DNA of 64,000 bases, taken from an uncultured Nitrospiraceae bacterium (GTDB lineage Bacteria; Nitrospirota; Thermodesulfovibrionia; Thermodesulfovibrionales; SM23-35). A program made the translations under genes and the position numbers. Below the pieces are notes generated by a model that had not been told where the DNA came from, searched no databases, and saw only the letters and a program-made list of their open reading frames with translations. Of the stretch, positions 1 to 64,000 are shown in pieces. How positions within the stretch are numbered: the first letter of the stretch is position 1; the number at the start of each line of letters is the position of its first letter. Location: positions 1,408,001-1,472,000 of the forward strand of contig CAVSHB010000001.1 in assembly GCA_963727775.1 (NCBI GenBank), given 5' to 3'.

Positions 1-463
1 TGCCGTCGAAAGGGAAGGCAGGTATCTCTGAAGGCCCCGATCCTGTCGCTATTATTATCGTATCAGACTCTATCTTTTCCTTGAGGCCTTCTTTTGATGT
101 AAACAGTATGTCGCGGGGGGAAGTTAATATTCCGCGCCCCTCTTTGACGGTTATACCCCAGCTTTTAAAAAGGTTTCTTATCCCTTTTACCTGGGTGTTT
201 ACGATCCGGTCTTTTCTCTCCAAGATTACGGAAAAATTCGGGAGTATTTCACCCTTAAGTTCGATTCCATAATCATTCAATTTCCGTGCTTTGGCCAACA
301 CCTCGCATGAAGCGACAAGCGATTTTGTAGGTATGCATCCCCGGTTGAGACACGTGCCGCCGACTTCATTTTCTTCGATTACGGTGACCTGTGCGCCTAA
401 CTGAGCAGCCTTAAGCGCGGCAACGTACCCGCCGGGACCCGATCCAAGTACGGACAATTTCAT
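1..463 (-). CDS. lpdA: Dihydrolipoamide dehydrogenase (5' part; runs off the window start)
   Basis: Manual translation from the ATG at 463: MKLSVLGSGPGGYVAALKAAQLG...GGTCLNRGCIPTK (GxGxxG FAD motif and redox disulfide CLNRGC). ATGA overlap with the gcvH stop. Confidence 0.93.
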   Translation of the reverse strand, partial: MKLSVLGSGPGGYVAALKAAQLGAQVTVIEENEVGGTCLNRGCIPTKSLVASCEVLAKARKLNDYGIELKGEILPNFSVILERKDRIVNTQVKGIRNLFKSWGITVKEGRGILTSPRDILFTSKEGLKEKIESDTIIIATGSGPSEIPAFPFDG

Positions 464-846
464 TTTGCTTCTTCTTCGACATATTTGGTATATTCTGCAG
501 CATCCATAAGATCGTCAATCTCCGAGGAGTCATCAACCTCGATAACAGATATCCATCCTTTGCCGTAAGGGTCGTCATTCATTATCTCGGGAGATTCTGA
601 AAGGTCTTCGTTTACATCCATAACCCTTCCGCTCACAGGTGAGATAATTGATGAGGTCGCTTTAGTAGACTCGATTTCTCCGATCTCGCTGTTAACTTCC
701 ACATCCGTTTCAACCTCCGGCAAATCAATATAGACGATATCTCCGAGTGCATCCTGAGCATAATCGGTAATGCCTATTGTCGCTTTTTTGCCCGATACTC
801 TTACCCACATGTGTTCCTTATGGTATTTGAGATCATCTGGATTCAT
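460..846 (-). CDS. gcvH: Glycine cleavage system H protein
   Basis: GITDYAQDALGDIVY, lipoyl-lysine motif IESTKA, NDDPYGKGW. Confidence 0.96.
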   Translation of the reverse strand: MNPDDLKYHKEHMWVRVSGKKATIGITDYAQDALGDIVYIDLPEVETDVEVNSEIGEIESTKATSSIISPVSGRVMDVNEDLSESPEIMNDDPYGKGWISVIEVDDSSEIDDLMDAAEYTKYVEEEAK

Positions 847-981
847 TTATCCCTCCTTTAAAATTATACAACTCCAAATTTCTTATCATAGGTTTTTCTG
901 CTTTGTCAAGGAATTGATTCGCTTGACAGTTTTTTCTCATAGTTTTTATAATTATATAACTTTTTATTATGATCTTTAAGA

Positions 982-1476
982 ATGAAAATAATAATTCAGG
1001 ACATACCCAAGGAAGGGCTTGATGTAACTGTAGAGGAAACGATAGAATACGATGCCGTGTCCTCTCCTGTTTCAGCCCGGCTGAAAATTGAGAAGCTCGG
1101 CGCCGAGATTGTAGTAAAAGGTGATCTGACGGTTGGAATAAAGCTTCAGTGCAGCAGATGCCTGAAAGACTTTTATAGAACGGTGTCTGTCCCTGTTGAC
1201 GCAGTGTACCTTTCAATTGAAGAGCTTAAGGACGAAAACGGACGTGAGGTCAAGAATGAAGAACTTGATCTGGATTTTTATTCCGGTGATGAACTGGATC
1301 TGACGGACTTATTGAAAGAACAGGTAGTTCTCAATACGCCGATGAAGCCGCTCTGTGATGAATTATGCAGAGGTATATGTCCCGGATGCGGTGTAGATCT
1401 TAACAGTGGAAATTGTGCGTGCAGCGTAAAAAATATTGATACGCGGTTTGAAGGACTGAAAAAATTATTACAATAA
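982..1476 (+). CDS. yceD: DUF177/YceD family protein
   Basis: CSRCL and PMKPLCDELCRGICPGCG motifs; canonical position upstream of rpmF. Confidence 0.9.
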   Translation: MKIIIQDIPKEGLDVTVEETIEYDAVSSPVSARLKIEKLGAEIVVKGDLTVGIKLQCSRCLKDFYRTVSVPVDAVYLSIEELKDENGREVKNEELDLDFYSGDELDLTDLLKEQVVLNTPMKPLCDELCRGICPGCGVDLNSGNCACSVKNIDTRFEGLKKLLQ

Positions 1477-1491
1477 TGAAAGGAGTGAGAT

Positions 1492-1680
1492 TTGGCTAAC
1501 CCGACACATAGACATACAAGAACGAGGAGAGACAAGAGAAGGGCCAACTGGAAGGGACAGACTCCCAACCTGAGCCTGTGTCCTGATTGCAATGAAATAA
1601 AGCTTTCATTTAAGGTTTGTCCCAGTTGCGGTACATACAATGGCCGCAAGGTGCTCGATGTAGTTGAAAAAGAAGTATGA
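1492..1680 (+). CDS. rpmF: 50S ribosomal protein L32
   Basis: TTG start after AAAGGAG; RRDKRRA and CPDC...CPSCG zinc ribbon. Confidence 0.95.
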   Translation: MANPTHRHTRTRRDKRRANWKGQTPNLSLCPDCNEIKLSFKVCPSCGTYNGRKVLDVVEKEV

Positions 1681-2705
1681 AAATTGCCCTTGACGCTATG
1701 GGGGGTGATTACGCCCCCGCAGTGAATATCGAGGGCGCAATCGAGACTGTAAATGATTTTGATAATATAGATATTATCCTTGTCGGCGACGAGGGGAAAC
1801 TGTCAAGAGAACTTGACAATAAAAGGTTTCCTCCCAACCGTTTATCAATAAAACACACCTCACAGGTTGTCGGAATGGATGAATCTCCGACTGTTGCAGT
1901 AAGAAAGAAAAAGGATTCATCCATAAGAAAGGGCATTGATCTTGTAAAGACCGGAGAGGCAAACGCCTTCGTAAGCGCCGGCCACTCCGGCGTTGTGATG
2001 GCGACGGCGTTATTGGTGCTCGGCACTTCAGATGTCGTTGACAGGCCGGCGATAGCGACCATTATGCCTACTTTGAGGTCTCCTTTGGTACTCATCGACG
2101 CAGGCGCTAACCTTCACTGCAAGCCGCAGAATCTGCTCCAGTTCGCTCTTATGGGGAACACCTATTGCAGGATGATACTCGGAAGACAGGACCCCAGGGT
2201 GGCGCTCATAAGTACCGGCGAAGAGGACACAAAAGGGAATGAACTTACAAAAGAGACATTTAAACTCCTTAAGGAAGCGGATATCAATTTCATAGGCAAT
2301 GTTGACGGCAAGGACATATTTACAGGCGATATAGACGTTATCGTCTGCGACGGATTTACCGGCAACGTTATCCTTAAGACCAGCGAAGGTCTTGCAGACG
2401 CTCTGATGAAGATGTTGAAGAGGGAGATCGCAAATTTGACGGCCGGAAGGATCGGATACCTTTTAATGAAGCCGGCATTAAGGAATTTCAAGAAGAAGAC
2501 GGACTACGACGAGTATGGCGGAGCGCCTCTCCTTGGTATAAGCGGCACCTGTATTATAAGCCACGGCCGATCAACCGCAAAGGCAATACGTAACGCCATA
2601 AAAGTCGCATCGGATTTTGCCGAAAAAAAAGTATATGAGATAATATCGTCCGCTATAGAAAAGGATTTGTCGCACCACGAAAGGATGAAAATTGCTGAGA
2701 AGTAG
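1677..2705 (+). CDS. plsX: Phosphate acyltransferase PlsX
   Basis: IALDAMGGDYAP, DRPAI, CDGFTGNVILK, YGGAPLLG. Confidence 0.97.
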   Translation: MKIALDAMGGDYAPAVNIEGAIETVNDFDNIDIILVGDEGKLSRELDNKRFPPNRLSIKHTSQVVGMDESPTVAVRKKKDSSIRKGIDLVKTGEANAFVSAGHSGVVMATALLVLGTSDVVDRPAIATIMPTLRSPLVLIDAGANLHCKPQNLLQFALMGNTYCRMILGRQDPRVALISTGEEDTKGNELTKETFKLLKEADINFIGNVDGKDIFTGDIDVIVCDGFTGNVILKTSEGLADALMKMLKREIANLTAGRIGYLLMKPALRNFKKKTDYDEYGGAPLLGISGTCIISHGRSTAKAIRNAIKVASDFAEKKVYEIISSAIEKDLSHHERMKIAEK

Positions 2706-3672
2706 AATCATATCGACAGGCTCCTACCTTCCGGAAAAAATCCTTACAAATTATGATCTGGAAAAGATGGTTGACACCTCTGATGAATGGATAATAGAGA
2801 GGACAGGAATAAAAGAGAGAAGAATAGCCGATGAAGGTCAGACTGCGTCTGATCTTGCCTATGACGCTTCAAAGACTGCGCTGAAAAAAGCTGGTCTGAA
2901 AGCCGAAGACATCGACCTTATCATTGTCGCAACAGTTACGGGAGATATGCCTTTTCCTTCAACTGCATGTTTTCTGCAGGGGAAACTCGGTGCGGTAAAT
3001 GCAGCCGGTTTCGACGTAAATGCGGCCTGTTCTGGATTCCTTTATGGTCTTTATATCGCGGATGGGTTTATAAAATCCGGCATGCATAAAAAAATCCTTG
3101 TAGTTGGAACAGAGGTGTTGTCAAAGATCACGGATTGGGATGACAGGGCTACGTGTGTAATTTTCGGCGATGGGGCGGGCGCGGTTATTGTCGGACCTAC
3201 AGATGAAGACCGGGGGATACTTTCAGCGCATATAAACTGCGACGGAAGGATGTGGGATTTTATCCATATACCGGGAGGGGGATCGAAAAACCCGGCTTCT
3301 GTTGAATCCTTGGAACAAAGACTTCACTATATAAAGATGAAGGGAAATGAAACTTTCAAGGTCGCGGTAAGGACACTGGAAGAACTGGGCGTTAAAACCC
3401 TTGAAGAGAACAATTTGGATTCGACGAAGCTTTCACTCTTGGTACCGCATCAGGCGAACCTCAGGATAATACAGGCGACTGCCGACAGACTCAAACTGCC
3501 GATAGACAAAGTCTTCATAAATCTCGACAAATACGGAAATACATCCGCTGCATCCATACCGATAGCCCTCGATGAGGCCGTCACGTCCGGTAGGATCAAC
3601 GCAGGGGATTATGTACTCCTTGAAGCCTTCGGGGGTGGGCTTACGTGGGCATCTGCGCTAATAAAGTGGTAA
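2692..3672 (+). CDS. fabH: Beta-ketoacyl-ACP synthase III
   Basis: Catalytic triad motifs AACSG, PHQAN, YGNTSAAS; ends FGGGLTW. Confidence 0.97.
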   Translation: MLRSRIISTGSYLPEKILTNYDLEKMVDTSDEWIIERTGIKERRIADEGQTASDLAYDASKTALKKAGLKAEDIDLIIVATVTGDMPFPSTACFLQGKLGAVNAAGFDVNAACSGFLYGLYIADGFIKSGMHKKILVVGTEVLSKITDWDDRATCVIFGDGAGAVIVGPTDEDRGILSAHINCDGRMWDFIHIPGGGSKNPASVESLEQRLHYIKMKGNETFKVAVRTLEELGVKTLEENNLDSTKLSLLVPHQANLRIIQATADRLKLPIDKVFINLDKYGNTSAASIPIALDEAVTSGRINAGDYVLLEAFGGGLTWASALIKW

Positions 3673-5808
3673 ACTCCTGACCTCCGTATCAATGAGTTGT
3701 CTGACGACTGAGAGGAGCTCAAGCCTTTCAAACGGCTTTTTAACAACGGCATCTATCATTTTTCTTATGGTTATTCTTTCATTGCCGTAACCGGAAACTA
3801 CGATTATCTTAATATCCGGTTTTATTTCTTTCAGACGTCTTATCAGCTCGTCCCCTTCCATAAGCGGCATCATAATATCCGTTATCACAAGCTGGATCTT
3901 CGCGGAGAAATTGTTGAACATGTCTATTGCGGTCAGAGGATTATCAAAGGGCATAACATCATATCTACTGGTTTCAAGGATATCTTTAATGAGTTTGAGA
4001 ACATCTTTATCGTCGTCAATAACGAGAATGTTTTCATGTCCTTCCAGGGAAACGGGTTGAGACTTCGATAACTTATGGACGATTTTTTCGGAAGATGGTA
4101 TAAAAATATCAAAAGTTGTGCCTTTCCCGACTTCACTCCGGACAGAGATATACCCGTTATGGTCCTTAATGATGCCATAGACAGAAGCAAGTCCCAATCC
4201 CGTGCCTTTACCTTTTTCTTTCGTAGTGAAAAAAGGGTCGAATATCTTGTTCATTATATCCTTGTTTATGCCGCATCCCGTGTCTGATACCGTCAGAACA
4301 ACATATTTACCGGGTGCGACGCTGCCTGATATGTCGGGGTTTTCTTTTCCGATCTCGACGAGATTGGTCCGGACTGACAGGAGACCTCCATCGGGCATCG
4401 CATCTCTCGCATTTACCATGAGATTCATAATGACCCGTTCGAGCTGGTTAGGGTCGCCCTGGAGAGAAGGGAGATTGTTATATAAATCTATCTTCAGCCC
4501 TATCCTTTTATTGAGAACTCCCTCAAAAAGCTTGACGGAATCACTAACAATATCATTCAGATTCAGCGGCAGGACTTCATGCACCTCTCTCCTTGCGAAG
4601 CTCAGAAGTTTTGAGACCATGACACCGGCTTTACGGGAAGAGCTTTCAATATTTTTGACTCTTTGCCGTGAAGTTTCGTCTATGTTACTGTACTCAAGCA
4701 GCAGTTCCGAATAGCCTAAAATGGACGTCAATATATTATTGAAGTTATGCGCAATCCCACCCGCAAGCGCCCCTATGGAATCCATTTTCTGGGAATGCAT
4801 GAGTTGTTCCTGTATTTTTTTCTTTTCAGTAATATCCCTGTAGAATGACTGGATATACGTTTCACCTCCTATATCGATAGACTTTGCGCTTATCTCCAGG
4901 AGGGTTTTGCTGCCATCTTTTTTATAATGCTCCGTCTCAAAGATGAGTGTTTCGCCGTTAAGAATCCTTGACATCCTCTCGTCATGTTTTTCTTTATTAT
5001 TTCCTGCCTCAAGAAGGCCGGTATTGATTCCGATTAATGCATCGCAGTCAAAACCATGAATTTCGCACGCCTTTTGATTGACATTCATGATTACTCCGTT
5101 CTTGTCCAGTACCATGATGCCGTCCGTCGCATTATCAAAAATAGACCTGTGCCATTTTTCCGATATTGCAAGCTCTTTTGTCCTCTCCTGTACCAGTTCT
5201 TCAAGCTGGGTAGAATATGTCTCGAGTTCGCGTTTGTCTTTATCGAGCTCATACTGAAGACTTAACTCATTAGTCAGACTCCGCTGGCTTAGAAATCTCC
5301 AGATTAAGGCGATATTGACAATACTTATCAAAAACGCATTATTGCTTACAAACAATTGCATATTTGTAATACTATCAAAGATCAAAATCGGGAAAAGATA
5401 AATGGAATAAGTAATTGCTACAAGTGTGAGCGACATTTTGAAAGGAAGGGGAAGGACACCCAACAAAAATACAACGGTGATTATCATTCCTGCATAGTAA
5501 GTTGATTGGTGGCCTCCATATGAGAGTATCATAAGCTCAACAGTTGAAGATGTAATGATGACAGTTAATATCAATAAGATATTCTGAGAAAGCTTGCGTT
5601 TACTTTTGCGGTTGAACAAAAACATAATAATCATCATAGTCGTACAAATTGATCGGTAGGTAAAAAATCTGACAAAATTATGCGGGGTTACAAAATAGTC
5701 TAAAGCACTTAATGCAAGAAAAATAAAAGAGGCCGTTACCAAACCGAAAGACAACCAATATTTGGTCAACTTAAAAAGCTCTTGTTCTAAATACTGATTT
5801 TTGTCCAT
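3658..5808 (-). CDS. Membrane-bound hybrid sensor histidine kinase (multi-TM input, PAS, HisKA, HATPase, REC); input domain resembles PhcS
   Basis: About 5-6 N-terminal hydrophobic helices with LDYFVTP and GGHQSTYYAG; PAS domain; H-box IAHNFNN; PFFTTKEKGKGTGLGL; receiver VITDIMMP. Confidence 0.9.
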   Translation of the reverse strand: MDKNQYLEQELFKLTKYWLSFGLVTASFIFLALSALDYFVTPHNFVRFFTYRSICTTMMIIMFLFNRKSKRKLSQNILLILTVIITSSTVELMILSYGGHQSTYYAGMIITVVFLLGVLPLPFKMSLTLVAITYSIYLFPILIFDSITNMQLFVSNNAFLISIVNIALIWRFLSQRSLTNELSLQYELDKDKRELETYSTQLEELVQERTKELAISEKWHRSIFDNATDGIMVLDKNGVIMNVNQKACEIHGFDCDALIGINTGLLEAGNNKEKHDERMSRILNGETLIFETEHYKKDGSKTLLEISAKSIDIGGETYIQSFYRDITEKKKIQEQLMHSQKMDSIGALAGGIAHNFNNILTSILGYSELLLEYSNIDETSRQRVKNIESSSRKAGVMVSKLLSFARREVHEVLPLNLNDIVSDSVKLFEGVLNKRIGLKIDLYNNLPSLQGDPNQLERVIMNLMVNARDAMPDGGLLSVRTNLVEIGKENPDISGSVAPGKYVVLTVSDTGCGINKDIMNKIFDPFFTTKEKGKGTGLGLASVYGIIKDHNGYISVRSEVGKGTTFDIFIPSSEKIVHKLSKSQPVSLEGHENILVIDDDKDVLKLIKDILETSRYDVMPFDNPLTAIDMFNNFSAKIQLVITDIMMPLMEGDELIRRLKEIKPDIKIIVVSGYGNERITIRKMIDAVVKKPFERLELLSVVRQLIDTEVRSLPLY

Positions 5809-5899
5809 TGCCCGCCTTATTGATCGACGTTAGAATATCATTATTTTACCAAATAACTTTTTAAAATATAGAAACATAATTTCGTATCAATAATATGCT

Positions 5900-6160
5900 C
5901 TAAAGTAAAGCCTTGTTTTTTTGTTCAATCAGTTCTTTGGTCAGATCGATTACCTGTTTCACCGTAGTAATCCCGGGTATATCCTCATCTCGTATGGATA
6001 TTTTATATTTCTTTTCAATTGCCACTACTATCTCAATGGACTTGATTGAGTCAATATCTAAATCGTCGGCTAATTTTGTGTCCGATGACATTTCATCTTC
6101 ATCTGTCCCTGAAATCTCTGAGATTATTGCCGTAATTTCTTTTCCTATGTTGTCAGACAT
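5900..6160 (-). CDS. Acyl carrier protein (cluster-specific)
   Basis: Acidic 86-aa protein with LDIDSI phosphopantetheine serine motif. Confidence 0.92.
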   Translation of the reverse strand: MSDNIGKEITAIISEISGTDEDEMSSDTKLADDLDIDSIKSIEIVVAIEKKYKISIRDEDIPGITTVKQVIDLTKELIEQKNKALL

Positions 6161-6162
6161 GT

Positions 6163-7404
6163 CTAATTTTCCTCCCTATCATATATTTTTTTTAAAACCA
6201 TTGAAGCATTATTACCTCCAAAAGCATATGAATTATTCAAAGCAATATGAACGGCGCTTTTTCTGGCCTCATTCGGAACGCAGTCGATGTCACATTCGGG
6301 ATCAAGAGTCTCAAAATTGATTGTGGGCGGGATCACGTTGTTCTTTACAACCAAAGCGCAGGCTATTGCCTCGAGCGCAGAGGCTGCGCCCATTGCATGA
6401 CCTATCATGGATTTGATGGAGCTTACCGGTACTTTCCTGTAAAGCGTACCAAATACCTCTTTAATTGCCGCGCATTCCGCCCTGTCATTTGCCGGAGTTC
6501 CCGTTCCGTGTGCGCTGATATAGCCGATATCCTTTATTTGGATATCCGAATATCTAATCGCTTTCCTCATACATTCTGAAATGCCTTCAACAGAAGGATG
6601 GGTCATATGACTTGCATCGCAGCTGAGCCCGTAGCCGAGTATCTCGGCATAGATTTGGGCCTTCCTTTCTAAAGCGTGGTTTAAAGATTCCAAGACCAGG
6701 ACGCCTGAGCCTTCTGCCGGCATCATCCCTTTCCTGTTTTTATCGAAGGGCTGACACTTTTCCGGTGCCACCGCTCCAAGTTGATTGAAGCCGGTAAATT
6801 CAATCCGGGACAAAGCATCTGAGGCGCCTGCCAGTACAATATCCGCTCTGTTCAATTTGATCATGTCATAGCCGTAACATATAGCATAATTACCCGCTGC
6901 GCAGGCTGTGGAAAACATAATATTCGGACCGTGTAATTGAAATTCCGAGGCTATGCGTGAAGGAGTTTCATGCGCCGGAAGCTGAGATACCAGTCCTTTA
7001 CCGATATTGCCATATTCTTTATTTACTAATAAGTCATCAATTGCTTCAATAGTCTGGACCGCGCCGAGCGTAGTGCCGAAAGAAACACCTACCTCGCTTT
7101 CGGCTAACTCTTGTTCTGTCAAAGCAGCGTCTTCAATCGCGAGTTTTGCTGACGCTATTGCCATTTGCGTTGAACGGCCCATGAACGGTATACGTTCAAA
7201 CGGAATAAAATCCTCGGGGTGAAATATCTTTACTTCACCGCCATAATGAGTGAAATGCGCTGATGTGTCAAAAGATGAAATCTTGCTTATGCCTGATTTC
7301 CCGTTCAAGAGATTATTCCAGAAATCTTTTTTACCGATGCCTATTGAAGATACAACGCCAATCCCTGTTATAACGGTCCTATGATTGTATGACGTTACTT
7401 TCAT
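6163..7404 (-). CDS. Beta-ketoacyl-ACP synthase (FabF/type II PKS KS-like, catalytically intact)
   Basis: STACAAG (Cys), SAHGTGT (His), KSMIGH (His), AFGGNN. Confidence 0.93.
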   Translation of the reverse strand: MKVTSYNHRTVITGIGVVSSIGIGKKDFWNNLLNGKSGISKISSFDTSAHFTHYGGEVKIFHPEDFIPFERIPFMGRSTQMAIASAKLAIEDAALTEQELAESEVGVSFGTTLGAVQTIEAIDDLLVNKEYGNIGKGLVSQLPAHETPSRIASEFQLHGPNIMFSTACAAGNYAICYGYDMIKLNRADIVLAGASDALSRIEFTGFNQLGAVAPEKCQPFDKNRKGMMPAEGSGVLVLESLNHALERKAQIYAEILGYGLSCDASHMTHPSVEGISECMRKAIRYSDIQIKDIGYISAHGTGTPANDRAECAAIKEVFGTLYRKVPVSSIKSMIGHAMGAASALEAIACALVVKNNVIPPTINFETLDPECDIDCVPNEARKSAVHIALNNSYAFGGNNASMVLKKIYDREEN

Positions 7405-7414
7405 GATAAATATG

Positions 7415-8275
7415 CTAATTCTTGGTACACAGGAATCTCCCGTATTTTAAATAGTCATAGTGGGTCTTAATCATGGCCTTTAAATAATGATGGGCCTTAG
7501 CAAAGTATTCTTCATAACCGATCTTTATATAATAAGACTGCGCCATCTCCAGTTCCCTTAAACGGGCGCGCAATCCACGATCGACGATATCAGTCGTATC
7601 TTCTGCATGAAGAACAACAAACCCGGCTTTTTCCAATATTTTTTGTGTTTCTTCAATGCTATTCTGGAACCAGACGCCTTCTGCGTAAATCCCAGGAAAA
7701 TCGCCGCCGGCATCGTTAAGATCACTTTTTTCACCTTTGAGCCATTCATGGAACCCCATAAGACCGCCTTTTTTCAAAGCTTTGAATAGTCCGGCCAATG
7801 CAGTTTTCTGGTCTCTCCAGTGACACATCGTTTCATTATGAAAAATTTTATCAAACATGTCTTCTGCAAAATCCAATTTATGGACGTCTCTGACTTTTCT
7901 CTCGATTAAATGGTCCACTCCTTCAAGGCGATCACAATCAACCGCTTTATTGATCTGGTCCGGATTAATGTCAAAAGCGATGATTCTGCAACCGCGTGTC
8001 TTGGCGATAAGCCTTGTAGGCGCCCCATTGCCGCAGCCGGCGTCTAATAATAAATCATCTTTGTTAATGTTCATCATATTGATCAATTTGAGGACCTCGG
8101 ATTGCAGATGATGCGATAAGCTCTCTATGTCGAGGATGTTTCTGTTTGTGCTTTTGGGGTCGATTCCAAGGACATGGTATAACTTTTGAAGTTCTTCCGC
8201 CGTATAGACCATAAAACCGGTATTGTACGAGTAGCTTTTAAATAGATTCTTTGTGACATTCTCTTCATATGACAT
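7415..8275 (-). CDS. Class I SAM-dependent methyltransferase
   Basis: LLDAGCGNGAP motif I, IIAFDIN motif II, LKKGG. Confidence 0.88.
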   Translation of the reverse strand: MSYEENVTKNLFKSYSYNTGFMVYTAEELQKLYHVLGIDPKSTNRNILDIESLSHHLQSEVLKLINMMNINKDDLLLDAGCGNGAPTRLIAKTRGCRIIAFDINPDQINKAVDCDRLEGVDHLIERKVRDVHKLDFAEDMFDKIFHNETMCHWRDQKTALAGLFKALKKGGLMGFHEWLKGEKSDLNDAGGDFPGIYAEGVWFQNSIEETQKILEKAGFVVLHAEDTTDIVDRGLRARLRELEMAQSYYIKIGYEEYFAKAHHYLKAMIKTHYDYLKYGRFLCTKN

Positions 8276-8295
8276 TTTTGCCTCCGTGATATGGA

Positions 8296-8730
8296 TTAAT
8301 CTTTTACACTAAAAACGAGCTCTGCCTCTGAAACCTTTTTTTCATCAACGAATGCCTCCGCAGATATATAAGCGCCGTTGGGCAGAGATTTAATGTTCAC
8401 AACCTTTATCCTTAACTGGTCTCCCGGCACGACGGGATGGAGAAACCTGGCCTTAACAGATCCGAAATAATAAAGAGGATTTTCAGCGCCTTTTCCTTTC
8501 TTCTCAGTGGCGAAAAGAACGATGGAGGTCTGGGCCATTGCCTCTATTATTGCGGCCCCCGGAAAAACGGCTTTTTCAGGGAAATGCCCGAGAAAGAAAA
8601 TATCGTTGCCGGAAATATTTTTTACAGCCGATGCTTCTTTCCCAGGCTCTAAATTCAGGACTTTGTCTATCATAATAAACGGGAAGCGCTGGGGTATCAG
8701 CTTCTTTATCTCTTCAAAATCAAGTTGCAT
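8296..8730 (-). CDS. 3-hydroxyacyl-ACP dehydratase, FabZ-like
   Basis: LIPQRFPFIMIDKV, FLGHFP, FPGAAIIEAMAQ; start moved to MQLDF at 8730 after GGAGG. Confidence 0.92.
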   Translation of the reverse strand: MQLDFEEIKKLIPQRFPFIMIDKVLNLEPGKEASAVKNISGNDIFFLGHFPEKAVFPGAAIIEAMAQTSIVLFATEKKGKGAENPLYYFGSVKARFLHPVVPGDQLRIKVVNIKSLPNGAYISAEAFVDEKKVSEAELVFSVKD

Positions 8731-8797
8731 AATTTGCCCTCCAAAAAACCTGACGCAAGACGCAGGATGCACGTGCAATCATGATGCATTATGGTAT

Positions 8798-10045
8798 TTA
8801 TTGTCTTGTATTCTGTTCATACTTTCGGATTATAACAGCAGAGTTGTTTCCGTATGGATCGGATGATATAACCAGTGCATTCTTGATATCTTTCCGTCTC
8901 GGTTGATTCGGAACGTAATCGAGATCGCAATTAAGGTCTTTTTCCTTATAGTTCACTGTTGGCGGAATATATCCCTCTGTTATGGCGCGTAGGGCGGCTG
9001 CAACTGATAAAGCCCCGGAAGCAGAGAAAGATTCACCCACCATAGATTTTATTGAACTTACCGGTATATCACGAGAATGTTCCCCGAAGACATCCTTTAT
9101 GACCTTCGTTTCCATCATGTCCAATCCTTTAGTTGAGTTTGCGGTGGAAGATATATATTCCACTGCTTCGGGAGGCAGAGAGGCATCCTTTAAGGCAAGA
9201 GTTATGGCTTTTTTCAGGCCATTCCCTGTGTAATTAAAATAGCAGTCTGTTCCCGGATCAAAGGAATTACCATGCCCGGCGATTTTGGCCAGGATGTTTG
9301 CTCCCCGAATCAAGGCATGTCCCTCTTCTTCGAGAACAATAATTGCTGCGCCTTCGGAAAAGATGGCACCATTCCTACGTGCATCAAAGGGGCAGCACAC
9401 AGGTTCGGAGCCATCGGACCCTGAAAGATACCCAAGTTTATGTAAAAATAGGAAAGTTTCCTCACATAATTCTTCAACCCCGCCGGCAAGAACTGCGCTG
9501 ACCCTATTGAGTCGAATGAAGTCTGCGGCGTATGAGAGGGCATCAAGGCTTGCGCAGAAACCGGTTGATACGGTTGTGTTGAACCCCTTTATTTTGAAAC
9601 GGATAGAGACCTGGCTTGCCGGAGAATTAAGCACTGTATTGGGAAAATGTGATGGATTGACATACTTAGGTCCTTCAATAAGACCTTCACGGTCAAACTG
9701 AGAAATACTATGAAGACTTCCGAATGTTGAGCCGACAGAGACACCTATGGAACCCGCATTCTCTTCAGTGATCTGGAGCCCGGCGTCATCAATAGCAAGC
9801 TTTGCGGCTGAACAGATCAATTTCGTGCTTCTGTCAAGCGTGCGAAGTCCTTTTTTGCCAAGAAATGCCGCCGGGTCAAAACGAGTTATCTCCCCCGCGA
9901 TATGGACATTAAAATCTGCTGTATCAAAGAGATTTATTGTTCCGAATCCTGTCTCTCCTCTGAATAAGCCTCCACAGTATTCTTCTTTGCCTATGCCTAC
10001 AGGTGAAAGGACACCTATGCCTGTCACAACAACATTTTTCTTCAT
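8798..10045 (-). CDS. Ketosynthase-fold protein lacking catalytic residues (chain-length-factor-like)
   Basis: Full KS fold, but STGFCAS / SSTANST / KSMVGE replace TACxx / AHGTGT / KSxxGH. Confidence 0.85.
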   Translation of the reverse strand: MKKNVVVTGIGVLSPVGIGKEEYCGGLFRGETGFGTINLFDTADFNVHIAGEITRFDPAAFLGKKGLRTLDRSTKLICSAAKLAIDDAGLQITEENAGSIGVSVGSTFGSLHSISQFDREGLIEGPKYVNPSHFPNTVLNSPASQVSIRFKIKGFNTTVSTGFCASLDALSYAADFIRLNRVSAVLAGGVEELCEETFLFLHKLGYLSGSDGSEPVCCPFDARRNGAIFSEGAAIIVLEEEGHALIRGANILAKIAGHGNSFDPGTDCYFNYTGNGLKKAITLALKDASLPPEAVEYISSTANSTKGLDMMETKVIKDVFGEHSRDIPVSSIKSMVGESFSASGALSVAAALRAITEGYIPPTVNYKEKDLNCDLDYVPNQPRRKDIKNALVISSDPYGNNSAVIIRKYEQNTRQ

Positions 10046-10047
10046 TC

Positions 10048-11322
10048 CTATTTATTGACCAGATAGAAAACTATTATGCCGGATTCGTCACGAATCTCGG
10101 ATATTGAAGAGTAAGGAATTTGAGATTCATGGAAAATATCCATGAAATCTTCTTCAGTTCGCTGTAGGAACCCGTCCCAGTCAACGATCCAGCGGTATTG
10201 CTGAGAGCTATATCGTGCAGCATCTTTAAAGGATGTGATAAGCAAACCTCCCGGATTTAGAAGATTGTATAATGCATTAAACAAATTTGATAGAAAATCA
10301 GATTGCAGGTAGTCAAAAAAACCTACGCTGTAAATGATATCCTGTTTGCCGAACTCGCTCATATTTAACTCATGATCGAACATCCTGACAGCGTTATATT
10401 TACGGACATTAACCAGATTTGATATGGTCGGTGAGATGTTCGTATAGGACAGGCGATTTGCGGCAAAAGCAAGGGCATCGTTATCTAAATCAATACAGGT
10501 AAATTTTGCTCCGGAATTTTCTATTTCAGGAGCCAATTCAAAGACCTCACGGCATGAGCCGCAGGCTATATTCAAGACGGACGGTTTTTGTCTCTTAAGC
10601 AGCTCGCCTTTTAATATTTCTTTAAGTTTTTTTATTCTATTCCTTACCCCTAAAGCCAGTTGGGCATTTAAACCATATAAATCCAGATAATACCCTATCC
10701 CATCCGACAACGGAGTATTTCTGTACATATTTTCAAGCATTTTATAGTCACCCTGATATCCCTGCGGCCATGTTCGCGCCCGGTTCATAAAGTAGCTTTT
10801 CGATAAGATAGCATTGGTTTTTTCACGGAACCTGGTCTGCGCATCTCGCACGATATCTTTGTCCTTCACCTCTGTCTCAAAAACCTTGCATGCTTCACAT
10901 ACATCATCAACAGCGGTTCTTGTTATCTCAAATATTTCTTCAGAGACTTCCGTTGCACCGTAACATTTTTTTTCTATTTCTTCAAGCTGTTTATTAAATA
11001 TCTCTGTTGCTTCGTCGAGCGCCTTTATATGTTTTCCGTCAAGCTCGATACCTGCCTTATAAGTATCGTCAAGCTTTGTGCACCATCTCACAAAACCTGC
11101 CTTTTCTTCTATCCCGCCATCGAACCACAACATATTGCCTGTCTCCAAAGGGTAGTCTGTCTGGATACAAATTCCTGCTTCACTGATATTGACAGCCTTA
11201 CCTTTCAGCTGCAACCATTTGTGTTCCTTTGATCCGGAAACGCTCAATGAATAGTCAATGGTCTGTGAATAAGGTTTCCTTTCGTATCTTCTTGCGTTAA
11301 GCATAGTTGATGCGTTCTGCAT
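10048..11322 (-). CDS. PilZ domain fused to a SAM-dependent methyltransferase of the PhcB-like (fatty-acid methyl ester synthase) type
   Basis: N-terminal RRYER and NISEAG PilZ motifs; C-terminal WPQGYQGDY...RNR...LNIACGSCRE...YSVGFFDYL...LLNPGG. Confidence 0.75.
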   Translation of the reverse strand: MQNASTMLNARRYERKPYSQTIDYSLSVSGSKEHKWLQLKGKAVNISEAGICIQTDYPLETGNMLWFDGGIEEKAGFVRWCTKLDDTYKAGIELDGKHIKALDEATEIFNKQLEEIEKKCYGATEVSEEIFEITRTAVDDVCEACKVFETEVKDKDIVRDAQTRFREKTNAILSKSYFMNRARTWPQGYQGDYKMLENMYRNTPLSDGIGYYLDLYGLNAQLALGVRNRIKKLKEILKGELLKRQKPSVLNIACGSCREVFELAPEIENSGAKFTCIDLDNDALAFAANRLSYTNISPTISNLVNVRKYNAVRMFDHELNMSEFGKQDIIYSVGFFDYLQSDFLSNLFNALYNLLNPGGLLITSFKDAARYSSQQYRWIVDWDGFLQRTEEDFMDIFHESQIPYSSISEIRDESGIIVFYLVNK

Positions 11323-12065
11323 AACTTTCCTCCCTTTTTTAATTGTTGTGATAATTGACTTTTACAGTCGCTTTCCCACTTTTTTTTTAATTTTAAATCT
11401 ATATTTCTCCAAATGTCTGTCGGGAGAGTTTGACTTTTTTTGTAGGGGAAGTTTGATTTTTGAAAAAAAAGGAAAGATTATGGTAAATCTTTTCTATTAT
11501 TATTTTTTGATGAAGCTTTGTGCGCTGATGAATGCGATCTCCTGAAAATCTTTTCGATTTTGTCTCTGTAAGCCGTTGAGATCAATATAATTAAAATTGC
11601 GATTCCCAGGAGAACTGAAAACCTGTAATATTGATGACGTCGAATATAATCTACCGCCGAGTGTCAATAAAACTGTGCCCAGAAACCTTCCGGTAGTGCT
11701 GATCACCAGAAATTCTTTTAAGCTCAGATGGCCAAGTCCGAGGATATAGCAAAGGTAATCCTTAAGGAAAGCCGGGTATCAGGAAGAGTAAAAATACCAG
11801 GAAAGCCCCTTTATGGTGAAGAAGATAATCATACCGGTATAAAACCGAGAAAAGAGAGGGGACCGAGAGAATTCAGGAAAGCGGTCATTTTTTCCCTGTT
11901 GAGGAAAAAAGAGATCATGCCTGTTTTATACAGGATGAAGGTTGAACCTGCAACAATCGAAACGAGAATTGCTAATTTAAGCCATGTCTTATTTCGAAAT
12001 TTTCCTATGGGTATTCTCCTCTTTCATTACGGAGACATTCCTCACTTTTTGAAATCCTTTGCCAT

Positions 12066-12839
12066 TTATTTCTCTTTCTCCTTTTTTTCAAGAAAAAGGG
12101 TGATCAGGTCTATCGGAACCGGGAAGATGATCGTTGAATTCTTCTCTGTGGCGATCTCGGTGAGCGTCTGGAGAAATCTGAGCTGCATCGCGGTCGGTGC
12201 CGTTGCAATAATGGTTGCCGCATCAGCAAGTTTCTGCGAGGCCTGGAACTCGCCTTCAGCATGGATGATCTTCGCCCTTCTCTCACGCTCGGCCTCTGCC
12301 TGCTTCGCGATCGCCCTCTGCATCTCTTCGGGCAGGTCGACGTTCTTGACCTCGACTGTGGTAACCTTAATGCCCCACGGTTCGGTCTGAAAATCGATCA
12401 CCTTCTGGAGTTCGGCGTTCAGCTGCTCCCTGTTCGTGAGCAGGTCGTCAAGCTGACTCTGGCCGAGGATGCTCCTGAGCGTTGTCTGGGCTATCTGTGA
12501 CGTTGCGAAGAAAAAATCTTCGATCGCAGTTATGGCTCTTGTCGGGTCCATAACTCTGAAATAGACAACGGCGTTTACTTTGACCGTGATATTGTCCCTG
12601 GTAATAATGTCTTGTGAAGGGACGTCCATCGTAACGATACGGAGACTTACCTTGACGAGTTTGTCAATAAGAGGCCATATGAGGACGAGTCCGGGACCCT
12701 TCACCGGTATCACCCTACCGAGCCTGAATACGACCCCGCGTTCGTATTCCTTCAGGATTTTTATTGCGCTTGAAAGAAAGTAGACGACGAGAAAAAGAAT
12801 GAAAAGAAAACTCATAAGCGACGGTCCAAATAGCTGCAT
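12066..12839 (-). CDS. SPFH/stomatin (slipin) family protein
   Basis: [36 protein letters not shown]. Confidence 0.95.
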
Positions 12840-12903
12840 AATAACCTCCTTTTATTTAAATAAATAGGTTTGTTATAACAATAACTTCAAGTAAATAATG
12901 AAG

Positions 12904-14235
12904 TTATTGTTTCCTGACTTTTAACTTTAAGCCTGTCACCTCCTCGACAATAATCGTATCGCCTTTTTCAATCTGCGTGGCGGAATGTGCTGACCATCGC
13001 TCGCCCTGCAGCGAAACCATTCCGCCGTCTTTTGTTATGTCTGTATCTGCGATACCATGTGTCCCTATGAGGCCTTCAGCGCCTGTAACGGGTTTCCTCC
13101 TATATGCTTTAAATGCAAGGCTGAGTATTACAGTGAAGAATAGGGCGGTTATGATAACAGCGGGCAATATAACCGAAAGAGAGAGTTTCATAAAAGGCGC
13201 GGGAGATTCGAAAAGCATCAATGAACCTATAATCATGGCAATAATGCCTCCGATTGTGAGTATCCCGTGAGATACGATCTTTATTTCAAGAATGAAAAGG
13301 ATGAGAGCGAGTATGATAAGCAATAGTCCCGCATAATTTACCGGCAGTGTTTGAAAGGCGTAAAAAGCCAGTATGAGGCAGATCCCGCCTATCACTCCCG
13401 GGAACAAAGCACCGGGGGTTGTAAGTTCGAAAAATAAGCCATAGAAACCAAGGAGCATCATTATATAAGCGACATTCGGGTCGGAGATAAGATTGAGTAT
13501 TCTGTGCCTGATGCTTATTTCTTTCCTTATTACAACCACATCCTTTGTATCGAGAATTTTAACGCCGGATACAGTCTGTACTTTCTTCCCGTCAATATCG
13601 TGAAGGAGAGAATTCAGGTCCTTTGTTATAAAGTCTATTATGTGTTCTTTCAAAGCCTCGGTCTCAGTAGCGGATATGCTTTTCCTTACAGCGTCTTCAG
13701 CCCATTTCGCATTTTTTCCTTTGCTCTCCGCAAGTGATTTGATATACGCTGCAGCGTCATTGGTCGCCTTTTCAGCCATTGTCTTATCCATCTTTTCAGT
13801 TATGCTTACGGGATGCGCTGCTCCGATATTTGTACCCGGCGCCATCGCAGCAATATGGGCGGCCATAGTAATGAATACCCCGGCAGACGCAGCCCTGCTG
13901 CCGCTCGGATAGACAAAGACAACAACAGGTACTTCACTTCCGATAATTTCTTTAACAATATTTCTCATGGAGGTGTCCAACCCGCCGGGGGTATCAAGTT
14001 CTATCACCAAAGCCTCAGCTTTTTTCTCATTAGCATTTCTGATGCTCTTACCGATGAACTCGGCCGCAACAGGATTGATGACACCGGCAACAGTTATGAC
14101 CATAACTTCTTTTTTACGGTCGGCTTTTTTAATTTCATCGGAATAGGCATGGGAACAGAAAAGAAACAGGAGGATCAACAGCAGGGATTTAATAGTAAAG
14201 GACTTATTTATTTGGATTCTAGGACTGCCTCTCAT
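12904..14235 (-). CDS. nfeD: NfeD family membrane-bound serine protease (ClpP-like, TM and OB-fold domains)
   Basis: LDTPGG, RAASAG, NIGAAHPV, C-terminal GERWSA; paired with slipin. Confidence 0.93.
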   Translation of the reverse strand: MRGSPRIQINKSFTIKSLLLILLFLFCSHAYSDEIKKADRKKEVMVITVAGVINPVAAEFIGKSIRNANEKKAEALVIELDTPGGLDTSMRNIVKEIIGSEVPVVVFVYPSGSRAASAGVFITMAAHIAAMAPGTNIGAAHPVSITEKMDKTMAEKATNDAAAYIKSLAESKGKNAKWAEDAVRKSISATETEALKEHIIDFITKDLNSLLHDIDGKKVQTVSGVKILDTKDVVVIRKEISIRHRILNLISDPNVAYIMMLLGFYGLFFELTTPGALFPGVIGGICLILAFYAFQTLPVNYAGLLLIILALILFILEIKIVSHGILTIGGIIAMIIGSLMLFESPAPFMKLSLSVILPAVIITALFFTVILSLAFKAYRRKPVTGAEGLIGTHGIADTDITKDGGMVSLQGERWSAHSATQIEKGDTIIVEEVTGLKLKVRKQ

Positions 14236-14493
14236 AGTATACTAAAGTATAGGTATTATGAAAGCAAAATGCAATTCCAGTCCGCCATCTTAGTCAGACT
14301 GACATCCTATGCGGACCGATCCTTGTGAAAAGGGATTACTATTAGTAATAGTAGGGCAATTTCCATAAGTAACGTATTCATATTTATCTATCCATGATCA
14401 GAAAGAAAAGATTCAGTTAATATGCAATGGCATATTAAATATGCTATTATTTTAATATATGTAAGGTTAAGCAAGAAAGGTAAGGTGATTGTT

Positions 14494-14748
14494 ATGACGA
14501 CGGCAGCAGTAAAAATTACTAAGAAGGGGCAAGTAACTATCCCAAAGGAAATTCGTGAAAAACTGAAGACCAGCACGATCTACTTTGATATAGTGGATGA
14601 CACGATTATGGTCAAAGCGGTAAGAGACGCCGCTGGCTCCTTGCAATCATATGCAAGAAATGTGAAGCCGGGTACGCCGATGAAACAGATAAAAGAAAAA
14701 GCTTGGGAGGCCGTGGCACATGAAAAAGCCAGAAAAAAGTCTTCCTGA
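14494..14748 (+). CDS. AbrB/MazE-type antitoxin (VapB-like)
   Basis: KITKKGQVTIPKEIREKL; start moved to the ATG at 14494 after AAGGTGA. Confidence 0.88.
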   Translation: MTTAAVKITKKGQVTIPKEIREKLKTSTIYFDIVDDTIMVKAVRDAAGSLQSYARNVKPGTPMKQIKEKAWEAVAHEKARKKSS

Positions 14749-15142
14749 TACAAATGCTATTATCCGATATCTTACGAAAGACGATGAGGTATTGTACTCA
14801 AAGGCCAAAGAATTTTTCGATAGGGTGAAAAATGGAAGCTGCAAGGTGATCATCGTAGAAAGCGTTATCGCTGAATGTATTTATGTGCTCACAAAGGTCT
14901 ACAAAGTTCCGAAAAATGAGGCAGCGGCAAGCCTTAAGGATATTTTACATTATAAGGGAGTCGCCAATGAGGACCAAAAAGAACTTATTCGTGCACTGAC
15001 TCTTTTCCAGGACCGTAACATTGATATCGTCGATTGCATCTTGTGCGTAAAGTCCACGAATCCTGATCTGAGTCTCTTTTCTTTTGACGACGACCTCAAT
15101 AAGATAAACGCTTCTCTATCCGTATCCCAACGTGAAAATTAA
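14720..15142 (+). CDS. PIN-domain toxin (VapC-like)
   Basis: DTNAIIRYL, VIAE, DIVDC, FSFD acidic PIN motifs; overlaps the antitoxin. Confidence 0.9.
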   Translation: MKKPEKSLPDTNAIIRYLTKDDEVLYSKAKEFFDRVKNGSCKVIIVESVIAECIYVLTKVYKVPKNEAAASLKDILHYKGVANEDQKELIRALTLFQDRNIDIVDCILCVKSTNPDLSLFSFDDDLNKINASLSVSQREN

Positions 15143-15389
15143 AGAAATCCTTTGTCCAGTCCATACGCAAAGACTTTCGAAGCGGACTAAGCAGTGCGAT
15201 GTTTTCCCTATATCAAACGCCCTCGATGGACCGAGCCGAGCAATGATCTGTGCAGATTCAGGTCTCAATAACACATAGAACTAAATAGGCCCAATTTTTT
15301 CTAACAGTGCAGATTTCTTCTGCAACCACGTCATCCGTTCTCTTGAGGAAATTTGAATATTACTTTTACAAACAGAGGAGACGGGTCCC

Positions 15390-18300
15390 TTATTCAGGGA
15401 TTGGCAAAGTGAAATAGAATGTCGAGCCTTTGCCGGGCTCCGACTCCACCCAGATGCGGCCTCCGTGCCGTTCCACTATCTTCTGGCATATGGCAAGCCC
15501 TATGCCGGTTCCATGATATTCGGACTTGCTGTGCAACCGGTGAAATACAGCGAATATTTTCTCAGAGTCTTCAGGATCTATACCAATCCCATTATCGTGA
15601 ACCGAAAAGTTATACTCCGATCCCTCTTTTTTCGCTGATATATGTATTTTGGGAGTATCTTTGCAAAACTTGATCGCATTCCCTATTAAGTTCTGGAATA
15701 GACTCGTCAGTTGAGTGGCATCTCCTTGTACCGCTGGAAGCGGTTCATCCAAAGTGATATCTGCGCTCTTTTCGCTGACGGCATTACTTAAGTTGAAAAT
15801 TGCCTTTGTTACACATAGCGACGTATTTGTTTCCTTAAAGGAATTGTTATCGCTCCCCACCTTCGCATATTCAAGGACGTCGAGAATAAGTGCCTGCATA
15901 TCTTTGACACCGGTCGTGATAAAGTGCATAAACTCATCCGCCTTATTGTCAAGCTTGCCACGGTATCTCCTTGCCAGCAGTTGTACGAAACCTTCAACGT
16001 TCCTGAGCGGCGACTGCAGGTCATGGGACGCAATATATGCAAACTGTTGCAAGTCTGAATTGGAGCGTTTGAGTTCCTCTGTGAGCTTATGCAATGCTTC
16101 CTCCGCCTTTGTGCGAGCAGCTCTCGTTCGCATGACTTCGATTCCATACGACAGGTCGTCTGCGAGTTCGGTCAATAGTTTCACTTCGGCCTCCGAGAAT
16201 GGATCGGCTTCAGGGGAATAAATCGTAAGTGAGCCGAATACTTTGTTCTCAGACCATAGGGGGAATACGATTGAAGATGCATAGCCGCGCCGTCTCGCCT
16301 GTTCGCGCCAAGGCGCGAAGGCCGGGTCGTTTAACATATTGCGACATATGGAGACTTTGCCTGTGCGGATAGCCGTGCCTGTCGGTCCACGGCCCCGCTC
16401 TCTGTCTGCCCATGTAAGATTCAATGTTTCAAGATAGCCGTCCTCGAAGCCTGCGTAAGCCACGGGCCGCACTGATTTATCCTCGTCATTTTCCGCGAAA
16501 CCTATCCAGACCATGCTATAGCCGCAGTCCTCCACTATAATCCTGCAAACGTCCTCCAAGAACTCTTCTTCGTCTTTGGCCCTGATTACAGCTTGACTAC
16601 TGTCACTCAGAGCCTTCAGAGTTTTGTTCAACCTTAGGAGATCTGCCTCAGCCCGCTTGCGCTCGGTAATATCTTCGGTGAAAATGACAATGCCGCCAAG
16701 TTCCCCAGAGCCAGTGTGCCAGGGTCGCACTTCCCAACAAAGCCATTGTACTGATCCGTCTGCACGCTCGAAAGGGTCTTCATCAGCGCGCACGACTTCT
16801 CCGCCCAGCCCACGGCGATGGACTTCTTTCCAGTACTCGGGGATTTCAGGAAAGACCTCGTAATGGGAAATGCCAAGCAGGTTGCGCTCTTCGAGACCGT
16901 AGTCTGCAAGCCAGCGACGACTCACGCTCAGATAGCGCATCTCGCGATCAAACATTGCCAGAGAAGCGGGTGCGTGGTCGATGAATAGGCGCAGCCGCTC
17001 CTCGCTCTCGCGAAGCGCATCCTCTGCCCGCCTACGCGCGGTGATGTCGTGGGCAACATGGACCGATCCGATCATGCGCCTTTTCTCATCGTACAATGGG
17101 GTAGTGCTGACTACAAAGTCACCCCCAAGGAGGTCCTCGTGCACTTCCTCAATATGTTCTACTCCATCAGCCAACGTTCTCGAATGAGGACAGAATGATG
17201 GCGGGGCCGATGTGCCATGAACAGCCTTGTAGCAATGAAGGCCTACACACTCCTCGGGCTTCAGACCCAAACGCTGTGCCATTGCCTGATTCACCCGTAT
17301 AACCCGATGCTGATTGTCGAGGATTGCGATCATGTCCGGCACGCTGTCGAATGTCCGCTCCCATTCCTCCTTGGCCCGGATAATCGCTTCCTCCGCCTTT
17401 TTGCGTTCGGAGATATCGCGAATCGCAGTGTGACGGCTCCCACTGCCCGGGGACGCGGTCCGCCCGTTTGCCTCAACAGCGATCCGCGTGCCGTCCTTGC
17501 GGAGCATGGTGTGTTCGATCAACGACTCCCTGCCCTGCCAGATATTCGCCATCACCCGCTCACGATCCTCGGGGATAATAAGACTGGCAATCTCCAACCC
17601 CTTCAGCTCTGACACGGTGTAGCCCATCATCTGGGCAAACTGCTTGTTGCAGTCCACAATCCGGCCCGCTTCGCTTTCGACAATGCCTTCAAAGGTCACC
17701 TCCGCAAACACCGCCAAACGTGCCTGACTGTCGTGCAAGGCCGCTTCACACTCATAGGCAGTTGCCTTGTCCCGGCTCCGCCGGTAGAGTTCGGAGACCC
17801 CGCTCATAAATAGGCCCATGCCGGTAAAAATGACGAGCCCCAAGCGGTCAGCTGGCGAAGCAATAGCAAACCCTTCCGGAGGCAGAATGTAGTATGCCGT
17901 CGTCAAGCCCGCTAATGCCGTCGCCAGCAAGCCAGGCCCAAAGCCAGCCAGCAAAGCCACCGCCATTACCGCCGGATAGAACGTGAGGTAGGCAGGTAAG
18001 CCGGGGCCGATCGATCCATGCCGTCAGCGCGAGACGCAACCCCATGGCCGCACACGCAGCTACCACCGACATCGTATAGCGCAAAGCCAACTGGAGGGGC
18101 GGCTGATTCCGGATCGCCAGCAGCAACTCGTTCCTTCGCCACTCTTCTTCCACTGCCGCTAACGTAATTCTCCGGACACCGCTTTCGCGCGCTGCCGACA
18201 GCACCGCTATGCACATATAGACCGTGCCGAAGAATTGCGTAAATCGTGCGACCCATTGGAGGGGAGAGTTCTTCACTGCAATCGCCATGGACCCGCTCAA

Positions 18301-18963
18301 ACCGGTTGCAAGCAGAACTAGTCCCAGCGCATACCAGTAGAGGAATGGCGACGCACTGCGGCGGTTTGTCTGCCAAAGAAGTCCGGCCGTGAGGAGGAAG
18401 AGTGCTACGGCCATGCTCACCACTATGCTTCGCAGCAGAGTACCGCCCTGTCCGTCGATGAAGAATACCGGCATCCAACCCGCGAAGGCGCCCCAGATGA
18501 CCAGTCCCATCGCCGCTACACCGCCCGCATAAGTAATCACCAACCACGTGGCGGAATGCCTCAGATGGATCTTGAGCTGGGAAGTGATTGAAACGCCGAT
18601 AAAATGGCATATTGCCCCCAGCAAGGCGGATGTATTGTAGATCGCAAAAGCCGTGTCTGAGCTTCGAGTGAATCCGATGGGCATAGCCGTCACGCCGATA
18701 TCCATCATTAGCATGCCACAACCAAGCATCAGGACGCTGGGTTGCCCGTTAGCCAGGAAACTGCGTGCTGCTGGAATAACAATGAATGCAACGCCGAGGG
18801 CCACGGAACCATAATGGACGAGCCAGTACAAAAGCGGCAAAGACCAAGCGATACGCACGTCCACCACCCATAGAGCGGTCATTATCGTCAGCAGCAGTGG
18901 GATCGGCAACCAAGCCAGCCGGTGCCAACGACTGGGTACCTGAGGCTGTGTCTCGCCCTTCAT
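15390..18963 (-). pseudogene. Large multi-sensor histidine kinase (multi-TM, DUF4118-like, 3 PAS, GAF, HisKA, HATPase) split by a 4-bp duplication at 18009-18016
   Basis: ORFs 17848-18963 and 15390-17966 join into ...[23 protein letters not shown]... if one GATC is removed; H-box [18 protein letters not shown]. Confidence 0.82.
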
Positions 18964-19556
18964 TGGTGCTCCTTATAGAAGTCTATCGCAGATTAATATC
19001 AATACCAATCTTATCATTATTATTTATTCTTTTAACAGGGGGACTTTTCCCGAGATTCAAGAAGGTGAGTGGAAAACTTGACTGCATTCACGGATTCGAA
19101 AACTAAACGCTTTGAATGTAGAATGAAATCAATGATAACCTCGTTGTTCATATGTATTTCGACACTTTTCGCCTCTATCACCGTTGCGACTTTGATGAGC
19201 AATTAGTTAAACGCTTCGATCTGCTGAAAACGTGTGTTCGTGGCTGGAGAACTACGTTTATCTATCACTTTGGAGAACGTTTGTTTGATGAAGTACGTGA
19301 AAACGGTATCTGAGGCTATTATGCAAGAGGGAGCTTTGTTATTCGCGGTGAGTAGACGGGGTACTGAGCAAAAACATGGTATTTCCTTCGGGGTGTACTC
19401 TGCCGACAGTTTCTAACGTCAGGACAACTATTAACATGTGTAGTCTAAATTCCGAATTCTGTATGCATCACCTTAACGTGCTTTATATTCCGAAAAATAA
19501 ACAAAACAGCAATAATAATTTCACATGCTTTGATATCAAAACTCCCCTCCTTTTTA

Positions 19557-20489
19557 TTAGTCTTCTAACAATTCCCTTATAGTGAGCAATACCGATTCGC
19601 TGAGCGCATGAAGATTATAACCTCCTTCAAGCGCAAACACATACGGTATAGACGGAAGATATGTCGTCGTTTTCTTTAGAAGAATCCCCCTCACTATATT
19701 CCTCATTCCCTCATATGTGACATTGATACCTGACAAAGGGTCATCGGCGTGTATATCATAACCTGCGGATATAAGTATGATGTCCGGACGGAAGTTTTTG
19801 ATTAATCCGGGCAGGATATCACGGTACGCGTAATAGTAATCTTTATCTCCCGATCCGGGACGCAAAGCTATGTTATATGTAAAGCCTTCACCTCTGCCCT
19901 TTCCCCGCTCGGTATCTTTTCCGGTACCGGGATAGTGAGGATACTGGTGAGTGCTGAAATAAAAAACAGTATCATCTTCTTCGAAGCTGTGCTGGGTGCC
20001 GTTTCCGTGATGGACATCAAAATCAATGATGAATATTTTTTCGTACCCGACCTTCTGGGCATAACGGGCCCCCACTGCAATATTATTGAAGATGCAGAAA
20101 CCCATCGCGGTGTCCGCTTCGGCGTGATGGCCGGGTGGCCGCACAGCGCAGAATGCCCTTTCTATTTCTCCTTTTCTGCACCTGTCTATAGCTTCAATGA
20201 CAGCGCCAGCAGCGAACATTGCCGCCTCAAATGAGTTTTCAGAGATGTATGTGTCGGGGTCATAATAACCTGTGAATTTTTTTATGCTGTCGAAATATTC
20301 CCTGGTATGAATTGACAGTATATCTTCGTCTTTTGCCCTTCGGGGTTTAATCTGAATAAGCTTATTCCAGAGGTCGGAATTTTTCAGGGCGTCTGTTATG
20401 GCAATTAGTCTTTTGGAGGATTCGGGATGTCCGATGGGCATCTCGTGTTTAAGGAATATGTCGTCGTATACGAAACCGATTTTTTTCAT
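19557..20489 (-). CDS. Histone deacetylase family (AcuC/HDAC-like) zinc-dependent deacylase
   Basis: HPES, RPPGHHA, GFCIFNN, DFDVHHGNGTQ, SAGYD, LEGGY. Confidence 0.95.
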   Translation of the reverse strand: MKKIGFVYDDIFLKHEMPIGHPESSKRLIAITDALKNSDLWNKLIQIKPRRAKDEDILSIHTREYFDSIKKFTGYYDPDTYISENSFEAAMFAAGAVIEAIDRCRKGEIERAFCAVRPPGHHAEADTAMGFCIFNNIAVGARYAQKVGYEKIFIIDFDVHHGNGTQHSFEEDDTVFYFSTHQYPHYPGTGKDTERGKGRGEGFTYNIALRPGSGDKDYYYAYRDILPGLIKNFRPDIILISAGYDIHADDPLSGINVTYEGMRNIVRGILLKKTTTYLPSIPYVFALEGGYNLHALSESVLLTIRELLED

Positions 20490-20525
20490 AATCAGATGTT
20501 ATTTATTCGATAGTGAAAACAATAA

Positions 20526-22289
20526 TTAAAACAAGCCTTTAACCTTGCCGGTCTCAACATCTACATCAACCCTTCTGAAAGCGGGATCAGAGGCGGTCCC
20601 GGGCATTAATTTAACAGCGCCTGCGACAGGCACAATAAAACCGGCGCCCTTATAGGTAAGAATATCACGCACGAAAAGTTTCCATCCCTTTGGAACGCCT
20701 TTTAAATTCGGATTGTCAGAAAGACTAAGGTGTGTTTTGACCATACATGTTCCGAGTTTGGATATTTCAGGGTCGTCTTCCATCCTCTTCGCTTTTGCCG
20801 AGGCTTCAGGCGAGTATTCGACCCCGTCGGCGCCGTATACCTCTTCGGCAATCATCTCGATACGCTTGCGCAATGGCGTAGTCAGTTCGTAAAGGAATTT
20901 AAAATTGTTCGGCTCGTTGCAGGCGTCTATAACGGCATCGGCAAGCTCTAAAGCTCCTTCGCCGCCATATTGCCAGTGCTTTGACAATGCGACCCGTGCT
21001 CCTGCCGACTCAGCAAGTCTTCTTACTGTTTTGATTTCATTGTCCGTGTCGGTGAAAAAGGCGTTGATACAGACTACCGGATTAATGCCCGCTTTCTTTA
21101 CTGTCCTGATATGCTGGGCAAGATTCTCGCATCCCTTTTCAACCCATTCTACATTTTCATTTTTATATTCCGCCGGCATAGGTTTTCCGGGCACGGGAAT
21201 CGGGGCGCCGCCGTGACATTTCAATGCCCTTATTGTAGAGACAATAACAGATGCATTGGGTTTTAAACCTGAAAATCTGCACTTTAGGTTCCAGAATTTC
21301 TCAAACCCTATGTCCGCACCAAAACCCGATTCTGTTATATGGTAATCTCCTAGCTTCAGGCCTATCCTGTCGGCGATGATTGAAGACTGTCCGATAGCGA
21401 TATTGGCGAAAGGACCGGCGTGAACAAGCACAGGCTGTCCTTCGATAGTCTGCATAAGGTTGGGATTTAACGCTTCGACCATCCAGGCCGCCATTGCGCC
21501 TGCGACTTCAAGTGCCTCTGTAGTCACCGGGTTGCCTTTTTTATCATAAGCAACGACGATCTTTCCCATCCGTTCACGCATGTCTTTCAGGTCCTTCGAA
21601 ACCGCAAGGATGGCCATTATTTCCGACGAGACAGCAATGGCGAATCCGGAATTCATCATAAAGCCGTCACTCTTGCCGCCGATACCGATTATTATCTCTC
21701 TCAATGACTGAGCGCAAAAATCCATGATCCATTTCATCTCGACATTACGCGGGTCGATGTTAAGTCTTTGTAACTTACGCTTTGCAAGCTGCTCGTCAGT
21801 ATAGTTGAATTCGTGCTGCATACGGGAGGTAAGGGCCACCATAGCGAGGTTATGCGCGTTCATAATAGCGTTTATATCTCCGGTAAGCCCGAGTGAAAAA
21901 GGCGTCAATGGAATACACTGTGACAGCCCCCCGCCTGCTGCAGAACCTTTGATGTTCATGGTCGGGCCACCTGACGGCTGCCGTATGGCGGCTATAACAC
22001 TCTTGCCTCTTTTTCCGAGTCCTTCGGTGAGGCCCATGGTTGTCGTAGATTTTCCTTCACCGAGAGGTGTAGGAGTGATAGCAGTTACATTAATGTATTT
22101 TCCGTCGGGTTTGTTGTTAAGACGATTCAGTATGTTCTTGAAATCGAGTTTTGCCACATAATGACCGTGAGGAAGGAGTTCCTGTTTTTCCAGGCCCAAC
22201 TCCTCGCTTAATTGATAGACCGTTTTCATGTGAGATTCCGCTGCTTCTGCAATCTCCCAATCTGCATGCTTTGTTGGATCAAGCGGCAT
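20526..22289 (-). CDS. fhs: Formate--tetrahydrofolate ligase
   Basis: [39 protein letters not shown]. Confidence 0.97.
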
Positions 22290-22395
22290 TTTAATAACCC
22301 TCCTGTATAAAAGTATTAAGTAGGCAGTAAACAGTAGATAGGTGGTACAGACTCAAAATTAATTCTGTATGCCGCCCACTGTATGCTTACTTAGG

Positions 22396-22851
22396 TCAGT
22401 AGCTGATTAGCGCGCTCAGGAATTTATCGTTCATTCGCCTCAGATTCTTGCTCATGGCGATAGCGATCTTCTTTACTATACAAAGTGCGAGGTAACAATC
22501 TTCTTCCATCATTCTGTCGAAATCTTCTTTTGGGATCAAGAAAAGCTCTGTATCCTCAAGGGCCGTAGCGGAAGCGACATGTTTCCTTTTTTCGAGAATT
22601 GAAAGCTCTCCGAAGAAATGACCGGGTGGCAGAACAACAATGGTCTGCCTCCACCCGTCAGCGGTTATTTTGGATATCTCAATCTTTCCCGAATGGATGA
22701 GCCACAGGCCGTGCGTTTCTTCAGATTCCTTAAATAAGGGCTCGCCTTTTTTGATGAAGACTTCTTTTGCAATTTTGACTATCTTGTTCAGCCCTGCTGT
22801 GTCGATACCTTGAAGCAAAACCTGTTGCTTTAATGCTTCCGGCTTAATCAT
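22396..22851 (-). CDS. Stand-alone cyclic-nucleotide-binding (Crp-type effector) domain protein
   Basis: GHFFGELSIL...HVASATA; no C-terminal HTH; ATGA overlap with fdhA. Confidence 0.85.
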   Translation of the reverse strand: MIKPEALKQQVLLQGIDTAGLNKIVKIAKEVFIKKGEPLFKESEETHGLWLIHSGKIEISKITADGWRQTIVVLPPGHFFGELSILEKRKHVASATALEDTELFLIPKEDFDRMMEEDCYLALCIVKKIAIAMSKNLRRMNDKFLSALISY

Positions 22852-25604
22852 GATCTCCCTCCTTGTTGAATCTGTTTATTTTTGCGTTCTATTTTTACCG
22901 CGCACACTTTAAACTCGGGTATTTTCGAGACCGGATCGAGAGCGGTATTTGTCAATACATTTGCCGCGGCTTCTCTGTAATGGAAAGGCATAAAAACAAT
23001 TCCCTTTATCGGTCGCACGGAAATGGAGACTTTAACATCTATAGAACCTCTTCTTGAGGAGACCTTCACAATCTCGCCGTCATTGACATTTAATATATTC
23101 GCGTCATCAGGATGGATCTCTATAAATGCCGAGGGACATACTGCATTAATCGCGTCGATCTTTCTTGTCATTGAGCCTGTATGATACTGAAAAAGCTGTC
23201 TTCCTGTCGAGAGTAAAAACGGATAATCCTTATCGGGTAATTCATCGGACGGTCTGTATCCCGTGACTGTGAAGGCAGCTTTGCCTCTCGGGAAGCCTCC
23301 CTTAAAGAGATATTGCGTTCCCGGATGGTCCGGTGTAGGGCAGGGCCATTGAAGTCCATTTTGAGCTAACCTCCTGTAAGTTACGCCTCTCAGCGCCGGC
23401 CAGAGTTCCCCTGCCTCACGGAATACATCTTCAATCGAGTCATAAGCCATGTCGTACCCGAGTCTTTTTGACAATTCGGTGATGATGAAAGAATCTTCCT
23501 TTGCCTCACCGGGCGGATCCAGCGCTTTCCTGACTCTCTGGACCATTCTTGCGGTGTTTGTGAATGTCCCGTCCTTCTCTGCAAAGCAGGATGCCGGTAA
23601 TACTACATCGGCAAGCTCTGCCGTCTCCGTCATAAAGATATCCTGGACCACAAGAAGGTCCAACTTTGTTAACGCAGAGATAGTGTGGCTCATATGAGGA
23701 TCGCTAAGAACAGGATTTTCTCCCATAATATATATCGCCCTGAGACTTCCTTCATGGGCTGCTTCGGTCATCTCAGTCGCAGTAAGTCCTTTTTTGTCTG
23801 ATAGCTTGACACCCCATGCCATCTGAAATTTCTGCCTGATACCCTGTATTGCCGTCTTCTGATAGCCCGGATAGAATTCGGGTATGCACCCCATATCGGT
23901 TGCGCCCTGTACATTGTTCTGTCCTCTCAGCGGGTTGACTCCTGTACACTCCCTCCCGAGATTGCCGGTCATTAACGCAAGGTTTGCTATGGCAAATACA
24001 TTTTCGGTGCCGTGTGTATGTTGAGTAATCCCCATTGTGTAATAAATGCCAGGTCGAACGGCATTACCATATATCAGCGCCGCTTTTATGATGTTTTCCT
24101 TCGGCACTCCGGTTATGCTTTCTCCTGTTTGAGGTGTGCAATCGGAAAGGGATTGCCTGATGGATTCAAATCCTTCAGTACGTTCTTCTATGAATTTCTT
24201 GTCTATCAGCCCTTCTTCTACGATGACATGCATAATGGAGTTCAAAAGCGCGATATCGGTGCCGGGTCTGTGCTGCAGCCATAACTTGGAGAACCTCACG
24301 AGATCGATCTTTCTCGGGTCCGCCACGATAAGTTCGGCGCCCCTTCTCACGGCCTTCTTCATTTTGAGTCCTACGATCGGATGGGTTTCCGTCGTGTTCG
24401 AGCCTATTACAAAAATAACATCGTGGTTTTCGGTCTCGGCAATCGAGTTTGTCATCGCTCCGGAACCGAATACCGTGGCCAGCCCGGCCACTGTTGAACT
24501 ATGTCAGTACCGGGCGCAGTGGTCGATATTGTTCGTGCCTATGGCCGCTCTCATTAACTTCTGGAACAGATAATTTTCTTCATTGGTACACCTTGCCGAA
24601 GATAACCCACCGATGGAATCAGCGCCGTATTTGTCCTTTATCTGTTTCAGCTTTGTTGAGATATAATCCAAAGCCTCATCCCACGAAACTTCTTTGAAAA
24701 GATTTGATATTTGATATTTGATATCTGAAGCTCTATGAACATAATCCGGAACCTGATTTTCCTTTGGCGCTATTCTGATCAAGGGCTTTGTGAGCCTGTC
24801 CGGGCTGTGTATGAAACCGTATCCGAATCTTCCTTTCGCGCAGAGCCATCCTTCATTAATCGTGTCTTGTTTCGAAGACACTCTTATGACCTCATTGCGC
24901 CTCACAAAAAGTGTCAGGTTGCAGCCGCAGCCGCAATAGGGGCAGATTGTGTCTACTTCTTTGAAGTGCTGCCTTCCTTTATTCGTCCACATCTTTCCTG
25001 TGAGGGCGCCCGTAGGGCATACCGCAACGCACTGGCCGCAGAACTCGCAGTCGAGGTCCCTTTCAAAAGGCGGGACGATCTTTGTTTTCAACCCTCTGTA
25101 AGCAAAGTCTATGGCCCCGACTCCTTGTATCTCGTCGCATATGCGCACACATTTACCGCAGAGAATACATTTTTCCATATCTCTTTCGACAAATGGATTA
25201 TTGTCCTTCTTTGTATAAATCCTTCTCTCTCCCTCGAAACGGTTTTCCCTGATACCGTAAAAATATGCATATTCCTGGAGTTTGCAGTCTCCGGCCCTTT
25301 CACAGACCATGCAATCTTTCGGGTGATCGGAGAGTATCAGTTCCAATGTTGTTCTCCTCATTTTCTCGAGCTGCGGGCTTGTTGTTATTACTTCCATGCC
25401 GTCCCGCGCAAATGTCGTGCATGCGGTCACGGGTTTGGGCAAACCCTTGATTTCGACAAGGCATAGCCTGCACCCTCCAAAAGGGGAGAGTTCCGGATGG
25501 TGGCAGAGCGTCGGGATAGGGATATCAAGTTTTCTTGCCCCGTCGAGGATAGTGGATAATTTCCTTACGGAAACTTTTTTGCCGTCTATCTTAAGATTTA
25601 CCAT
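22848..25604 (-). CDS. fdhA: Selenocysteine-containing formate dehydrogenase alpha subunit (N-terminal Fe-S domain; Mo/W-bis-PGD)
   Basis: Two track ORFs are in frame across the TGA at 24506-24504: NIDHCARY-U-HSSTVAGL. Also CPYCGCGC, CAKG, RGQNNVQG, PEFKVCAV; SECIS-like hairpin follows the TGA. Confidence 0.93.
24472..24494 (-). promoter_or_regulatory. Putative bacterial SECIS hairpin
   Basis: GUGGCC-GGGCU-GGCCAC stem-loop starting 12 nt after the in-frame UGA. Confidence 0.75.
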
Positions 25605-27386
25605 TTACGCTTTCACTATCGCCTTAAACTTGCATGCGTCAAAACAAGTCCCGCACTTGATACATAGTTCCTGATCAATTTTATGAGGGGATTTTTTTCT
25701 GCCTCTCACCGCGTCTGCCGGACAAGCCCTTTTGCAGGCTTCGCATCCCTTGCAGGCCGCTTCAAGAATGGAATATGAGATCAAATCCCTGCACACCGCT
25801 GCAGGACATCTTTTGTCTCTGATATGCGCTTCATATTCATTTCTGAAATATCTGATAGTGCTCAATACGGAATTTGGAGCAGTCATCCCCAATCCGCATA
25901 ATGAGGCCGCCCTGATATAATGGCCGAGCTCTTCAAGAAGCTCTATGTCTCCTTCTTTCCCTTTTCCCGCCGTTATCCGCTCTAAAATTTCGAGCATCCT
26001 CTTCGTACCGATACGGCAGGGCGTACATTTGCCGCACGACTCGGCCTGTGTGAATTCAAGAAAGAATTTTGCAGTGTTGACCATGCAGCTCGTCTCATCG
26101 AGGACGACCATCCCGCCTGAACCTATGATCGAGCCTGCCTGTGCCAGTGTTTCATAGTCGACCTCTATATCAAGCAATTCAGCTGGAATACATCCGCCGG
26201 ACGGACCGCCCGTCTGTAATGCCTTGAACTCTTTTCCGCCTTCGATCCCTCCGCCTATATCGTAAATTATTTTTCTAAGGGTAACACCAAAAGGGACTTC
26301 GATAAGACCTGTATTCTTTACTTTTCCGGACAGCGAAAAGACTTTGGTCCCGCCGCTCCTGTCGGTCCCGAGCTTTCTGTACCAAGCGGCGCCGTTAAGA
26401 ATAATTCTTGGGATATTTGCAAAGGTCTCTACATTGTTTAACACGGTAGGCCTGTCCCATAATCCTTTTTCCGCAGAGCGCCACATCTTCGGGCTCGGCA
26501 TTCCGCGTTTGCCTTCGATAGAGCGCATCAACGCCGTTGCTTCACCGCAGACAAATGCGCCTGCACCCTGGAATATCTTGAGATCAAAATCAAAATCAGT
26601 GCCGAAAATATTTTTACCGAGGTAGCCGTTCTCATAGCACCGGTCGATGGCCATCTGAAGGCGTCTGACCGCCAAGGGATATTCCGCCCTTACATAGATA
26701 TAGCCGTGATGGGATTCCGTAGCTTTTGCGCCTATGATCATCCCTTCGATGACTGAATGGGGATCTCCCTCCATAACGGACCTGTCCATAAAAGCGCCGG
26801 GATCGCCTTCATCACCGTTGCAGATGACATATTTAATGTCGGACTTGATCTTGAGTCCGAGTTCCCATTTCAGCCCCGTCGGAAAGCCCGCGCCGCCTCT
26901 TCCCCTTAAATTTGATCCCTTGATAATTTCTACAACCTCTTTTGGTCCCATAGATGTGAGGACCTTTTTTGCGGCTTCGTAGCCCCCGACCGCAATATAG
27001 GCATTGATATCCTCCGGATCGATCTCTCCGCAATGGGACAGCACCACTTTCGTCTGCCTTTCGTGGAATTTGTGGTATTCATCTTCGACAACCCATTCTG
27101 TGACGGGCTTCCCATTTATGATATGCTCATTCAGAATCCTTTCGACCATGTCTGCTTTGATGTGCTTGTAAGTGGTTTTTTCACCGTCGATGATGATATC
27201 AACGAGGACATCCTTTGAACAGAACCCCCTGCAACCGACCTTTTCTGCGGAGCACCTTTCAGAAAATGTCGCCTCTCTGCCGGAAGACGATATAGCGTCC
27301 CTGAATGCGGACAACACCATGGCGGCGCCTGAGGCCACGCCTCCGGTGCCGGTGCATACCTTGATTACTATCTCCTTGTTCATCAA
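25605..27386 (-). CDS. NuoF/HydB-like NADH/FMN-binding subunit of the FDH complex
   Basis: LRGRGGAGFPTG, CNGDEGDPGAFMDR, GAGAFVCGE, ESCGKCTPCR, two C-terminal 4Fe-4S motifs. Confidence 0.93.
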   Translation of the reverse strand: MMNKEIVIKVCTGTGGVASGAAMVLSAFRDAISSSGREATFSERCSAEKVGCRGFCSKDVLVDIIIDGEKTTYKHIKADMVERILNEHIINGKPVTEWVVEDEYHKFHERQTKVVLSHCGEIDPEDINAYIAVGGYEAAKKVLTSMGPKEVVEIIKGSNLRGRGGAGFPTGLKWELGLKIKSDIKYVICNGDEGDPGAFMDRSVMEGDPHSVIEGMIIGAKATESHHGYIYVRAEYPLAVRRLQMAIDRCYENGYLGKNIFGTDFDFDLKIFQGAGAFVCGEATALMRSIEGKRGMPSPKMWRSAEKGLWDRPTVLNNVETFANIPRIILNGAAWYRKLGTDRSGGTKVFSLSGKVKNTGLIEVPFGVTLRKIIYDIGGGIEGGKEFKALQTGGPSGGCIPAELLDIEVDYETLAQAGSIIGSGGMVVLDETSCMVNTAKFFLEFTQAESCGKCTPCRIGTKRMLEILERITAGKGKEGDIELLEELGHYIRAASLCGLGMTAPNSVLSTIRYFRNEYEAHIRDKRCPAAVCRDLISYSILEAACKGCEACKRACPADAVRGRKKSPHKIDQELCIKCGTCFDACKFKAIVKA

Positions 27387-27859
27387 TCGCCTGACTTCAG
27401 CTTTTTTATCTCTTTCATCAATTTGTCGAGAGTTATCTTGCCGTGTACTTCGTGGTTAATCAATGTCACAGGGGCAATGCCGCAGGCGCCGATGCAGTTG
27501 ACCTTTTCCACCGTGAATTTAAGGTCCGCTGTCGTATCATCCCCAGGGGGAATGTCAAGCTCCAGTGAAAGCCTGTTGATCAGTCTTTCAGAGCCTTTAA
27601 CATGGCAAGCAGTTCCGCGGCAGACTGTAACCACATTTTTGCCTCTCGGCTTCAGATGAAATTGTGAGTAGAAGGTAGCTGTTCCGAAAAATCTGCTGGC
27701 GGGGATATCAAGCTTTCGTGAAAACCAGTTTACGGCTTCTTCGGGTATATAACCGCATGCTTTCTCAATATCCTGGAGGATGGTTATAATATTACCGTCA
27801 TTTGTTATATAATGTTCAAGTATCTTATTGAAGGTTTCTTGCATAGTTAGAGGGCTCAT
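27383..27859 (-). CDS. NuoE/HydC-like 2Fe-2S subunit
   Basis: ATFYSQF, VCRGTACHVKG, CIGACGIAP. Confidence 0.93.
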   Translation of the reverse strand: MSPLTMQETFNKILEHYITNDGNIITILQDIEKACGYIPEEAVNWFSRKLDIPASRFFGTATFYSQFHLKPRGKNVVTVCRGTACHVKGSERLINRLSLELDIPPGDDTTADLKFTVEKVNCIGACGIAPVTLINHEVHGKITLDKLMKEIKKLKSGD

Positions 27860-28050
27860 TTTTTTATAATGACAAATAAACCCTCCTGATACCAGGGAGG
27901 GTCTTTATTTATATTATCATAATAGAACGGCTCCTTTTCAAGGGAAAATTAGCAGAAGCTAATATTAATTGTATCTGAAACAGTTTTCTTGTTTTTGAAC
28001 AGTTCCTTGTGTTATATAAAAAGATTAAACTAATTTTAAGGATATCTACA

Positions 28051-29016
28051 ATGTTTAAATTCAAACTGTTTTTTGTGACTTTGGTGACATTTGTCGCCAT
28101 GAATTTTCCGGCGCCGGCCCATTCATCCGTTCTCCTCGACCGTGTTGTTGCCGTGGTCAATAAAGAAGTAATAACGTGGAGTGAGCTTTATGAGATGATG
28201 GACTATGAGGCAACAGACCAGGTGAAGGCATTAAAACAGGAGGACCGGATGAAGGTGTTTAAAAACAATGAGGCCCTCTTTCTTGACAGGCTGATTGATA
28301 TAAGACTCCAAATCCAGGATGCCAGGAGACTCGGGTTCGAAGTCACCCCTGAAGAGTTGACCGAGGCTATCGAGTCGATAAAAAAGAAATATTCGTTGAC
28401 CGATGATTTATTTAAGGAATCTCTGAAAAAAGAAGGTCTGACAATTGAAGAGTATAAGAAAAGGCTGTCCGAACAGATACTTGTCAGCCATTTTGTAAAT
28501 CAGCAAATAAAAAACAAGGTCATTGTTTCTGAAGAAGACATAAAAAAATATATCGACTTATCCAAACAGAACTTGAACGATGGCGAGTCTTTCAAACTCA
28601 GAATGATTTTTTTCATGAAACCGAAAGACGACACCGATAGAAAAACAGTAGAGGATAAGGCCTCATTAGTTATACAACGATTGAAAGCCGGGGAGGATTT
28701 CTCGGCGCTTGCCAAAGAGTATTCCGAAGACCCTTCTGCAAAGAATGGCGGTGAACTCGGCTTCATAAAACAAAGCCAGACGGCAAAAGAATTTCTTGCG
28801 GCGCTTTCTAAGATGAATATTGGTGATTTCAGTAGTCCTTTCTGGACGGAAAAGGGACTGCAGATCATAAAACTGGATGAAAAAACAGCCGCGAAGAGCA
28901 TCGACTCAATAAGGGAAGACGCGAAGAAGCAGTTAGCGGAAGACCAGTTTCAGGAAAAGTATAAAAATTGGATAAAAAGCTTGAGAGAAAAGGCGCACGT
29001 AGAAATAAGGCTGTAA
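28051..29016 (+). CDS. surA: SurA-like periplasmic peptidyl-prolyl isomerase
   Basis: Signal peptide, DRVVAVVN, FSALAKEYSEDPSAKNGGELG parvulin motif. Confidence 0.88.
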   Translation: MFKFKLFFVTLVTFVAMNFPAPAHSSVLLDRVVAVVNKEVITWSELYEMMDYEATDQVKALKQEDRMKVFKNNEALFLDRLIDIRLQIQDARRLGFEVTPEELTEAIESIKKKYSLTDDLFKESLKKEGLTIEEYKKRLSEQILVSHFVNQQIKNKVIVSEEDIKKYIDLSKQNLNDGESFKLRMIFFMKPKDDTDRKTVEDKASLVIQRLKAGEDFSALAKEYSEDPSAKNGGELGFIKQSQTAKEFLAALSKMNIGDFSSPFWTEKGLQIIKLDEKTAAKSIDSIREDAKKQLAEDQFQEKYKNWIKSLREKAHVEIRL

Positions 29017-29030
29017 ATTCGGAGGGGACC

Positions 29031-29687
29031 ATACAAGGGGTCAGAATCGGAATACTTGCGTCCGGCAGGGGTTCAAATTTCCAGTCCATCGTTGATGCCG
29101 TTAATAATAAATCACTCAATGCCGAGATTGTTCTTTTAATAACCGACAACCCGTCGGCATATGCCATAGAAAGAGCGAAGAAATACGGCATAGAATATCT
29201 CGTAATGAAGCCCGGTGATTTTAACTCGAAAGATGACTATTTCATCGAGGTAGCGGATAAGCTCCAAAAAAGAGAGATAGGTCTGGTAGTTCTTGCCGGT
29301 TTTATGAGGATTGTCGGGAAAGCCCTAATAGACGCCTTCCCGAACAGGATAATGAATATCCATCCCGCACTCCTTCCGGCTTTCCCGGGGCTGCACAGCC
29401 AGCGACAGGCAATAAAATACAGCGCGAAAATTTCGGGATGTACCGTCCATTTTGTGGATGAAGGCATGGATACGGGTCCTGTCATTATACAGGCCGCAGT
29501 ACCGGTATTTCAGCATGATACAGAAGAGACGCTATCGGAAAGAATACTGGGTCTTGAACATAAAATATATCCGGAAGCAATAAGGCTTTTTTCAGAAGGC
29601 AGGATTGAGATTAAAGGGAGAATCGTAAACATTAAAGGCGATACCTTTGCCGACTGTCATATTGTAAACCCACATCTGCGAAACTGA
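29031..29687 (+). CDS. purN: Phosphoribosylglycinamide formyltransferase (start uncertain: ATA at 29031 or TTG at 28968)
   Basis: ILASGRGSNFQ, LAGFMRI, NIHPALLPAFPG, GCTVHFVD. Confidence 0.95.
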   Translation: MQGVRIGILASGRGSNFQSIVDAVNNKSLNAEIVLLITDNPSAYAIERAKKYGIEYLVMKPGDFNSKDDYFIEVADKLQKREIGLVVLAGFMRIVGKALIDAFPNRIMNIHPALLPAFPGLHSQRQAIKYSAKISGCTVHFVDEGMDTGPVIIQAAVPVFQHDTEETLSERILGLEHKIYPEAIRLFSEGRIEIKGRIVNIKGDTFADCHIVNPHLRN

Positions 29688-29788
29688 TCAGCTTTATTTA
29701 GAATGTCGCGTTATAGCTCTAAAATCACACCGAGATATAGGTCTAACAAACCCGATCTGTTCTACAAAACACGGAAAATGAACACAAC

Positions 29789-30142
29789 ATGAAAGGTACC
29801 ACAAATCTGCAGACACGACTCAAACTCATCGCCGCCATTATCCTGCTGGTTGGGTTAGGTAGCGCCGCCCTAATTTATCTGACGGCGGAGAATGATTCGG
29901 AGAATATTTTGGACAATGAAGATTCCAAGATATATATACATGATTTGGAACTCTATGGTGGAAAAGCGAACGTGCTTGCGAATGAGTTCAAACTCTGGTT
30001 TGAAAAGTTATGGCATGGAAAACAACTTGCATTCACAGTGGCTTGTATTACCATTTTTATATCCTTTGGATTTATATTCTTTTCCAGTCACTTGACATCC
30101 GACCCAAAATCTAATCACCGGGACGAAAACGATCGGGTCTGA
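29789..30142 (+). CDS. Hypothetical two-TM membrane protein
   Basis: Two hydrophobic segments around YIHDLELYGGKAN. Confidence 0.6.
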   Translation: MKGTTNLQTRLKLIAAIILLVGLGSAALIYLTAENDSENILDNEDSKIYIHDLELYGGKANVLANEFKLWFEKLWHGKQLAFTVACITIFISFGFIFFSSHLTSDPKSNHRDENDRV

Positions 30143-30202
30143 ATCATAGGTCTGCGGAAACACGGTATTGCGTTGCTTAGAGAATATCTATATTTAGGCA
30201 CT

Positions 30203-30430
30203 TCAACTCCAGGCCTTTTTATGGGAAACAAGCTCCGACTTCTTGAGAGATTTCTTCCTCTCATCCGCAAGCGCAACCAAAGCTATGTCTTCCTGAATCT
30301 CCAGGGCATCCTCGATTAGGTCCTCGACCAATGAAGACATCGAAAGACCTCTTGCTTCTGAAAGGGTCTGCACATCAGCATAAATACGCGGGGTCAAAAC
30401 GACATTTATACGTGGTTTCTTAGTAGGCAT
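30203..30430 (-). CDS. RHH/CopG-type antitoxin-like protein, apparently without its toxin
   Basis: MPTKKPRINVVL...LIEDALEIQED...SHKKAW; AGGAGG RBS. Confidence 0.7.
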   Translation of the reverse strand: MPTKKPRINVVLTPRIYADVQTLSEARGLSMSSLVEDLIEDALEIQEDIALVALADERKKSLKKSELVSHKKAWS

Positions 30431-30862
30431 AAGCACCTCCTTTCTCTTCTCCATAGTGTAATACAAATAGCACATTTCATAAAAGTTGGGGTAAGATATT
30501 GGCCATGCATATTTAATAACTGCCTGTCTTTTTCGTTAAGGAAAATAAGTGCGCCTCTCTATTCCCTTCATGATTACACGCTGCAAATGTTCTGATGCAT
30601 TAGGGCGGGCCGCTTTTCATGCTTAGTCAACAACTCAACAACGTCCCCTTGTTTCTGGTCTCAAAAGGCGGTGGAAGTAACTCTTTCGGACAGAACTATG
30701 GAAAGCACAATTCTTCCTGAAAGAGAGATTTTGAAATCTTATTCTAAGATGCAACACTACAAACAGAAATCAATAATTTCTGTACCCCCTACCTGAGTAG
30801 GATTGATTTATAATAATAAACCTGTAAACTAACTATTAAGAAACCTATAAAAGAATATTCTT

Positions 30863-31183
30863 TTGGAAAAAAGGCAACAGAAAAGATACACAAGTCGTTG
30901 TGAAATAGAATTCTCAATGAATGGGACTTCTTATAGGGGCATTTCAAGCAACCTATCAATGAATGGACTATTCATAAGAACAAGAAGACCTTTTCCTACA
31001 GATACGGTAACAAACTTAATAGTTCATTTCTCTAACGGATCAACATCAAAATTGAAAGGCATTACAAGACGGGCGCTGAGAAACCCAGTAAATAATCAAC
31101 AAACTGGTATGGGAATTGAGATTATAGAAAAAGATTCTAATTATATTGATTTTATCAATTCTATAATTTCACAGCGCGAGTAA
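30863..31183 (+). CDS. Stand-alone PilZ domain protein
   Basis: RQQKR and NLSMNG motifs; GMGIEI. Confidence 0.8.
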   Translation: MEKRQQKRYTSRCEIEFSMNGTSYRGISSNLSMNGLFIRTRRPFPTDTVTNLIVHFSNGSTSKLKGITRRALRNPVNNQQTGMGIEIIEKDSNYIDFINSIISQRE

Positions 31184-31377
31184 TTCTACAAACTAATTCA
31201 TTGGTTATTTTACCCACTATCCTTGACTGAGAAGATTACCCCCAAAAGTGGACTTCTTCCTGAAATACGCGCAAAAAGAATCTGCTACAATTTGCATAAT
31301 ACAAGTGGTGATTGCTACACTTTAGAAGTGAATTTTTGATACTCTGCGGTCTTGCTATAATTTTGCTACACTAAGTT

Positions 31378-31599
31378 ATGAGTAAAAAGATAATAAGTAT
31401 ACTGGTAGTCATTATTTTAATGTCTGGTTTTCTATTTTACTGGTATGAATATAGACCAACAGCCATTAGAAAAAATTGTAATAAGCTGGCAATTCAGGAA
31501 GCACAACACCGTTATAATCCTGAAGGCAGGTACTACTTTCCAGAGGATTATGAACATTATTATAAGGAATGTTTAAGGTCTAAAGGAATAGAAAAATAG
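31378..31599 (+). CDS. Small hypothetical protein with N-terminal TM helix
   Basis: TM followed by FYWYEYRP...C...YKECL. Confidence 0.6.
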   Translation: MSKKIISILVVIILMSGFLFYWYEYRPTAIRKNCNKLAIQEAQHRYNPEGRYYFPEDYEHYYKECLRSKGIEK

Positions 31600-31759
31600 C
31601 CTCATTCGGAAGAAAGAACAGAACAAGGGCGAAAGACCGATGATGGATCAAAGAAGAAACCCCTATGTGAAGGAAGGCGAAGGTCCGCAACTGAAGAAAG
31701 AGGTGGCCGGGTTTGTTTGGACAGCCTGCAGGGTTTTTTAAGTGGTAAGCTGCTCTGCC

Positions 31760-32590
31760 TCATGCCGCTACCTGTATCTGAGGTAGTGTAGTCCAGTAAA
31801 CCTCATCCGGGGTCCTGTCGTCAAGGCCTTGATGCCGACGCCGATTGTTGTAGAACTCGAAATAATCTGCAAGCCCGCGCCTGGCCTCGGTAATAGAGCC
31901 ATAGGCCTTCAGATGTATATCTTCGTACTTTACGCTCCTCCAGAGTCTTTCTACGTAGACGTTGTCCACCCAGCGTCCTTTGCCATCCATGCTGATACCG
32001 ATGCCATTGCTGATGAGAATGTCCGTAAAGGCGTCCGAGGTGAACTGACTGCCCTGGTCGGTGTTGAATATCTCCGGTGTTCCATACTTCCTGATCGCTT
32101 CTTCAAGCGCCTCGGTGCAGAAGGAGGCGTCCAACGTGTTTGATAGTCGCCACGCCAGCACCCGTCGGCTTGCCCAGTCCATGATCGCTACGAGGTAGCA
32201 GAACCCCTTGGCCATTGGAATATATGTTATATCGGTTGCCCAAACGTGGTTGGCGCGGTTAATCTCCAGCTCCCGCAGGAGATAGGGATAAATTTTGTGC
32301 TCCGGATTCGGTTTCGACAGCCTGGGTTTCGGGTATAAGGCTCTGATGCCCATCTTCTTCATCAAGGTGCTGACATGGCTGCGTCCTACGTCATGTCCGA
32401 GGTCCCGAAGTTCATTGCGTATCCGCCGAATGCCGTAAAACGGATACTTCAGGTGGATCTCATCGATCAGAAGTATAAGTTCCACATCCCGCTTGCTGGT
32501 CGGAACCGCCTCGTAGTACAGGCTCGATCGGGATAGCTCAAGTATCCGGCTTTGCCGCGTCAGCGGTAAGGTATGCTCAGGGTCGATCAT
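31760..32590 (-). CDS. IS3 transposase OrfB (DDE integrase core)
   Basis: [33 protein letters not shown]. Confidence 0.95.
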
Positions 32591-32889
32591 TTCCTTGCGC
32601 TCGGCTCGGCTATCCGCCCGAGCGCGATTGATAAAAAATCGTTCTCCATGGCGAGTTGTCCTATCTTGGCGTGGAGCTCCTTAACACTCGATCCTTCTTC
32701 CGTCTTCTTATCCCTGGAAAACACTTCTGCTGCCCGCTCCAAAAGCTGTTTCTTCCACTCAGTGATCTGGTTAGGATGCACTTCGAAGCGCTCCGCCAAT
32801 TCAACTATCGTCTGTTCTCCCTTGATTGCTTCCAGTGCTACCTTTGCCTTGAATGCCGCTCCGTGGTTCCTTCTCGGTCTCTTTGCCAT
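32587..32889 (-). CDS. IS3 transposase OrfA (HTH)
   Basis: FKAKVALEA...[19 protein letters not shown] slippery site at 32638-32632. Confidence 0.93.
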
Positions 32890-33835
32890 CTTAGCTGCTC
32901 CTTTTTCCTTTCTGCAGGGTCAAACGGCAAAATAGGCTTCGCCATTTGCCCTATACGGGGCAATCAGACAATGTCTCGATCTCTGATACCCCTGCGTTTT
33001 AGTTTAGAGCAGTTTTACCACTTATGTCTCTGTCCAGTTTTTCCCGGCCAGCTCTGAATTCAGTTGTGGCTTTCATGGATATTCTGGGATACCGCGAAAT
33101 AGTCGAAAATGCCGCTTCAGCCGGAACAGAGCCTGAGTTGCTGTTGCGGCTCCATTCCACTCTAGATGTGGCCAGAACTTTTTAAAAGGCGATCTCACTC
33201 CGTCAAAATTAGGAGTGAAAGACTCCTACGCCGTTAAAGCGTTTACAGACAATATCGTAATGGGATGGCCCATACATACGGACGGAGAAAGTGAATTAGG
33301 GTCCACATTCTTTCAGCTTTCGTTTTTTCAGTTCAATTTGACTCTCGCAGGTTTTTTTATTCGCGGCGGTCTATCCATAGGTCCGCTGTACATGGACGAT
33401 ATTGCTGTTTTCGGTCGTGGCCTTAATGAGGCATATGACACGGAGTCTCGTTTCGCCAGAGACCCTCGCATTGTGCTTGCGTCATCAGCCGAAGAGGCGG
33501 TAACAACCCACATGAGATATTACGCTGAACCTGATAATTCGCCACAAAGCAGGGACTTATATCGGGATGCCGATGGAAAACTATTTCTTAACTACTTGGA
33601 TTCCGTCCTAATTGCCGAAGAGGCGAACGGGCCATTTTACGACGAATTACTGAAACATAAGGAAGTCGTTGAAAGCGCCCTCTCAGGACACAAAGACAAC
33701 CCGTCGATATGGAGCAAATACGCTTGGGTAGCTAACTACCACAACTTTTTCTGCGAACAGTATCCCAATTATTTCAATAGTGAGCACATGATTGAACAAT
33801 CACAGATAAGGTTAGTTCCCAGAAGGATTACGCGG

Positions 33836-33892
33836 GCATAAGCAGGCTTCTTGCGGATCGCCGGAGGCTCCCGCTGAAGCCTGGCGTTAAAC
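33836..33892 (+). other. Degenerate integron attC-like site
   Basis: GCATAAG-CAGGCTTCTTGCGG...CCGCTGAAGCCTGGC-GTTAAAC; 57 bp; overlaps the stop codon of the upstream ORF; core matches GTTRRRY. Confidence 0.55.
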
Positions 33893-34013
33893 AATTCTGC
33901 TGTAAATCATCTTTAAGGTACAAGGGGAGATGCATCCGAAATAACCTGAATTGTCCAGCTTTAGTCTTTTCGAAGATACGCCCAAGTAGCAAGTAAGATA
34001 ACGGCCATTTATT

Positions 34014-34186
34014 TAAGCGGAACTTATTTTTCCGGACAAAATCTGTAGAATTCTTGAAGCACCGGATGTCTTGTAGTAAGATATAGACAAATGAGGATAT
34101 CCGGCGGTATTGCAAAGGGGAGACGGACGGCTACAAAAAAGCTGTTCACTAAGACAGAAACCGGAGAAAGATTAAGACCGACTTCT
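34014..34186 (+). repeat. Direct repeat copy 1 of the rsmD upstream region plus first 32 codons (copy 2 at 34727-34901)
   Basis: 78 bp identical (34051-34128 vs 34766-34843) with diverged flanks. Confidence 0.93.
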
Positions 34187-34213
34187 ATAATTTATGAATT
34201 ATTATCATCTTAG
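34091..34213 (+). pseudogene. Truncated rsmD 5' fragment
   Basis: MRISGGIAKGRRTATKKLFTKTETGERLRPTS, then unrelated IIYELLSS and a stop. Confidence 0.85.
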
Positions 34214-34398
34214 AATTTCGGCTTAAGGCCAGCCTGTTTACATAACTCATTGGCTGTTATTCTGTCAATTGCGGTATGCCTTTTTATTGGAATGGTCTTA
34301 TCGTTGTTTGTATATATTGAATGATTGCTGCCTTCCCGCAATAGATAAAAGCCGTTATCTTCAAAATATTTGATGAGGTCACGGCGTTTAACGGACAA
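34210..34398 (-). CDS. hicA: HicA family toxin
   Basis: KRRDLIK...GFYLLREGSNHSIY...IPIKRH. Confidence 0.9.
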   Translation of the reverse strand: MSVKRRDLIKYFEDNGFYLLREGSNHSIYTNNDKTIPIKRHTAIDRITANELCKQAGLKPKF

Positions 34399-34399
34399 T

Positions 34400-34618
34400 C
34401 TATACCTCTGCAGGAATCTGCTCGAATAAAACCCTGCCCACAGGTATTTCTTTTTTTTGCTGTTTGTAAGCTGCGATCATTTCAGTTAAGGCATCGTTAA
34501 GCATTTCCCTGCATTTTTCTATCGTCCTGCCTTCAGTAATAACTTCCGGCCATTCAATCAATTGGCCCATATAACCGGATGGTATTTCCGTATATTTTGC
34601 TGTATATGTATGTGTCAT
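34400..34618 (-). CDS. hicB: HicB family antitoxin (short form)
   Basis: WPEVITEGRTIEKCREMLNDAL. Confidence 0.88.
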   Translation of the reverse strand: MTHTYTAKYTEIPSGYMGQLIEWPEVITEGRTIEKCREMLNDALTEMIAAYKQQKKEIPVGRVLFEQIPAEV

Positions 34619-34805
34619 GTCATCGTCTCCTTCATGGTTAATTATAGCACATCCTCACATACTCCTTGCCTTTTCAAGCCAGTTATATAGAAAGATACAA
34701 TTGGGCTCCGGTCTTGAAATATCAGCTAAGCGAAAATCTATTTTTTCCAAACAAAATCAGTAGATTTCTTGAAGCACCGGATGTCTTGTAGTAAGATATA
34801 GACAA

Positions 34806-35384
34806 ATGAGGATATCCGGCGGTATTGCAAAGGGGAGACGGACAGCTACAAAAAGGCTATTCACCAAGACAGAAACCGGCGAGAGATTAAGACCTACTTC
34901 TTCAAAAGTCAGGGAAGCATTGTTTGATATCATCAGAAACAGTATAGACGGCGCAAGTTTCGCCGACCTCTATGCCGGCACGGGCGCCGTAGGGTTTGAA
35001 GCATTATCAAGAGGGGCGGGAGCGGTCCTGTTCGTTGAGCCCGAGGACGTGAGGCTAAGAACAATAATAAATAATGCGGGAAAATTCGGGTTTAGTGAAA
35101 AGGTGACTATAGTGAAGGGCAGGGCATATGAATTTTTAAAAAAGGCGTATACTGAAGAAAAGAAGTTTGATATCATGTTTTTAGATCCACCTTATTATTC
35201 GGAAGAGATAGAAAAAGTCTTGCCATTGATCGGAGAAGATGGACTTTTGAATGAGGGAGGGATGGTAATAGTAGAACACTTCTTTAAGAATAAAATGTCG
35301 GAACAAGCGGGTCTGTTGAAAATGGACAGGAATTACAGATATGGAGACACAATGCTCACAATCTATAGAAAGGTTGAGATATGA
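34806..35384 (+). CDS. rsmD: 16S rRNA m2G966 methyltransferase
   Basis: LRPTSSKVREALF, DLYAGTG, FLDPPY, YGDT; upstream of coaD. Confidence 0.95.
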   Translation: MRISGGIAKGRRTATKRLFTKTETGERLRPTSSKVREALFDIIRNSIDGASFADLYAGTGAVGFEALSRGAGAVLFVEPEDVRLRTIINNAGKFGFSEKVTIVKGRAYEFLKKAYTEEKKFDIMFLDPPYYSEEIEKVLPLIGEDGLLNEGGMVIVEHFFKNKMSEQAGLLKMDRNYRYGDTMLTIYRKVEI

Positions 35385-35884
35385 AAAAAACGGCCATCTA
35401 TCCCGGGACCTTTGATCCGATAACAAACGGACATCTTGATTTGGTGAAAAGGGCACTCAGGACATTTGATGAGGTGATAATAGCGTTAGCGCCAAGCCGG
35501 AAGAAGCAGCCATTATTCACTGTTAAAGAACGCTTGGACCTGATAAAAAAGGCGACTAAGGGATTCAGGAGGGCGAGGGTAGAGGCGTTCAACGGCCTGC
35601 TTGTCGAATATGTCAAAGAAAAAAAAGGGACGGCTATAGTCCGTGGGTTGAGGGCGATATCCGATTATGAATACGAACTGCAGTTGGCACTTATGAACAG
35701 AAGACTCGATAAGGATATCGAGACCGTCTTTCTGATGCCGAGCGAAGAATACAGTTTTCTGACCTCGAGCATAATAAAGGAGATAGCATCTTTTGGAGGT
35801 TCTGTAAAGGGTCTAGTATCAGTGGAAGTCGAAGCGGCCTTGAAAAAAAAATACGACACCTCAAAAAGCGCTGAATTGATTTGA
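35381..35884 (+). CDS. coaD: Pantetheine-phosphate adenylyltransferase
   Basis: YPGTFDPITNGHLD, RGLRAISDYEYE. Confidence 0.97.
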   Translation: MKKTAIYPGTFDPITNGHLDLVKRALRTFDEVIIALAPSRKKQPLFTVKERLDLIKKATKGFRRARVEAFNGLLVEYVKEKKGTAIVRGLRAISDYEYELQLALMNRRLDKDIETVFLMPSEEYSFLTSSIIKEIASFGGSVKGLVSVEVEAALKKKYDTSKSAELI

Positions 35885-35974
35885 CCCGAAAAATGCAGAT
35901 AAGGTATCGAAAAATAATTTTTTTCATAACACCCGCATTTTTCTAATTGTAGTTTTAGGTTAAGGAGGGCTGCA

Positions 35975-36061
35975 GTGTTACGAAGTACTTTGCCCGTCCC
36001 GTCTCATTTCAACGCCGGCAAAGTCGGCGAGGTCTGGAAGGTCAAAGGGAAGCCAGTGTGA
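35975..36061 (+). pseudogene. 28-aa ORF resembling the N-terminus of isochorismatase-like proteins, coupled to the next gene
   Basis: AAGGAGG RBS, GTG start, LPVPSHFNAGKVGEVWKV; TGA overlaps the GTG at 36058. Confidence 0.45.
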
Positions 36062-36870
36062 AGAAAAAAGTCCATGTATTTGTCGTATCCGATGCTACGG
36101 GAATGACGGCAGAAATGGTGATAAGCGCTGTACTCGTTCAATTCAAAGAGATAGAACCTGTTTTTAAAAAAATCCCTTATATTAAGACCAGAGAACAGAT
36201 CAAGGCAATTCTGGAGCAGGCTGAAGCCGCAAAGGGCATTGTTGTTTATTCCCTGGTGTCACAGGACCTCAGGTCATGGATGCGCAGGGAAAAACGCAAA
36301 GTGAACATATCCGTTATTGATGTCCTCGGTCCTCTGCTGGACCGGTTCGGGCGGATGTGGAACCTTGTCCCCGCATTCAGTCCCGGTTTGATGAAGAGAG
36401 TCGGTGAAGAATCAATCCGTCTTGCCGAGTCCATCGATTTTACCTTAAGACATGACGACGGACAGGGTACGGACACTTTGGAGCATGCGGATATTGTCCT
36501 GATCGGGGTCTCAAGAACGTCCAAGACCCCGACAAGTCTTTATCTGTCCTGTAACAATAACATGAAGGTGGCGAACATTCCCGTTATTGAAGGCATGAAA
36601 CTTCCGGAAAATGTTTTTACATTGACCGTGCAGAAAGTGGGACTGACAATTGCTCCTGAGAGACTCGCTTTTATAAGAGAAAGAAGACTTAAGTATGCCG
36701 GTGACATGGATTACCTGGATATATCACATATTAAGAAGGAAATCGAATACAGCCGCAGGATATTCAATGAAATCGAAAATTTACAGATTATAGACGTTAC
36801 AAACAGTTCCATTGAAGAAGTTGCCAATAAGATAATAGATAGCAGACAGGAAGACATGAGCAAAAACTAA
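36058..36870 (+). CDS. ppsR: PEP synthase/PPDK regulatory kinase-pyrophosphorylase (DUF299), copy 1
   Basis: VSDATGMTAE, HDDG, GVSRTSKTPTSLYL, KVANIP. Confidence 0.93.
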   Translation: MKKKVHVFVVSDATGMTAEMVISAVLVQFKEIEPVFKKIPYIKTREQIKAILEQAEAAKGIVVYSLVSQDLRSWMRREKRKVNISVIDVLGPLLDRFGRMWNLVPAFSPGLMKRVGEESIRLAESIDFTLRHDDGQGTDTLEHADIVLIGVSRTSKTPTSLYLSCNNNMKVANIPVIEGMKLPENVFTLTVQKVGLTIAPERLAFIRERRLKYAGDMDYLDISHIKKEIEYSRRIFNEIENLQIIDVTNSSIEEVANKIIDSRQEDMSKN

Positions 36871-36899
36871 GGTTCACTGACTTTTGTGTGGAAGTTATA

Positions 36900-36933
36900 C
36901 CCCTCTTAAGTTAAGAGGGGGTGAGGGGGAGTT
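36900..36933. repeat. REP-like hairpin element left of the DUF559 gene
   Basis: CCCCTCTTA-AGT-TAAGAGGGG followed by GTGAGGGGGAGTT abutting the ATG. Confidence 0.75.
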
Positions 36934-37323
36934 ATGAAGTTTTTGAGAAATGATACACAATTAAAGCAACGGCGACGAGAATTAAGGCGGAATCAGACTG
37001 ATGCGGAAAAGGTTTTCTGGACGGAGGTGCGAAATAGACATTTTAATGGGATGAGGTTCTTCCGCCAATACAGTTTAGGCCTATATATTTTGGACTTTTA
37101 TTGTCCCGCAGTGAAGCTTGCTGTAGAATTGGACGGAGGGCAGCACAATCAGAGCAAGAACAAGGAATATGATGAGTTCCGTTCAGAATATTTGAAGGCA
37201 CACGGGATTGAAGTTATAAGGTTTTGGGATAATGAGGTGTTGCTCGATATGCAGGGCGTTTTAAACAAACTGTCTTTGAAAGTAACCCCTCCTAACCTCC
37301 CCTTTGCCAAAGGGGAGGGATAA
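36934..37323 (+). CDS. DUF559 (Vsr-like) endonuclease domain protein
   Basis: RELRRNQTDAE, RFFRQY, YILDFYC, VELDGGQH, VIRFWDNEV. Confidence 0.9.
   Translation: MKFLRNDTQLKQRRRELRRNQTDAEKVFWTEVRNRHFNGMRFFRQYSLGLYILDFYCPAVKLAVELDGGQHNQSKNKEYDEFRSEYLKAHGIEVIRFWDNEVLLDMQGVLNKLSLKVTPPNLPFAKGEG
37283..37319. repeat. REP-like hairpin element right of the DUF559 gene (inverted relative to the left copy)
   Basis: TAACCCCTCCTAA followed by CCTCCCCTTTG-C-CAAAGGGGAGG. Confidence 0.75.
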
Positions 37324-37389
37324 AAAGATGCAGTCCACATGAAAGCCGGAAGAGCAAGAAATAATATCAATGAAAGGAGATAATTTTCC

Positions 37390-39783
37390 ATGAGAGATCG
37401 GGACACGGTTTTATGGTTTAAGGAGATAAGAAAGGAAGACATTCCTTTGGTCGGCGGAAAATGCGCCAATCTTGGAGAACTGACAGGCCGGATAGGAGTG
37501 CCGGTACCTGACGGGTTTGCAGTAACGGCGAATGCATATAAGGTCTTTTTGGAAAAAACAAAGTCAAATAAAACTATTGAATCTCTCCTTTCAAAAATGG
37601 ATATAGCCGATATGGATTCCCTGCAGGACGTCTCCATGAAAATCAGGAAACATGTCGAGGGCATGTCAATGCCAAAGGACATGGAAAAGGAGATCCTGAA
37701 AAAGTATGAGGAACTTTGCAAGAAAACGGGTAAGGAAAATATGCCTGTTGCCGTACGGTCATCCGCAACTGCCGAGGATTTGCCCGGCGCCAGTTTTGCG
37801 GGTCAGCAGGACACTTTTCTGAATATAACCAGGCGGCACCTTCTAAGCAGCATAAAGAAGTGCTGGAGTTCTTTATTTACTCCGCGTGCCATTGTTTACC
37901 GGAAAGAAAAAGATTTTTCACACGAAGAGGTGCTTATCAGCGTAGCTGTTCAGGAGCTTATTTTTTCCCGGGCTTCAGGTGTCATGTTCACTATTGAACC
38001 TGTGAGCGGCGCAAAAGATAAGATCGTCATAAACGCGGCCTTCGGCTTGGGAGAAGCTGTTGTAAGCGGCCAGGTAAATCCCGATGAATATGTCATAGAC
38101 AAGAAAACATTGCATATAGATGAAAAACATATTGTGAAGAAAGACAGGCAGATAGTCTCCGATAAAAAAGGAGGCACAAAATGGGCTGCTGTCCCATTGG
38201 AACTGCAGAAAAAGCAGGCGATAACTGATGAAATGATTACCCGTCTTGCAGACTACGCTATCCGGATAGAAAATCATTATGGCATGCCCCAGGATATCGA
38301 ATGGGCTTTTGATGATCGGGGAAATATCTTTATTCTCCAGGCAAGACCTGAAACAGTGCATGGCTCTGCCGGCGAAAGCAAAGGTGAAGAAAGGAGGCAG
38401 ATTATGGAAAAAGAAATACTTTTGAAAGGAATAGGGGTAAGTCCGGGTCAGGCCTCAGGCAAGGTCAAGGTTATCCTGGACGTCAAAAACATATCAAGCT
38501 TTCCAAAAGGTGATATTTTAGTTACTGAGATGACAACTCCCGATTGGGTCCCTGCCATGAAGATCGCATCTGCGGTCATTACAAATTTAGGCGGGAAGAC
38601 GTGCCATGCCGCTATCGTAAGCCGTGAACTCGGCGTGCCGTGTATTGTCGGAACTGAAAAAGCGACTAAGATCCTGAAAGACGGCGATATCGTAACAGTT
38701 GACGGCCAGCGCGGCATGATATTTAAGGGGGATGTTGCCGAGACAAAGGACGCGAAAACAGGCGCCTCCGGATCACCAGTGGATATGTCGGCGCAGATTG
38801 TAACGGCAACCAAGATCTATGTAAATCTTTCCATACCCGAGATCGCAAAGAAGATAGCGCAGGAGACCAACGCGGATGGAGTCGGATTATTGAGGGCCGA
38901 GCATCTGATGCTCAGCATCGGGAAACATCCGAGACTTCTGATGGAAGAGGGTGGAGACCAGGTTATGATAGATACCTTTGCCCGGGGTGTGGGACAGGTG
39001 GCGGAAGCTTTTTTCCCGCGTCCGGTTGTGTACAGGTTCCTCGATTTTAAACCTGATGAGTTTCTCGAACTGCCCGGCGGCGAAAAGTATGAGAGAAGTC
39101 ATGTCGGTCCGAACCCCATGATCGGTTACCGAGGAGAATACAGATATACGAAAGAAGATGATATTTTCAGGCTCGAATTGAGGGCCGTCAGGCAGGCACG
39201 AGAAAAGATGGGATTCACGAATATATGGGTCATGGTACCTTTTGTAAGGACACTCGATGTTTTTCGGAAGACAATCAATATCATGCGTGAAGAAGGTCTG
39301 GACCATAAGACCGACAACAGTTTTCAGCTATGGATTATGGTGGAAGTCCCCAGCGCAGTCTTTATGATTGACGAATTCTGCAAAGAAGGTATTGACGGCG
39401 TGAGCTTCGGTACCAATGATTTGACCATGCTCGTCCTCGGCGTAGACAGAAACGACACTTCAGTGCAGGAACTTTACGACGAGAGGAACCTTGGAGTCCT
39501 GAGGGCGATTGCCTATACGATGACGGTGTGTAAGAAATACGGGGTTACCACATCCATCTGCGGACAGGCGCCGAGTGTATACCCGGATTATCTGGAATTC
39601 ATGATTCGATGCGGCGCGACTTCGATATCGGTTAACCCGGATACCGTTATCTCATCGAGGAAAGGCGTGGCTGTCGTAGAGCAAAAAATTCTGATGGAAA
39701 AGGCGCTGGGGTTAATGACCAAACCAAAGATTGCAAAGATTCCACTGGATGAGGTGTTCTTTTGGAGACATGTAGAAGAATAG
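37390..39783 (+). CDS. ppsA: Phosphoenolpyruvate synthase (pyruvate, water dikinase)
   Basis: VGGKCANLGEL, RSSATAEDL, GGKTCHAAIVSRE (phospho-His), SFGTNDLT. Confidence 0.96.
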   Translation: MRDRDTVLWFKEIRKEDIPLVGGKCANLGELTGRIGVPVPDGFAVTANAYKVFLEKTKSNKTIESLLSKMDIADMDSLQDVSMKIRKHVEGMSMPKDMEKEILKKYEELCKKTGKENMPVAVRSSATAEDLPGASFAGQQDTFLNITRRHLLSSIKKCWSSLFTPRAIVYRKEKDFSHEEVLISVAVQELIFSRASGVMFTIEPVSGAKDKIVINAAFGLGEAVVSGQVNPDEYVIDKKTLHIDEKHIVKKDRQIVSDKKGGTKWAAVPLELQKKQAITDEMITRLADYAIRIENHYGMPQDIEWAFDDRGNIFILQARPETVHGSAGESKGEERRQIMEKEILLKGIGVSPGQASGKVKVILDVKNISSFPKGDILVTEMTTPDWVPAMKIASAVITNLGGKTCHAAIVSRELGVPCIVGTEKATKILKDGDIVTVDGQRGMIFKGDVAETKDAKTGASGSPVDMSAQIVTATKIYVNLSIPEIAKKIAQETNADGVGLLRAEHLMLSIGKHPRLLMEEGGDQVMIDTFARGVGQVAEAFFPRPVVYRFLDFKPDEFLELPGGEKYERSHVGPNPMIGYRGEYRYTKEDDIFRLELRAVRQAREKMGFTNIWVMVPFVRTLDVFRKTINIMREEGLDHKTDNSFQLWIMVEVPSAVFMIDEFCKEGIDGVSFGTNDLTMLVLGVDRNDTSVQELYDERNLGVLRAIAYTMTVCKKYGVTTSICGQAPSVYPDYLEFMIRCGATSISVNPDTVISSRKGVAVVEQKILMEKALGLMTKPKIAKIPLDEVFFWRHVEE

Positions 39784-40166
39784 AGGGCCTTGTAGATTTT
39801 ATTGCATGCAGATATCACACTGTTGCCGAGATTGGTATCGGCTGTTTCCCTGATGTTGCCTTTGCGCTTCGTGAGCGGGGTGTCGATATGTTTGCGACTG
39901 ATATTTATCCGTTTCTTTATAAGGGAATTAAGATTTTTAGAGATGATGTTTTATCTCCTGACACCTCTATGTTTGCAGGCATAGAGCTTATTTATTCAAT
40001 GAGGCCGCCTCCTGAACTTGTTCCCTATATGAAGAAATTGGCTGATACGATTTCAGCGGATTTAATTATCAAACCTTTATCTTCTGAATATGTGGATAAT
40101 TTTCGTTTAATGAGAAATGGAGATACTACTTTTTTTGTAAGGAATTATTCTGCGGGTACAATATGA
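39762..40166 (+). CDS. UPF0146 family protein
   Basis: VAEIGIG, ATDI, DDV..P, LIYSMRPPPEL. Confidence 0.75.
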   Translation: METCRRIEGLVDFIACRYHTVAEIGIGCFPDVAFALRERGVDMFATDIYPFLYKGIKIFRDDVLSPDTSMFAGIELIYSMRPPPELVPYMKKLADTISADLIIKPLSSEYVDNFRLMRNGDTTFFVRNYSAGTI

Positions 40167-40187
40167 CAAAAATAAGGGTACTTTAAA

Positions 40188-41042
40188 ATGGAAAAAATTC
40201 GCACCATAAAGAGGCATGGACCAAAAAAGAAAGTCATCTACCTCGTTGGAGAAGGCACCGGTGAGACAATAAGCAGGATTGCGAGGGCGTCACTGGCCCA
40301 GTTTAACCGCGAAAACATCGAGGTAAAAACATTTTTTCTGGTTACGGATGAGCGCTATATATCACGCATTTTAAGGAAAGCGGCTGAGGACGATGCATTG
40401 CTTGCTTTCAGTATAGTCCATCCAAAATTGAGGGATTTCCTCATACTCGAGGCCCAAAGCCGGGGGACAAAAGCGATTGATTTAATCGGAGATTTTATTG
40501 TACAGCTTTCTATTTTTTTAAAGGAAAAACCTATGGAGATCCCGGGAAGGCAATATATTCTTGATGAAGAATACTTCAAGAGAATAGAGGCGATCAATTT
40601 CTCAGTTAAGCATGATGACGGCAAGCTTCCCAATGGTCTTAAACTTGCCGACATCATCCTTGTCGGTCTGTCCAGGACCGGGAAAACCCCGTTGTCCACT
40701 TATCTCGCAAATCAGGGATGGAAGGTTGCGAATGTCCCGGTCCATCCTGAAATGGAAGCGCCTCAAGAGCTTCTTCAGACAGACCAGCGCAAGGTTTTCG
40801 GACTGGTCATCAATGCTGAAAGTCTCGTGAAGCTGAGAGAAGGAAGGCTGAAGCAATTAGGTCTTGGACCTGATGCCAAATACGCGGACCCTGTGCAGAT
40901 TGCCGATGAGATTGAATGGTGCATGAATTTTTTCAAACAGAACCCGCGCTGGAGAATAGTAGATGTTTCAAACAGGGCAATCGAAGAAGTGGCGGCAAGC
41001 ATCGTGAATGCCTGCCGCACCGGAAAAAAGCCGATACAATAA
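40188..41042 (+). CDS. ppsR: PEP synthase/PPDK regulatory kinase-pyrophosphorylase (DUF299), copy 2
   Basis: GEGTGETI, YFKRIEAINF, HDDG, GLSRTGKTPLSTYLA. Confidence 0.92.
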   Translation: MEKIRTIKRHGPKKKVIYLVGEGTGETISRIARASLAQFNRENIEVKTFFLVTDERYISRILRKAAEDDALLAFSIVHPKLRDFLILEAQSRGTKAIDLIGDFIVQLSIFLKEKPMEIPGRQYILDEEYFKRIEAINFSVKHDDGKLPNGLKLADIILVGLSRTGKTPLSTYLANQGWKVANVPVHPEMEAPQELLQTDQRKVFGLVINAESLVKLREGRLKQLGLGPDAKYADPVQIADEIEWCMNFFKQNPRWRIVDVSNRAIEEVAASIVNACRTGKKPIQ

Positions 41043-41053
41043 GTTAAGCATAA

Positions 41054-41259
41054 GCACCGCTCATCGACGAGTGTTATGCAAATCTTGAATGCAAGGTCGT
41101 CGATGAGAAGATGGTGGCCAAGTACAACCCCTTCATCCTCAAGGTACTCAAAGCGTGGATCGACCCATCAAGGAAAGACCCATGGACGATTCATCATCGC
41201 GGGAGGGCACTTTTATGGTTGCCTGTGAGACGATTAAGTTGCCTTCTAAAATGAAATAA
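41054..41259 (+). pseudogene. C-terminal remnant of a flavin reductase family gene
   Basis: APLIDECYANLECKVVD...KAWIDPSRKDPWTIHHRG, then a frameshift into GTFMVACETIKLPSKMK; no 5' part. Confidence 0.65.
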
Positions 41260-41365
41260 CTACACCTGAAAGCCAGCGGAGACCATCGGGGGGGGAGCGG
41301 GCCCTGCCTCAATGTTTTGTTATAATAGGTCATAACAGGAAAAGATTTTGAAAAGATACTTTCCA

Positions 41366-44300
41366 ATGAAAGCCCCTGAGATTACTATTATAATGCCCGC
41401 CTATAACCACGAGCAATTTATCGGTGAGGCTATTGAAAGCGTCCTTTCCCAAACGTTTTGGAACTTTGAATTGATAATCATCAATGACGGCTCCACCGAC
41501 AAGACTGAATCCGTGATAAAAAGATATGGCGACCAACGAATCAGGTATTATCGTCAGGAGAACCAGGGTTCCTGCCACACTCACAACCGAGGCATACAGC
41601 TCGCCGGGGGAGAGTATATCTCCATAATAGATTCCGATGATGTCTATCATCCTGAACGGCTTGCTGTACTACTTGATACTGCGAGGAGCTGCGATCTTGA
41701 CTTTCTGATCACCGATATGAACCTAATTGATCAGCACTCCGCGATAATCGACGATCCGGATCACTGGTGGATAAAATGGTATGAGCACCTCAAGTTGGCA
41801 TACAGAACTTCAGATTCACCGGATAAGGCCCTACTCTCAGGGAATTTTACGATTACGACTTCTAATTTCTTCTTCAATTCGCGGCTCGTTAAAGAGATCG
41901 GGGCATTCAAACCCTATACGTATATACTCGATTATGACTTTGCCTTCAGGGCAGCCCGAAACCGTCCGAGAAGTTTCGTGTTCCTCGATGACAGGAAACT
42001 GCTCTCCTACAGGTTGCACGGCCAGAATACCATTCTCAGAAACCCGCTGGGCGCTAATTACGAGACGTTCTATTTCCTGGTTAATGCGATCAAGGGCGTT
42101 TTCGGCCCGGATATGGAGATACCCGTGGAGCATCTCAACAAGATAAGGCGGTATCTGGTAAAAGAGCTGACGCTCAGACGGAAAAAAGATATTGCCGCAA
42201 TAAGCAAGGACCTGACGGCTGCGATTGAAATCAAGTCCGCGGAACTGGCGGAAAAATCTGTAGAAGTGGCGCAGAAGTCCACTGAACTCGAGTTTGCCTC
42301 GCGAGAGTTGACTTTGACTATTCAGGAACTCCATGAAGTGGAGAGAAGACTCAGTGAAGAAGCGGGTTTCAACCAGAGGCAACTGAATGAGTTCTATTTT
42401 ATAAAGAATTCTTTTAGTTTTAGAATCGGAAGGCTCTTAACCCTGCCTTTGCGCACGCTCAGTAGGAACCCTCTGACGCCGATGAATGCAACGGCCCGGG
42501 ACATCTGCGACCTTCATGCTAAGCTGGACCCCGTTGTCCCTCACGTCGATGTCATCTCCTTTGACATTTTTGACACCATCTTTGAACGGGACATCGACCC
42601 TCCCGACAAGGTAAAGGAAATAGTTGCTCGGCGTGTCGCCGCGATTCTTAAGGACGTCTATCACATCACCTGCTCGCCTCTTGAACTTCTCAGGCTGAGG
42701 GACTCCATAGAGTCGAAGCTGAGACGGGATGCGTTGAACAACGGGAGTGACTATGAATGCCGTTACAGCGATATCGTGAAGGAGATGGTTACCGTAATCC
42801 TCGGAGAGTATGACGAAAAGCTCTATAAGGAAATGATAGAGGAAGAAATCAACGTCGAGGATGAGGTCCTCTATGTAAAGGAAGGGATGAGAGAACTATT
42901 GAAGGAACTGCGGGACAGAGAGAAAAGGATAATCGCTATATCGGACATGTATCTGGATAAAGAGCATATCAGGAGGATCCTGCAGCGCAAGTCCCTGGAC
43001 CATTATTTTCGTGATATCTACGTCTCATCCGAGTCGGGAATCTGCAAGTACTCCGGCAATCTCTTCAGGCACGTCCTGTTACGCGAGAGGGTCCTGCCGG
43101 GACAGATGATCCACATTGGCGATAACAGAATATCCGACCACCGTGTTCCCATGAGGCTTGGAATTCACACGATCTATCTCAAAGACGTGTCACACCTTAG
43201 AAGGAAATATGTTTTAAAAACATACAACAGGCTGGCAACGAGGAATTCCTACTGGAAGGGAAGACATCTTCTTCAGTTGGTTCGTCCTTTGAGGGGAGGC
43301 GAAGACTTTTTTTACACCTATGGCTTCTCCTTCCTCGGACCCGTTTACTCGGCGTTTGTTTACGGAGTCATCGAAACAATAAAGAAACAGAACATCAGGA
43401 AAGTCTATTTCCTTGCAAGGGAAGGGGAGCTTTTCCTACGTCTCTTCAACACGTTTGAGAGCCATTTCTTTGAAAAGGGAACTGCGCCGGATAAGCAATA
43501 CATATACCTCACAAGAAAATCCACCGCACTTGCATCTGCCTATCAGGGGCTTTCTTACCAAAAGGCGATTATGGCACTCTACAATCCAAAGCAGCAGGGA
43601 CTGCAATCCATATGCGACGTCTTCGGGTTGCCCTCCGGGGAGTTCACGGACATCGCCGGACGGTATGGCCTCACCGACATGAGAAAACCCCTACATGACT
43701 GGCATGACGAGCGCTTCAAGAAGCTGTTGATGGACGCGAGGTTACAGGATATCGTCACGAGATATGCCCGCGCAGACAGAGAACTCCTCGCACGTTATCT
43801 CGAACAAATCGGATTTTTCAATAATAGCGCTGTTGCTTTCGTGGACGTAGGATGGAATGCAACGATTCAGAAATTTGTCCAAGACGCTTTCATCGAAAGA
43901 GCTGATTACCCTCACATCTACGGCCTCTATCTGGGCTTCGTTGATGGGATCAGGCATGCCTTCGACCCGCAGAAGAACACGATTCAGGGCTTCTTCTATG
44001 ATTATCGCCGCAATGACCCTGCCGAAAAGATACTCAACAGATTTAAGGAGATATTCGAGGAGGGAGCGCGTGCCATGCATTCCACGACAATCGGGTACAG
44101 ACGTAATTCTGAGACGGAACTGATTGAACCCGTTTTCAAGAACGATCGGGCATATGACAGAACAGTAGAACTTTTGCATAACGGAAAGATAGCGCAGATC
44201 CAGCTTGGGGCCCTCAGTTTCTCGATGGAATTCATCAGGGCTGTCCACCTTACCGGGTATTCCTTTGAAGATATCAAGCCTTTTCTCCTGACCCTCATCG

Positions 44301-44554
44301 AGCGGTGTATCGCGTTCCCGGGAAGCGAAGAGACAAAGAGCCTGATGGACCTGAAACATTCGGAGGATTTCGGTTATGAAAATGTAATGGACTTAACCTC
44401 GGACAAAATAAGCAGCCTTAAGACCATCCTCCATCCGGGCAAATTCGTGAACAAGATCAAATATTCTAACTGGCCGTACGGGACAGCGAGGTCGTCAGGC
44501 ATTCCGGGAATCAACCTGCTTGTGAGGCTGTATGATCTGTTGTGGAGGCCCTGA
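41366..44554 (+). CDS. Multidomain glycosyltransferase family 2 + coiled coil + HAD-like domain protein
   Basis: IIMPAYN, INDGSTD, IDSDD; KSAELAEKSVE coiled coil; SFDIFDT, ISDMYL, HIGDN, FLAREG, VDVGW. Confidence 0.85.
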   Translation: MKAPEITIIMPAYNHEQFIGEAIESVLSQTFWNFELIIINDGSTDKTESVIKRYGDQRIRYYRQENQGSCHTHNRGIQLAGGEYISIIDSDDVYHPERLAVLLDTARSCDLDFLITDMNLIDQHSAIIDDPDHWWIKWYEHLKLAYRTSDSPDKALLSGNFTITTSNFFFNSRLVKEIGAFKPYTYILDYDFAFRAARNRPRSFVFLDDRKLLSYRLHGQNTILRNPLGANYETFYFLVNAIKGVFGPDMEIPVEHLNKIRRYLVKELTLRRKKDIAAISKDLTAAIEIKSAELAEKSVEVAQKSTELEFASRELTLTIQELHEVERRLSEEAGFNQRQLNEFYFIKNSFSFRIGRLLTLPLRTLSRNPLTPMNATARDICDLHAKLDPVVPHVDVISFDIFDTIFERDIDPPDKVKEIVARRVAAILKDVYHITCSPLELLRLRDSIESKLRRDALNNGSDYECRYSDIVKEMVTVILGEYDEKLYKEMIEEEINVEDEVLYVKEGMRELLKELRDREKRIIAISDMYLDKEHIRRILQRKSLDHYFRDIYVSSESGICKYSGNLFRHVLLRERVLPGQMIHIGDNRISDHRVPMRLGIHTIYLKDVSHLRRKYVLKTYNRLATRNSYWKGRHLLQLVRPLRGGEDFFYTYGFSFLGPVYSAFVYGVIETIKKQNIRKVYFLAREGELFLRLFNTFESHFFEKGTAPDKQYIYLTRKSTALASAYQGLSYQKAIMALYNPKQQGLQSICDVFGLPSGEFTDIAGRYGLTDMRKPLHDWHDERFKKLLMDARLQDIVTRYARADRELLARYLEQIGFFNNSAVAFVDVGWNATIQKFVQDAFIERADYPHIYGLYLGFVDGIRHAFDPQKNTIQGFFYDYRRNDPAEKILNRFKEIFEEGARAMHSTTIGYRRNSETELIEPVFKNDRAYDRTVELLHNGKIAQIQLGALSFSMEFIRAVHLTGYSFEDIKPFLLTLIERCIAFPGSEETKSLMDLKHSEDFGYENVMDLTSDKISSLKTILHPGKFVNKIKYSNWPYGTARSSGIPGINLLVRLYDLLWRP

Positions 44555-44833
44555 GAGCTGTGAACAATTCCTATTTTAAGAAGGACCTGGATATTCTCCG
44601 ATGCGGTCTTCCGTCTGTCCTGCTTGTTGCCTTGGTTCATCGGGTAATGTTCAGGATCAGACGTGGGCATCCTCTTTTTTCCCCACGACTCTCCGAGTGG
44701 GCAATTGCTTTAGCAGCGCACCGGTTTTTCCACGTATTCCATATTGGTTATAATCTCAGGAACGTGGTGAGGAAGATCAAGGCAAGGCTGCGGGGTTAAG
44801 AAGTCCTTCCGGGCGTGTTCCCGCAACAAGCAG

Positions 44834-45688
44834 TTACCAGACGGAACGAAAGGGAAAGTGCTTCAGATAGAACCTCATGAGCCCCCGATAGAACATTAAC
44901 CACTTTTTTTTATATCCCAACCGCTTCACTGAAGCGCTCCTATGGTGGATCGCTTTTGCCTCGGGGAAAAGATAGATCCTATAGAGAGTATTCGTATAAA
45001 GCCTGTAGCACCAGTCCACGTCATTGAAAAAAATGGGAAAGCCTTCGTCCATAGGTCCCACCGAATCCCAGCATTTCCTTTTGACCATCAGAGCCGACGC
45101 CATAGGCTGCTGTACAATCCTCGTACTAAGATGTTCCTCTTCCTTCAATGTCCACCGCCGATAATGCCCAATCTTGTCGATACCGAAATATTCCATCAAG
45201 AGCGCCGGAAGCGTCGGGAAACGGCTGCATGATATCTGCTTTCTCCCGTCGGGGTAATATAACCTGGGTACAACGGCTCCTGCGTCCGGATTGGTGATAA
45301 GGAAGGAGAAAAGCATCTTCACGCTGTTTTCAGCCAGTGTGATATCGTTGTTAAGAAGAAAGATAGGATCCCCTGTTGACAATTTTACGCCCTGGTTGAC
45401 TGCCTCCGCATATCCGCGATTGGTATCGTTCTGTACCCACATCACTCCGGGAAAGGTTTTCTTGATATGCGCGGCGCTGTTATCTTCCGACGCATTGTCC
45501 ACCACGATTATCTCAAGAGAGAGAGAGGCATCGGTTTCGTATATTGAAGATATGCACTCGTGGAGCAATTGCCTGTGGTTCCAGTTGGCGATGATGAAGG
45601 AGACCTTGCAGCCGTCTGTGATCGATCCGGTGTCACTGAGCTTTGCTCTGTAATCAGAAGCTTGCACTATATCGTCATTCGCTTTCAT
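44834..45688 (-). CDS. Glycosyltransferase family 2 (rhamnosyltransferase-like)
   Basis: VVDNASED, GYAEAVNQG, LLNND, FFNDVDWC. Confidence 0.9.
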   Translation of the reverse strand: MKANDDIVQASDYRAKLSDTGSITDGCKVSFIIANWNHRQLLHECISSIYETDASLSLEIIVVDNASEDNSAAHIKKTFPGVMWVQNDTNRGYAEAVNQGVKLSTGDPIFLLNNDITLAENSVKMLFSFLITNPDAGAVVPRLYYPDGRKQISCSRFPTLPALLMEYFGIDKIGHYRRWTLKEEEHLSTRIVQQPMASALMVKRKCWDSVGPMDEGFPIFFNDVDWCYRLYTNTLYRIYLFPEAKAIHHRSASVKRLGYKKKWLMFYRGLMRFYLKHFPFRSVW

Positions 45689-45694
45689 GAGAGT

Positions 45695-46684
45695 TCACAC
45701 TTCGATGTGCGCCAACCGTATCAACCTAAGAAACCACTGTCTTATTCTATAAGACCTGGTCAAAAGTCTCCATCCCCGCATAGCATGGATGCTCTGTATA
45801 TACGAATCTCTTTCTTGCAAAATATTTCTGAGATCATTTGCGACACCTTCGAGGTTATGGATGCGAACCTCAAGCTCTCTCAGGCAAGCCTCTTTTTGGG
45901 CAATCATTACATCTTTTCTATATAGTTTCTCCCTCATGGTGAACACGATACCGAGAGGAAGTTTTGCCCGGTGTTTCTCATAAAGTTTTACAGTCGCCTC
46001 CCTCAATACTTCAGGAGGGCTCTTGAAAGCAATCTGCAAATCGTCCCTCTGATAATATACTGACGTAATTTTGTCAACATAATGGAACGGCGCTGCCTCT
46101 CCGGCTCTTATGAGCATATCCCAATCTTCGTAGAGCTCAAAGGACTCATCGAACATGAAGCTTCTCAGGGTAGCTGCCCTGAATAGCAGGGAGATAAGCG
46201 GTATGTAGTTTCCTATGAGAAGATCATCGTAAGAGAAAGGTGTCGCAAATGTTCCTTTCAGGTGACTGCTCACCCGGGTACCCTCACTGTCCAGTACTTC
46301 ATCTACGAACTCAACTGCGCCATAGGCAACATCACACCCTGACCCGCTCAAGGAAGCGACAAGGGTTCCCAGATGCTCAGGATAGAACTCGTCGTCATCG
46401 TCCAGGAACCCGACATATTCCCCTTTGGCGTTTCTTATACCTTCGTTCCCTGCATGCGCCCTCCCAGTGTTCTGCTCCAGTGGCAGGTATTTCAGGGGTA
46501 TATCGCCTATGACGCTTCTCAGCGCCGTTGTATCCAGTGGGCAGCCCCCGTCATTCACCACCACGACCTCTATCGAGCGGTAGGTCTGAGCAGCAATACT
46601 CCGGAGCGCCCTCATCAGCAGCTTCGGCCTATCCTTTGTCCTGACTATTATCGAGACTAATGGGATAACGGTTGACTCAGTCAT
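45695..46684 (-). CDS. Glycosyltransferase family 2 with C-terminal coiled coil
   Basis: IVRTKDRP, VNDGG, FLDDDD, YEDWD. Confidence 0.9.
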   Translation of the reverse strand: MTESTVIPLVSIIVRTKDRPKLLMRALRSIAAQTYRSIEVVVVNDGGCPLDTTALRSVIGDIPLKYLPLEQNTGRAHAGNEGIRNAKGEYVGFLDDDDEFYPEHLGTLVASLSGSGCDVAYGAVEFVDEVLDSEGTRVSSHLKGTFATPFSYDDLLIGNYIPLISLLFRAATLRSFMFDESFELYEDWDMLIRAGEAAPFHYVDKITSVYYQRDDLQIAFKSPPEVLREATVKLYEKHRAKLPLGIVFTMREKLYRKDVMIAQKEACLRELEVRIHNLEGVANDLRNILQERDSYIQSIHAMRGWRLLTRSYRIRQWFLRLIRLAHIEV

Positions 46685-46937
46685 TTTCCAGGGTGTTGAA
46701 TATATGTTTATAGTTTACCCAAAACGGGACACCCATAGAATCCCCTGATGTACTTCACTGTTACTGTTAAGGTCGCCTTTTTCAGGGCGTAAACATAGCC
46801 ACAGGCGGAACTGCATTTATATTTTGCCACTTGTGTATCTCCGTTTTGAAAAAATCAACGGTAAAAAATATGGTCCAATAAAAATATTTTAACAGAATTT
46901 GCTTCTGAATAAGAAGTATGAAGAATTGAAAAAGAGG

Positions 46938-46983
46938 GAGTTATCAGAGGATGCAGTAGAAATACTGCATCCTCTGATAACTC
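46938..46983 (-). terminator. Perfect 21-bp hairpin downstream of nrfA
   Basis: GAGTTATCAGAGGATGCAGTA-GAAA-TACTGCATCCTCTGATAACTC; T-rich tail on the minus strand. Confidence 0.75.
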
Positions 46984-47001
46984 TTATTTAATTACAGTGG
47001 A

Positions 47002-48468
47002 CTAAAATTTCTCCTGTAGTCCGTAAGGGTCTTTGATTTCCATGGAGGATTTGAATTTTATTTTTTTCTCACCTCTGTTTTCCACGTATTTGTTCAACTC
47101 AAGATCAACCTTTACAGGCACATCAATTCCCGCCTTGGCTAAAGCTTCTCTGAGATATCCTTCAGCTTTGCCGGCAAAGGCAATAGAATCTCCAAGAACT
47201 CTCAACGCTTCTGCGGGGTTATGGAAGCCGACGGAATTTTCAGCTCCCACAAAAATATTACGATAGAAAGCTTCTTCATAATAATCTTTGGCCTTGTCGT
47301 ATAAGGCTTTGTCGATATTCTTGCCTGAAGCCTGGGCATTATGGACTTTCTCAAAAAGTTTTGCGACTGTTGCATTCGCGTATCCGGCACGTATTATGAG
47401 CGATACGGTCCTGTCCTGAATAGTTTCTACCTGTGTCCTCAGCCATTCTGGACTTTCTGAATGGCATTGGACGCAAGCCCTGAGGTCCGTCTTCATCGGA
47501 CTTGTAACACGGTGGTTTGAAACCTTATAAGCGCCGACTTTTGTATAGGGCATATGACAATCCGCGCATGCCGCGCCGGCTTTCCAATGTACGCTGTTAT
47601 TGGTAAACAATTCAAACTCGGGATGACGTATGAACGGCAGCTTGAAGCCGGTGACGTTCTGTTTCCATTCGAGATATGAAGGATCACTGCGCAGCTTCTT
47701 GATAATATTCTCGACTGTAATGCCTCCCATTTTGCTCCCCTGCCAGGGGAAGAAAACCCCGATTGATTTCATGTCCTTGTCTTTAACGATGTTGTAAGTG
47801 ACATGGCATTGCGCGCAGACAATGCTTCTCATTTCCTGACGGGTAAGTTTCTCAGGCTCCACACTTAAATCTTTCAAGGCAGGACCCATTACAAATCCTC
47901 TCGATATCTTCAGGGACATGTCCCTGTTGTCATGACAGTCGATGCAGGCAACGCCAAGTTTATTGTATTGCGCGGGAATCCTGGCGTAGACATCTTTGTA
48001 GGGCATTTTGTAATAATCGACCCCCATCTCTTTTTCGAGTTTAGGGGCATAAGGGGTTTTACACGTAAGGCAGACACCACCGGCCTTTACCCTCCCTGCG
48101 TCTATATCGAGCTGATCGATGACCATGTAAGCATGTCCTCGCGGTTCGTTGTATTCAGTACCAAAACCCCATCCGTTGAACAGCAGCGCCATATAAGGAT
48201 ATTCAGACAATTTATCGTACATTATCCTTTCAGCATCGAACCCCTTCTTATATTTGCTTTTGCGTTCCGAGGGCTCGGACGTCTTTTTCCAAAGGTCATA
48301 CTCGAAAGGATAAGCCTTCCCCCAGTTTGCAGGGTCGACATCGCAGTCTGCGATTTTCACCGGCCTGACAGGCTCTGTCTTGGGCGGAGGACAGCCATAC
48401 AAGAATAACAAAGTGCCTGTTATCATTACGGTGATACCCACCAATAAAACAAATCTTCTATTTTTCAT
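47002..48468 (-). CDS. nrfA: Ammonia-forming cytochrome c nitrite reductase catalytic subunit
   Basis: YNEPRGH, CLTCK (Lys-ligated heme) plus four CxxCH; N-terminal lipoprotein-like signal. Confidence 0.96.
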   Translation of the reverse strand: MKNRRFVLLVGITVMITGTLLFLYGCPPPKTEPVRPVKIADCDVDPANWGKAYPFEYDLWKKTSEPSERKSKYKKGFDAERIMYDKLSEYPYMALLFNGWGFGTEYNEPRGHAYMVIDQLDIDAGRVKAGGVCLTCKTPYAPKLEKEMGVDYYKMPYKDVYARIPAQYNKLGVACIDCHDNRDMSLKISRGFVMGPALKDLSVEPEKLTRQEMRSIVCAQCHVTYNIVKDKDMKSIGVFFPWQGSKMGGITVENIIKKLRSDPSYLEWKQNVTGFKLPFIRHPEFELFTNNSVHWKAGAACADCHMPYTKVGAYKVSNHRVTSPMKTDLRACVQCHSESPEWLRTQVETIQDRTVSLIIRAGYANATVAKLFEKVHNAQASGKNIDKALYDKAKDYYEEAFYRNIFVGAENSVGFHNPAEALRVLGDSIAFAGKAEGYLREALAKAGIDVPVKVDLELNKYVENRGEKKIKFKSSMEIKDPYGLQEKF

Positions 48469-48477
48469 TCGACCCTC

Positions 48478-48936
48478 CTATAAAGTTTCTCTTATCCCTG
48501 TATGAATATGTGTTATTCTTCTGTGGCAGTCCCAGCATTTTCTTTTTGTGTCCATCAGCATGACAGTCGTTTCGTGACATCGAATGCAATTAGATTGCAG
48601 GACTTCTTTACCGTGTGCCGATATATTAATGCGGTCAGGGACCTGGCCGGAATAAAAAACTACCACGTCTTTTAATCCGTCTATAGATTTCCATAAATAA
48701 TAGACAACCCTGTTTTCATTCGGCAGGTGGCAGTCAACGCACATCTTTCTCCTGTGCGCGCCCGAATGCATCCAGGCCTCATATTCCGCCTGCATGACAT
48801 GGCAGTTTATGCAAAACCTGGAATTTTCGGAGTTGTCAGGCCGGTTTGATTGCCCGAATATCAAAAAAGGCGACAAAAAAATTGCAATAAGCAATAGAGG
48901 AACAATAATGTATAACCGAAAAATAAAATTATTCAT
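48478..48936 (-). CDS. nrfH: Cytochrome c nitrite reductase small subunit (NapC/NirT family)
   Basis: N-terminal TM and four CxxCH; upstream of nrfA. Confidence 0.93.
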   Translation of the reverse strand: MNNFIFRLYIIVPLLLIAIFLSPFLIFGQSNRPDNSENSRFCINCHVMQAEYEAWMHSGAHRRKMCVDCHLPNENRVVYYLWKSIDGLKDVVVFYSGQVPDRINISAHGKEVLQSNCIRCHETTVMLMDTKRKCWDCHRRITHIHTGIRETL

Positions 48937-49164
48937 AATATCCGCATCATTTCTTTTAAAAATCCTTAATAATACATTCGCGTTAAAATTTTATCATATG
49001 AACAATTATTGTCAAATTTTTTATTGAAAACTGATCGTGTCCGGAAACGAGCAGAAGATATTGAACAGTTGAACACACTTTATGAAAAAAGTATCTGTTA
49101 TAATAAAAAAGTTTTTTATAACATTCGCAGATTTTCAATTAGAAGGCTTAGAGGTGATTTCCTA

Positions 49165-50790
49165 ATGTCTATAGAGGACGAAGTTCGTTCGATATTTCCT
49201 GATGAGAACAGTGTTCCTGCAGGGTTTCGCATGGATGATCAGGTTGTTCAGCGCGAATACCTTATTAATGGAGAATTGCGCAATTGGGACGGACGGATGC
49301 AGGAAGTCCTTTCCCCGGTATTTTTCAAAGGCCCATCAGGTTTCATACAAAAAGTAATCGGAAAGTATCCTTTGTTGACGGAGAATGAATCTCTTAGTGC
49401 CCTTGGTGCGGCTGTCCGCGCATATGATAACGGCAGAGGGCTATGGCCGACGATGCCTGTGAATGACAGGCTTAAGCACATAGAGGAGTTTATATGCAGG
49501 ATGCAGGAAAAGAAGAGAGACATCGTTCTCCTCCTGATGTGGGAAATAGGCAAGTCTTATGAGGAATCTGAGAAAGAGTTCGACAGAACTGTTGATTACA
49601 TAAAAAATACCATTAACGCATTAAAGGATATTGACCGTGTATCATCAAAGTTTGTTGCCGAGCAGGGAATAATAGGACAGATAAGGAGGGCGCCCCTGGG
49701 AGTGGTCCTTTGTATGGGACCATTCAATTATCCTTTGAACGAGACCTTTACAACGCTTATACCTGCTCTAATGATGGGTAACACTGTTATCTTCAAACCT
49801 CCAAAGATCGGGGTGCTTCTCCATTATCCTTTACTGAAGGCCTTGCAGACATCTTTTCCTCCGGGTGTAGTGAATACCGTTTACGGAGACGGCAGGCAGG
49901 TCATAACTCCACTCCTTGCTTCAGGCAAGATCGATGTTCTTGCCTTTATCGGATCCAGTAAGGTTGCCGACCTGCTCAAGAGTCAGCACCCTAAACCGCA
50001 TCGTCTGAGATCGGTCCTCGGGCTTGAAGCAAAAAATTCTGCAATTATTCTCTCTGATGCGGACATGGATACGACTGTCCGGGAATGTGTGATGGGAAGC
50101 CTTTCCTTCAACGGCCAGAGGTGTACCGCATTAAAGATATTGTTTGTCCATTCCCGCATTGTCGATATATTTCTCGATAGGTTTGCTGATGCGCTCGGGA
50201 GACTGAAATTCGGTATGCCCTGGGAAGAGAATGTCACAATAACCCCTTTACCTGAACCGGACAAAACCGCGTATCTCGCCGGACTTATTGAAGAAGCCCG
50301 GGACAAAGGCGCCCGGGTAATAAATAAAGCCGGCGGTACTGTAAATAAGACGTTCTTCTATCCTGCTTTGATGTATCCTGTCAATTCTAAAATGAGATTA
50401 TACACTGAAGAGCAATTCGGGCCGATTGTGCCTGTTGTGCCGTTCGATGATATCAACAGGCCCATTCAGTATATTATCGAATCGAGCTACGGGCAGCAGG
50501 CAAGCATATTCGGGAAAGACGCCGACGCTATCGCAAACCTTGTTGATGTAATGGTCAATCAGGTATGCAGGGTGAATATCAACACAATGTGCCAGCGCGG
50601 TCCCGATATCTTTCCGTTTGCCGGAAGAAAAGATTCAGGGGAGGGGACCCTTTCGGTCTCCGACGCCCTGCGGGTTTTTTCGATACGGACAATCGTGGCA
50701 ACAAAAGACATCGAGGTTAATAAGGCAGTACTTGAAAAAATTGTAAAGGAAAAGAAATCGAACTTCCTTTCGACCTGGTGTAACCCATAA
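49165..50790 (+). CDS. gapN: Non-phosphorylating NADP-dependent glyceraldehyde-3-phosphate dehydrogenase (ALDH family)
   Basis: MGPFNYPLNE, FIGSS, GLEAKN, FNGQRCTA, EEQFGP; start moved to 49165 after GAGGTG. Confidence 0.88.
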   Translation: MSIEDEVRSIFPDENSVPAGFRMDDQVVQREYLINGELRNWDGRMQEVLSPVFFKGPSGFIQKVIGKYPLLTENESLSALGAAVRAYDNGRGLWPTMPVNDRLKHIEEFICRMQEKKRDIVLLLMWEIGKSYEESEKEFDRTVDYIKNTINALKDIDRVSSKFVAEQGIIGQIRRAPLGVVLCMGPFNYPLNETFTTLIPALMMGNTVIFKPPKIGVLLHYPLLKALQTSFPPGVVNTVYGDGRQVITPLLASGKIDVLAFIGSSKVADLLKSQHPKPHRLRSVLGLEAKNSAIILSDADMDTTVRECVMGSLSFNGQRCTALKILFVHSRIVDIFLDRFADALGRLKFGMPWEENVTITPLPEPDKTAYLAGLIEEARDKGARVINKAGGTVNKTFFYPALMYPVNSKMRLYTEEQFGPIVPVVPFDDINRPIQYIIESSYGQQASIFGKDADAIANLVDVMVNQVCRVNINTMCQRGPDIFPFAGRKDSGEGTLSVSDALRVFSIRTIVATKDIEVNKAVLEKIVKEKKSNFLSTWCNP

Positions 50791-50822
50791 AAGAACCACC
50801 CCGAAACTATCTGTGTTAAGAA

Positions 50823-52127
50823 TTATAGTTCACCGATAGCATATCTCAGACGTATTTTCGCTATTATCGCATCATAGACCGCGTTGTAATAGTTACTATG
50901 AGTCCTCATCCTGAGAGTTTCCGCATCGAGGACTTCCGTATTTGTTCCTACTCCTTCGCGGTATCGGTCTTTAACGACTTTCAGGTTCTCTTCGGCCTGC
51001 GATACGGCATCGCGGGTCACTTCTATGCGTTTGAACGTTTCTTCTATGTCCAGCCACGCACTGCGCACCTGTAACGAGATTATGGAAGCGGTTTCAGCGC
51101 GCAGATTGATTAAGGCTTCCGATTTCCGGACTAAAGCGTTTGCGTTATGCCTGGTTATGCCTCCGTCAAAGATATCCCATTTCAACCCGAGGATTGCAGA
51201 CCATACATTCTCATGGACCTGATATTTGTTCTGCTGGTAACCGTAACCGCCGGAGAGTTCAAATTGCGGCTGAATGGATGCGCGTATGCTTTCAGCCTGG
51301 TATTGCAATGTTTTTGCCTGCTCCGACAATGAAGCAAGCTCAGGGCGCTTATTTAGCGCCTTTGATGTGGAATCCTGTAAATCTGTCTTAAATGGCACCG
51401 CTGTAAGGTCATCGATTTTGACTTCCTGGTCCAAAGGACGGCTTAATGACCGGTTATATGCCGCACGGGCAAGGTCAAGGTTGTTGCCGGCCTGTATCAG
51501 CCTTTGACGGGCATCCGCAAGCGAAACCTCGGCTGCCAAAAGATCGTTCTTTGTGACCGTTCCCTGTTCATAAAAATTTCCAACATCTTTGGTATGAGCC
51601 GAGAGGTTGGCAACGCTGCTCTCTGCAACCTCCATTGCGCGTTTCGACCGCAGTACATTTACATAAGCTTCCGCAACATTCAGCTTAACGTCAAGCACGG
51701 TCCTTATTTCGTCCTGAATTGCCGTATTCAGTCCCGAGCCGGCAGCGCTGATTCCTTTGCTGATGCGGCTGCTTGTGAACAAAGGCAAAGTCGCTGTTGT
51801 TTTGTAAGAAAGACTTTTGTCTTCCGCCGTAGGAAATTCTTTAACAGGAAACAATGAACTGTCGATGCGTGCAGCAGGCGCATGGTCCAGAACCGTATAC
51901 CCGCTTTCGATGCTGAGGGAAGGAAGACGCGCGGCCTTTGCTGCCGAAAGGGACTGGACAAAGGATTCTGTGGTTTTATGGCTTGATTTAATGCGGTTAT
52001 CAACAGACAATGCTATTCCCCAGGCATCTTCCATTGTTTCCGCAGGAATTGCCGGAGTCAGCAACATCATTGACAGAGAAAGCATAAAAGAAAAAAGCAG
52101 TACATGCAGCCTTGAAAATGGGTTCAT
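50823..52127 (-). CDS. TolC family outer membrane protein
   Basis: Signal peptide, repeated OEP helices, LPLFT and WDIFDGG motifs, YREGVGTNTEVLDAE. Confidence 0.9.
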   Translation of the reverse strand: MNPFSRLHVLLFSFMLSLSMMLLTPAIPAETMEDAWGIALSVDNRIKSSHKTTESFVQSLSAAKAARLPSLSIESGYTVLDHAPAARIDSSLFPVKEFPTAEDKSLSYKTTATLPLFTSSRISKGISAAGSGLNTAIQDEIRTVLDVKLNVAEAYVNVLRSKRAMEVAESSVANLSAHTKDVGNFYEQGTVTKNDLLAAEVSLADARQRLIQAGNNLDLARAAYNRSLSRPLDQEVKIDDLTAVPFKTDLQDSTSKALNKRPELASLSEQAKTLQYQAESIRASIQPQFELSGGYGYQQNKYQVHENVWSAILGLKWDIFDGGITRHNANALVRKSEALINLRAETASIISLQVRSAWLDIEETFKRIEVTRDAVSQAEENLKVVKDRYREGVGTNTEVLDAETLRMRTHSNYYNAVYDAIIAKIRLRYAIGEL

Positions 52128-52228
52128 AAATACTCATGTCCTTTGTGAAAAAAGAATTATAAACGTTTAATAAGTCTAAATAACGGGAAAATCATTGTCA
52201 ACGATAATTTGCGACATCAATAGGGTTT

Positions 52229-54028
52229 TTAGCCCCTTAATTTGCCGAGTCGTTGAGCAAGGTGCACGGTCTCCTGCAAAAGATTTTCTATCTCGTCAAG
52301 CCCTTTCTCCCAGAACCTCTTGTCCGTTATATCTACCCCGAGGTGTTTAAATATATTCTTTGGAGAATCAGACAATCCGGCTGATAAAAACTCTTTGACC
52401 TTATCAATAAAATCAGGGTTTTCCTTTACGGAATTCTGCAGGGACTTGGAGATCAGCAGGCCGCTGGCATACGAGTATACGTAAAAAAAGCTGCGGATAT
52501 GACCCCAGTAAACCCACCAGTTTTCAGAGCCTGGCGACTGTTCGACAGAATCCCCCATATATTCCGACATATGTTTCCGGAACAACCTTCCTATATCCTT
52601 TGCCGATAAATACCCCTTTTGCCTGAACTCCTTATGGAGTTCCTGTTCAAACCTGTAGCACGCAACCTGTCTGAATATGGTAGAGACTTCATCATTGAGT
52701 CTCATCATCATGATTGATAAGCGCAATTCATCGTCTGCCTTTTTCAGTATCTCCTGGAGTACAAAATCCTCCATAAAGGTGCTCGCGACCTCTGCTGTAG
52801 ATATCGGTGTCCCGAAATTTAAGGAATTCTGCTTCTCCCTGATTAATTCATTGTTTATGCCGTGTCCCATCTCGTGCGCCAAAGTCAAAACGTCGTTGAG
52901 CCTGTTTGTATGGTTTAAAAGAATATAGGTAGGCTGAGATATCAAGTTATGGGCGCAGAACGCCCCGCTTACTTTTCCCTTTCTTGGGAATACATCGAAA
53001 CGTACGTTTTCTATGAACGTGTTTAGGACAGCCGCAAATTTTCCGTCGAGATTTGAAAAGACTTTGTGTACAAGTTTCAGGGATTCATTATAGGTATATT
53101 TCTCATTGATATTTCCATATTCAACATTCCTGTCGTGATATCTTAATCTCTTGACTTTCAAGAGCCGCGCCTTTAATTCATAATACCTTGAAGATATGTC
53201 GAACCTGCCGGAGACACTTTGGAGCAGCGCATCCACAATATCGCTTTCTATATCATCACTGATGTGCCTGGTCAGGTCCGGTCTTGATACCATGCGAAGT
53301 TCATCGTCTACCTTTTTGTTTGCGAGCACGGAATTGATTTCCGCCTCGGCAACTTCAGCGTACTTGTTCAATATGTCATTGAATGCCTTTGCCGCAGAGT
53401 CTCTAACTCTTTTCTGTTTGCTGTTCATGAGGCTCAGAATTTCCGAAAAAGTTTTGTTTTCCTTTTTCCCGCCTTCCGGAATAATCTTCCTCTCTTCCCT
53501 GGCGAGAAAACTCGACGTCATCCTTACCCAGTTGGAATAAGAGGTTGGGGTTTTGAGATTTATTATCTTTTCTTCAGGTTCGCTCAGGAGGTATTCTGAT
53601 TCGGCGAAGATGCGTTCAAGGAAATGCCTATAATCTTTTAAGCCCGCATATTCAAGAAACTTATTCTGCTGTTTTTCAGGTATCTTTGCTATGCGGAGAT
53701 AAAAGAACTGGATATCGTTTTCTATTTTTTTGCTGAAATGTTCTATTTGATTGAATTTTGCCTTGAGATCCGGGGCGTTCTGGTCCTGGGTAGTGCGGAG
53801 CCAGTAATAATAGCCTTCGTCGCCCTCACTACCGTAATTTTTTTTCCATTTTGCATACTCTTCCAATGCCTGTTTGAGGATAGCGGGGTCTTCAAGATAA
53901 TCTTTACGTTCTTTCCATTTATTTATGAATTCATAACTGTTTTTTTCGATTAATTTTCTTTTTTTTGCCATTCCCGGGTCATCGTCGCCGTCAAATAGGG
54001 TTTTAAGATTCCATGCAATTTGTTTCAT
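52229..54028 (-). CDS. pepF: M3 family oligoendopeptidase F
   Basis: GKVSGAFC, TLAHEMGH (HExxH), AEVAS, FYVYSYA. Confidence 0.92.
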   Translation of the reverse strand: MKQIAWNLKTLFDGDDDPGMAKKRKLIEKNSYEFINKWKERKDYLEDPAILKQALEEYAKWKKNYGSEGDEGYYYWLRTTQDQNAPDLKAKFNQIEHFSKKIENDIQFFYLRIAKIPEKQQNKFLEYAGLKDYRHFLERIFAESEYLLSEPEEKIINLKTPTSYSNWVRMTSSFLAREERKIIPEGGKKENKTFSEILSLMNSKQKRVRDSAAKAFNDILNKYAEVAEAEINSVLANKKVDDELRMVSRPDLTRHISDDIESDIVDALLQSVSGRFDISSRYYELKARLLKVKRLRYHDRNVEYGNINEKYTYNESLKLVHKVFSNLDGKFAAVLNTFIENVRFDVFPRKGKVSGAFCAHNLISQPTYILLNHTNRLNDVLTLAHEMGHGINNELIREKQNSLNFGTPISTAEVASTFMEDFVLQEILKKADDELRLSIMMMRLNDEVSTIFRQVACYRFEQELHKEFRQKGYLSAKDIGRLFRKHMSEYMGDSVEQSPGSENWWVYWGHIRSFFYVYSYASGLLISKSLQNSVKENPDFIDKVKEFLSAGLSDSPKNIFKHLGVDITDKRFWEKGLDEIENLLQETVHLAQRLGKLRG

Positions 54029-54050
54029 ATATAGACCTTTCCTGAAAAGT

Positions 54051-54087
54051 AAAAAAAATATCCCCGCCATTCAAGCGGGGATATTTT
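54051..54087 (-). terminator. Rho-independent terminator of the OmpA-family gene
   Basis: AAAATATCCCCGC-loop-GCGGGGATATTTT with a U-tract on the minus strand. Confidence 0.8.
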
Positions 54088-54113
54088 CAGATTTAATTAT
54101 CAGCCGAGCGGAC

Positions 54114-54800
54114 CTAATCGGATAAAATTAGGATTTCAACCCTCCTGTTTTTTGCCCTGCCTTCCTCTGTCTTATTTGTAGCTATGGGTTTTGATTTACC
54201 ATAGCCTACCGACTTGATTTTCTTGGCGTTAACTGCCCCTTCCTTTATGAGGAAATTCTTTACGGTTACTGCCCTCTTTTTCGAAAGCCGCTTGTTGTAT
54301 GCTACAGAACCTATAGCATCAGTATGTCCTTCTACCCTAATTTTTGCACCGGGATATTTCTTGACAAAATCGAGCGCCTTTTTTAACTCAGGCTTGTCAA
54401 CATCCCTTATATCTGCCTTGTCGAAATCAAAATTGACCATGATCGTAAGCTTATCGATAACCTTGGCCTCTTTTTTCGCAGTGGCGGGGCAGAGTGCTTT
54501 TGCCATTTTAGTGGCTTTTTTGGCCATTTCTATTGCTTCTTTTGTGTGGCACGCGAGATAAGTCTCATATGCCTGGTCCTTTGCCTTTTTTGCTTCCTTA
54601 AACTCAACAGGACATGTCTTGTCTTTCCCGGCTTTTTGCGCATCTGCAACAGCGCGGTCTGCTTTAACTAATTCGTGAGGGTAATACCATACCGCATATT
54701 TTGGAGCGAATTCCATTCCCGCACAACCCATGAGAAAAATTAAAGCAAACAATGAAATCAGCAGGAAAAGGCCTTTAAAACGAACCAATTGCATTCTCAC
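54114..54800 (-). CDS. OmpA-family lipoprotein
   Basis: Lipobox LMGC; NFDFDKA, VEGHTD, NKRLSKKRA, NRRVEI. Confidence 0.92.
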   Translation of the reverse strand: MRMQLVRFKGLFLLISLFALIFLMGCAGMEFAPKYAVWYYPHELVKADRAVADAQKAGKDKTCPVEFKEAKKAKDQAYETYLACHTKEAIEMAKKATKMAKALCPATAKKEAKVIDKLTIMVNFDFDKADIRDVDKPELKKALDFVKKYPGAKIRVEGHTDAIGSVAYNKRLSKKRAVTVKNFLIKEGAVNAKKIKSVGYGKSKPIATNKTEEGRAKNRRVEILILSD

Positions 54801-55026
54801 ACCTCCTTGAAATAATTTTTAAACTGCCGTAAAAAAATAGGAGTCTTTTTATTCTCTTCTATATCACCCCCTTTTATTCGGTATGTTCAAATATGTAATG
54901 CTGTAAATAGCTCATTGATCAAGAATTAAAAAAATTATATCATATCCTCTACTGAAAGATAACAGAATTATTTATTTATATAGTTTACTGATAATTAATA
55001 ACCTTTAAATACCGGCAGGAGGGAGC

Positions 55027-55461
55027 ATGAAATACCAGGTAGGGAAGACTGGAAGGGTTGTTGTCGCAAGATTTGAGGATAAGGAAGATATACTTGACAA
55101 CCTTCTTGAAATTACGAGAAAGGAAAATATAAGGAGTGCTGTAGTCCAGTTGATCGGCGGTGTGAGACAGGGAAGGGTTGTTGTCGGCCCGGAAAAAGAG
55201 GAGCTGCCGCCAACGCCTGTATGGAGGGACATACGGGAAAGTCATGAAGTTATCGGTATTGGTACGATTTTCTGGCAGGACGATGAACCCAAGGTCCATT
55301 TACACGGGGCATTTGGTAAAGGGGATGCAGTAAAGACTGGATGCCTTAGGGGAGCGTCCGAAACTTTTCTTGTTCTTGAAGCCGTTGTCATAGAGATACT
55401 CGGAATTGACGCCAGGAGGGAATTTGACCAGGCTTCAGGTCTGACACTCCTCAAACTTTAA
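55027..55461 (+). CDS. PPC/DUF296 domain protein
   Basis: IGGV, HLHGAFG, GCL motifs. Confidence 0.85.
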   Translation: MKYQVGKTGRVVVARFEDKEDILDNLLEITRKENIRSAVVQLIGGVRQGRVVVGPEKEELPPTPVWRDIRESHEVIGIGTIFWQDDEPKVHLHGAFGKGDAVKTGCLRGASETFLVLEAVVIEILGIDARREFDQASGLTLLKL

Positions 55462-55470
55462 TTAAATTAT

Positions 55471-56064
55471 ATACCCCGCTGTCTCTGCGGGGGGGAAACC
55501 GTGAAGCCCCTTTTGAAAAGGGGGTTTGGGGGATTATAATGCTGTTACAATGGAACTGGGAAAGAGGCCTCATGCGGTCTATAAGATTCGATACCATTTG
55601 GTGACTGCTGTAAAGTACCGTAAGGTTTTGTTGAATGAGGAAGTTGAGAAATGTATCAGAGAGACAATGAGGGGAATTACTGAACGGTACAATATTGTAA
55701 TCGATGAAATTGGATTTGATGAGGATCATATACATATCTTCTGCGGTGCTCAACCGCAATATAGCCCGAGTCAGGTGCTGAACGTAATTAAGTCGATAAC
55801 GGCGAAACGAGTATTCGAAGAATTTCCGAAGATGAAGAAAGTAGAATTGTGGGGTGGAGAATTCTGGAGTGACGGCAAGGACATAGGAACGGTCGGGGAT
55901 GCAACAAATGAAGAAGTGATTAAGCGATACATAAGGAATCAGACTTTGGATAAGTCTGAAATAGAGCGGCGCACAGGTCAGCTAAAACTGTTCAAAATTT
56001 AAAGATGCCATCGCTGGTGAGAGTTTTCCGAGATACCCCGCCGTCTCTGCGGCGGGGAGGTTCA
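55471..56064 (+). mobile_element. IS200/IS605-family element, tnpA only
   Basis: Near-identical subterminal hairpins ATACCCCGCTGTCTCTGCGGGGGG (55471) and ATACCCCGCCGTCTCTGCGGCGGGG (56033); ends GGTTCA; boundaries approximate. Confidence 0.82.
55550..56002 (+). CDS. tnpA: Y1 HUH transposase TnpA
   Basis: YHLVTAVKYR, DHIH (HUH), LWGGEFWSDG, YIRNQ. Confidence 0.93.
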   Translation: MELGKRPHAVYKIRYHLVTAVKYRKVLLNEEVEKCIRETMRGITERYNIVIDEIGFDEDHIHIFCGAQPQYSPSQVLNVIKSITAKRVFEEFPKMKKVELWGGEFWSDGKDIGTVGDATNEEVIKRYIRNQTLDKSEIERRTGQLKLFKI

Positions 56065-56130
56065 TTATATTAAGGCTCATAATTGTCGGCGGTCTGCTAT
56101 TCGACCACGCAGACTGTATTGGCTTCACTT

Positions 56131-56206
56131 TGTCATTCCAGCTTGTCCGAAATCTTTCCAGGCTTCTCGGAATGATTCCCGACGCGCTTCACTTGAGGGA
56201 ATGACA
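56131..56206. repeat. Palindromic GTCATTCC...GGAATGAC element (REP/RPE-like)
   Basis: TGTCATTCC at 56131 and GGAATGACA at 56198-56206, with internal AATC/GATT arms. Confidence 0.6.
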
Positions 56207-56364
56207 TCCCTTTTGAGCTATTCATAACACCAGTCGTTTGTGAGATACTACGCTAACGTTGTGCGAACAAATAAAATTATGAGGCAACTTGTCGCTCTAT
56301 TTCATTGAGTTGTTTGTACTTCTATATTATTATAGGTATTATTAGTATTACTCGAGGAGGAAGA

Positions 56365-56574
56365 ATGCTTACATTAAAATTGCCTGCCGACTTGGAAGAT
56401 AGGCTGAATCAGCTTGCTAAAAAAACTAAACGGCCGAAAAGTTTTTATATGCGAGAGGCGCTCGTTGAATATCTTGAAGAATACGAAGACGCTTTCCTTG
56501 CTCTCGAGCGACTCAATAAGAAGAACGCAAAATATCTGAGCACAAAAGAATTGGAAAAGCGCCTTGGCCTATAA
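56365..56574 (+). CDS. RHH/RelB-like antitoxin
   Basis: LKLPADLEDRLNQLAKKTKRPKSFYMREA; GAGGAGG RBS. Confidence 0.88.
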   Translation: MLTLKLPADLEDRLNQLAKKTKRPKSFYMREALVEYLEEYEDAFLALERLNKKNAKYLSTKELEKRLGL

Positions 56575-56824
56575 AGTACAATGGCACGAAGACATATGGA
56601 AGGACCTATACAAACTCGATAAAGAGACTGCGGCGAAGATCATTGAGCGGGTGAGTACATATCTTATTCGCGATCCTCTGAAACTTGGGAAAGCTCTTAC
56701 GGGACAGTTTTCAGGTTTTTATAGGTATCGCTATGGAGATTATAGAGTTCTGTACGTTGTAGACCTCACAAAGAAAACGATAATAGTACTCAAGGTGTGG
56801 CATAGAAAAAATGCTTATGAATGA
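56564..56824 (+). CDS. relE: RelE/ParE family toxin
   Basis: GKALTG..SGFYRYRYGDYRVLY...HRKNAY. Confidence 0.9.
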   Translation: MAYKVQWHEDIWKDLYKLDKETAAKIIERVSTYLIRDPLKLGKALTGQFSGFYRYRYGDYRVLYVVDLTKKTIIVLKVWHRKNAYE

Positions 56825-57000
56825 TAGCGTGGAAGCGGGGAAAAGAACTCACAGAAGATAAACTTCTCGATACCTGCATATTCCGGTGAAATCTGGCACT
56901 CAGCCTCTATTATCGTGTTGATGATATCCTTGGGTATGGGCTTAGACTCATAAGATCGAACTGACCGTCTCTTTCTGATTGCCTCAATTACGGCATTCAT
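56815..57000 (-). pseudogene. N-terminal remnant of a nitroreductase family gene
   Basis: MNAVIEAIRKRRSVRSYESKPIPKDIINTIIEA, then loss of similarity. Confidence 0.7.
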
Positions 57001-57237
57001 TTTCTTCTTCCTATGTGTTATTGATATAACCTACAACTTAGCCATTTTTTGCGAAGTAGCATGTCTTACGGCACGAAGGCGAGACTTACCCGTGCCAGGG
57101 GTGGCAGAGAAGGAGTGGCAGGAATGGTTCAGAAAATGCAGTCTGTAATAAATAATTCCACTTGACCAAATATATACAGTCTGAGTAACTTATATAGGTT
57201 ATTTTTTTATCTTTTTAAAAAGAGAGGAGGTGATACA

Positions 57238-57546
57238 ATGTTGAAGAAAGTTACAGTAATACTGGTAGCCCTTCTTTTTGTATTCTCAATAACTGCGGTA
57301 GCCTTTGCGGCAGATCAGACAAAGGAAGCTCCTGTGAAGACTGATAAAAAGGCTACTCCTGCAACAACTGAGAAAAAGGCTCCTGCAATGGCTGAGAAAA
57401 AGGCTGAACCTGCGGGCGCTATGAAAAAGGAAGAAACTGAAAAGGCTGAGAAAAAAGCAACAAAGACAAAGAAGGCTAAAAAAGCCAAGAAAGCCAAAAA
57501 AGCCAAAAAAGTTAAAAAAGCGGAAGGCGAAGAAAAGCCGATGTAA
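57238..57546 (+). CDS. Small secreted Lys/Ala-rich low-complexity protein
   Basis: GGAGGTGA RBS, signal peptide ending AFA, KKA tandem repeats, own terminator. Confidence 0.8.
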   Translation: MLKKVTVILVALLFVFSITAVAFAADQTKEAPVKTDKKATPATTEKKAPAMAEKKAEPAGAMKKEETEKAEKKATKTKKAKKAKKAKKAKKVKKAEGEEKPM

Positions 57547-57564
57547 TAAACCGGCTGTGTTACG

Positions 57565-57601
57565 ATCATGGCAGGGGCGTAAAGCCTCTGCCATGATTTT
57601 C
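57565..57601 (+). terminator. Rho-independent terminator
   Basis: ATCATGGCAGGGGC-GTAAA-GCCTCTGCCATGAT followed by TTT. Confidence 0.75.
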
Positions 57602-57666
57602 TGTGGCCGGACAATATTAGGCATATCCTTAAACAAAGTTGACTATACGATCTATCGGGAGACGCA

Positions 57667-58206
57667 ATGGCAGAAGAAAAAAAAGAGAAATGGCTGAACT
57701 ACCTGGCGCTCACAACGGTAATATTTGCCGTATGTGCAACGCTGTCCACTTTTAAAGGCGGAGGTTTTTCGACTCGGTCCGTACTTGCGCAGTCCCAGGC
57801 ATCCGACCAATGGGCATTTTATCAGGCCAAGAGCATTAAAGGGTATTTGTATGAGTTGCAGAAAGAGAAACTTGATTTTGAAATAAAAGCCGGAGCACAA
57901 AAACTTCCAAAATATTTGGTAGGGGAATATAAAGAAAAAATAGATTCATATTCCAAGAAAATAAAAAAATACGACACGGAAAAGGCAAAGATCGAGAAGG
58001 ATGCGAAGAATCTTGAAAGCCTGAGGGATCTGGCGCAGAAGCATTCCCAGGCGTTCGGAATGGCCATCATATTCCTTCAGATTGCGATACTGCTTTCATC
58101 CATAGCCGCCTTATTGAAAAAGAAAGTTGTCTGGACACTCGGTCTCGTTACAGGTGTACTCGGCATAATGTATTTCGTAAACGGGTTCTTCTTGTTTTTA
58201 CATTAA
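57667..58206 (+). CDS. DUF4337 family membrane protein
   Basis: ASDQWAFYQAKSIK; LQIAILLSSIAAL. Confidence 0.85.
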   Translation: MAEEKKEKWLNYLALTTVIFAVCATLSTFKGGGFSTRSVLAQSQASDQWAFYQAKSIKGYLYELQKEKLDFEIKAGAQKLPKYLVGEYKEKIDSYSKKIKKYDTEKAKIEKDAKNLESLRDLAQKHSQAFGMAIIFLQIAILLSSIAALLKKKVVWTLGLVTGVLGIMYFVNGFFLFLH

Positions 58207-58302
58207 GAACTCAGAATCAATCCGGCAGGCCGCGTGTCTTTTCTCTCGTTGCCGCTACGAATAAGCAAGCTGTTTTCTAAGAAAAGAATCAATAAAAAAC
58301 TA

Positions 58303-58635
58303 TCAGACAAATTCTAATCCGACTCGGTAATAAAGACTGCTATTCCTTTCACTCCAGCGAACAATCGCTGTTTGATGAGGGTTATAATTATTGTTCTTGA
58401 TTGTTATCTTTTGGTCCTTATTAAGAAAGTTAGTTGTGAAAAGACAAAGTCCGGATTTACTGATATTTGCTATAACTCCGTCAAAAGTATCATTCTCATG
58501 CAGGGAATTCAAAGTATATTCTATTACGCCGACTATATCGTTCCGATTCTCTCTCCTTTGATCGGATAGTTCGTCCAGGTAAACAGCTTTGATGGTTCTG
58601 AAATTATTTACCCCATGATGTCCACTTTTTAGCAA
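58303..58635 (-). CDS. Stand-alone PilZ domain protein (start uncertain)
   Basis: RRENR, NISKSG, AIVRW, YRVGLEF. Confidence 0.7.
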   Translation of the reverse strand: MLKSGHHGVNNFRTIKAVYLDELSDQRRENRNDIVGVIEYTLNSLHENDTFDGVIANISKSGLCLFTTNFLNKDQKITIKNNNYNPHQTAIVRWSERNSSLYYRVGLEFV

Positions 58636-58911
58636 TAAAAAAAGACAAACTTGAAGTTCTACCGGCTTGTTCGAAAAGACCTGTTATTTCCCGATGCTTT
58701 CTTAAGAAACTCCAAAATTATAAGCCGGTCGATAATTTAATGCGACATTATCACAATAAACTTAAAATTGTCAATTTATAATTATTTATTGATTAAAAAG
58801 TTTCTAAATTGAACGTATCCATTAAGGACTTGGATCTCCGGTTTGCAATGGGTATAACCTTAATGAACAATTTCCTTGAAAATCTCCTGGAAATCTGTTA
58901 TCCAATATGCT

Positions 58912-60201
58912 ATGGCAGTGAAAGAGAACGTAAATGTCTTGAGGGAATATCTTGAGCATCTTGAAAAGAAAGTGGAAGACCTTAAGATTTTTACCGAAGT
59001 CTCTGCAATTATATCGTCAACCCTCGATTTTCAAGAGCTTATGACTATTGTGATGGAAAAGGCAAAGGGTCTAATGAATGCCGAAGGATGTTCTATCCTT
59101 CTGTACAACAGAGAGACCGGGAAGCTGGAATTTGAGGTTGCGCTGTGCGGAGACGAGTCTACATCAGACGCCTTAAAGACAAAAATTACCCTTGATATCG
59201 GACAGGGCATCGCCGGATGGGTTGCGGAGAAACAGGAAGTGCTGTTCATTAAGGATGTGAAGGCGGACCGCAGATTCTATCAGGATGCCGACAAGCAGAC
59301 AGGGTTTGTGACAAAGAGCCTTATCGCCGTGCCGCTTATAGGGAGAAGAGGGCTCATAGGAGTGGCGGAGATCATTAATCCCCAGAAAGAGGATTATGAT
59401 ATCGACATACTGAAGTTACTCAGCAAGCATTTTGCTATTGCTATTGAAAATGCATTGTATCACAAAGAATCGATTGAGAAAGAGAGACTGAAGCAGGAAC
59501 TCGATATTGCAGCTTCTTTGCAGAAAAGTTTTCTTCCGGAATCGCCGACTTTCACAAAGGACAATCTTACGGCTTCGGCAGTAAATATTCCCGCGAGACA
59601 GGTTGGGGGAGACTTGTATGATTTTATTGAGCCGGTTAAAGGTAAGGTTGGGGTTTTCATAGGCGATGTCTCAGGGAAAGGTGTATCAGCCGCGCTTTAT
59701 ATGGCAAAGATTATCAGCGACTTTCGGTATATTGCCAATGGGACGCCTTCTCCAGGGACTGTCATGAACAGGCTGAATTCCCTGCTTTCAAGTGCGCCGA
59801 GGGGCATGTTTCTGACCGCTGTTTATATGATAGCGGACACAAAAAAAGGCAAAATGGACATTTCGGTCGCCGGGCATCCTCCGTTTATGTGGCTTAGAGA
59901 CGAGAAAGTAAAGATCATGTCCATACCGGCGGGTCCCCCTCTGGGGATAGTACCCGGAGATTACCCTGTGAGTAAGTTTTCTTTGAAACACGGCGACAGG
60001 CTGCTCTTCTTGACTGACGGGGTGTTTGAGGCGAAGAACAGGAAAGGCCGGCGGATGGGTTTTGATAGTCTCGTCGATTTTATCAAAGAGGGCGTAGACA
60101 AAGGACCGTTGATTGATATGATCACGGAGCATGTGAACAAGTTTTCGAGAGGTATGGAAAGGGCGGATGACCTCACTATTATTGAAGTGAGGTTTGGGTA
60201 A
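58912..60201 (+). CDS. rsbU: GAF + SpoIIE/PP2C phosphatase (RsbU-like)
   Basis: GQGIAGWV GAF; VGGDLYD, GDVSGKG, TDGV, DDLT. Confidence 0.9.
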   Translation: MAVKENVNVLREYLEHLEKKVEDLKIFTEVSAIISSTLDFQELMTIVMEKAKGLMNAEGCSILLYNRETGKLEFEVALCGDESTSDALKTKITLDIGQGIAGWVAEKQEVLFIKDVKADRRFYQDADKQTGFVTKSLIAVPLIGRRGLIGVAEIINPQKEDYDIDILKLLSKHFAIAIENALYHKESIEKERLKQELDIAASLQKSFLPESPTFTKDNLTASAVNIPARQVGGDLYDFIEPVKGKVGVFIGDVSGKGVSAALYMAKIISDFRYIANGTPSPGTVMNRLNSLLSSAPRGMFLTAVYMIADTKKGKMDISVAGHPPFMWLRDEKVKIMSIPAGPPLGIVPGDYPVSKFSLKHGDRLLFLTDGVFEAKNRKGRRMGFDSLVDFIKEGVDKGPLIDMITEHVNKFSRGMERADDLTIIEVRFG

Positions 60202-60203
60202 CA

Positions 60204-60617
60204 GTGAAAGATTCCGTCATTATTACAGTCCCGTCTCATCCGAAGTATCTTTCGGTGGTCAGGGCGGTAACAGCCAGGATGGGGCAGTTGCATGAGATGA
60301 CCGAGACTGCGATAGATGATATAAAACTTGCCGTTGACGAGGCGTGCTCAAACGTTATAAAACATGCATACAGAGGAGAAACATCCCGGAAGATTACTCT
60401 GAGATATACTATAAAACGAGGGGTTTTCACAGTGAACATAGACGATAACGGTATAAAGTCGGCTATCGAACAAATGAGGGGGAGAAGCCTTGATGATGTA
60501 AAACCGGGCGGGCTTGGCGTCCATTTTATACGAAAAGTATTTGATGTGGTCGAGCTGGACGATAGAAAGCAGAGGGGTAACAGGTTGATATTGATTAAAT
60601 ATACGGGCAACAAATGA
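60204..60617 (+). CDS. rsbW: Anti-sigma factor serine kinase (RsbW-like)
   Basis: LAVDEACSNVIKHAY, DDNG, GGLGV. Confidence 0.9.
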   Translation: MKDSVIITVPSHPKYLSVVRAVTARMGQLHEMTETAIDDIKLAVDEACSNVIKHAYRGETSRKITLRYTIKRGVFTVNIDDNGIKSAIEQMRGRSLDDVKPGGLGVHFIRKVFDVVELDDRKQRGNRLILIKYTGNK

Positions 60618-60943
60618 CTATCGAATTTGTAAACTATAAGGGCAAAAAGGTTATTGTATTATCGGGTGATATCGATATGTATTCATCTCCGGATCTGAGG
60701 AAAGAGTTGATGACCTTGATTATGAAAAAGGCGAACTCTCTCTTTATTGATTTCAAATGCGTTTCTTATATAGACAGTTCCGGCATTGCGACATTTGTTG
60801 AAGGGTTAAAATACATGAAATCCTACGGCGGAAAATTACGGCTTTTCTGTGTGCCTGACGGAATTATGGAGATATTCAGGTTCTCGAAGCTTGACAGGGT
60901 ATTTGAGATATACGGAAGCATTGATGATGCCATCGAAAGTTGA
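60614..60943 (+). CDS. rsbV: STAS anti-anti-sigma factor (RsbV-like)
   Basis: LSGDID, YIDSSGIA phosphoserine motif. Confidence 0.9.
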   Translation: MTIEFVNYKGKKVIVLSGDIDMYSSPDLRKELMTLIMKKANSLFIDFKCVSYIDSSGIATFVEGLKYMKSYGGKLRLFCVPDGIMEIFRFSKLDRVFEIYGSIDDAIES

Positions 60944-61733
60944 AGGTTTCTTCGGTACCATAGGCAGAAAGACTTTACCTGTTTTAAAAGACATCCACGA
61001 CGCATCAAAGATCATAAACGATATCTTCTTCTGGTCGTTCGTTTCTCCGTTGAGAGGAAAACCCATCCGGCTCAGGGCGTCTATTCACGAGATGGTCAAA
61101 GCCGGGTATGACTCTGTGCCCATAGTGGCTGTCATCTCATTCTTTATCGGAATAATACTTGCTCTTCAATCCGCTTACCAGTTGAAGAGGGTTGGGGCCC
61201 TGATATACGTTGCAAACCTGGTGGGTGTATCGATAACCAGAGAACTCGGGCCCATCATCACTGCCATTATCGTCTCAGGAAGGAGCGGCTCCGCCTTTGC
61301 AGCAGAGATAGGCTCTATGAAGTCTGCCGAGGAGGTCGACGCCCTCATAAGCATGGGCATTAATCCTGTCCGGTTCATTGTGGTCCCTAAACTCATCGCC
61401 CTAATCGTAATGGTGCCTGCCCTTACGGTCTTTTCGGATTGCATAGGAATATTCGGAGGGTTTGTCCTGTCAGTGGCGGTTCTTGAAATACATCCGGTCA
61501 ATTATTTACACCAGACTTTGAATGCGCTGCTTGTCAAAGATATACTCACGGGCCTTATGAAAGCATTGGCTTTCGGCTTTGTGATAACCACTGTAGGCGC
61601 GTATCAGGGTTTTAAAGTATCGGGCGGTGCTGAAGATGTCGGCAGAAGGACGACGGCGGCGGTCGTCGCCTCCATCTTTTTGGTGATAGTCTTTGATCTG
61701 TTCTTTACGACGTTGTTTTATTATTTTACATAA
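60927..61733 (+). CDS. mlaE: MlaE-family ABC permease
   Basis: RELGPIITA, GRSGSAFAAEIG, VGRRTTAAVV. Confidence 0.92.
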   Translation: MPSKVEGFFGTIGRKTLPVLKDIHDASKIINDIFFWSFVSPLRGKPIRLRASIHEMVKAGYDSVPIVAVISFFIGIILALQSAYQLKRVGALIYVANLVGVSITRELGPIITAIIVSGRSGSAFAAEIGSMKSAEEVDALISMGINPVRFIVVPKLIALIVMVPALTVFSDCIGIFGGFVLSVAVLEIHPVNYLHQTLNALLVKDILTGLMKALAFGFVITTVGAYQGFKVSGGAEDVGRRTTAAVVASIFLVIVFDLFFTTLFYYFT

Positions 61734-62519
61734 ATGGAAAAGGCAATTGAGGCCATAGGACTCGTGACCCATTACGGAGACAGGGAGATCATCAAAAACG
61801 TCTCCTTCTCGATACCAAAGGGCATGACGACTGTAATACTCGGAGGAAGCGGGTGCGGTAAGAGCACGCTGCTCAAGCACCTCATCGGGCTTTTGAAGCC
61901 CACGAGCGGAAAAATTCTCATCAACGGCATAGATACAACGGTCCTCGATGAGAAGGAGCTTGATGAGGTGAGGAAAAGGATGGGCGTATCGTTCCAGGGG
62001 GCGGCCCTGCTTAACTCTATGACCATTTCGGACAATGTAGCCCTTCCGATAAGAGAGCATACCAAATTGGAGGAATCCACCATTCAGATTATGGTACGCA
62101 TGAAGCTTGACCTCGTCGGCCTTTCAGGGTTTGAATCGTTTTATCCCTCCCAACTCTCAGGCGGTATGAAAAAAAGGGCCGGACTGGCAAGAGCGCTGGC
62201 CCTGGACCCGGAACTGCTTTTTTTTGATGAGCCGTCTGCCGGTCTTGACCCTGTTACTGCCGCCGGTCTTGATGAGCTGATACTGAAGCTAAGGAATGTC
62301 TTCAAGATGACGATCATTGTGGTGACGCATGAACTTCCGAGTGTATTCACGATCGCGGATTATGTTATTATGCTCGATACCGGGAATGTGATTTTTTCGG
62401 GCACGCTCGATGAATTGAAAGTGTCCGATAATCCGAGAATAAGAATGTTTCTCGAAAGAAGGCCTGAGAAAGATGCATATTCGCCGGAGGATTATTTTAA
62501 GATCATCGCAGGCGAGTAG
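61734..62519 (+). CDS. mlaF: MlaF-family ABC ATPase
   Basis: GGSGCGKS, LSGGMKKR, DEPSAGLDP. Confidence 0.93.
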   Translation: MEKAIEAIGLVTHYGDREIIKNVSFSIPKGMTTVILGGSGCGKSTLLKHLIGLLKPTSGKILINGIDTTVLDEKELDEVRKRMGVSFQGAALLNSMTISDNVALPIREHTKLEESTIQIMVRMKLDLVGLSGFESFYPSQLSGGMKKRAGLARALALDPELLFFDEPSAGLDPVTAAGLDELILKLRNVFKMTIIVVTHELPSVFTIADYVIMLDTGNVIFSGTLDELKVSDNPRIRMFLERRPEKDAYSPEDYFKIIAGE

Positions 62520-62631
62520 AAGGCAACAAAATTGTTTGTTCGGGGCGTTCTGAGCGCCGGATCATCCGACTCACATATCGACCGACCGGTGCGATGGATT
62601 GGTTTTTTTATAAACAGGTTCTACTTGTGAG

Positions 62632-63534
62632 ATGGCTTTGAAAGAAGAGATTAAGGCTGGAATAATAGTCGTTGTATCGCTCGCTATCCTCAGCGGCTCG
62701 GTAGTCCTGATCGGCGGGAGCAGCCTTTTCGAAAAAATTGATAAATACTATGTGAGGTTTATGAATGCTGCGGGCCTTGAAACAGGCGCTCAGGTCAGAC
62801 TCGGAGGAGTGCGGGTGGGAAGGGTCACGAACATTCACGCGCCTGATAAGCCCGGCAATCCGGTTACCGTTGAAGTGGGAGTGAAGCGCGGAACGATTCT
62901 GTATAAAGGGACAAAGGCGCAGGTAGGTCAGATAGGGTTTGTGGGAGATATATTCCTGCTGCTTGCGGTCGAAAACACGACTAATGATAGAATAAGGCCT
63001 GGGGATACCATTCCATCCGATGAGAAAGTCGATTTCGATGCGCTTATGTCAAAGGTTAATGGCCTGTCTCAGTCTGTGGACACCTTAATCAGAGATGTTG
63101 ACAAGCTTTTCAGTCAAAAGAATTTAAAAGGAATAGAGAGTCTCATCGGAAATACCAACACTGCCATAATATCCGGTTCCTCGAATCTCGACAAAGTCGC
63201 AGTAAGCCTTAAGGGAACTACGGACAGGCTTGAACGCGTTCTCAATGAAGTGGAGGATGTCGTTCGCGGCAATAAAGGAGAAGTCACTCTGATGATAAGA
63301 AAGGCGAGAGAAGATATTGAAAAGGCGGAAGGAATGATCAAGAGTATAGAATCGACTGCCAAATCTGTCGAAAAGACTTCAAAGTCTGCTGACAGGCTTA
63401 TCATCGGCCAGTCGAAGAATCTCGACAACCTTATCAACACCATGACGAGAACTACTGAGGAACTGCAGGAACTTCTGCAGGAGATAAAGAACAAGCCCTG
63501 GAGCATTATTTATAGAGAAAAAAGAGGAGAATGA
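62632..63534 (+). CDS. mlaD: MCE/MlaD family protein with long helical extension
   Basis: N-terminal TM, AGLETGAQVRLGGVRVGRV, C-terminal PWSII. Confidence 0.9.
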   Translation: MALKEEIKAGIIVVVSLAILSGSVVLIGGSSLFEKIDKYYVRFMNAAGLETGAQVRLGGVRVGRVTNIHAPDKPGNPVTVEVGVKRGTILYKGTKAQVGQIGFVGDIFLLLAVENTTNDRIRPGDTIPSDEKVDFDALMSKVNGLSQSVDTLIRDVDKLFSQKNLKGIESLIGNTNTAIISGSSNLDKVAVSLKGTTDRLERVLNEVEDVVRGNKGEVTLMIRKAREDIEKAEGMIKSIESTAKSVEKTSKSADRLIIGQSKNLDNLINTMTRTTEELQELLQEIKNKPWSIIYREKRGE

Positions 63535-63535
63535 T

Positions 63536-64000
63536 ATGAAGAAAAGCCTGCTGATCATTCTGGCCGTCTTCTTGATAACGGCATGCACAATGCCTGACAC
63601 CAGGATCTACAGCCTTTACATGCCGGCCTCACAGTTGCCTCAGAATCCTGAAGCTGCGGCGAATGCTGACGCGTCGTTGGTCATACTCATAAACTCACCG
63701 AAGTATCTGGCTCAATCCTATATTGTGTACAGGAACTCGCCCTACCAGTTGGAGATATCACGATATTCGAAGTGGGAATCATCTCCCCGTGATATGGTGA
63801 GGTTGGCCTTTCAGGATTCGCTCTCGGCAACCGGCTGTTTCAAGACGATGCGGGCGGCCGAGGTTATACCCGACGATTCTTACGCTCTCGAAATAAATCT
63901 CAGGAAATTGGAACGGTCTGATGAAGAAACCAAGTCCTTCGGAGTACTTGAATTCGATGCAGTATTGAACTCTCCCGGTGGCGCAGAGCTCTACCGTACC
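63536..64000 (+). CDS. PqiC-like ABC transport auxiliary lipoprotein (runs off the window end)
   Basis: Manual translation MKKSLLIILAVFLITAC (lipobox), IYSL, PKYL, IVYR, KWESSP; follows the MCE gene. Confidence 0.75.
   Translation, partial: MKKSLLIILAVFLITACTMPDTRIYSLYMPASQLPQNPEAAANADASLVILINSPKYLAQSYIVYRNSPYQLEISRYSKWESSPRDMVRLAFQDSLSATGCFKTMRAAEVIPDDSYALEINLRKLERSDEETKSFGVLEFDAVLNSPGGAELYRT

Follow-up and report, generated by a model that had tools for sequence, protein, structure and literature searches.

Quorum sensing by the phcBSRQ system of Ralstonia, Cupriavidus and Paraburkholderia relies on a methyltransferase, PhcB, and a kinase, PhcS, with 3-OH-MAME and 3-OH-PAME as signals. To our knowledge, the phc operon of Ralstonia and its kin includes no synthase belonging to PhcB. 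A second system that bears on the locus described here is Cluster I of anammox bacteria (kuste3603-3608), which encodes amxACP, amxFabZ, amxFabF2, amxFabF(mut), a phytoene-dehydrogenase homologue and a B12 radical SAM enzyme. Cluster I has been proposed in the literature to make a ladderane or membrane lipid; its product has resisted reconstitution, and with amxFabF(het) priming was seen in vitro but elongation was absent. Desulfotalea has syntenic clusters, yet produces no ladderanes. The Cluster I gene set has been described as unique to ladderane producers (2026 preprint), whereas an earlier account held such clusters to be rare, not unique (Rattray 2009). Here, we describe an operon from the phylum Nitrospirota in which relatives of PhcB and PhcS flank a module resembling the core of Cluster I.

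A seven-gene locus in a Nitrospirota genome

The window, by which we mean the whole stretch of 64,000 nucleotides that was analysed, belongs to a dsrA-bearing member of the Nitrospirota (sulfite-reduction genes). Listing and translation of its open reading frames (ORFs) gave seven intact ORFs, all on the minus strand, that span 3658..11322:

10048..11322, minus strand: PilZ and PhcB-family SAM methyltransferase (P0001), 424 aa
8798..10045, minus strand: KS-like, chain-length-factor-like (CLF) inactive ketosynthase (P0002), 415 aa
8296..8730, minus strand: FabZ-type dehydratase (P0003), 144 aa
7415..8275, minus strand: second SAM methyltransferase, MT2 (P0004), 286 aa
6163..7404, minus strand: active ketosynthase, KS (P0005), 413 aa
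5900..6160, minus strand: dedicated acyl carrier protein, ACP (P0006), 86 aa, with Ser38
3658..5808, minus strand: hybrid histidine kinase, 6TM-PAS-HisKA-HATPase-REC (P0007), 716 aa

From P0001 to P0007, the intergenic gaps are 2, 67, 20, 10, 2 and 91 bp, and the end of the kinase gene shares 15 bp with fabH, which converges on it. The domains of all seven proteins were verified with Pfam, the matches to PilZ (20 bits) and MASE8 (20 bits) being below the cut-off. Thus, a preliminary description of the locus as seven co-directional and mostly tightly packed genes agrees with both the ORFs and their domains. The same description noted that no KR, AT or TE is encoded; this is correct for the seven genes, among which we also found no ER, but not for the wider family, since many relatives, unlike the window, have FabG inside the cluster. 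The primary acpP sits elsewhere in the host genome, apart from the locus. A scan for promoters and terminators gave matches at chance level (20 vs 20.1), and we found no earlier description of the operon in the papers searched.

PhcB- and PhcS-like proteins at the two ends

We searched the 11,727 ORFs of the host genome with a PhcB profile built from 80 Burkholderiales sequences, and P0001 was the sole match (E 2.6e-14; next 0.6). A profile of the PhcS membrane domain, searched against the same ORFs, matched only P0007 at E below 0.1 (E 8.7e-8). In the reverse direction, P0001 matched phcB alone, and P0007 matched phcS alone, in 4 of 4 Burkholderiales genomes. The reference loci were taken as phcBS because they have PhcB R22 and PhcS L161, as in the described phcBS (PMC6989110). 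Hence, the preliminary suggestions that the first gene has PhcB-family motifs and the last a PhcS-like input domain are borne out: the matches are reciprocal and unique both ways, the motifs of P0001 are present and align with those of Burkholderiales PhcB, and the input domain of P0007 aligns with PhcS over 172 columns at an hhalign probability of 98.5%.

The likely role of P0001, as far as its sequence indicates, is carboxyl methylation and release of an acyl product, and many of its homologues carry the JGI label "3-hydroxypalmitic acid methyl ester biosynthesis protein". However, identity to PhcB is only 22-26% (22% to a Ralstonia PhcB) and the family is broad; therefore, substrate and role may have drifted. 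A sequence search returned no solved structure related to P0001, and NCBIfam contained no model that matched P0001 at the model's cut-off, or Paraburkholderia PhcB at E 1e-15. An Enterobacter plasmid encodes a PKS module of KS and ACP that ends in a PhcB-like domain, and viral contigs contain one distant PhcB-like locus. Structure prediction of a complex between P0001 and the ACP P0006 scored 0.44, against 0.00 for the best control, with at least 89% contact agreement between runs and a partner pLDDT of at least 79; one of the three runs scored 0.01, and in our calibration passes this low were seen for 18 of 157 solved complexes, but also for the mismatches that passed (2 of 2), so that support for the complex is weak.

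P0007 combines a PhcS-like six-helix membrane input (residues 1-205) with PAS, HisKA (His354), HATPase and receiver (Asp644) domains. Its sensor was modelled as six helices with a pLDDT of 92, and the predicted fold resembles the membrane anchors of ImcA and adenylyl cyclases (Z 16-17); Foldseek returned nothing for the sensor at E 0.001 or better, and a MASE8 family search, which gave no match even for its controls, is uninformative. The operon stops at the hybrid kinase, with no PhcR/PhcQ-like response regulator within it. An Asn of the receptor is present in 39 of 40 PhcS from Ralstonia and Cupriavidus, and in 9 of 13 receptors from bare phcB-phcS pairs of Nitrospirota, but is missing from all 35 receptors linked to a KS/CLF module (Ile109 occupies the site in P0007) and from all 31 Paraburkholderia PhcS. 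The change effectively amounts to one event on one branch, and the sequence difference may be taken as a hint to the ligand. Receptors are duplicated in tandem at loci L076, L083, L084, L086 and L107.

An acyl assembly module related to anammox Cluster I

One active and one inactive KS had been proposed for the locus, and the residues concur: C168/H299/H336 are intact in P0005, while P0002 has F163/T301/E338 in place of Cys/His/His. The best match in the PDB to P0005 is 9S5H_B (473 bits; 6KXD 338; FabFs at most 299), and that to P0002 is 9S5H_C (387.5 bits; next 256.8). We infer that 9S5H is the B. fulgida heterodimer from residue numbers that agree with those of the preprint. The tunnel residues F134/T137/V138 of P0002 also agree with amxFabF(mut). 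For the dehydratase P0003, the best match is amxFabZ (8AYD; 125 bits vs 113), of which a tunnel Gly-to-Ile substitution is the signature (PMC10139942); the corresponding residue is Ile70 in P0003, Ile in 56 of 57 cluster dehydratases and Gly in the primary FabZ of the host. P0006, a Pfam PP-binding protein, matches amxACP best (7QV0_D, 52.1 bits), although it is only 2.4 bits ahead of AcpM (49.7). Judged by these matches and residues, P0005 and P0002 are of the amxFabF2/amxFabF(mut) type, an active KS paired with a CLF that lacks the triad, and Cluster I, overlooked in the preliminary description, appears to be the nearest characterised relative of the module. Uncharacterised CLFs of other lineages score as high as amxFabF(mut) or higher against P0002; therefore, sister status to amxFabF(mut) is not established. 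No CLF orthologue was found on the plasmids searched (best 37%) or in five proteobacterial genomes (29-33%).

The remaining gene of the module, P0004, was found in 7 of 401 genomes, always beside KS/ACP genes. Its homologues lie at 45-97% identity in 93 of 94 cases and then fall to 27%, and its nearest solved structures are PEAMT, AtmM/RebM, SpnF-like enzymes and MitM. P0004 is thus a candidate cluster-specific tailoring enzyme for O- or C-methylation. A resemblance of its ExxCH motif to sterol C24-methyltransferases found little support, since 6F5Z ranked close to last among the 60 hits listed. Related loci instead add FabG or a tailoring enzyme of the CrtI-like flavoenzyme or B12 radical SAM kind, and neither of these two kinds is present in the window's cluster. 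One locus, L209, has both the CrtI-like and the B12/radical SAM gene and hence every gene type of Cluster I, and the Nitrospirota loci contradict the claim of the 2026 preprint that only ladderane producers have this gene set. Mapped onto the PhcB tree (35 rows), tailoring genes changed repeatedly (MT2 6 times, flavoenzyme 6, KR 2, radical SAM 2), which is the pattern that would be expected of specificity loci; P0004 would be one of several exchangeable tailoring genes.

A proposed signalling circuit and its alternatives

From the genes present, their homologies and linkage and their signature residues, we read the seven genes as probably constituting a Phc-type cell-to-cell circuit whose signal is a custom acyl methyl ester. 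The KS/CLF heterodimer would prime and extend a chain of short to medium length carried by the private ACP; FabD, and in the host genome FabG as well, would be borrowed from primary FAS. The Ile-gated dehydratase would act mainly on early, short intermediates, and double bonds would persist because the cluster has no enoyl reductase. MT2 would then place an O- or C-methyl mark on the chain, while in relatives a CrtI-like flavoenzyme and/or B12 radical SAM enzyme in its place would create different signal dialects. The PhcB relative, possibly gated by c-di-GMP via PilZ, would methylate the carboxyl, probably while the chain is still attached to the ACP or has just left it, and binding of the ester to the six-helix membrane domain would shift the His354-to-Asp644 phosphorelay to a partner.

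Alternatively, the product could be a special lipid that stays with the cell, such as a membrane or envelope fatty acid, with the kinase monitoring that lipid or the membrane state in the same cell, as a form of feedback regulation instead of signalling between cells. The nearest characterised relative of the core is thought to make membrane lipids, plsX-fabH adjoins the locus, nfeD/SPFH and DedA/VTT genes precede it, and the sensor fold is common to cyclase membrane anchors. We nevertheless consider this unlikely, since the cluster has no acyltransferase or ligase, methyl esterification would cap the carboxyl needed for lipid attachment, loci of one family (f17) lack the plsX/fabH and SPFH neighbours, and signal dialects better explain the tandem receptors and swapped tailoring genes.

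The circuit reading further implies that the module and its flanking genes belong together. We identified CLF orthologues in 28 of 201 Nitrospirota genomes; PhcB-like and PhcS-like genes are present in all 28, the former adjacent in 26 and the kinase adjacent in 22. Gene order is kept across two classes, so the arrangement is not due to chance, and both this and the co-conservation of the kinase, raised as checks in the preliminary description, favour its account. Module loci without an adjacent kinase also exist; they include the split cluster of G040, as well as L071 and L072, which terminate in unrelated genes. At 41 loci, the module lies between phcB-like and phcS-like genes, whereas 13 loci in the same phylum are bare phcB-phcS pairs; hence, the pair also exists on its own. 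It is therefore conceivable that, as in Ralstonia, the pair uses ordinary 3-hydroxy fatty acids supplied by primary FAS, the KS/CLF module being a passenger that is regulated together with it but makes an unrelated metabolite. We regard this as improbable given that the CLF is accompanied by both genes in 28 of 28 genomes and seated between them, that the PhcBs of module loci fall on one side of a branch in our quick trees (SH-aLRT 96 and 92), and that module-linked receptors deviate at the Asn site. Insertion of the module into an ancestral phcB-phcS pair is compatible with our best trees, though they do not establish it: both alternative roots, inside the module clade, have an AU p of 0.26, so the direction, gain or loss, is not fixed, which leaves some room for a passenger. 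Synthase and sensor trees disagree, and the corresponding distances across 35 module loci are weakly correlated (Mantel r 0.17). Synthesis by the module of a strained-ring lipid, ladderane-like or otherwise, such as has been proposed for Cluster I, is very unlikely even though the structures closest to the four core proteins are those of Cluster I (for the ACP by a narrow margin) and L209 has all of its gene types, since the window has neither the CrtI-like nor the radical SAM enzyme, the radical SAM gene occurs at just 2 of 41 module loci with its nearest named relatives in Nitrospirota, Fibrobacterota and Spirochaetes (no anammox bacterium among the names listed), and the syntenic clusters of Desulfotalea yielded no ladderanes.

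Counting in favour of a Phc-type circuit are the reciprocal one-to-one homology of both end genes with phcB and phcS, the linkage of the CLF to both ends, the existence of bare pairs and module loci between the same genes, the tandem receptors, the tailoring changes, the Asn contrast, the Enterobacter PKS domain and, weakly, the predicted PhcB-ACP complex. Counting against it are the low PhcB identity and broad family, the kinase-less loci, the weak synthase-sensor correlation and differing trees, the single-event Asn change that Paraburkholderia shares, the lack of a PhcR/Q-like regulator in the operon and the priming without elongation of amxFabF(het) in vitro. The earlier interpretation that a synthase and a receptor bracket a private assembly module is supported, and from it we infer the custom signal. 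If correct, uncultured dsrA-bearing anaerobes of sediments and wetlands would have a chemical language, and a private, variable assembly line would yield a family of designer methyl-ester signals. More tentatively, the Cluster I core could be an acyl-scaffold machine of general use, which Nitrospirota would employ for signal synthesis together with tailoring enzymes that can be swapped, in which case Cluster I itself may not be a ladderane synthase. For a pathway that has resisted reconstitution, the Nitrospirota loci supply natural variants that come with a probable release enzyme; since the PhcB relative would free an extractable methyl ester, this operon or its L209 version would be the first to reveal the product of a Cluster I-type core.

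Like phcBSRQ, the window has a homologous methyltransferase and membrane input domain in one operon and in the same order. It differs in having a five-gene acyl synthase between the phcB-like and phcS-like genes, an N-terminal PilZ domain on the PhcB relative, a PAS-containing hybrid kinase with its own receiver in an operon without phcR or phcQ, sequence identity of 22-26%, Ile109 for the receptor Asn, and a dsrA-bearing Nitrospirota host. With Cluster I, it shares the best-matching structures for KS, CLF, dehydratase and, by a narrow margin, ACP, the dehydratase Ile and the Phe/Thr/Val tunnel residues of the CLF, and the window's relatives have the same two kinds of tailoring enzyme, compared by gene type; in contrast to Cluster I, the window has PhcB- and PhcS-like flanks, a SAM methyltransferase and another gene order, and neither flavoenzyme nor radical SAM enzyme. 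The highly reducing type II PKS of ishigamide biosynthesis (Iga11/Iga12; 6KXD), the second-best KS match at 338 bits, likewise combines a KS/CLF heterodimer with an ACP and a dehydratase and has no ER. However, the window's KS is by score 135 bits nearer the anammox KS, its CLF resembles amxFabF(mut) and FabF more than the Iga proteins, and release apparently proceeds via a methyltransferase.

Layout and surroundings of the operon

The seven co-directional genes of the preliminary description are all intact, with intergenic gaps of 2-91 bp, and the operon converges on plsX-fabH in the window gene map. In gene order, the Pfam domains are:

Seven-gene operon, minus strand, 11322 down to 3658
Gene 1, PhcB-like methyltransferase: PilZ (weak) and class I methyltransferase
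Gene 2, CLF: KS
Gene 3, dehydratase: FabA/Z
Gene 4, second methyltransferase (MT2): methyltransferase
Gene 5, KS: KS
Gene 6, ACP: ACP
Gene 7, PhcS-like hybrid kinase: MASE8 (weak)-PAS-HisKA-HATPase-REC

Since a primary fabG-acpP-fabF locus and a fabZ gene lie elsewhere in the same genome, apart from the operon, we regard the operon as a second, dedicated system. Homologues that bear names belong to Nitrospirota/Thermodesulfovibrionales, and dsrA scores above cut-off in the source genome and in all four relatives tested. At 35%, the GC content of the sequence that encodes the sensor is below the genome value of 45%. The window also holds:

~11530-12030, minus: degraded gene for a DedA/VTT-domain membrane protein, flanked by SPFH and the PhcB relative
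19557-27859, minus: formate-tetrahydrofolate ligase, split molybdopterin oxidoreductase and NuoEF-like genes
31760-32590: integrase-core (rve) transposase gene
47002-48936, minus: cytochrome c552 (NrfA-type) gene and small partner ORF
55526-56002: IS200-like transposase gene

The DedA/VTT gene carries frameshifts, stops and a deletion of ~200 bp relative to locus L051, where DNA 97% identical holds an open 212-aa frame; in other relatives the gene is intact or absent.

PhcB and PhcS homology and the proposed signal

PhcB makes 3-OH-MAME or 3-OH-PAME, which PhcS senses, and both proteins co-evolve with signal type. A plasmid match led through a Paraburkholderia methyltransferase-kinase-regulator-regulator operon to 80 reference loci, nearly all from Burkholderiales. 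Their assignment as phcBS rests on residues that PMC6989110 names: PhcB position 22 is Arg in the 13 loci inspected, and PhcS position 161 is Leu in locus L189. The kinship of the outer genes to PhcB and PhcS, previously proposed from motifs in the first gene and a PhcS-like input domain in the last, was borne out: a profile of the 80 PhcBs found one ORF below E 0.1 among 11,727, the first gene (2.6e-14), and a profile of the PhcS membrane domain found one ORF of the genome, the last gene (8.7e-8). In the reverse direction, the first gene product and an alignment of Nitrospirota sensors alone were searched against four Burkholderiales genomes; in all four, each had a single hit, the former on phcB and the latter on the adjacent phcS. 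Profile-profile comparison of the sensor with PhcS gave a probability of 98.5% over 172 columns; pairwise identity of the first gene product to PhcB is low (22-26%). The sensor is predicted to form six helices (pLDDT 92), and the model matches the membrane anchors of ImcA and adenylyl cyclases (Z 17.1, with rmsd 3.5 over 204 aligned residues, 16.3 and 16.1; next 10.3). The modelled fold is thus common to these anchors, and a common fold is no proof of function.

Our favoured reading, which we consider probable, is that the module between the two ends builds an acyl methyl ester that the PhcB relative releases and the kinase senses. KS/CLF would prime and extend the chain on the private ACP, with partial dehydration and no enoyl reduction; MT2 would add methyl tailoring; the PhcB relative, in an operon that lacks a thioesterase, would methylate the carboxyl and release the product; and the kinase would relay the signal to a partner. 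An Enterobacter ludwigii plasmid encodes a type I PKS whose last domains are KS, ACP and a PhcB-like methyltransferase (L115:5754-8891, NZ_CP134637.1), the final one being a candidate methyl-ester release domain. Because of this domain order, and because a PhcB-ACP complex model passed weakly (0.44 against 0.00 for the best control; one run 0.01), it is plausible that the PhcB relative acts directly on acyl-ACP. Putative c-di-GMP control through PilZ is a reasonable addition, since both PilZ motifs occur in 29 of 41 fused copies. A cell-bound lipid product, with the kinase providing feedback sensing, seems unlikely.

PhcB-like genes also occur in other settings. An N-terminal cNMP-binding domain replaces PilZ in L049:8377-9843 (G086), and a cyclopropane-fatty-acyl synthase family gene lies directly upstream of a plasmid-borne Paraburkholderia phcBS-like operon (L113:3337-4359). 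On Rhizobium and Neorhizobium plasmids (L114:3755-7038, L116), the methyltransferase is head-to-head with a large gene, annotated in L114 as an EAL-domain protein. A distant PhcB-like gene in L050:5849-11779 (G159) lies between a FadL-type channel and a fused dehydrogenase-E1/lipoyl/FabH protein, a different private chain-starting module.

Linkage and evolution of synthase, module and kinase

Among 201 genomes of the phylum, the first gene product has matches in 57 (8 by PilZ alone), CLF in 28 and the sensor in 49. Co-conservation of the kinase with the biosynthetic genes, whose failure would have refuted the preliminary description, was upheld: 28/28 CLF genomes contain both PhcB- and PhcS-like ends, PhcB lying no more than 3 kb away in 26 of them and the kinase no more than 7 kb away in 22. 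Of the rest, five were traced further: G091 and G179 break at a FabG-type ketoreductase gene, in G063 and G187 the kinase is close to a contig end, and G040 is a genuine split, yet its KS-ACP-flavoenzyme-kinase genes stay together; the other three are G107, G119 and G164. A PhcS-like kinase was reached in 54 of 101 fetched PhcB-bearing loci. Of these 54, 41 have the module between PhcB and kinase and 13 are bare pairs; the counts include near-duplicates and related, non-independent genomes. The remaining 47 are mostly short contigs; L071 and L072 continue into unrelated genes without a kinase. That the module is a passenger beside a PhcB/PhcS pair, which also occurs bare, is a rather improbable account of this arrangement.

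Two or three PhcS-like kinases stand in tandem downstream of the module in L076, L083, L084, L086 and L107, and in several genomes such sensors number as many as four, a few of them distant from any synthase found. The KS, dehydratase and kinase genes of L044 (G131) and the PhcB-like genes of L214 (G015) are in fragments, through decay or assembly error.

In two trees, a branch (SH-aLRT 96 and 92) separates the module-linked PhcBs from bare pairs and Burkholderiales; alternative rootings of the PhcB tree survived the test (AU p 0.26). Receptor and synthase trees disagree, and synthase-sensor distances gave a Mantel r of 0.47 for 48 pairs versus 0.17 for 35 module pairs. In eight flavoenzyme-free loci the sensors are closer (mean distance 0.48 versus 0.55) but the PhcBs are not (0.41 throughout), which is suggestive only. 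Two positions past the YYxG motif (Ile109 in the window kinase), Asn occurs in 39/40 Ralstonia/Cupriavidus receptors, 0/31 from Paraburkholderia, 9/13 from bare pairs and 0/35 module-linked ones. On one reading, the Asn change in module-linked receptors, effectively a single event, may mean an altered ligand head group.

Likeness to anammox Cluster I and to phcBSRQ

The best PDB matches were 9S5H_B for KS (473 bits; 6KXD 338, FabFs at most 299), 9S5H_C for CLF (387; next 257), 8AYD for the dehydratase (125; next 113) and 7QV0_D, by a narrow margin, for ACP (52.1; next 49.7). 8AYD is amxFabZ and 7QV0 the amxFabZ-amxACP complex (PMC10139942). We identify 9S5H as probably the Brocadia amxFabF2/amxFabF(mut) heterodimer because its residues fit the numbering in bioRxiv 10.64898/2026.05.19.726425. 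In that preprint, a heterodimer resembling KS/CLF carries out priming to acetoacetyl-ACP, with no elongation seen beyond this step; it favours a C8 probe, and its tunnels accommodate C12/C16. The Phe/Thr/Val tunnel residues of CLF are conserved in 56/62 cluster CLFs, 54 of the 62 have Phe at the catalytic-Cys site, and the Cys-His-His triad was parsed in 46/52 cluster KSs. A Gly-to-Ile change in amxFabZ is associated with preference for chains up to C8 (PMC10139942); this Ile is present in 56/57 cluster dehydratases and absent from primary FabZ. By sequence, anammox Cluster I appears to be the nearest characterised relative of the module, not a proven sister, because CLF representatives that are uncharacterised, one from Poribacteria, score 389-451 bits. 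Similar FASII clusters without ladderanes were reported earlier in deltaproteobacteria (PMC2649909).

Clusters of relatives carry FabG (above the family-model cut-off) or a CrtI-like flavoenzyme (below it). L058 has a B12/radical SAM enzyme, and L209 has this together with the flavoenzyme, its gene types equalling those of kuste3603-3608 (PMC4790861). The window cluster has MT2 in place of these tailoring enzymes. A ladderane-like product is very improbable. MT2 forms a tight family (93/94 matches at 45% identity or more), is present in 7/401 genomes, each time adjoining KS/ACP genes, and has N-, O- and C-methyltransferases among its nearest solved relatives. MT2 and the flavoenzyme each show 6 changes on the PhcB tree of 35 rows.

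No description of the operon was found in titles and abstract openings, a search that covered few subscription journals. PMC9821293 and PMC13220807 contained nothing decisive on the matter. Strict membership of phcBSRQ fails, as the window operon has no phcR or phcQ, and so does that of Cluster I, as the cluster has no flavoenzyme or radical SAM gene. Most likely, the locus works like the phcBSRQ quorum sensing operon, with the machinery of Cluster I.
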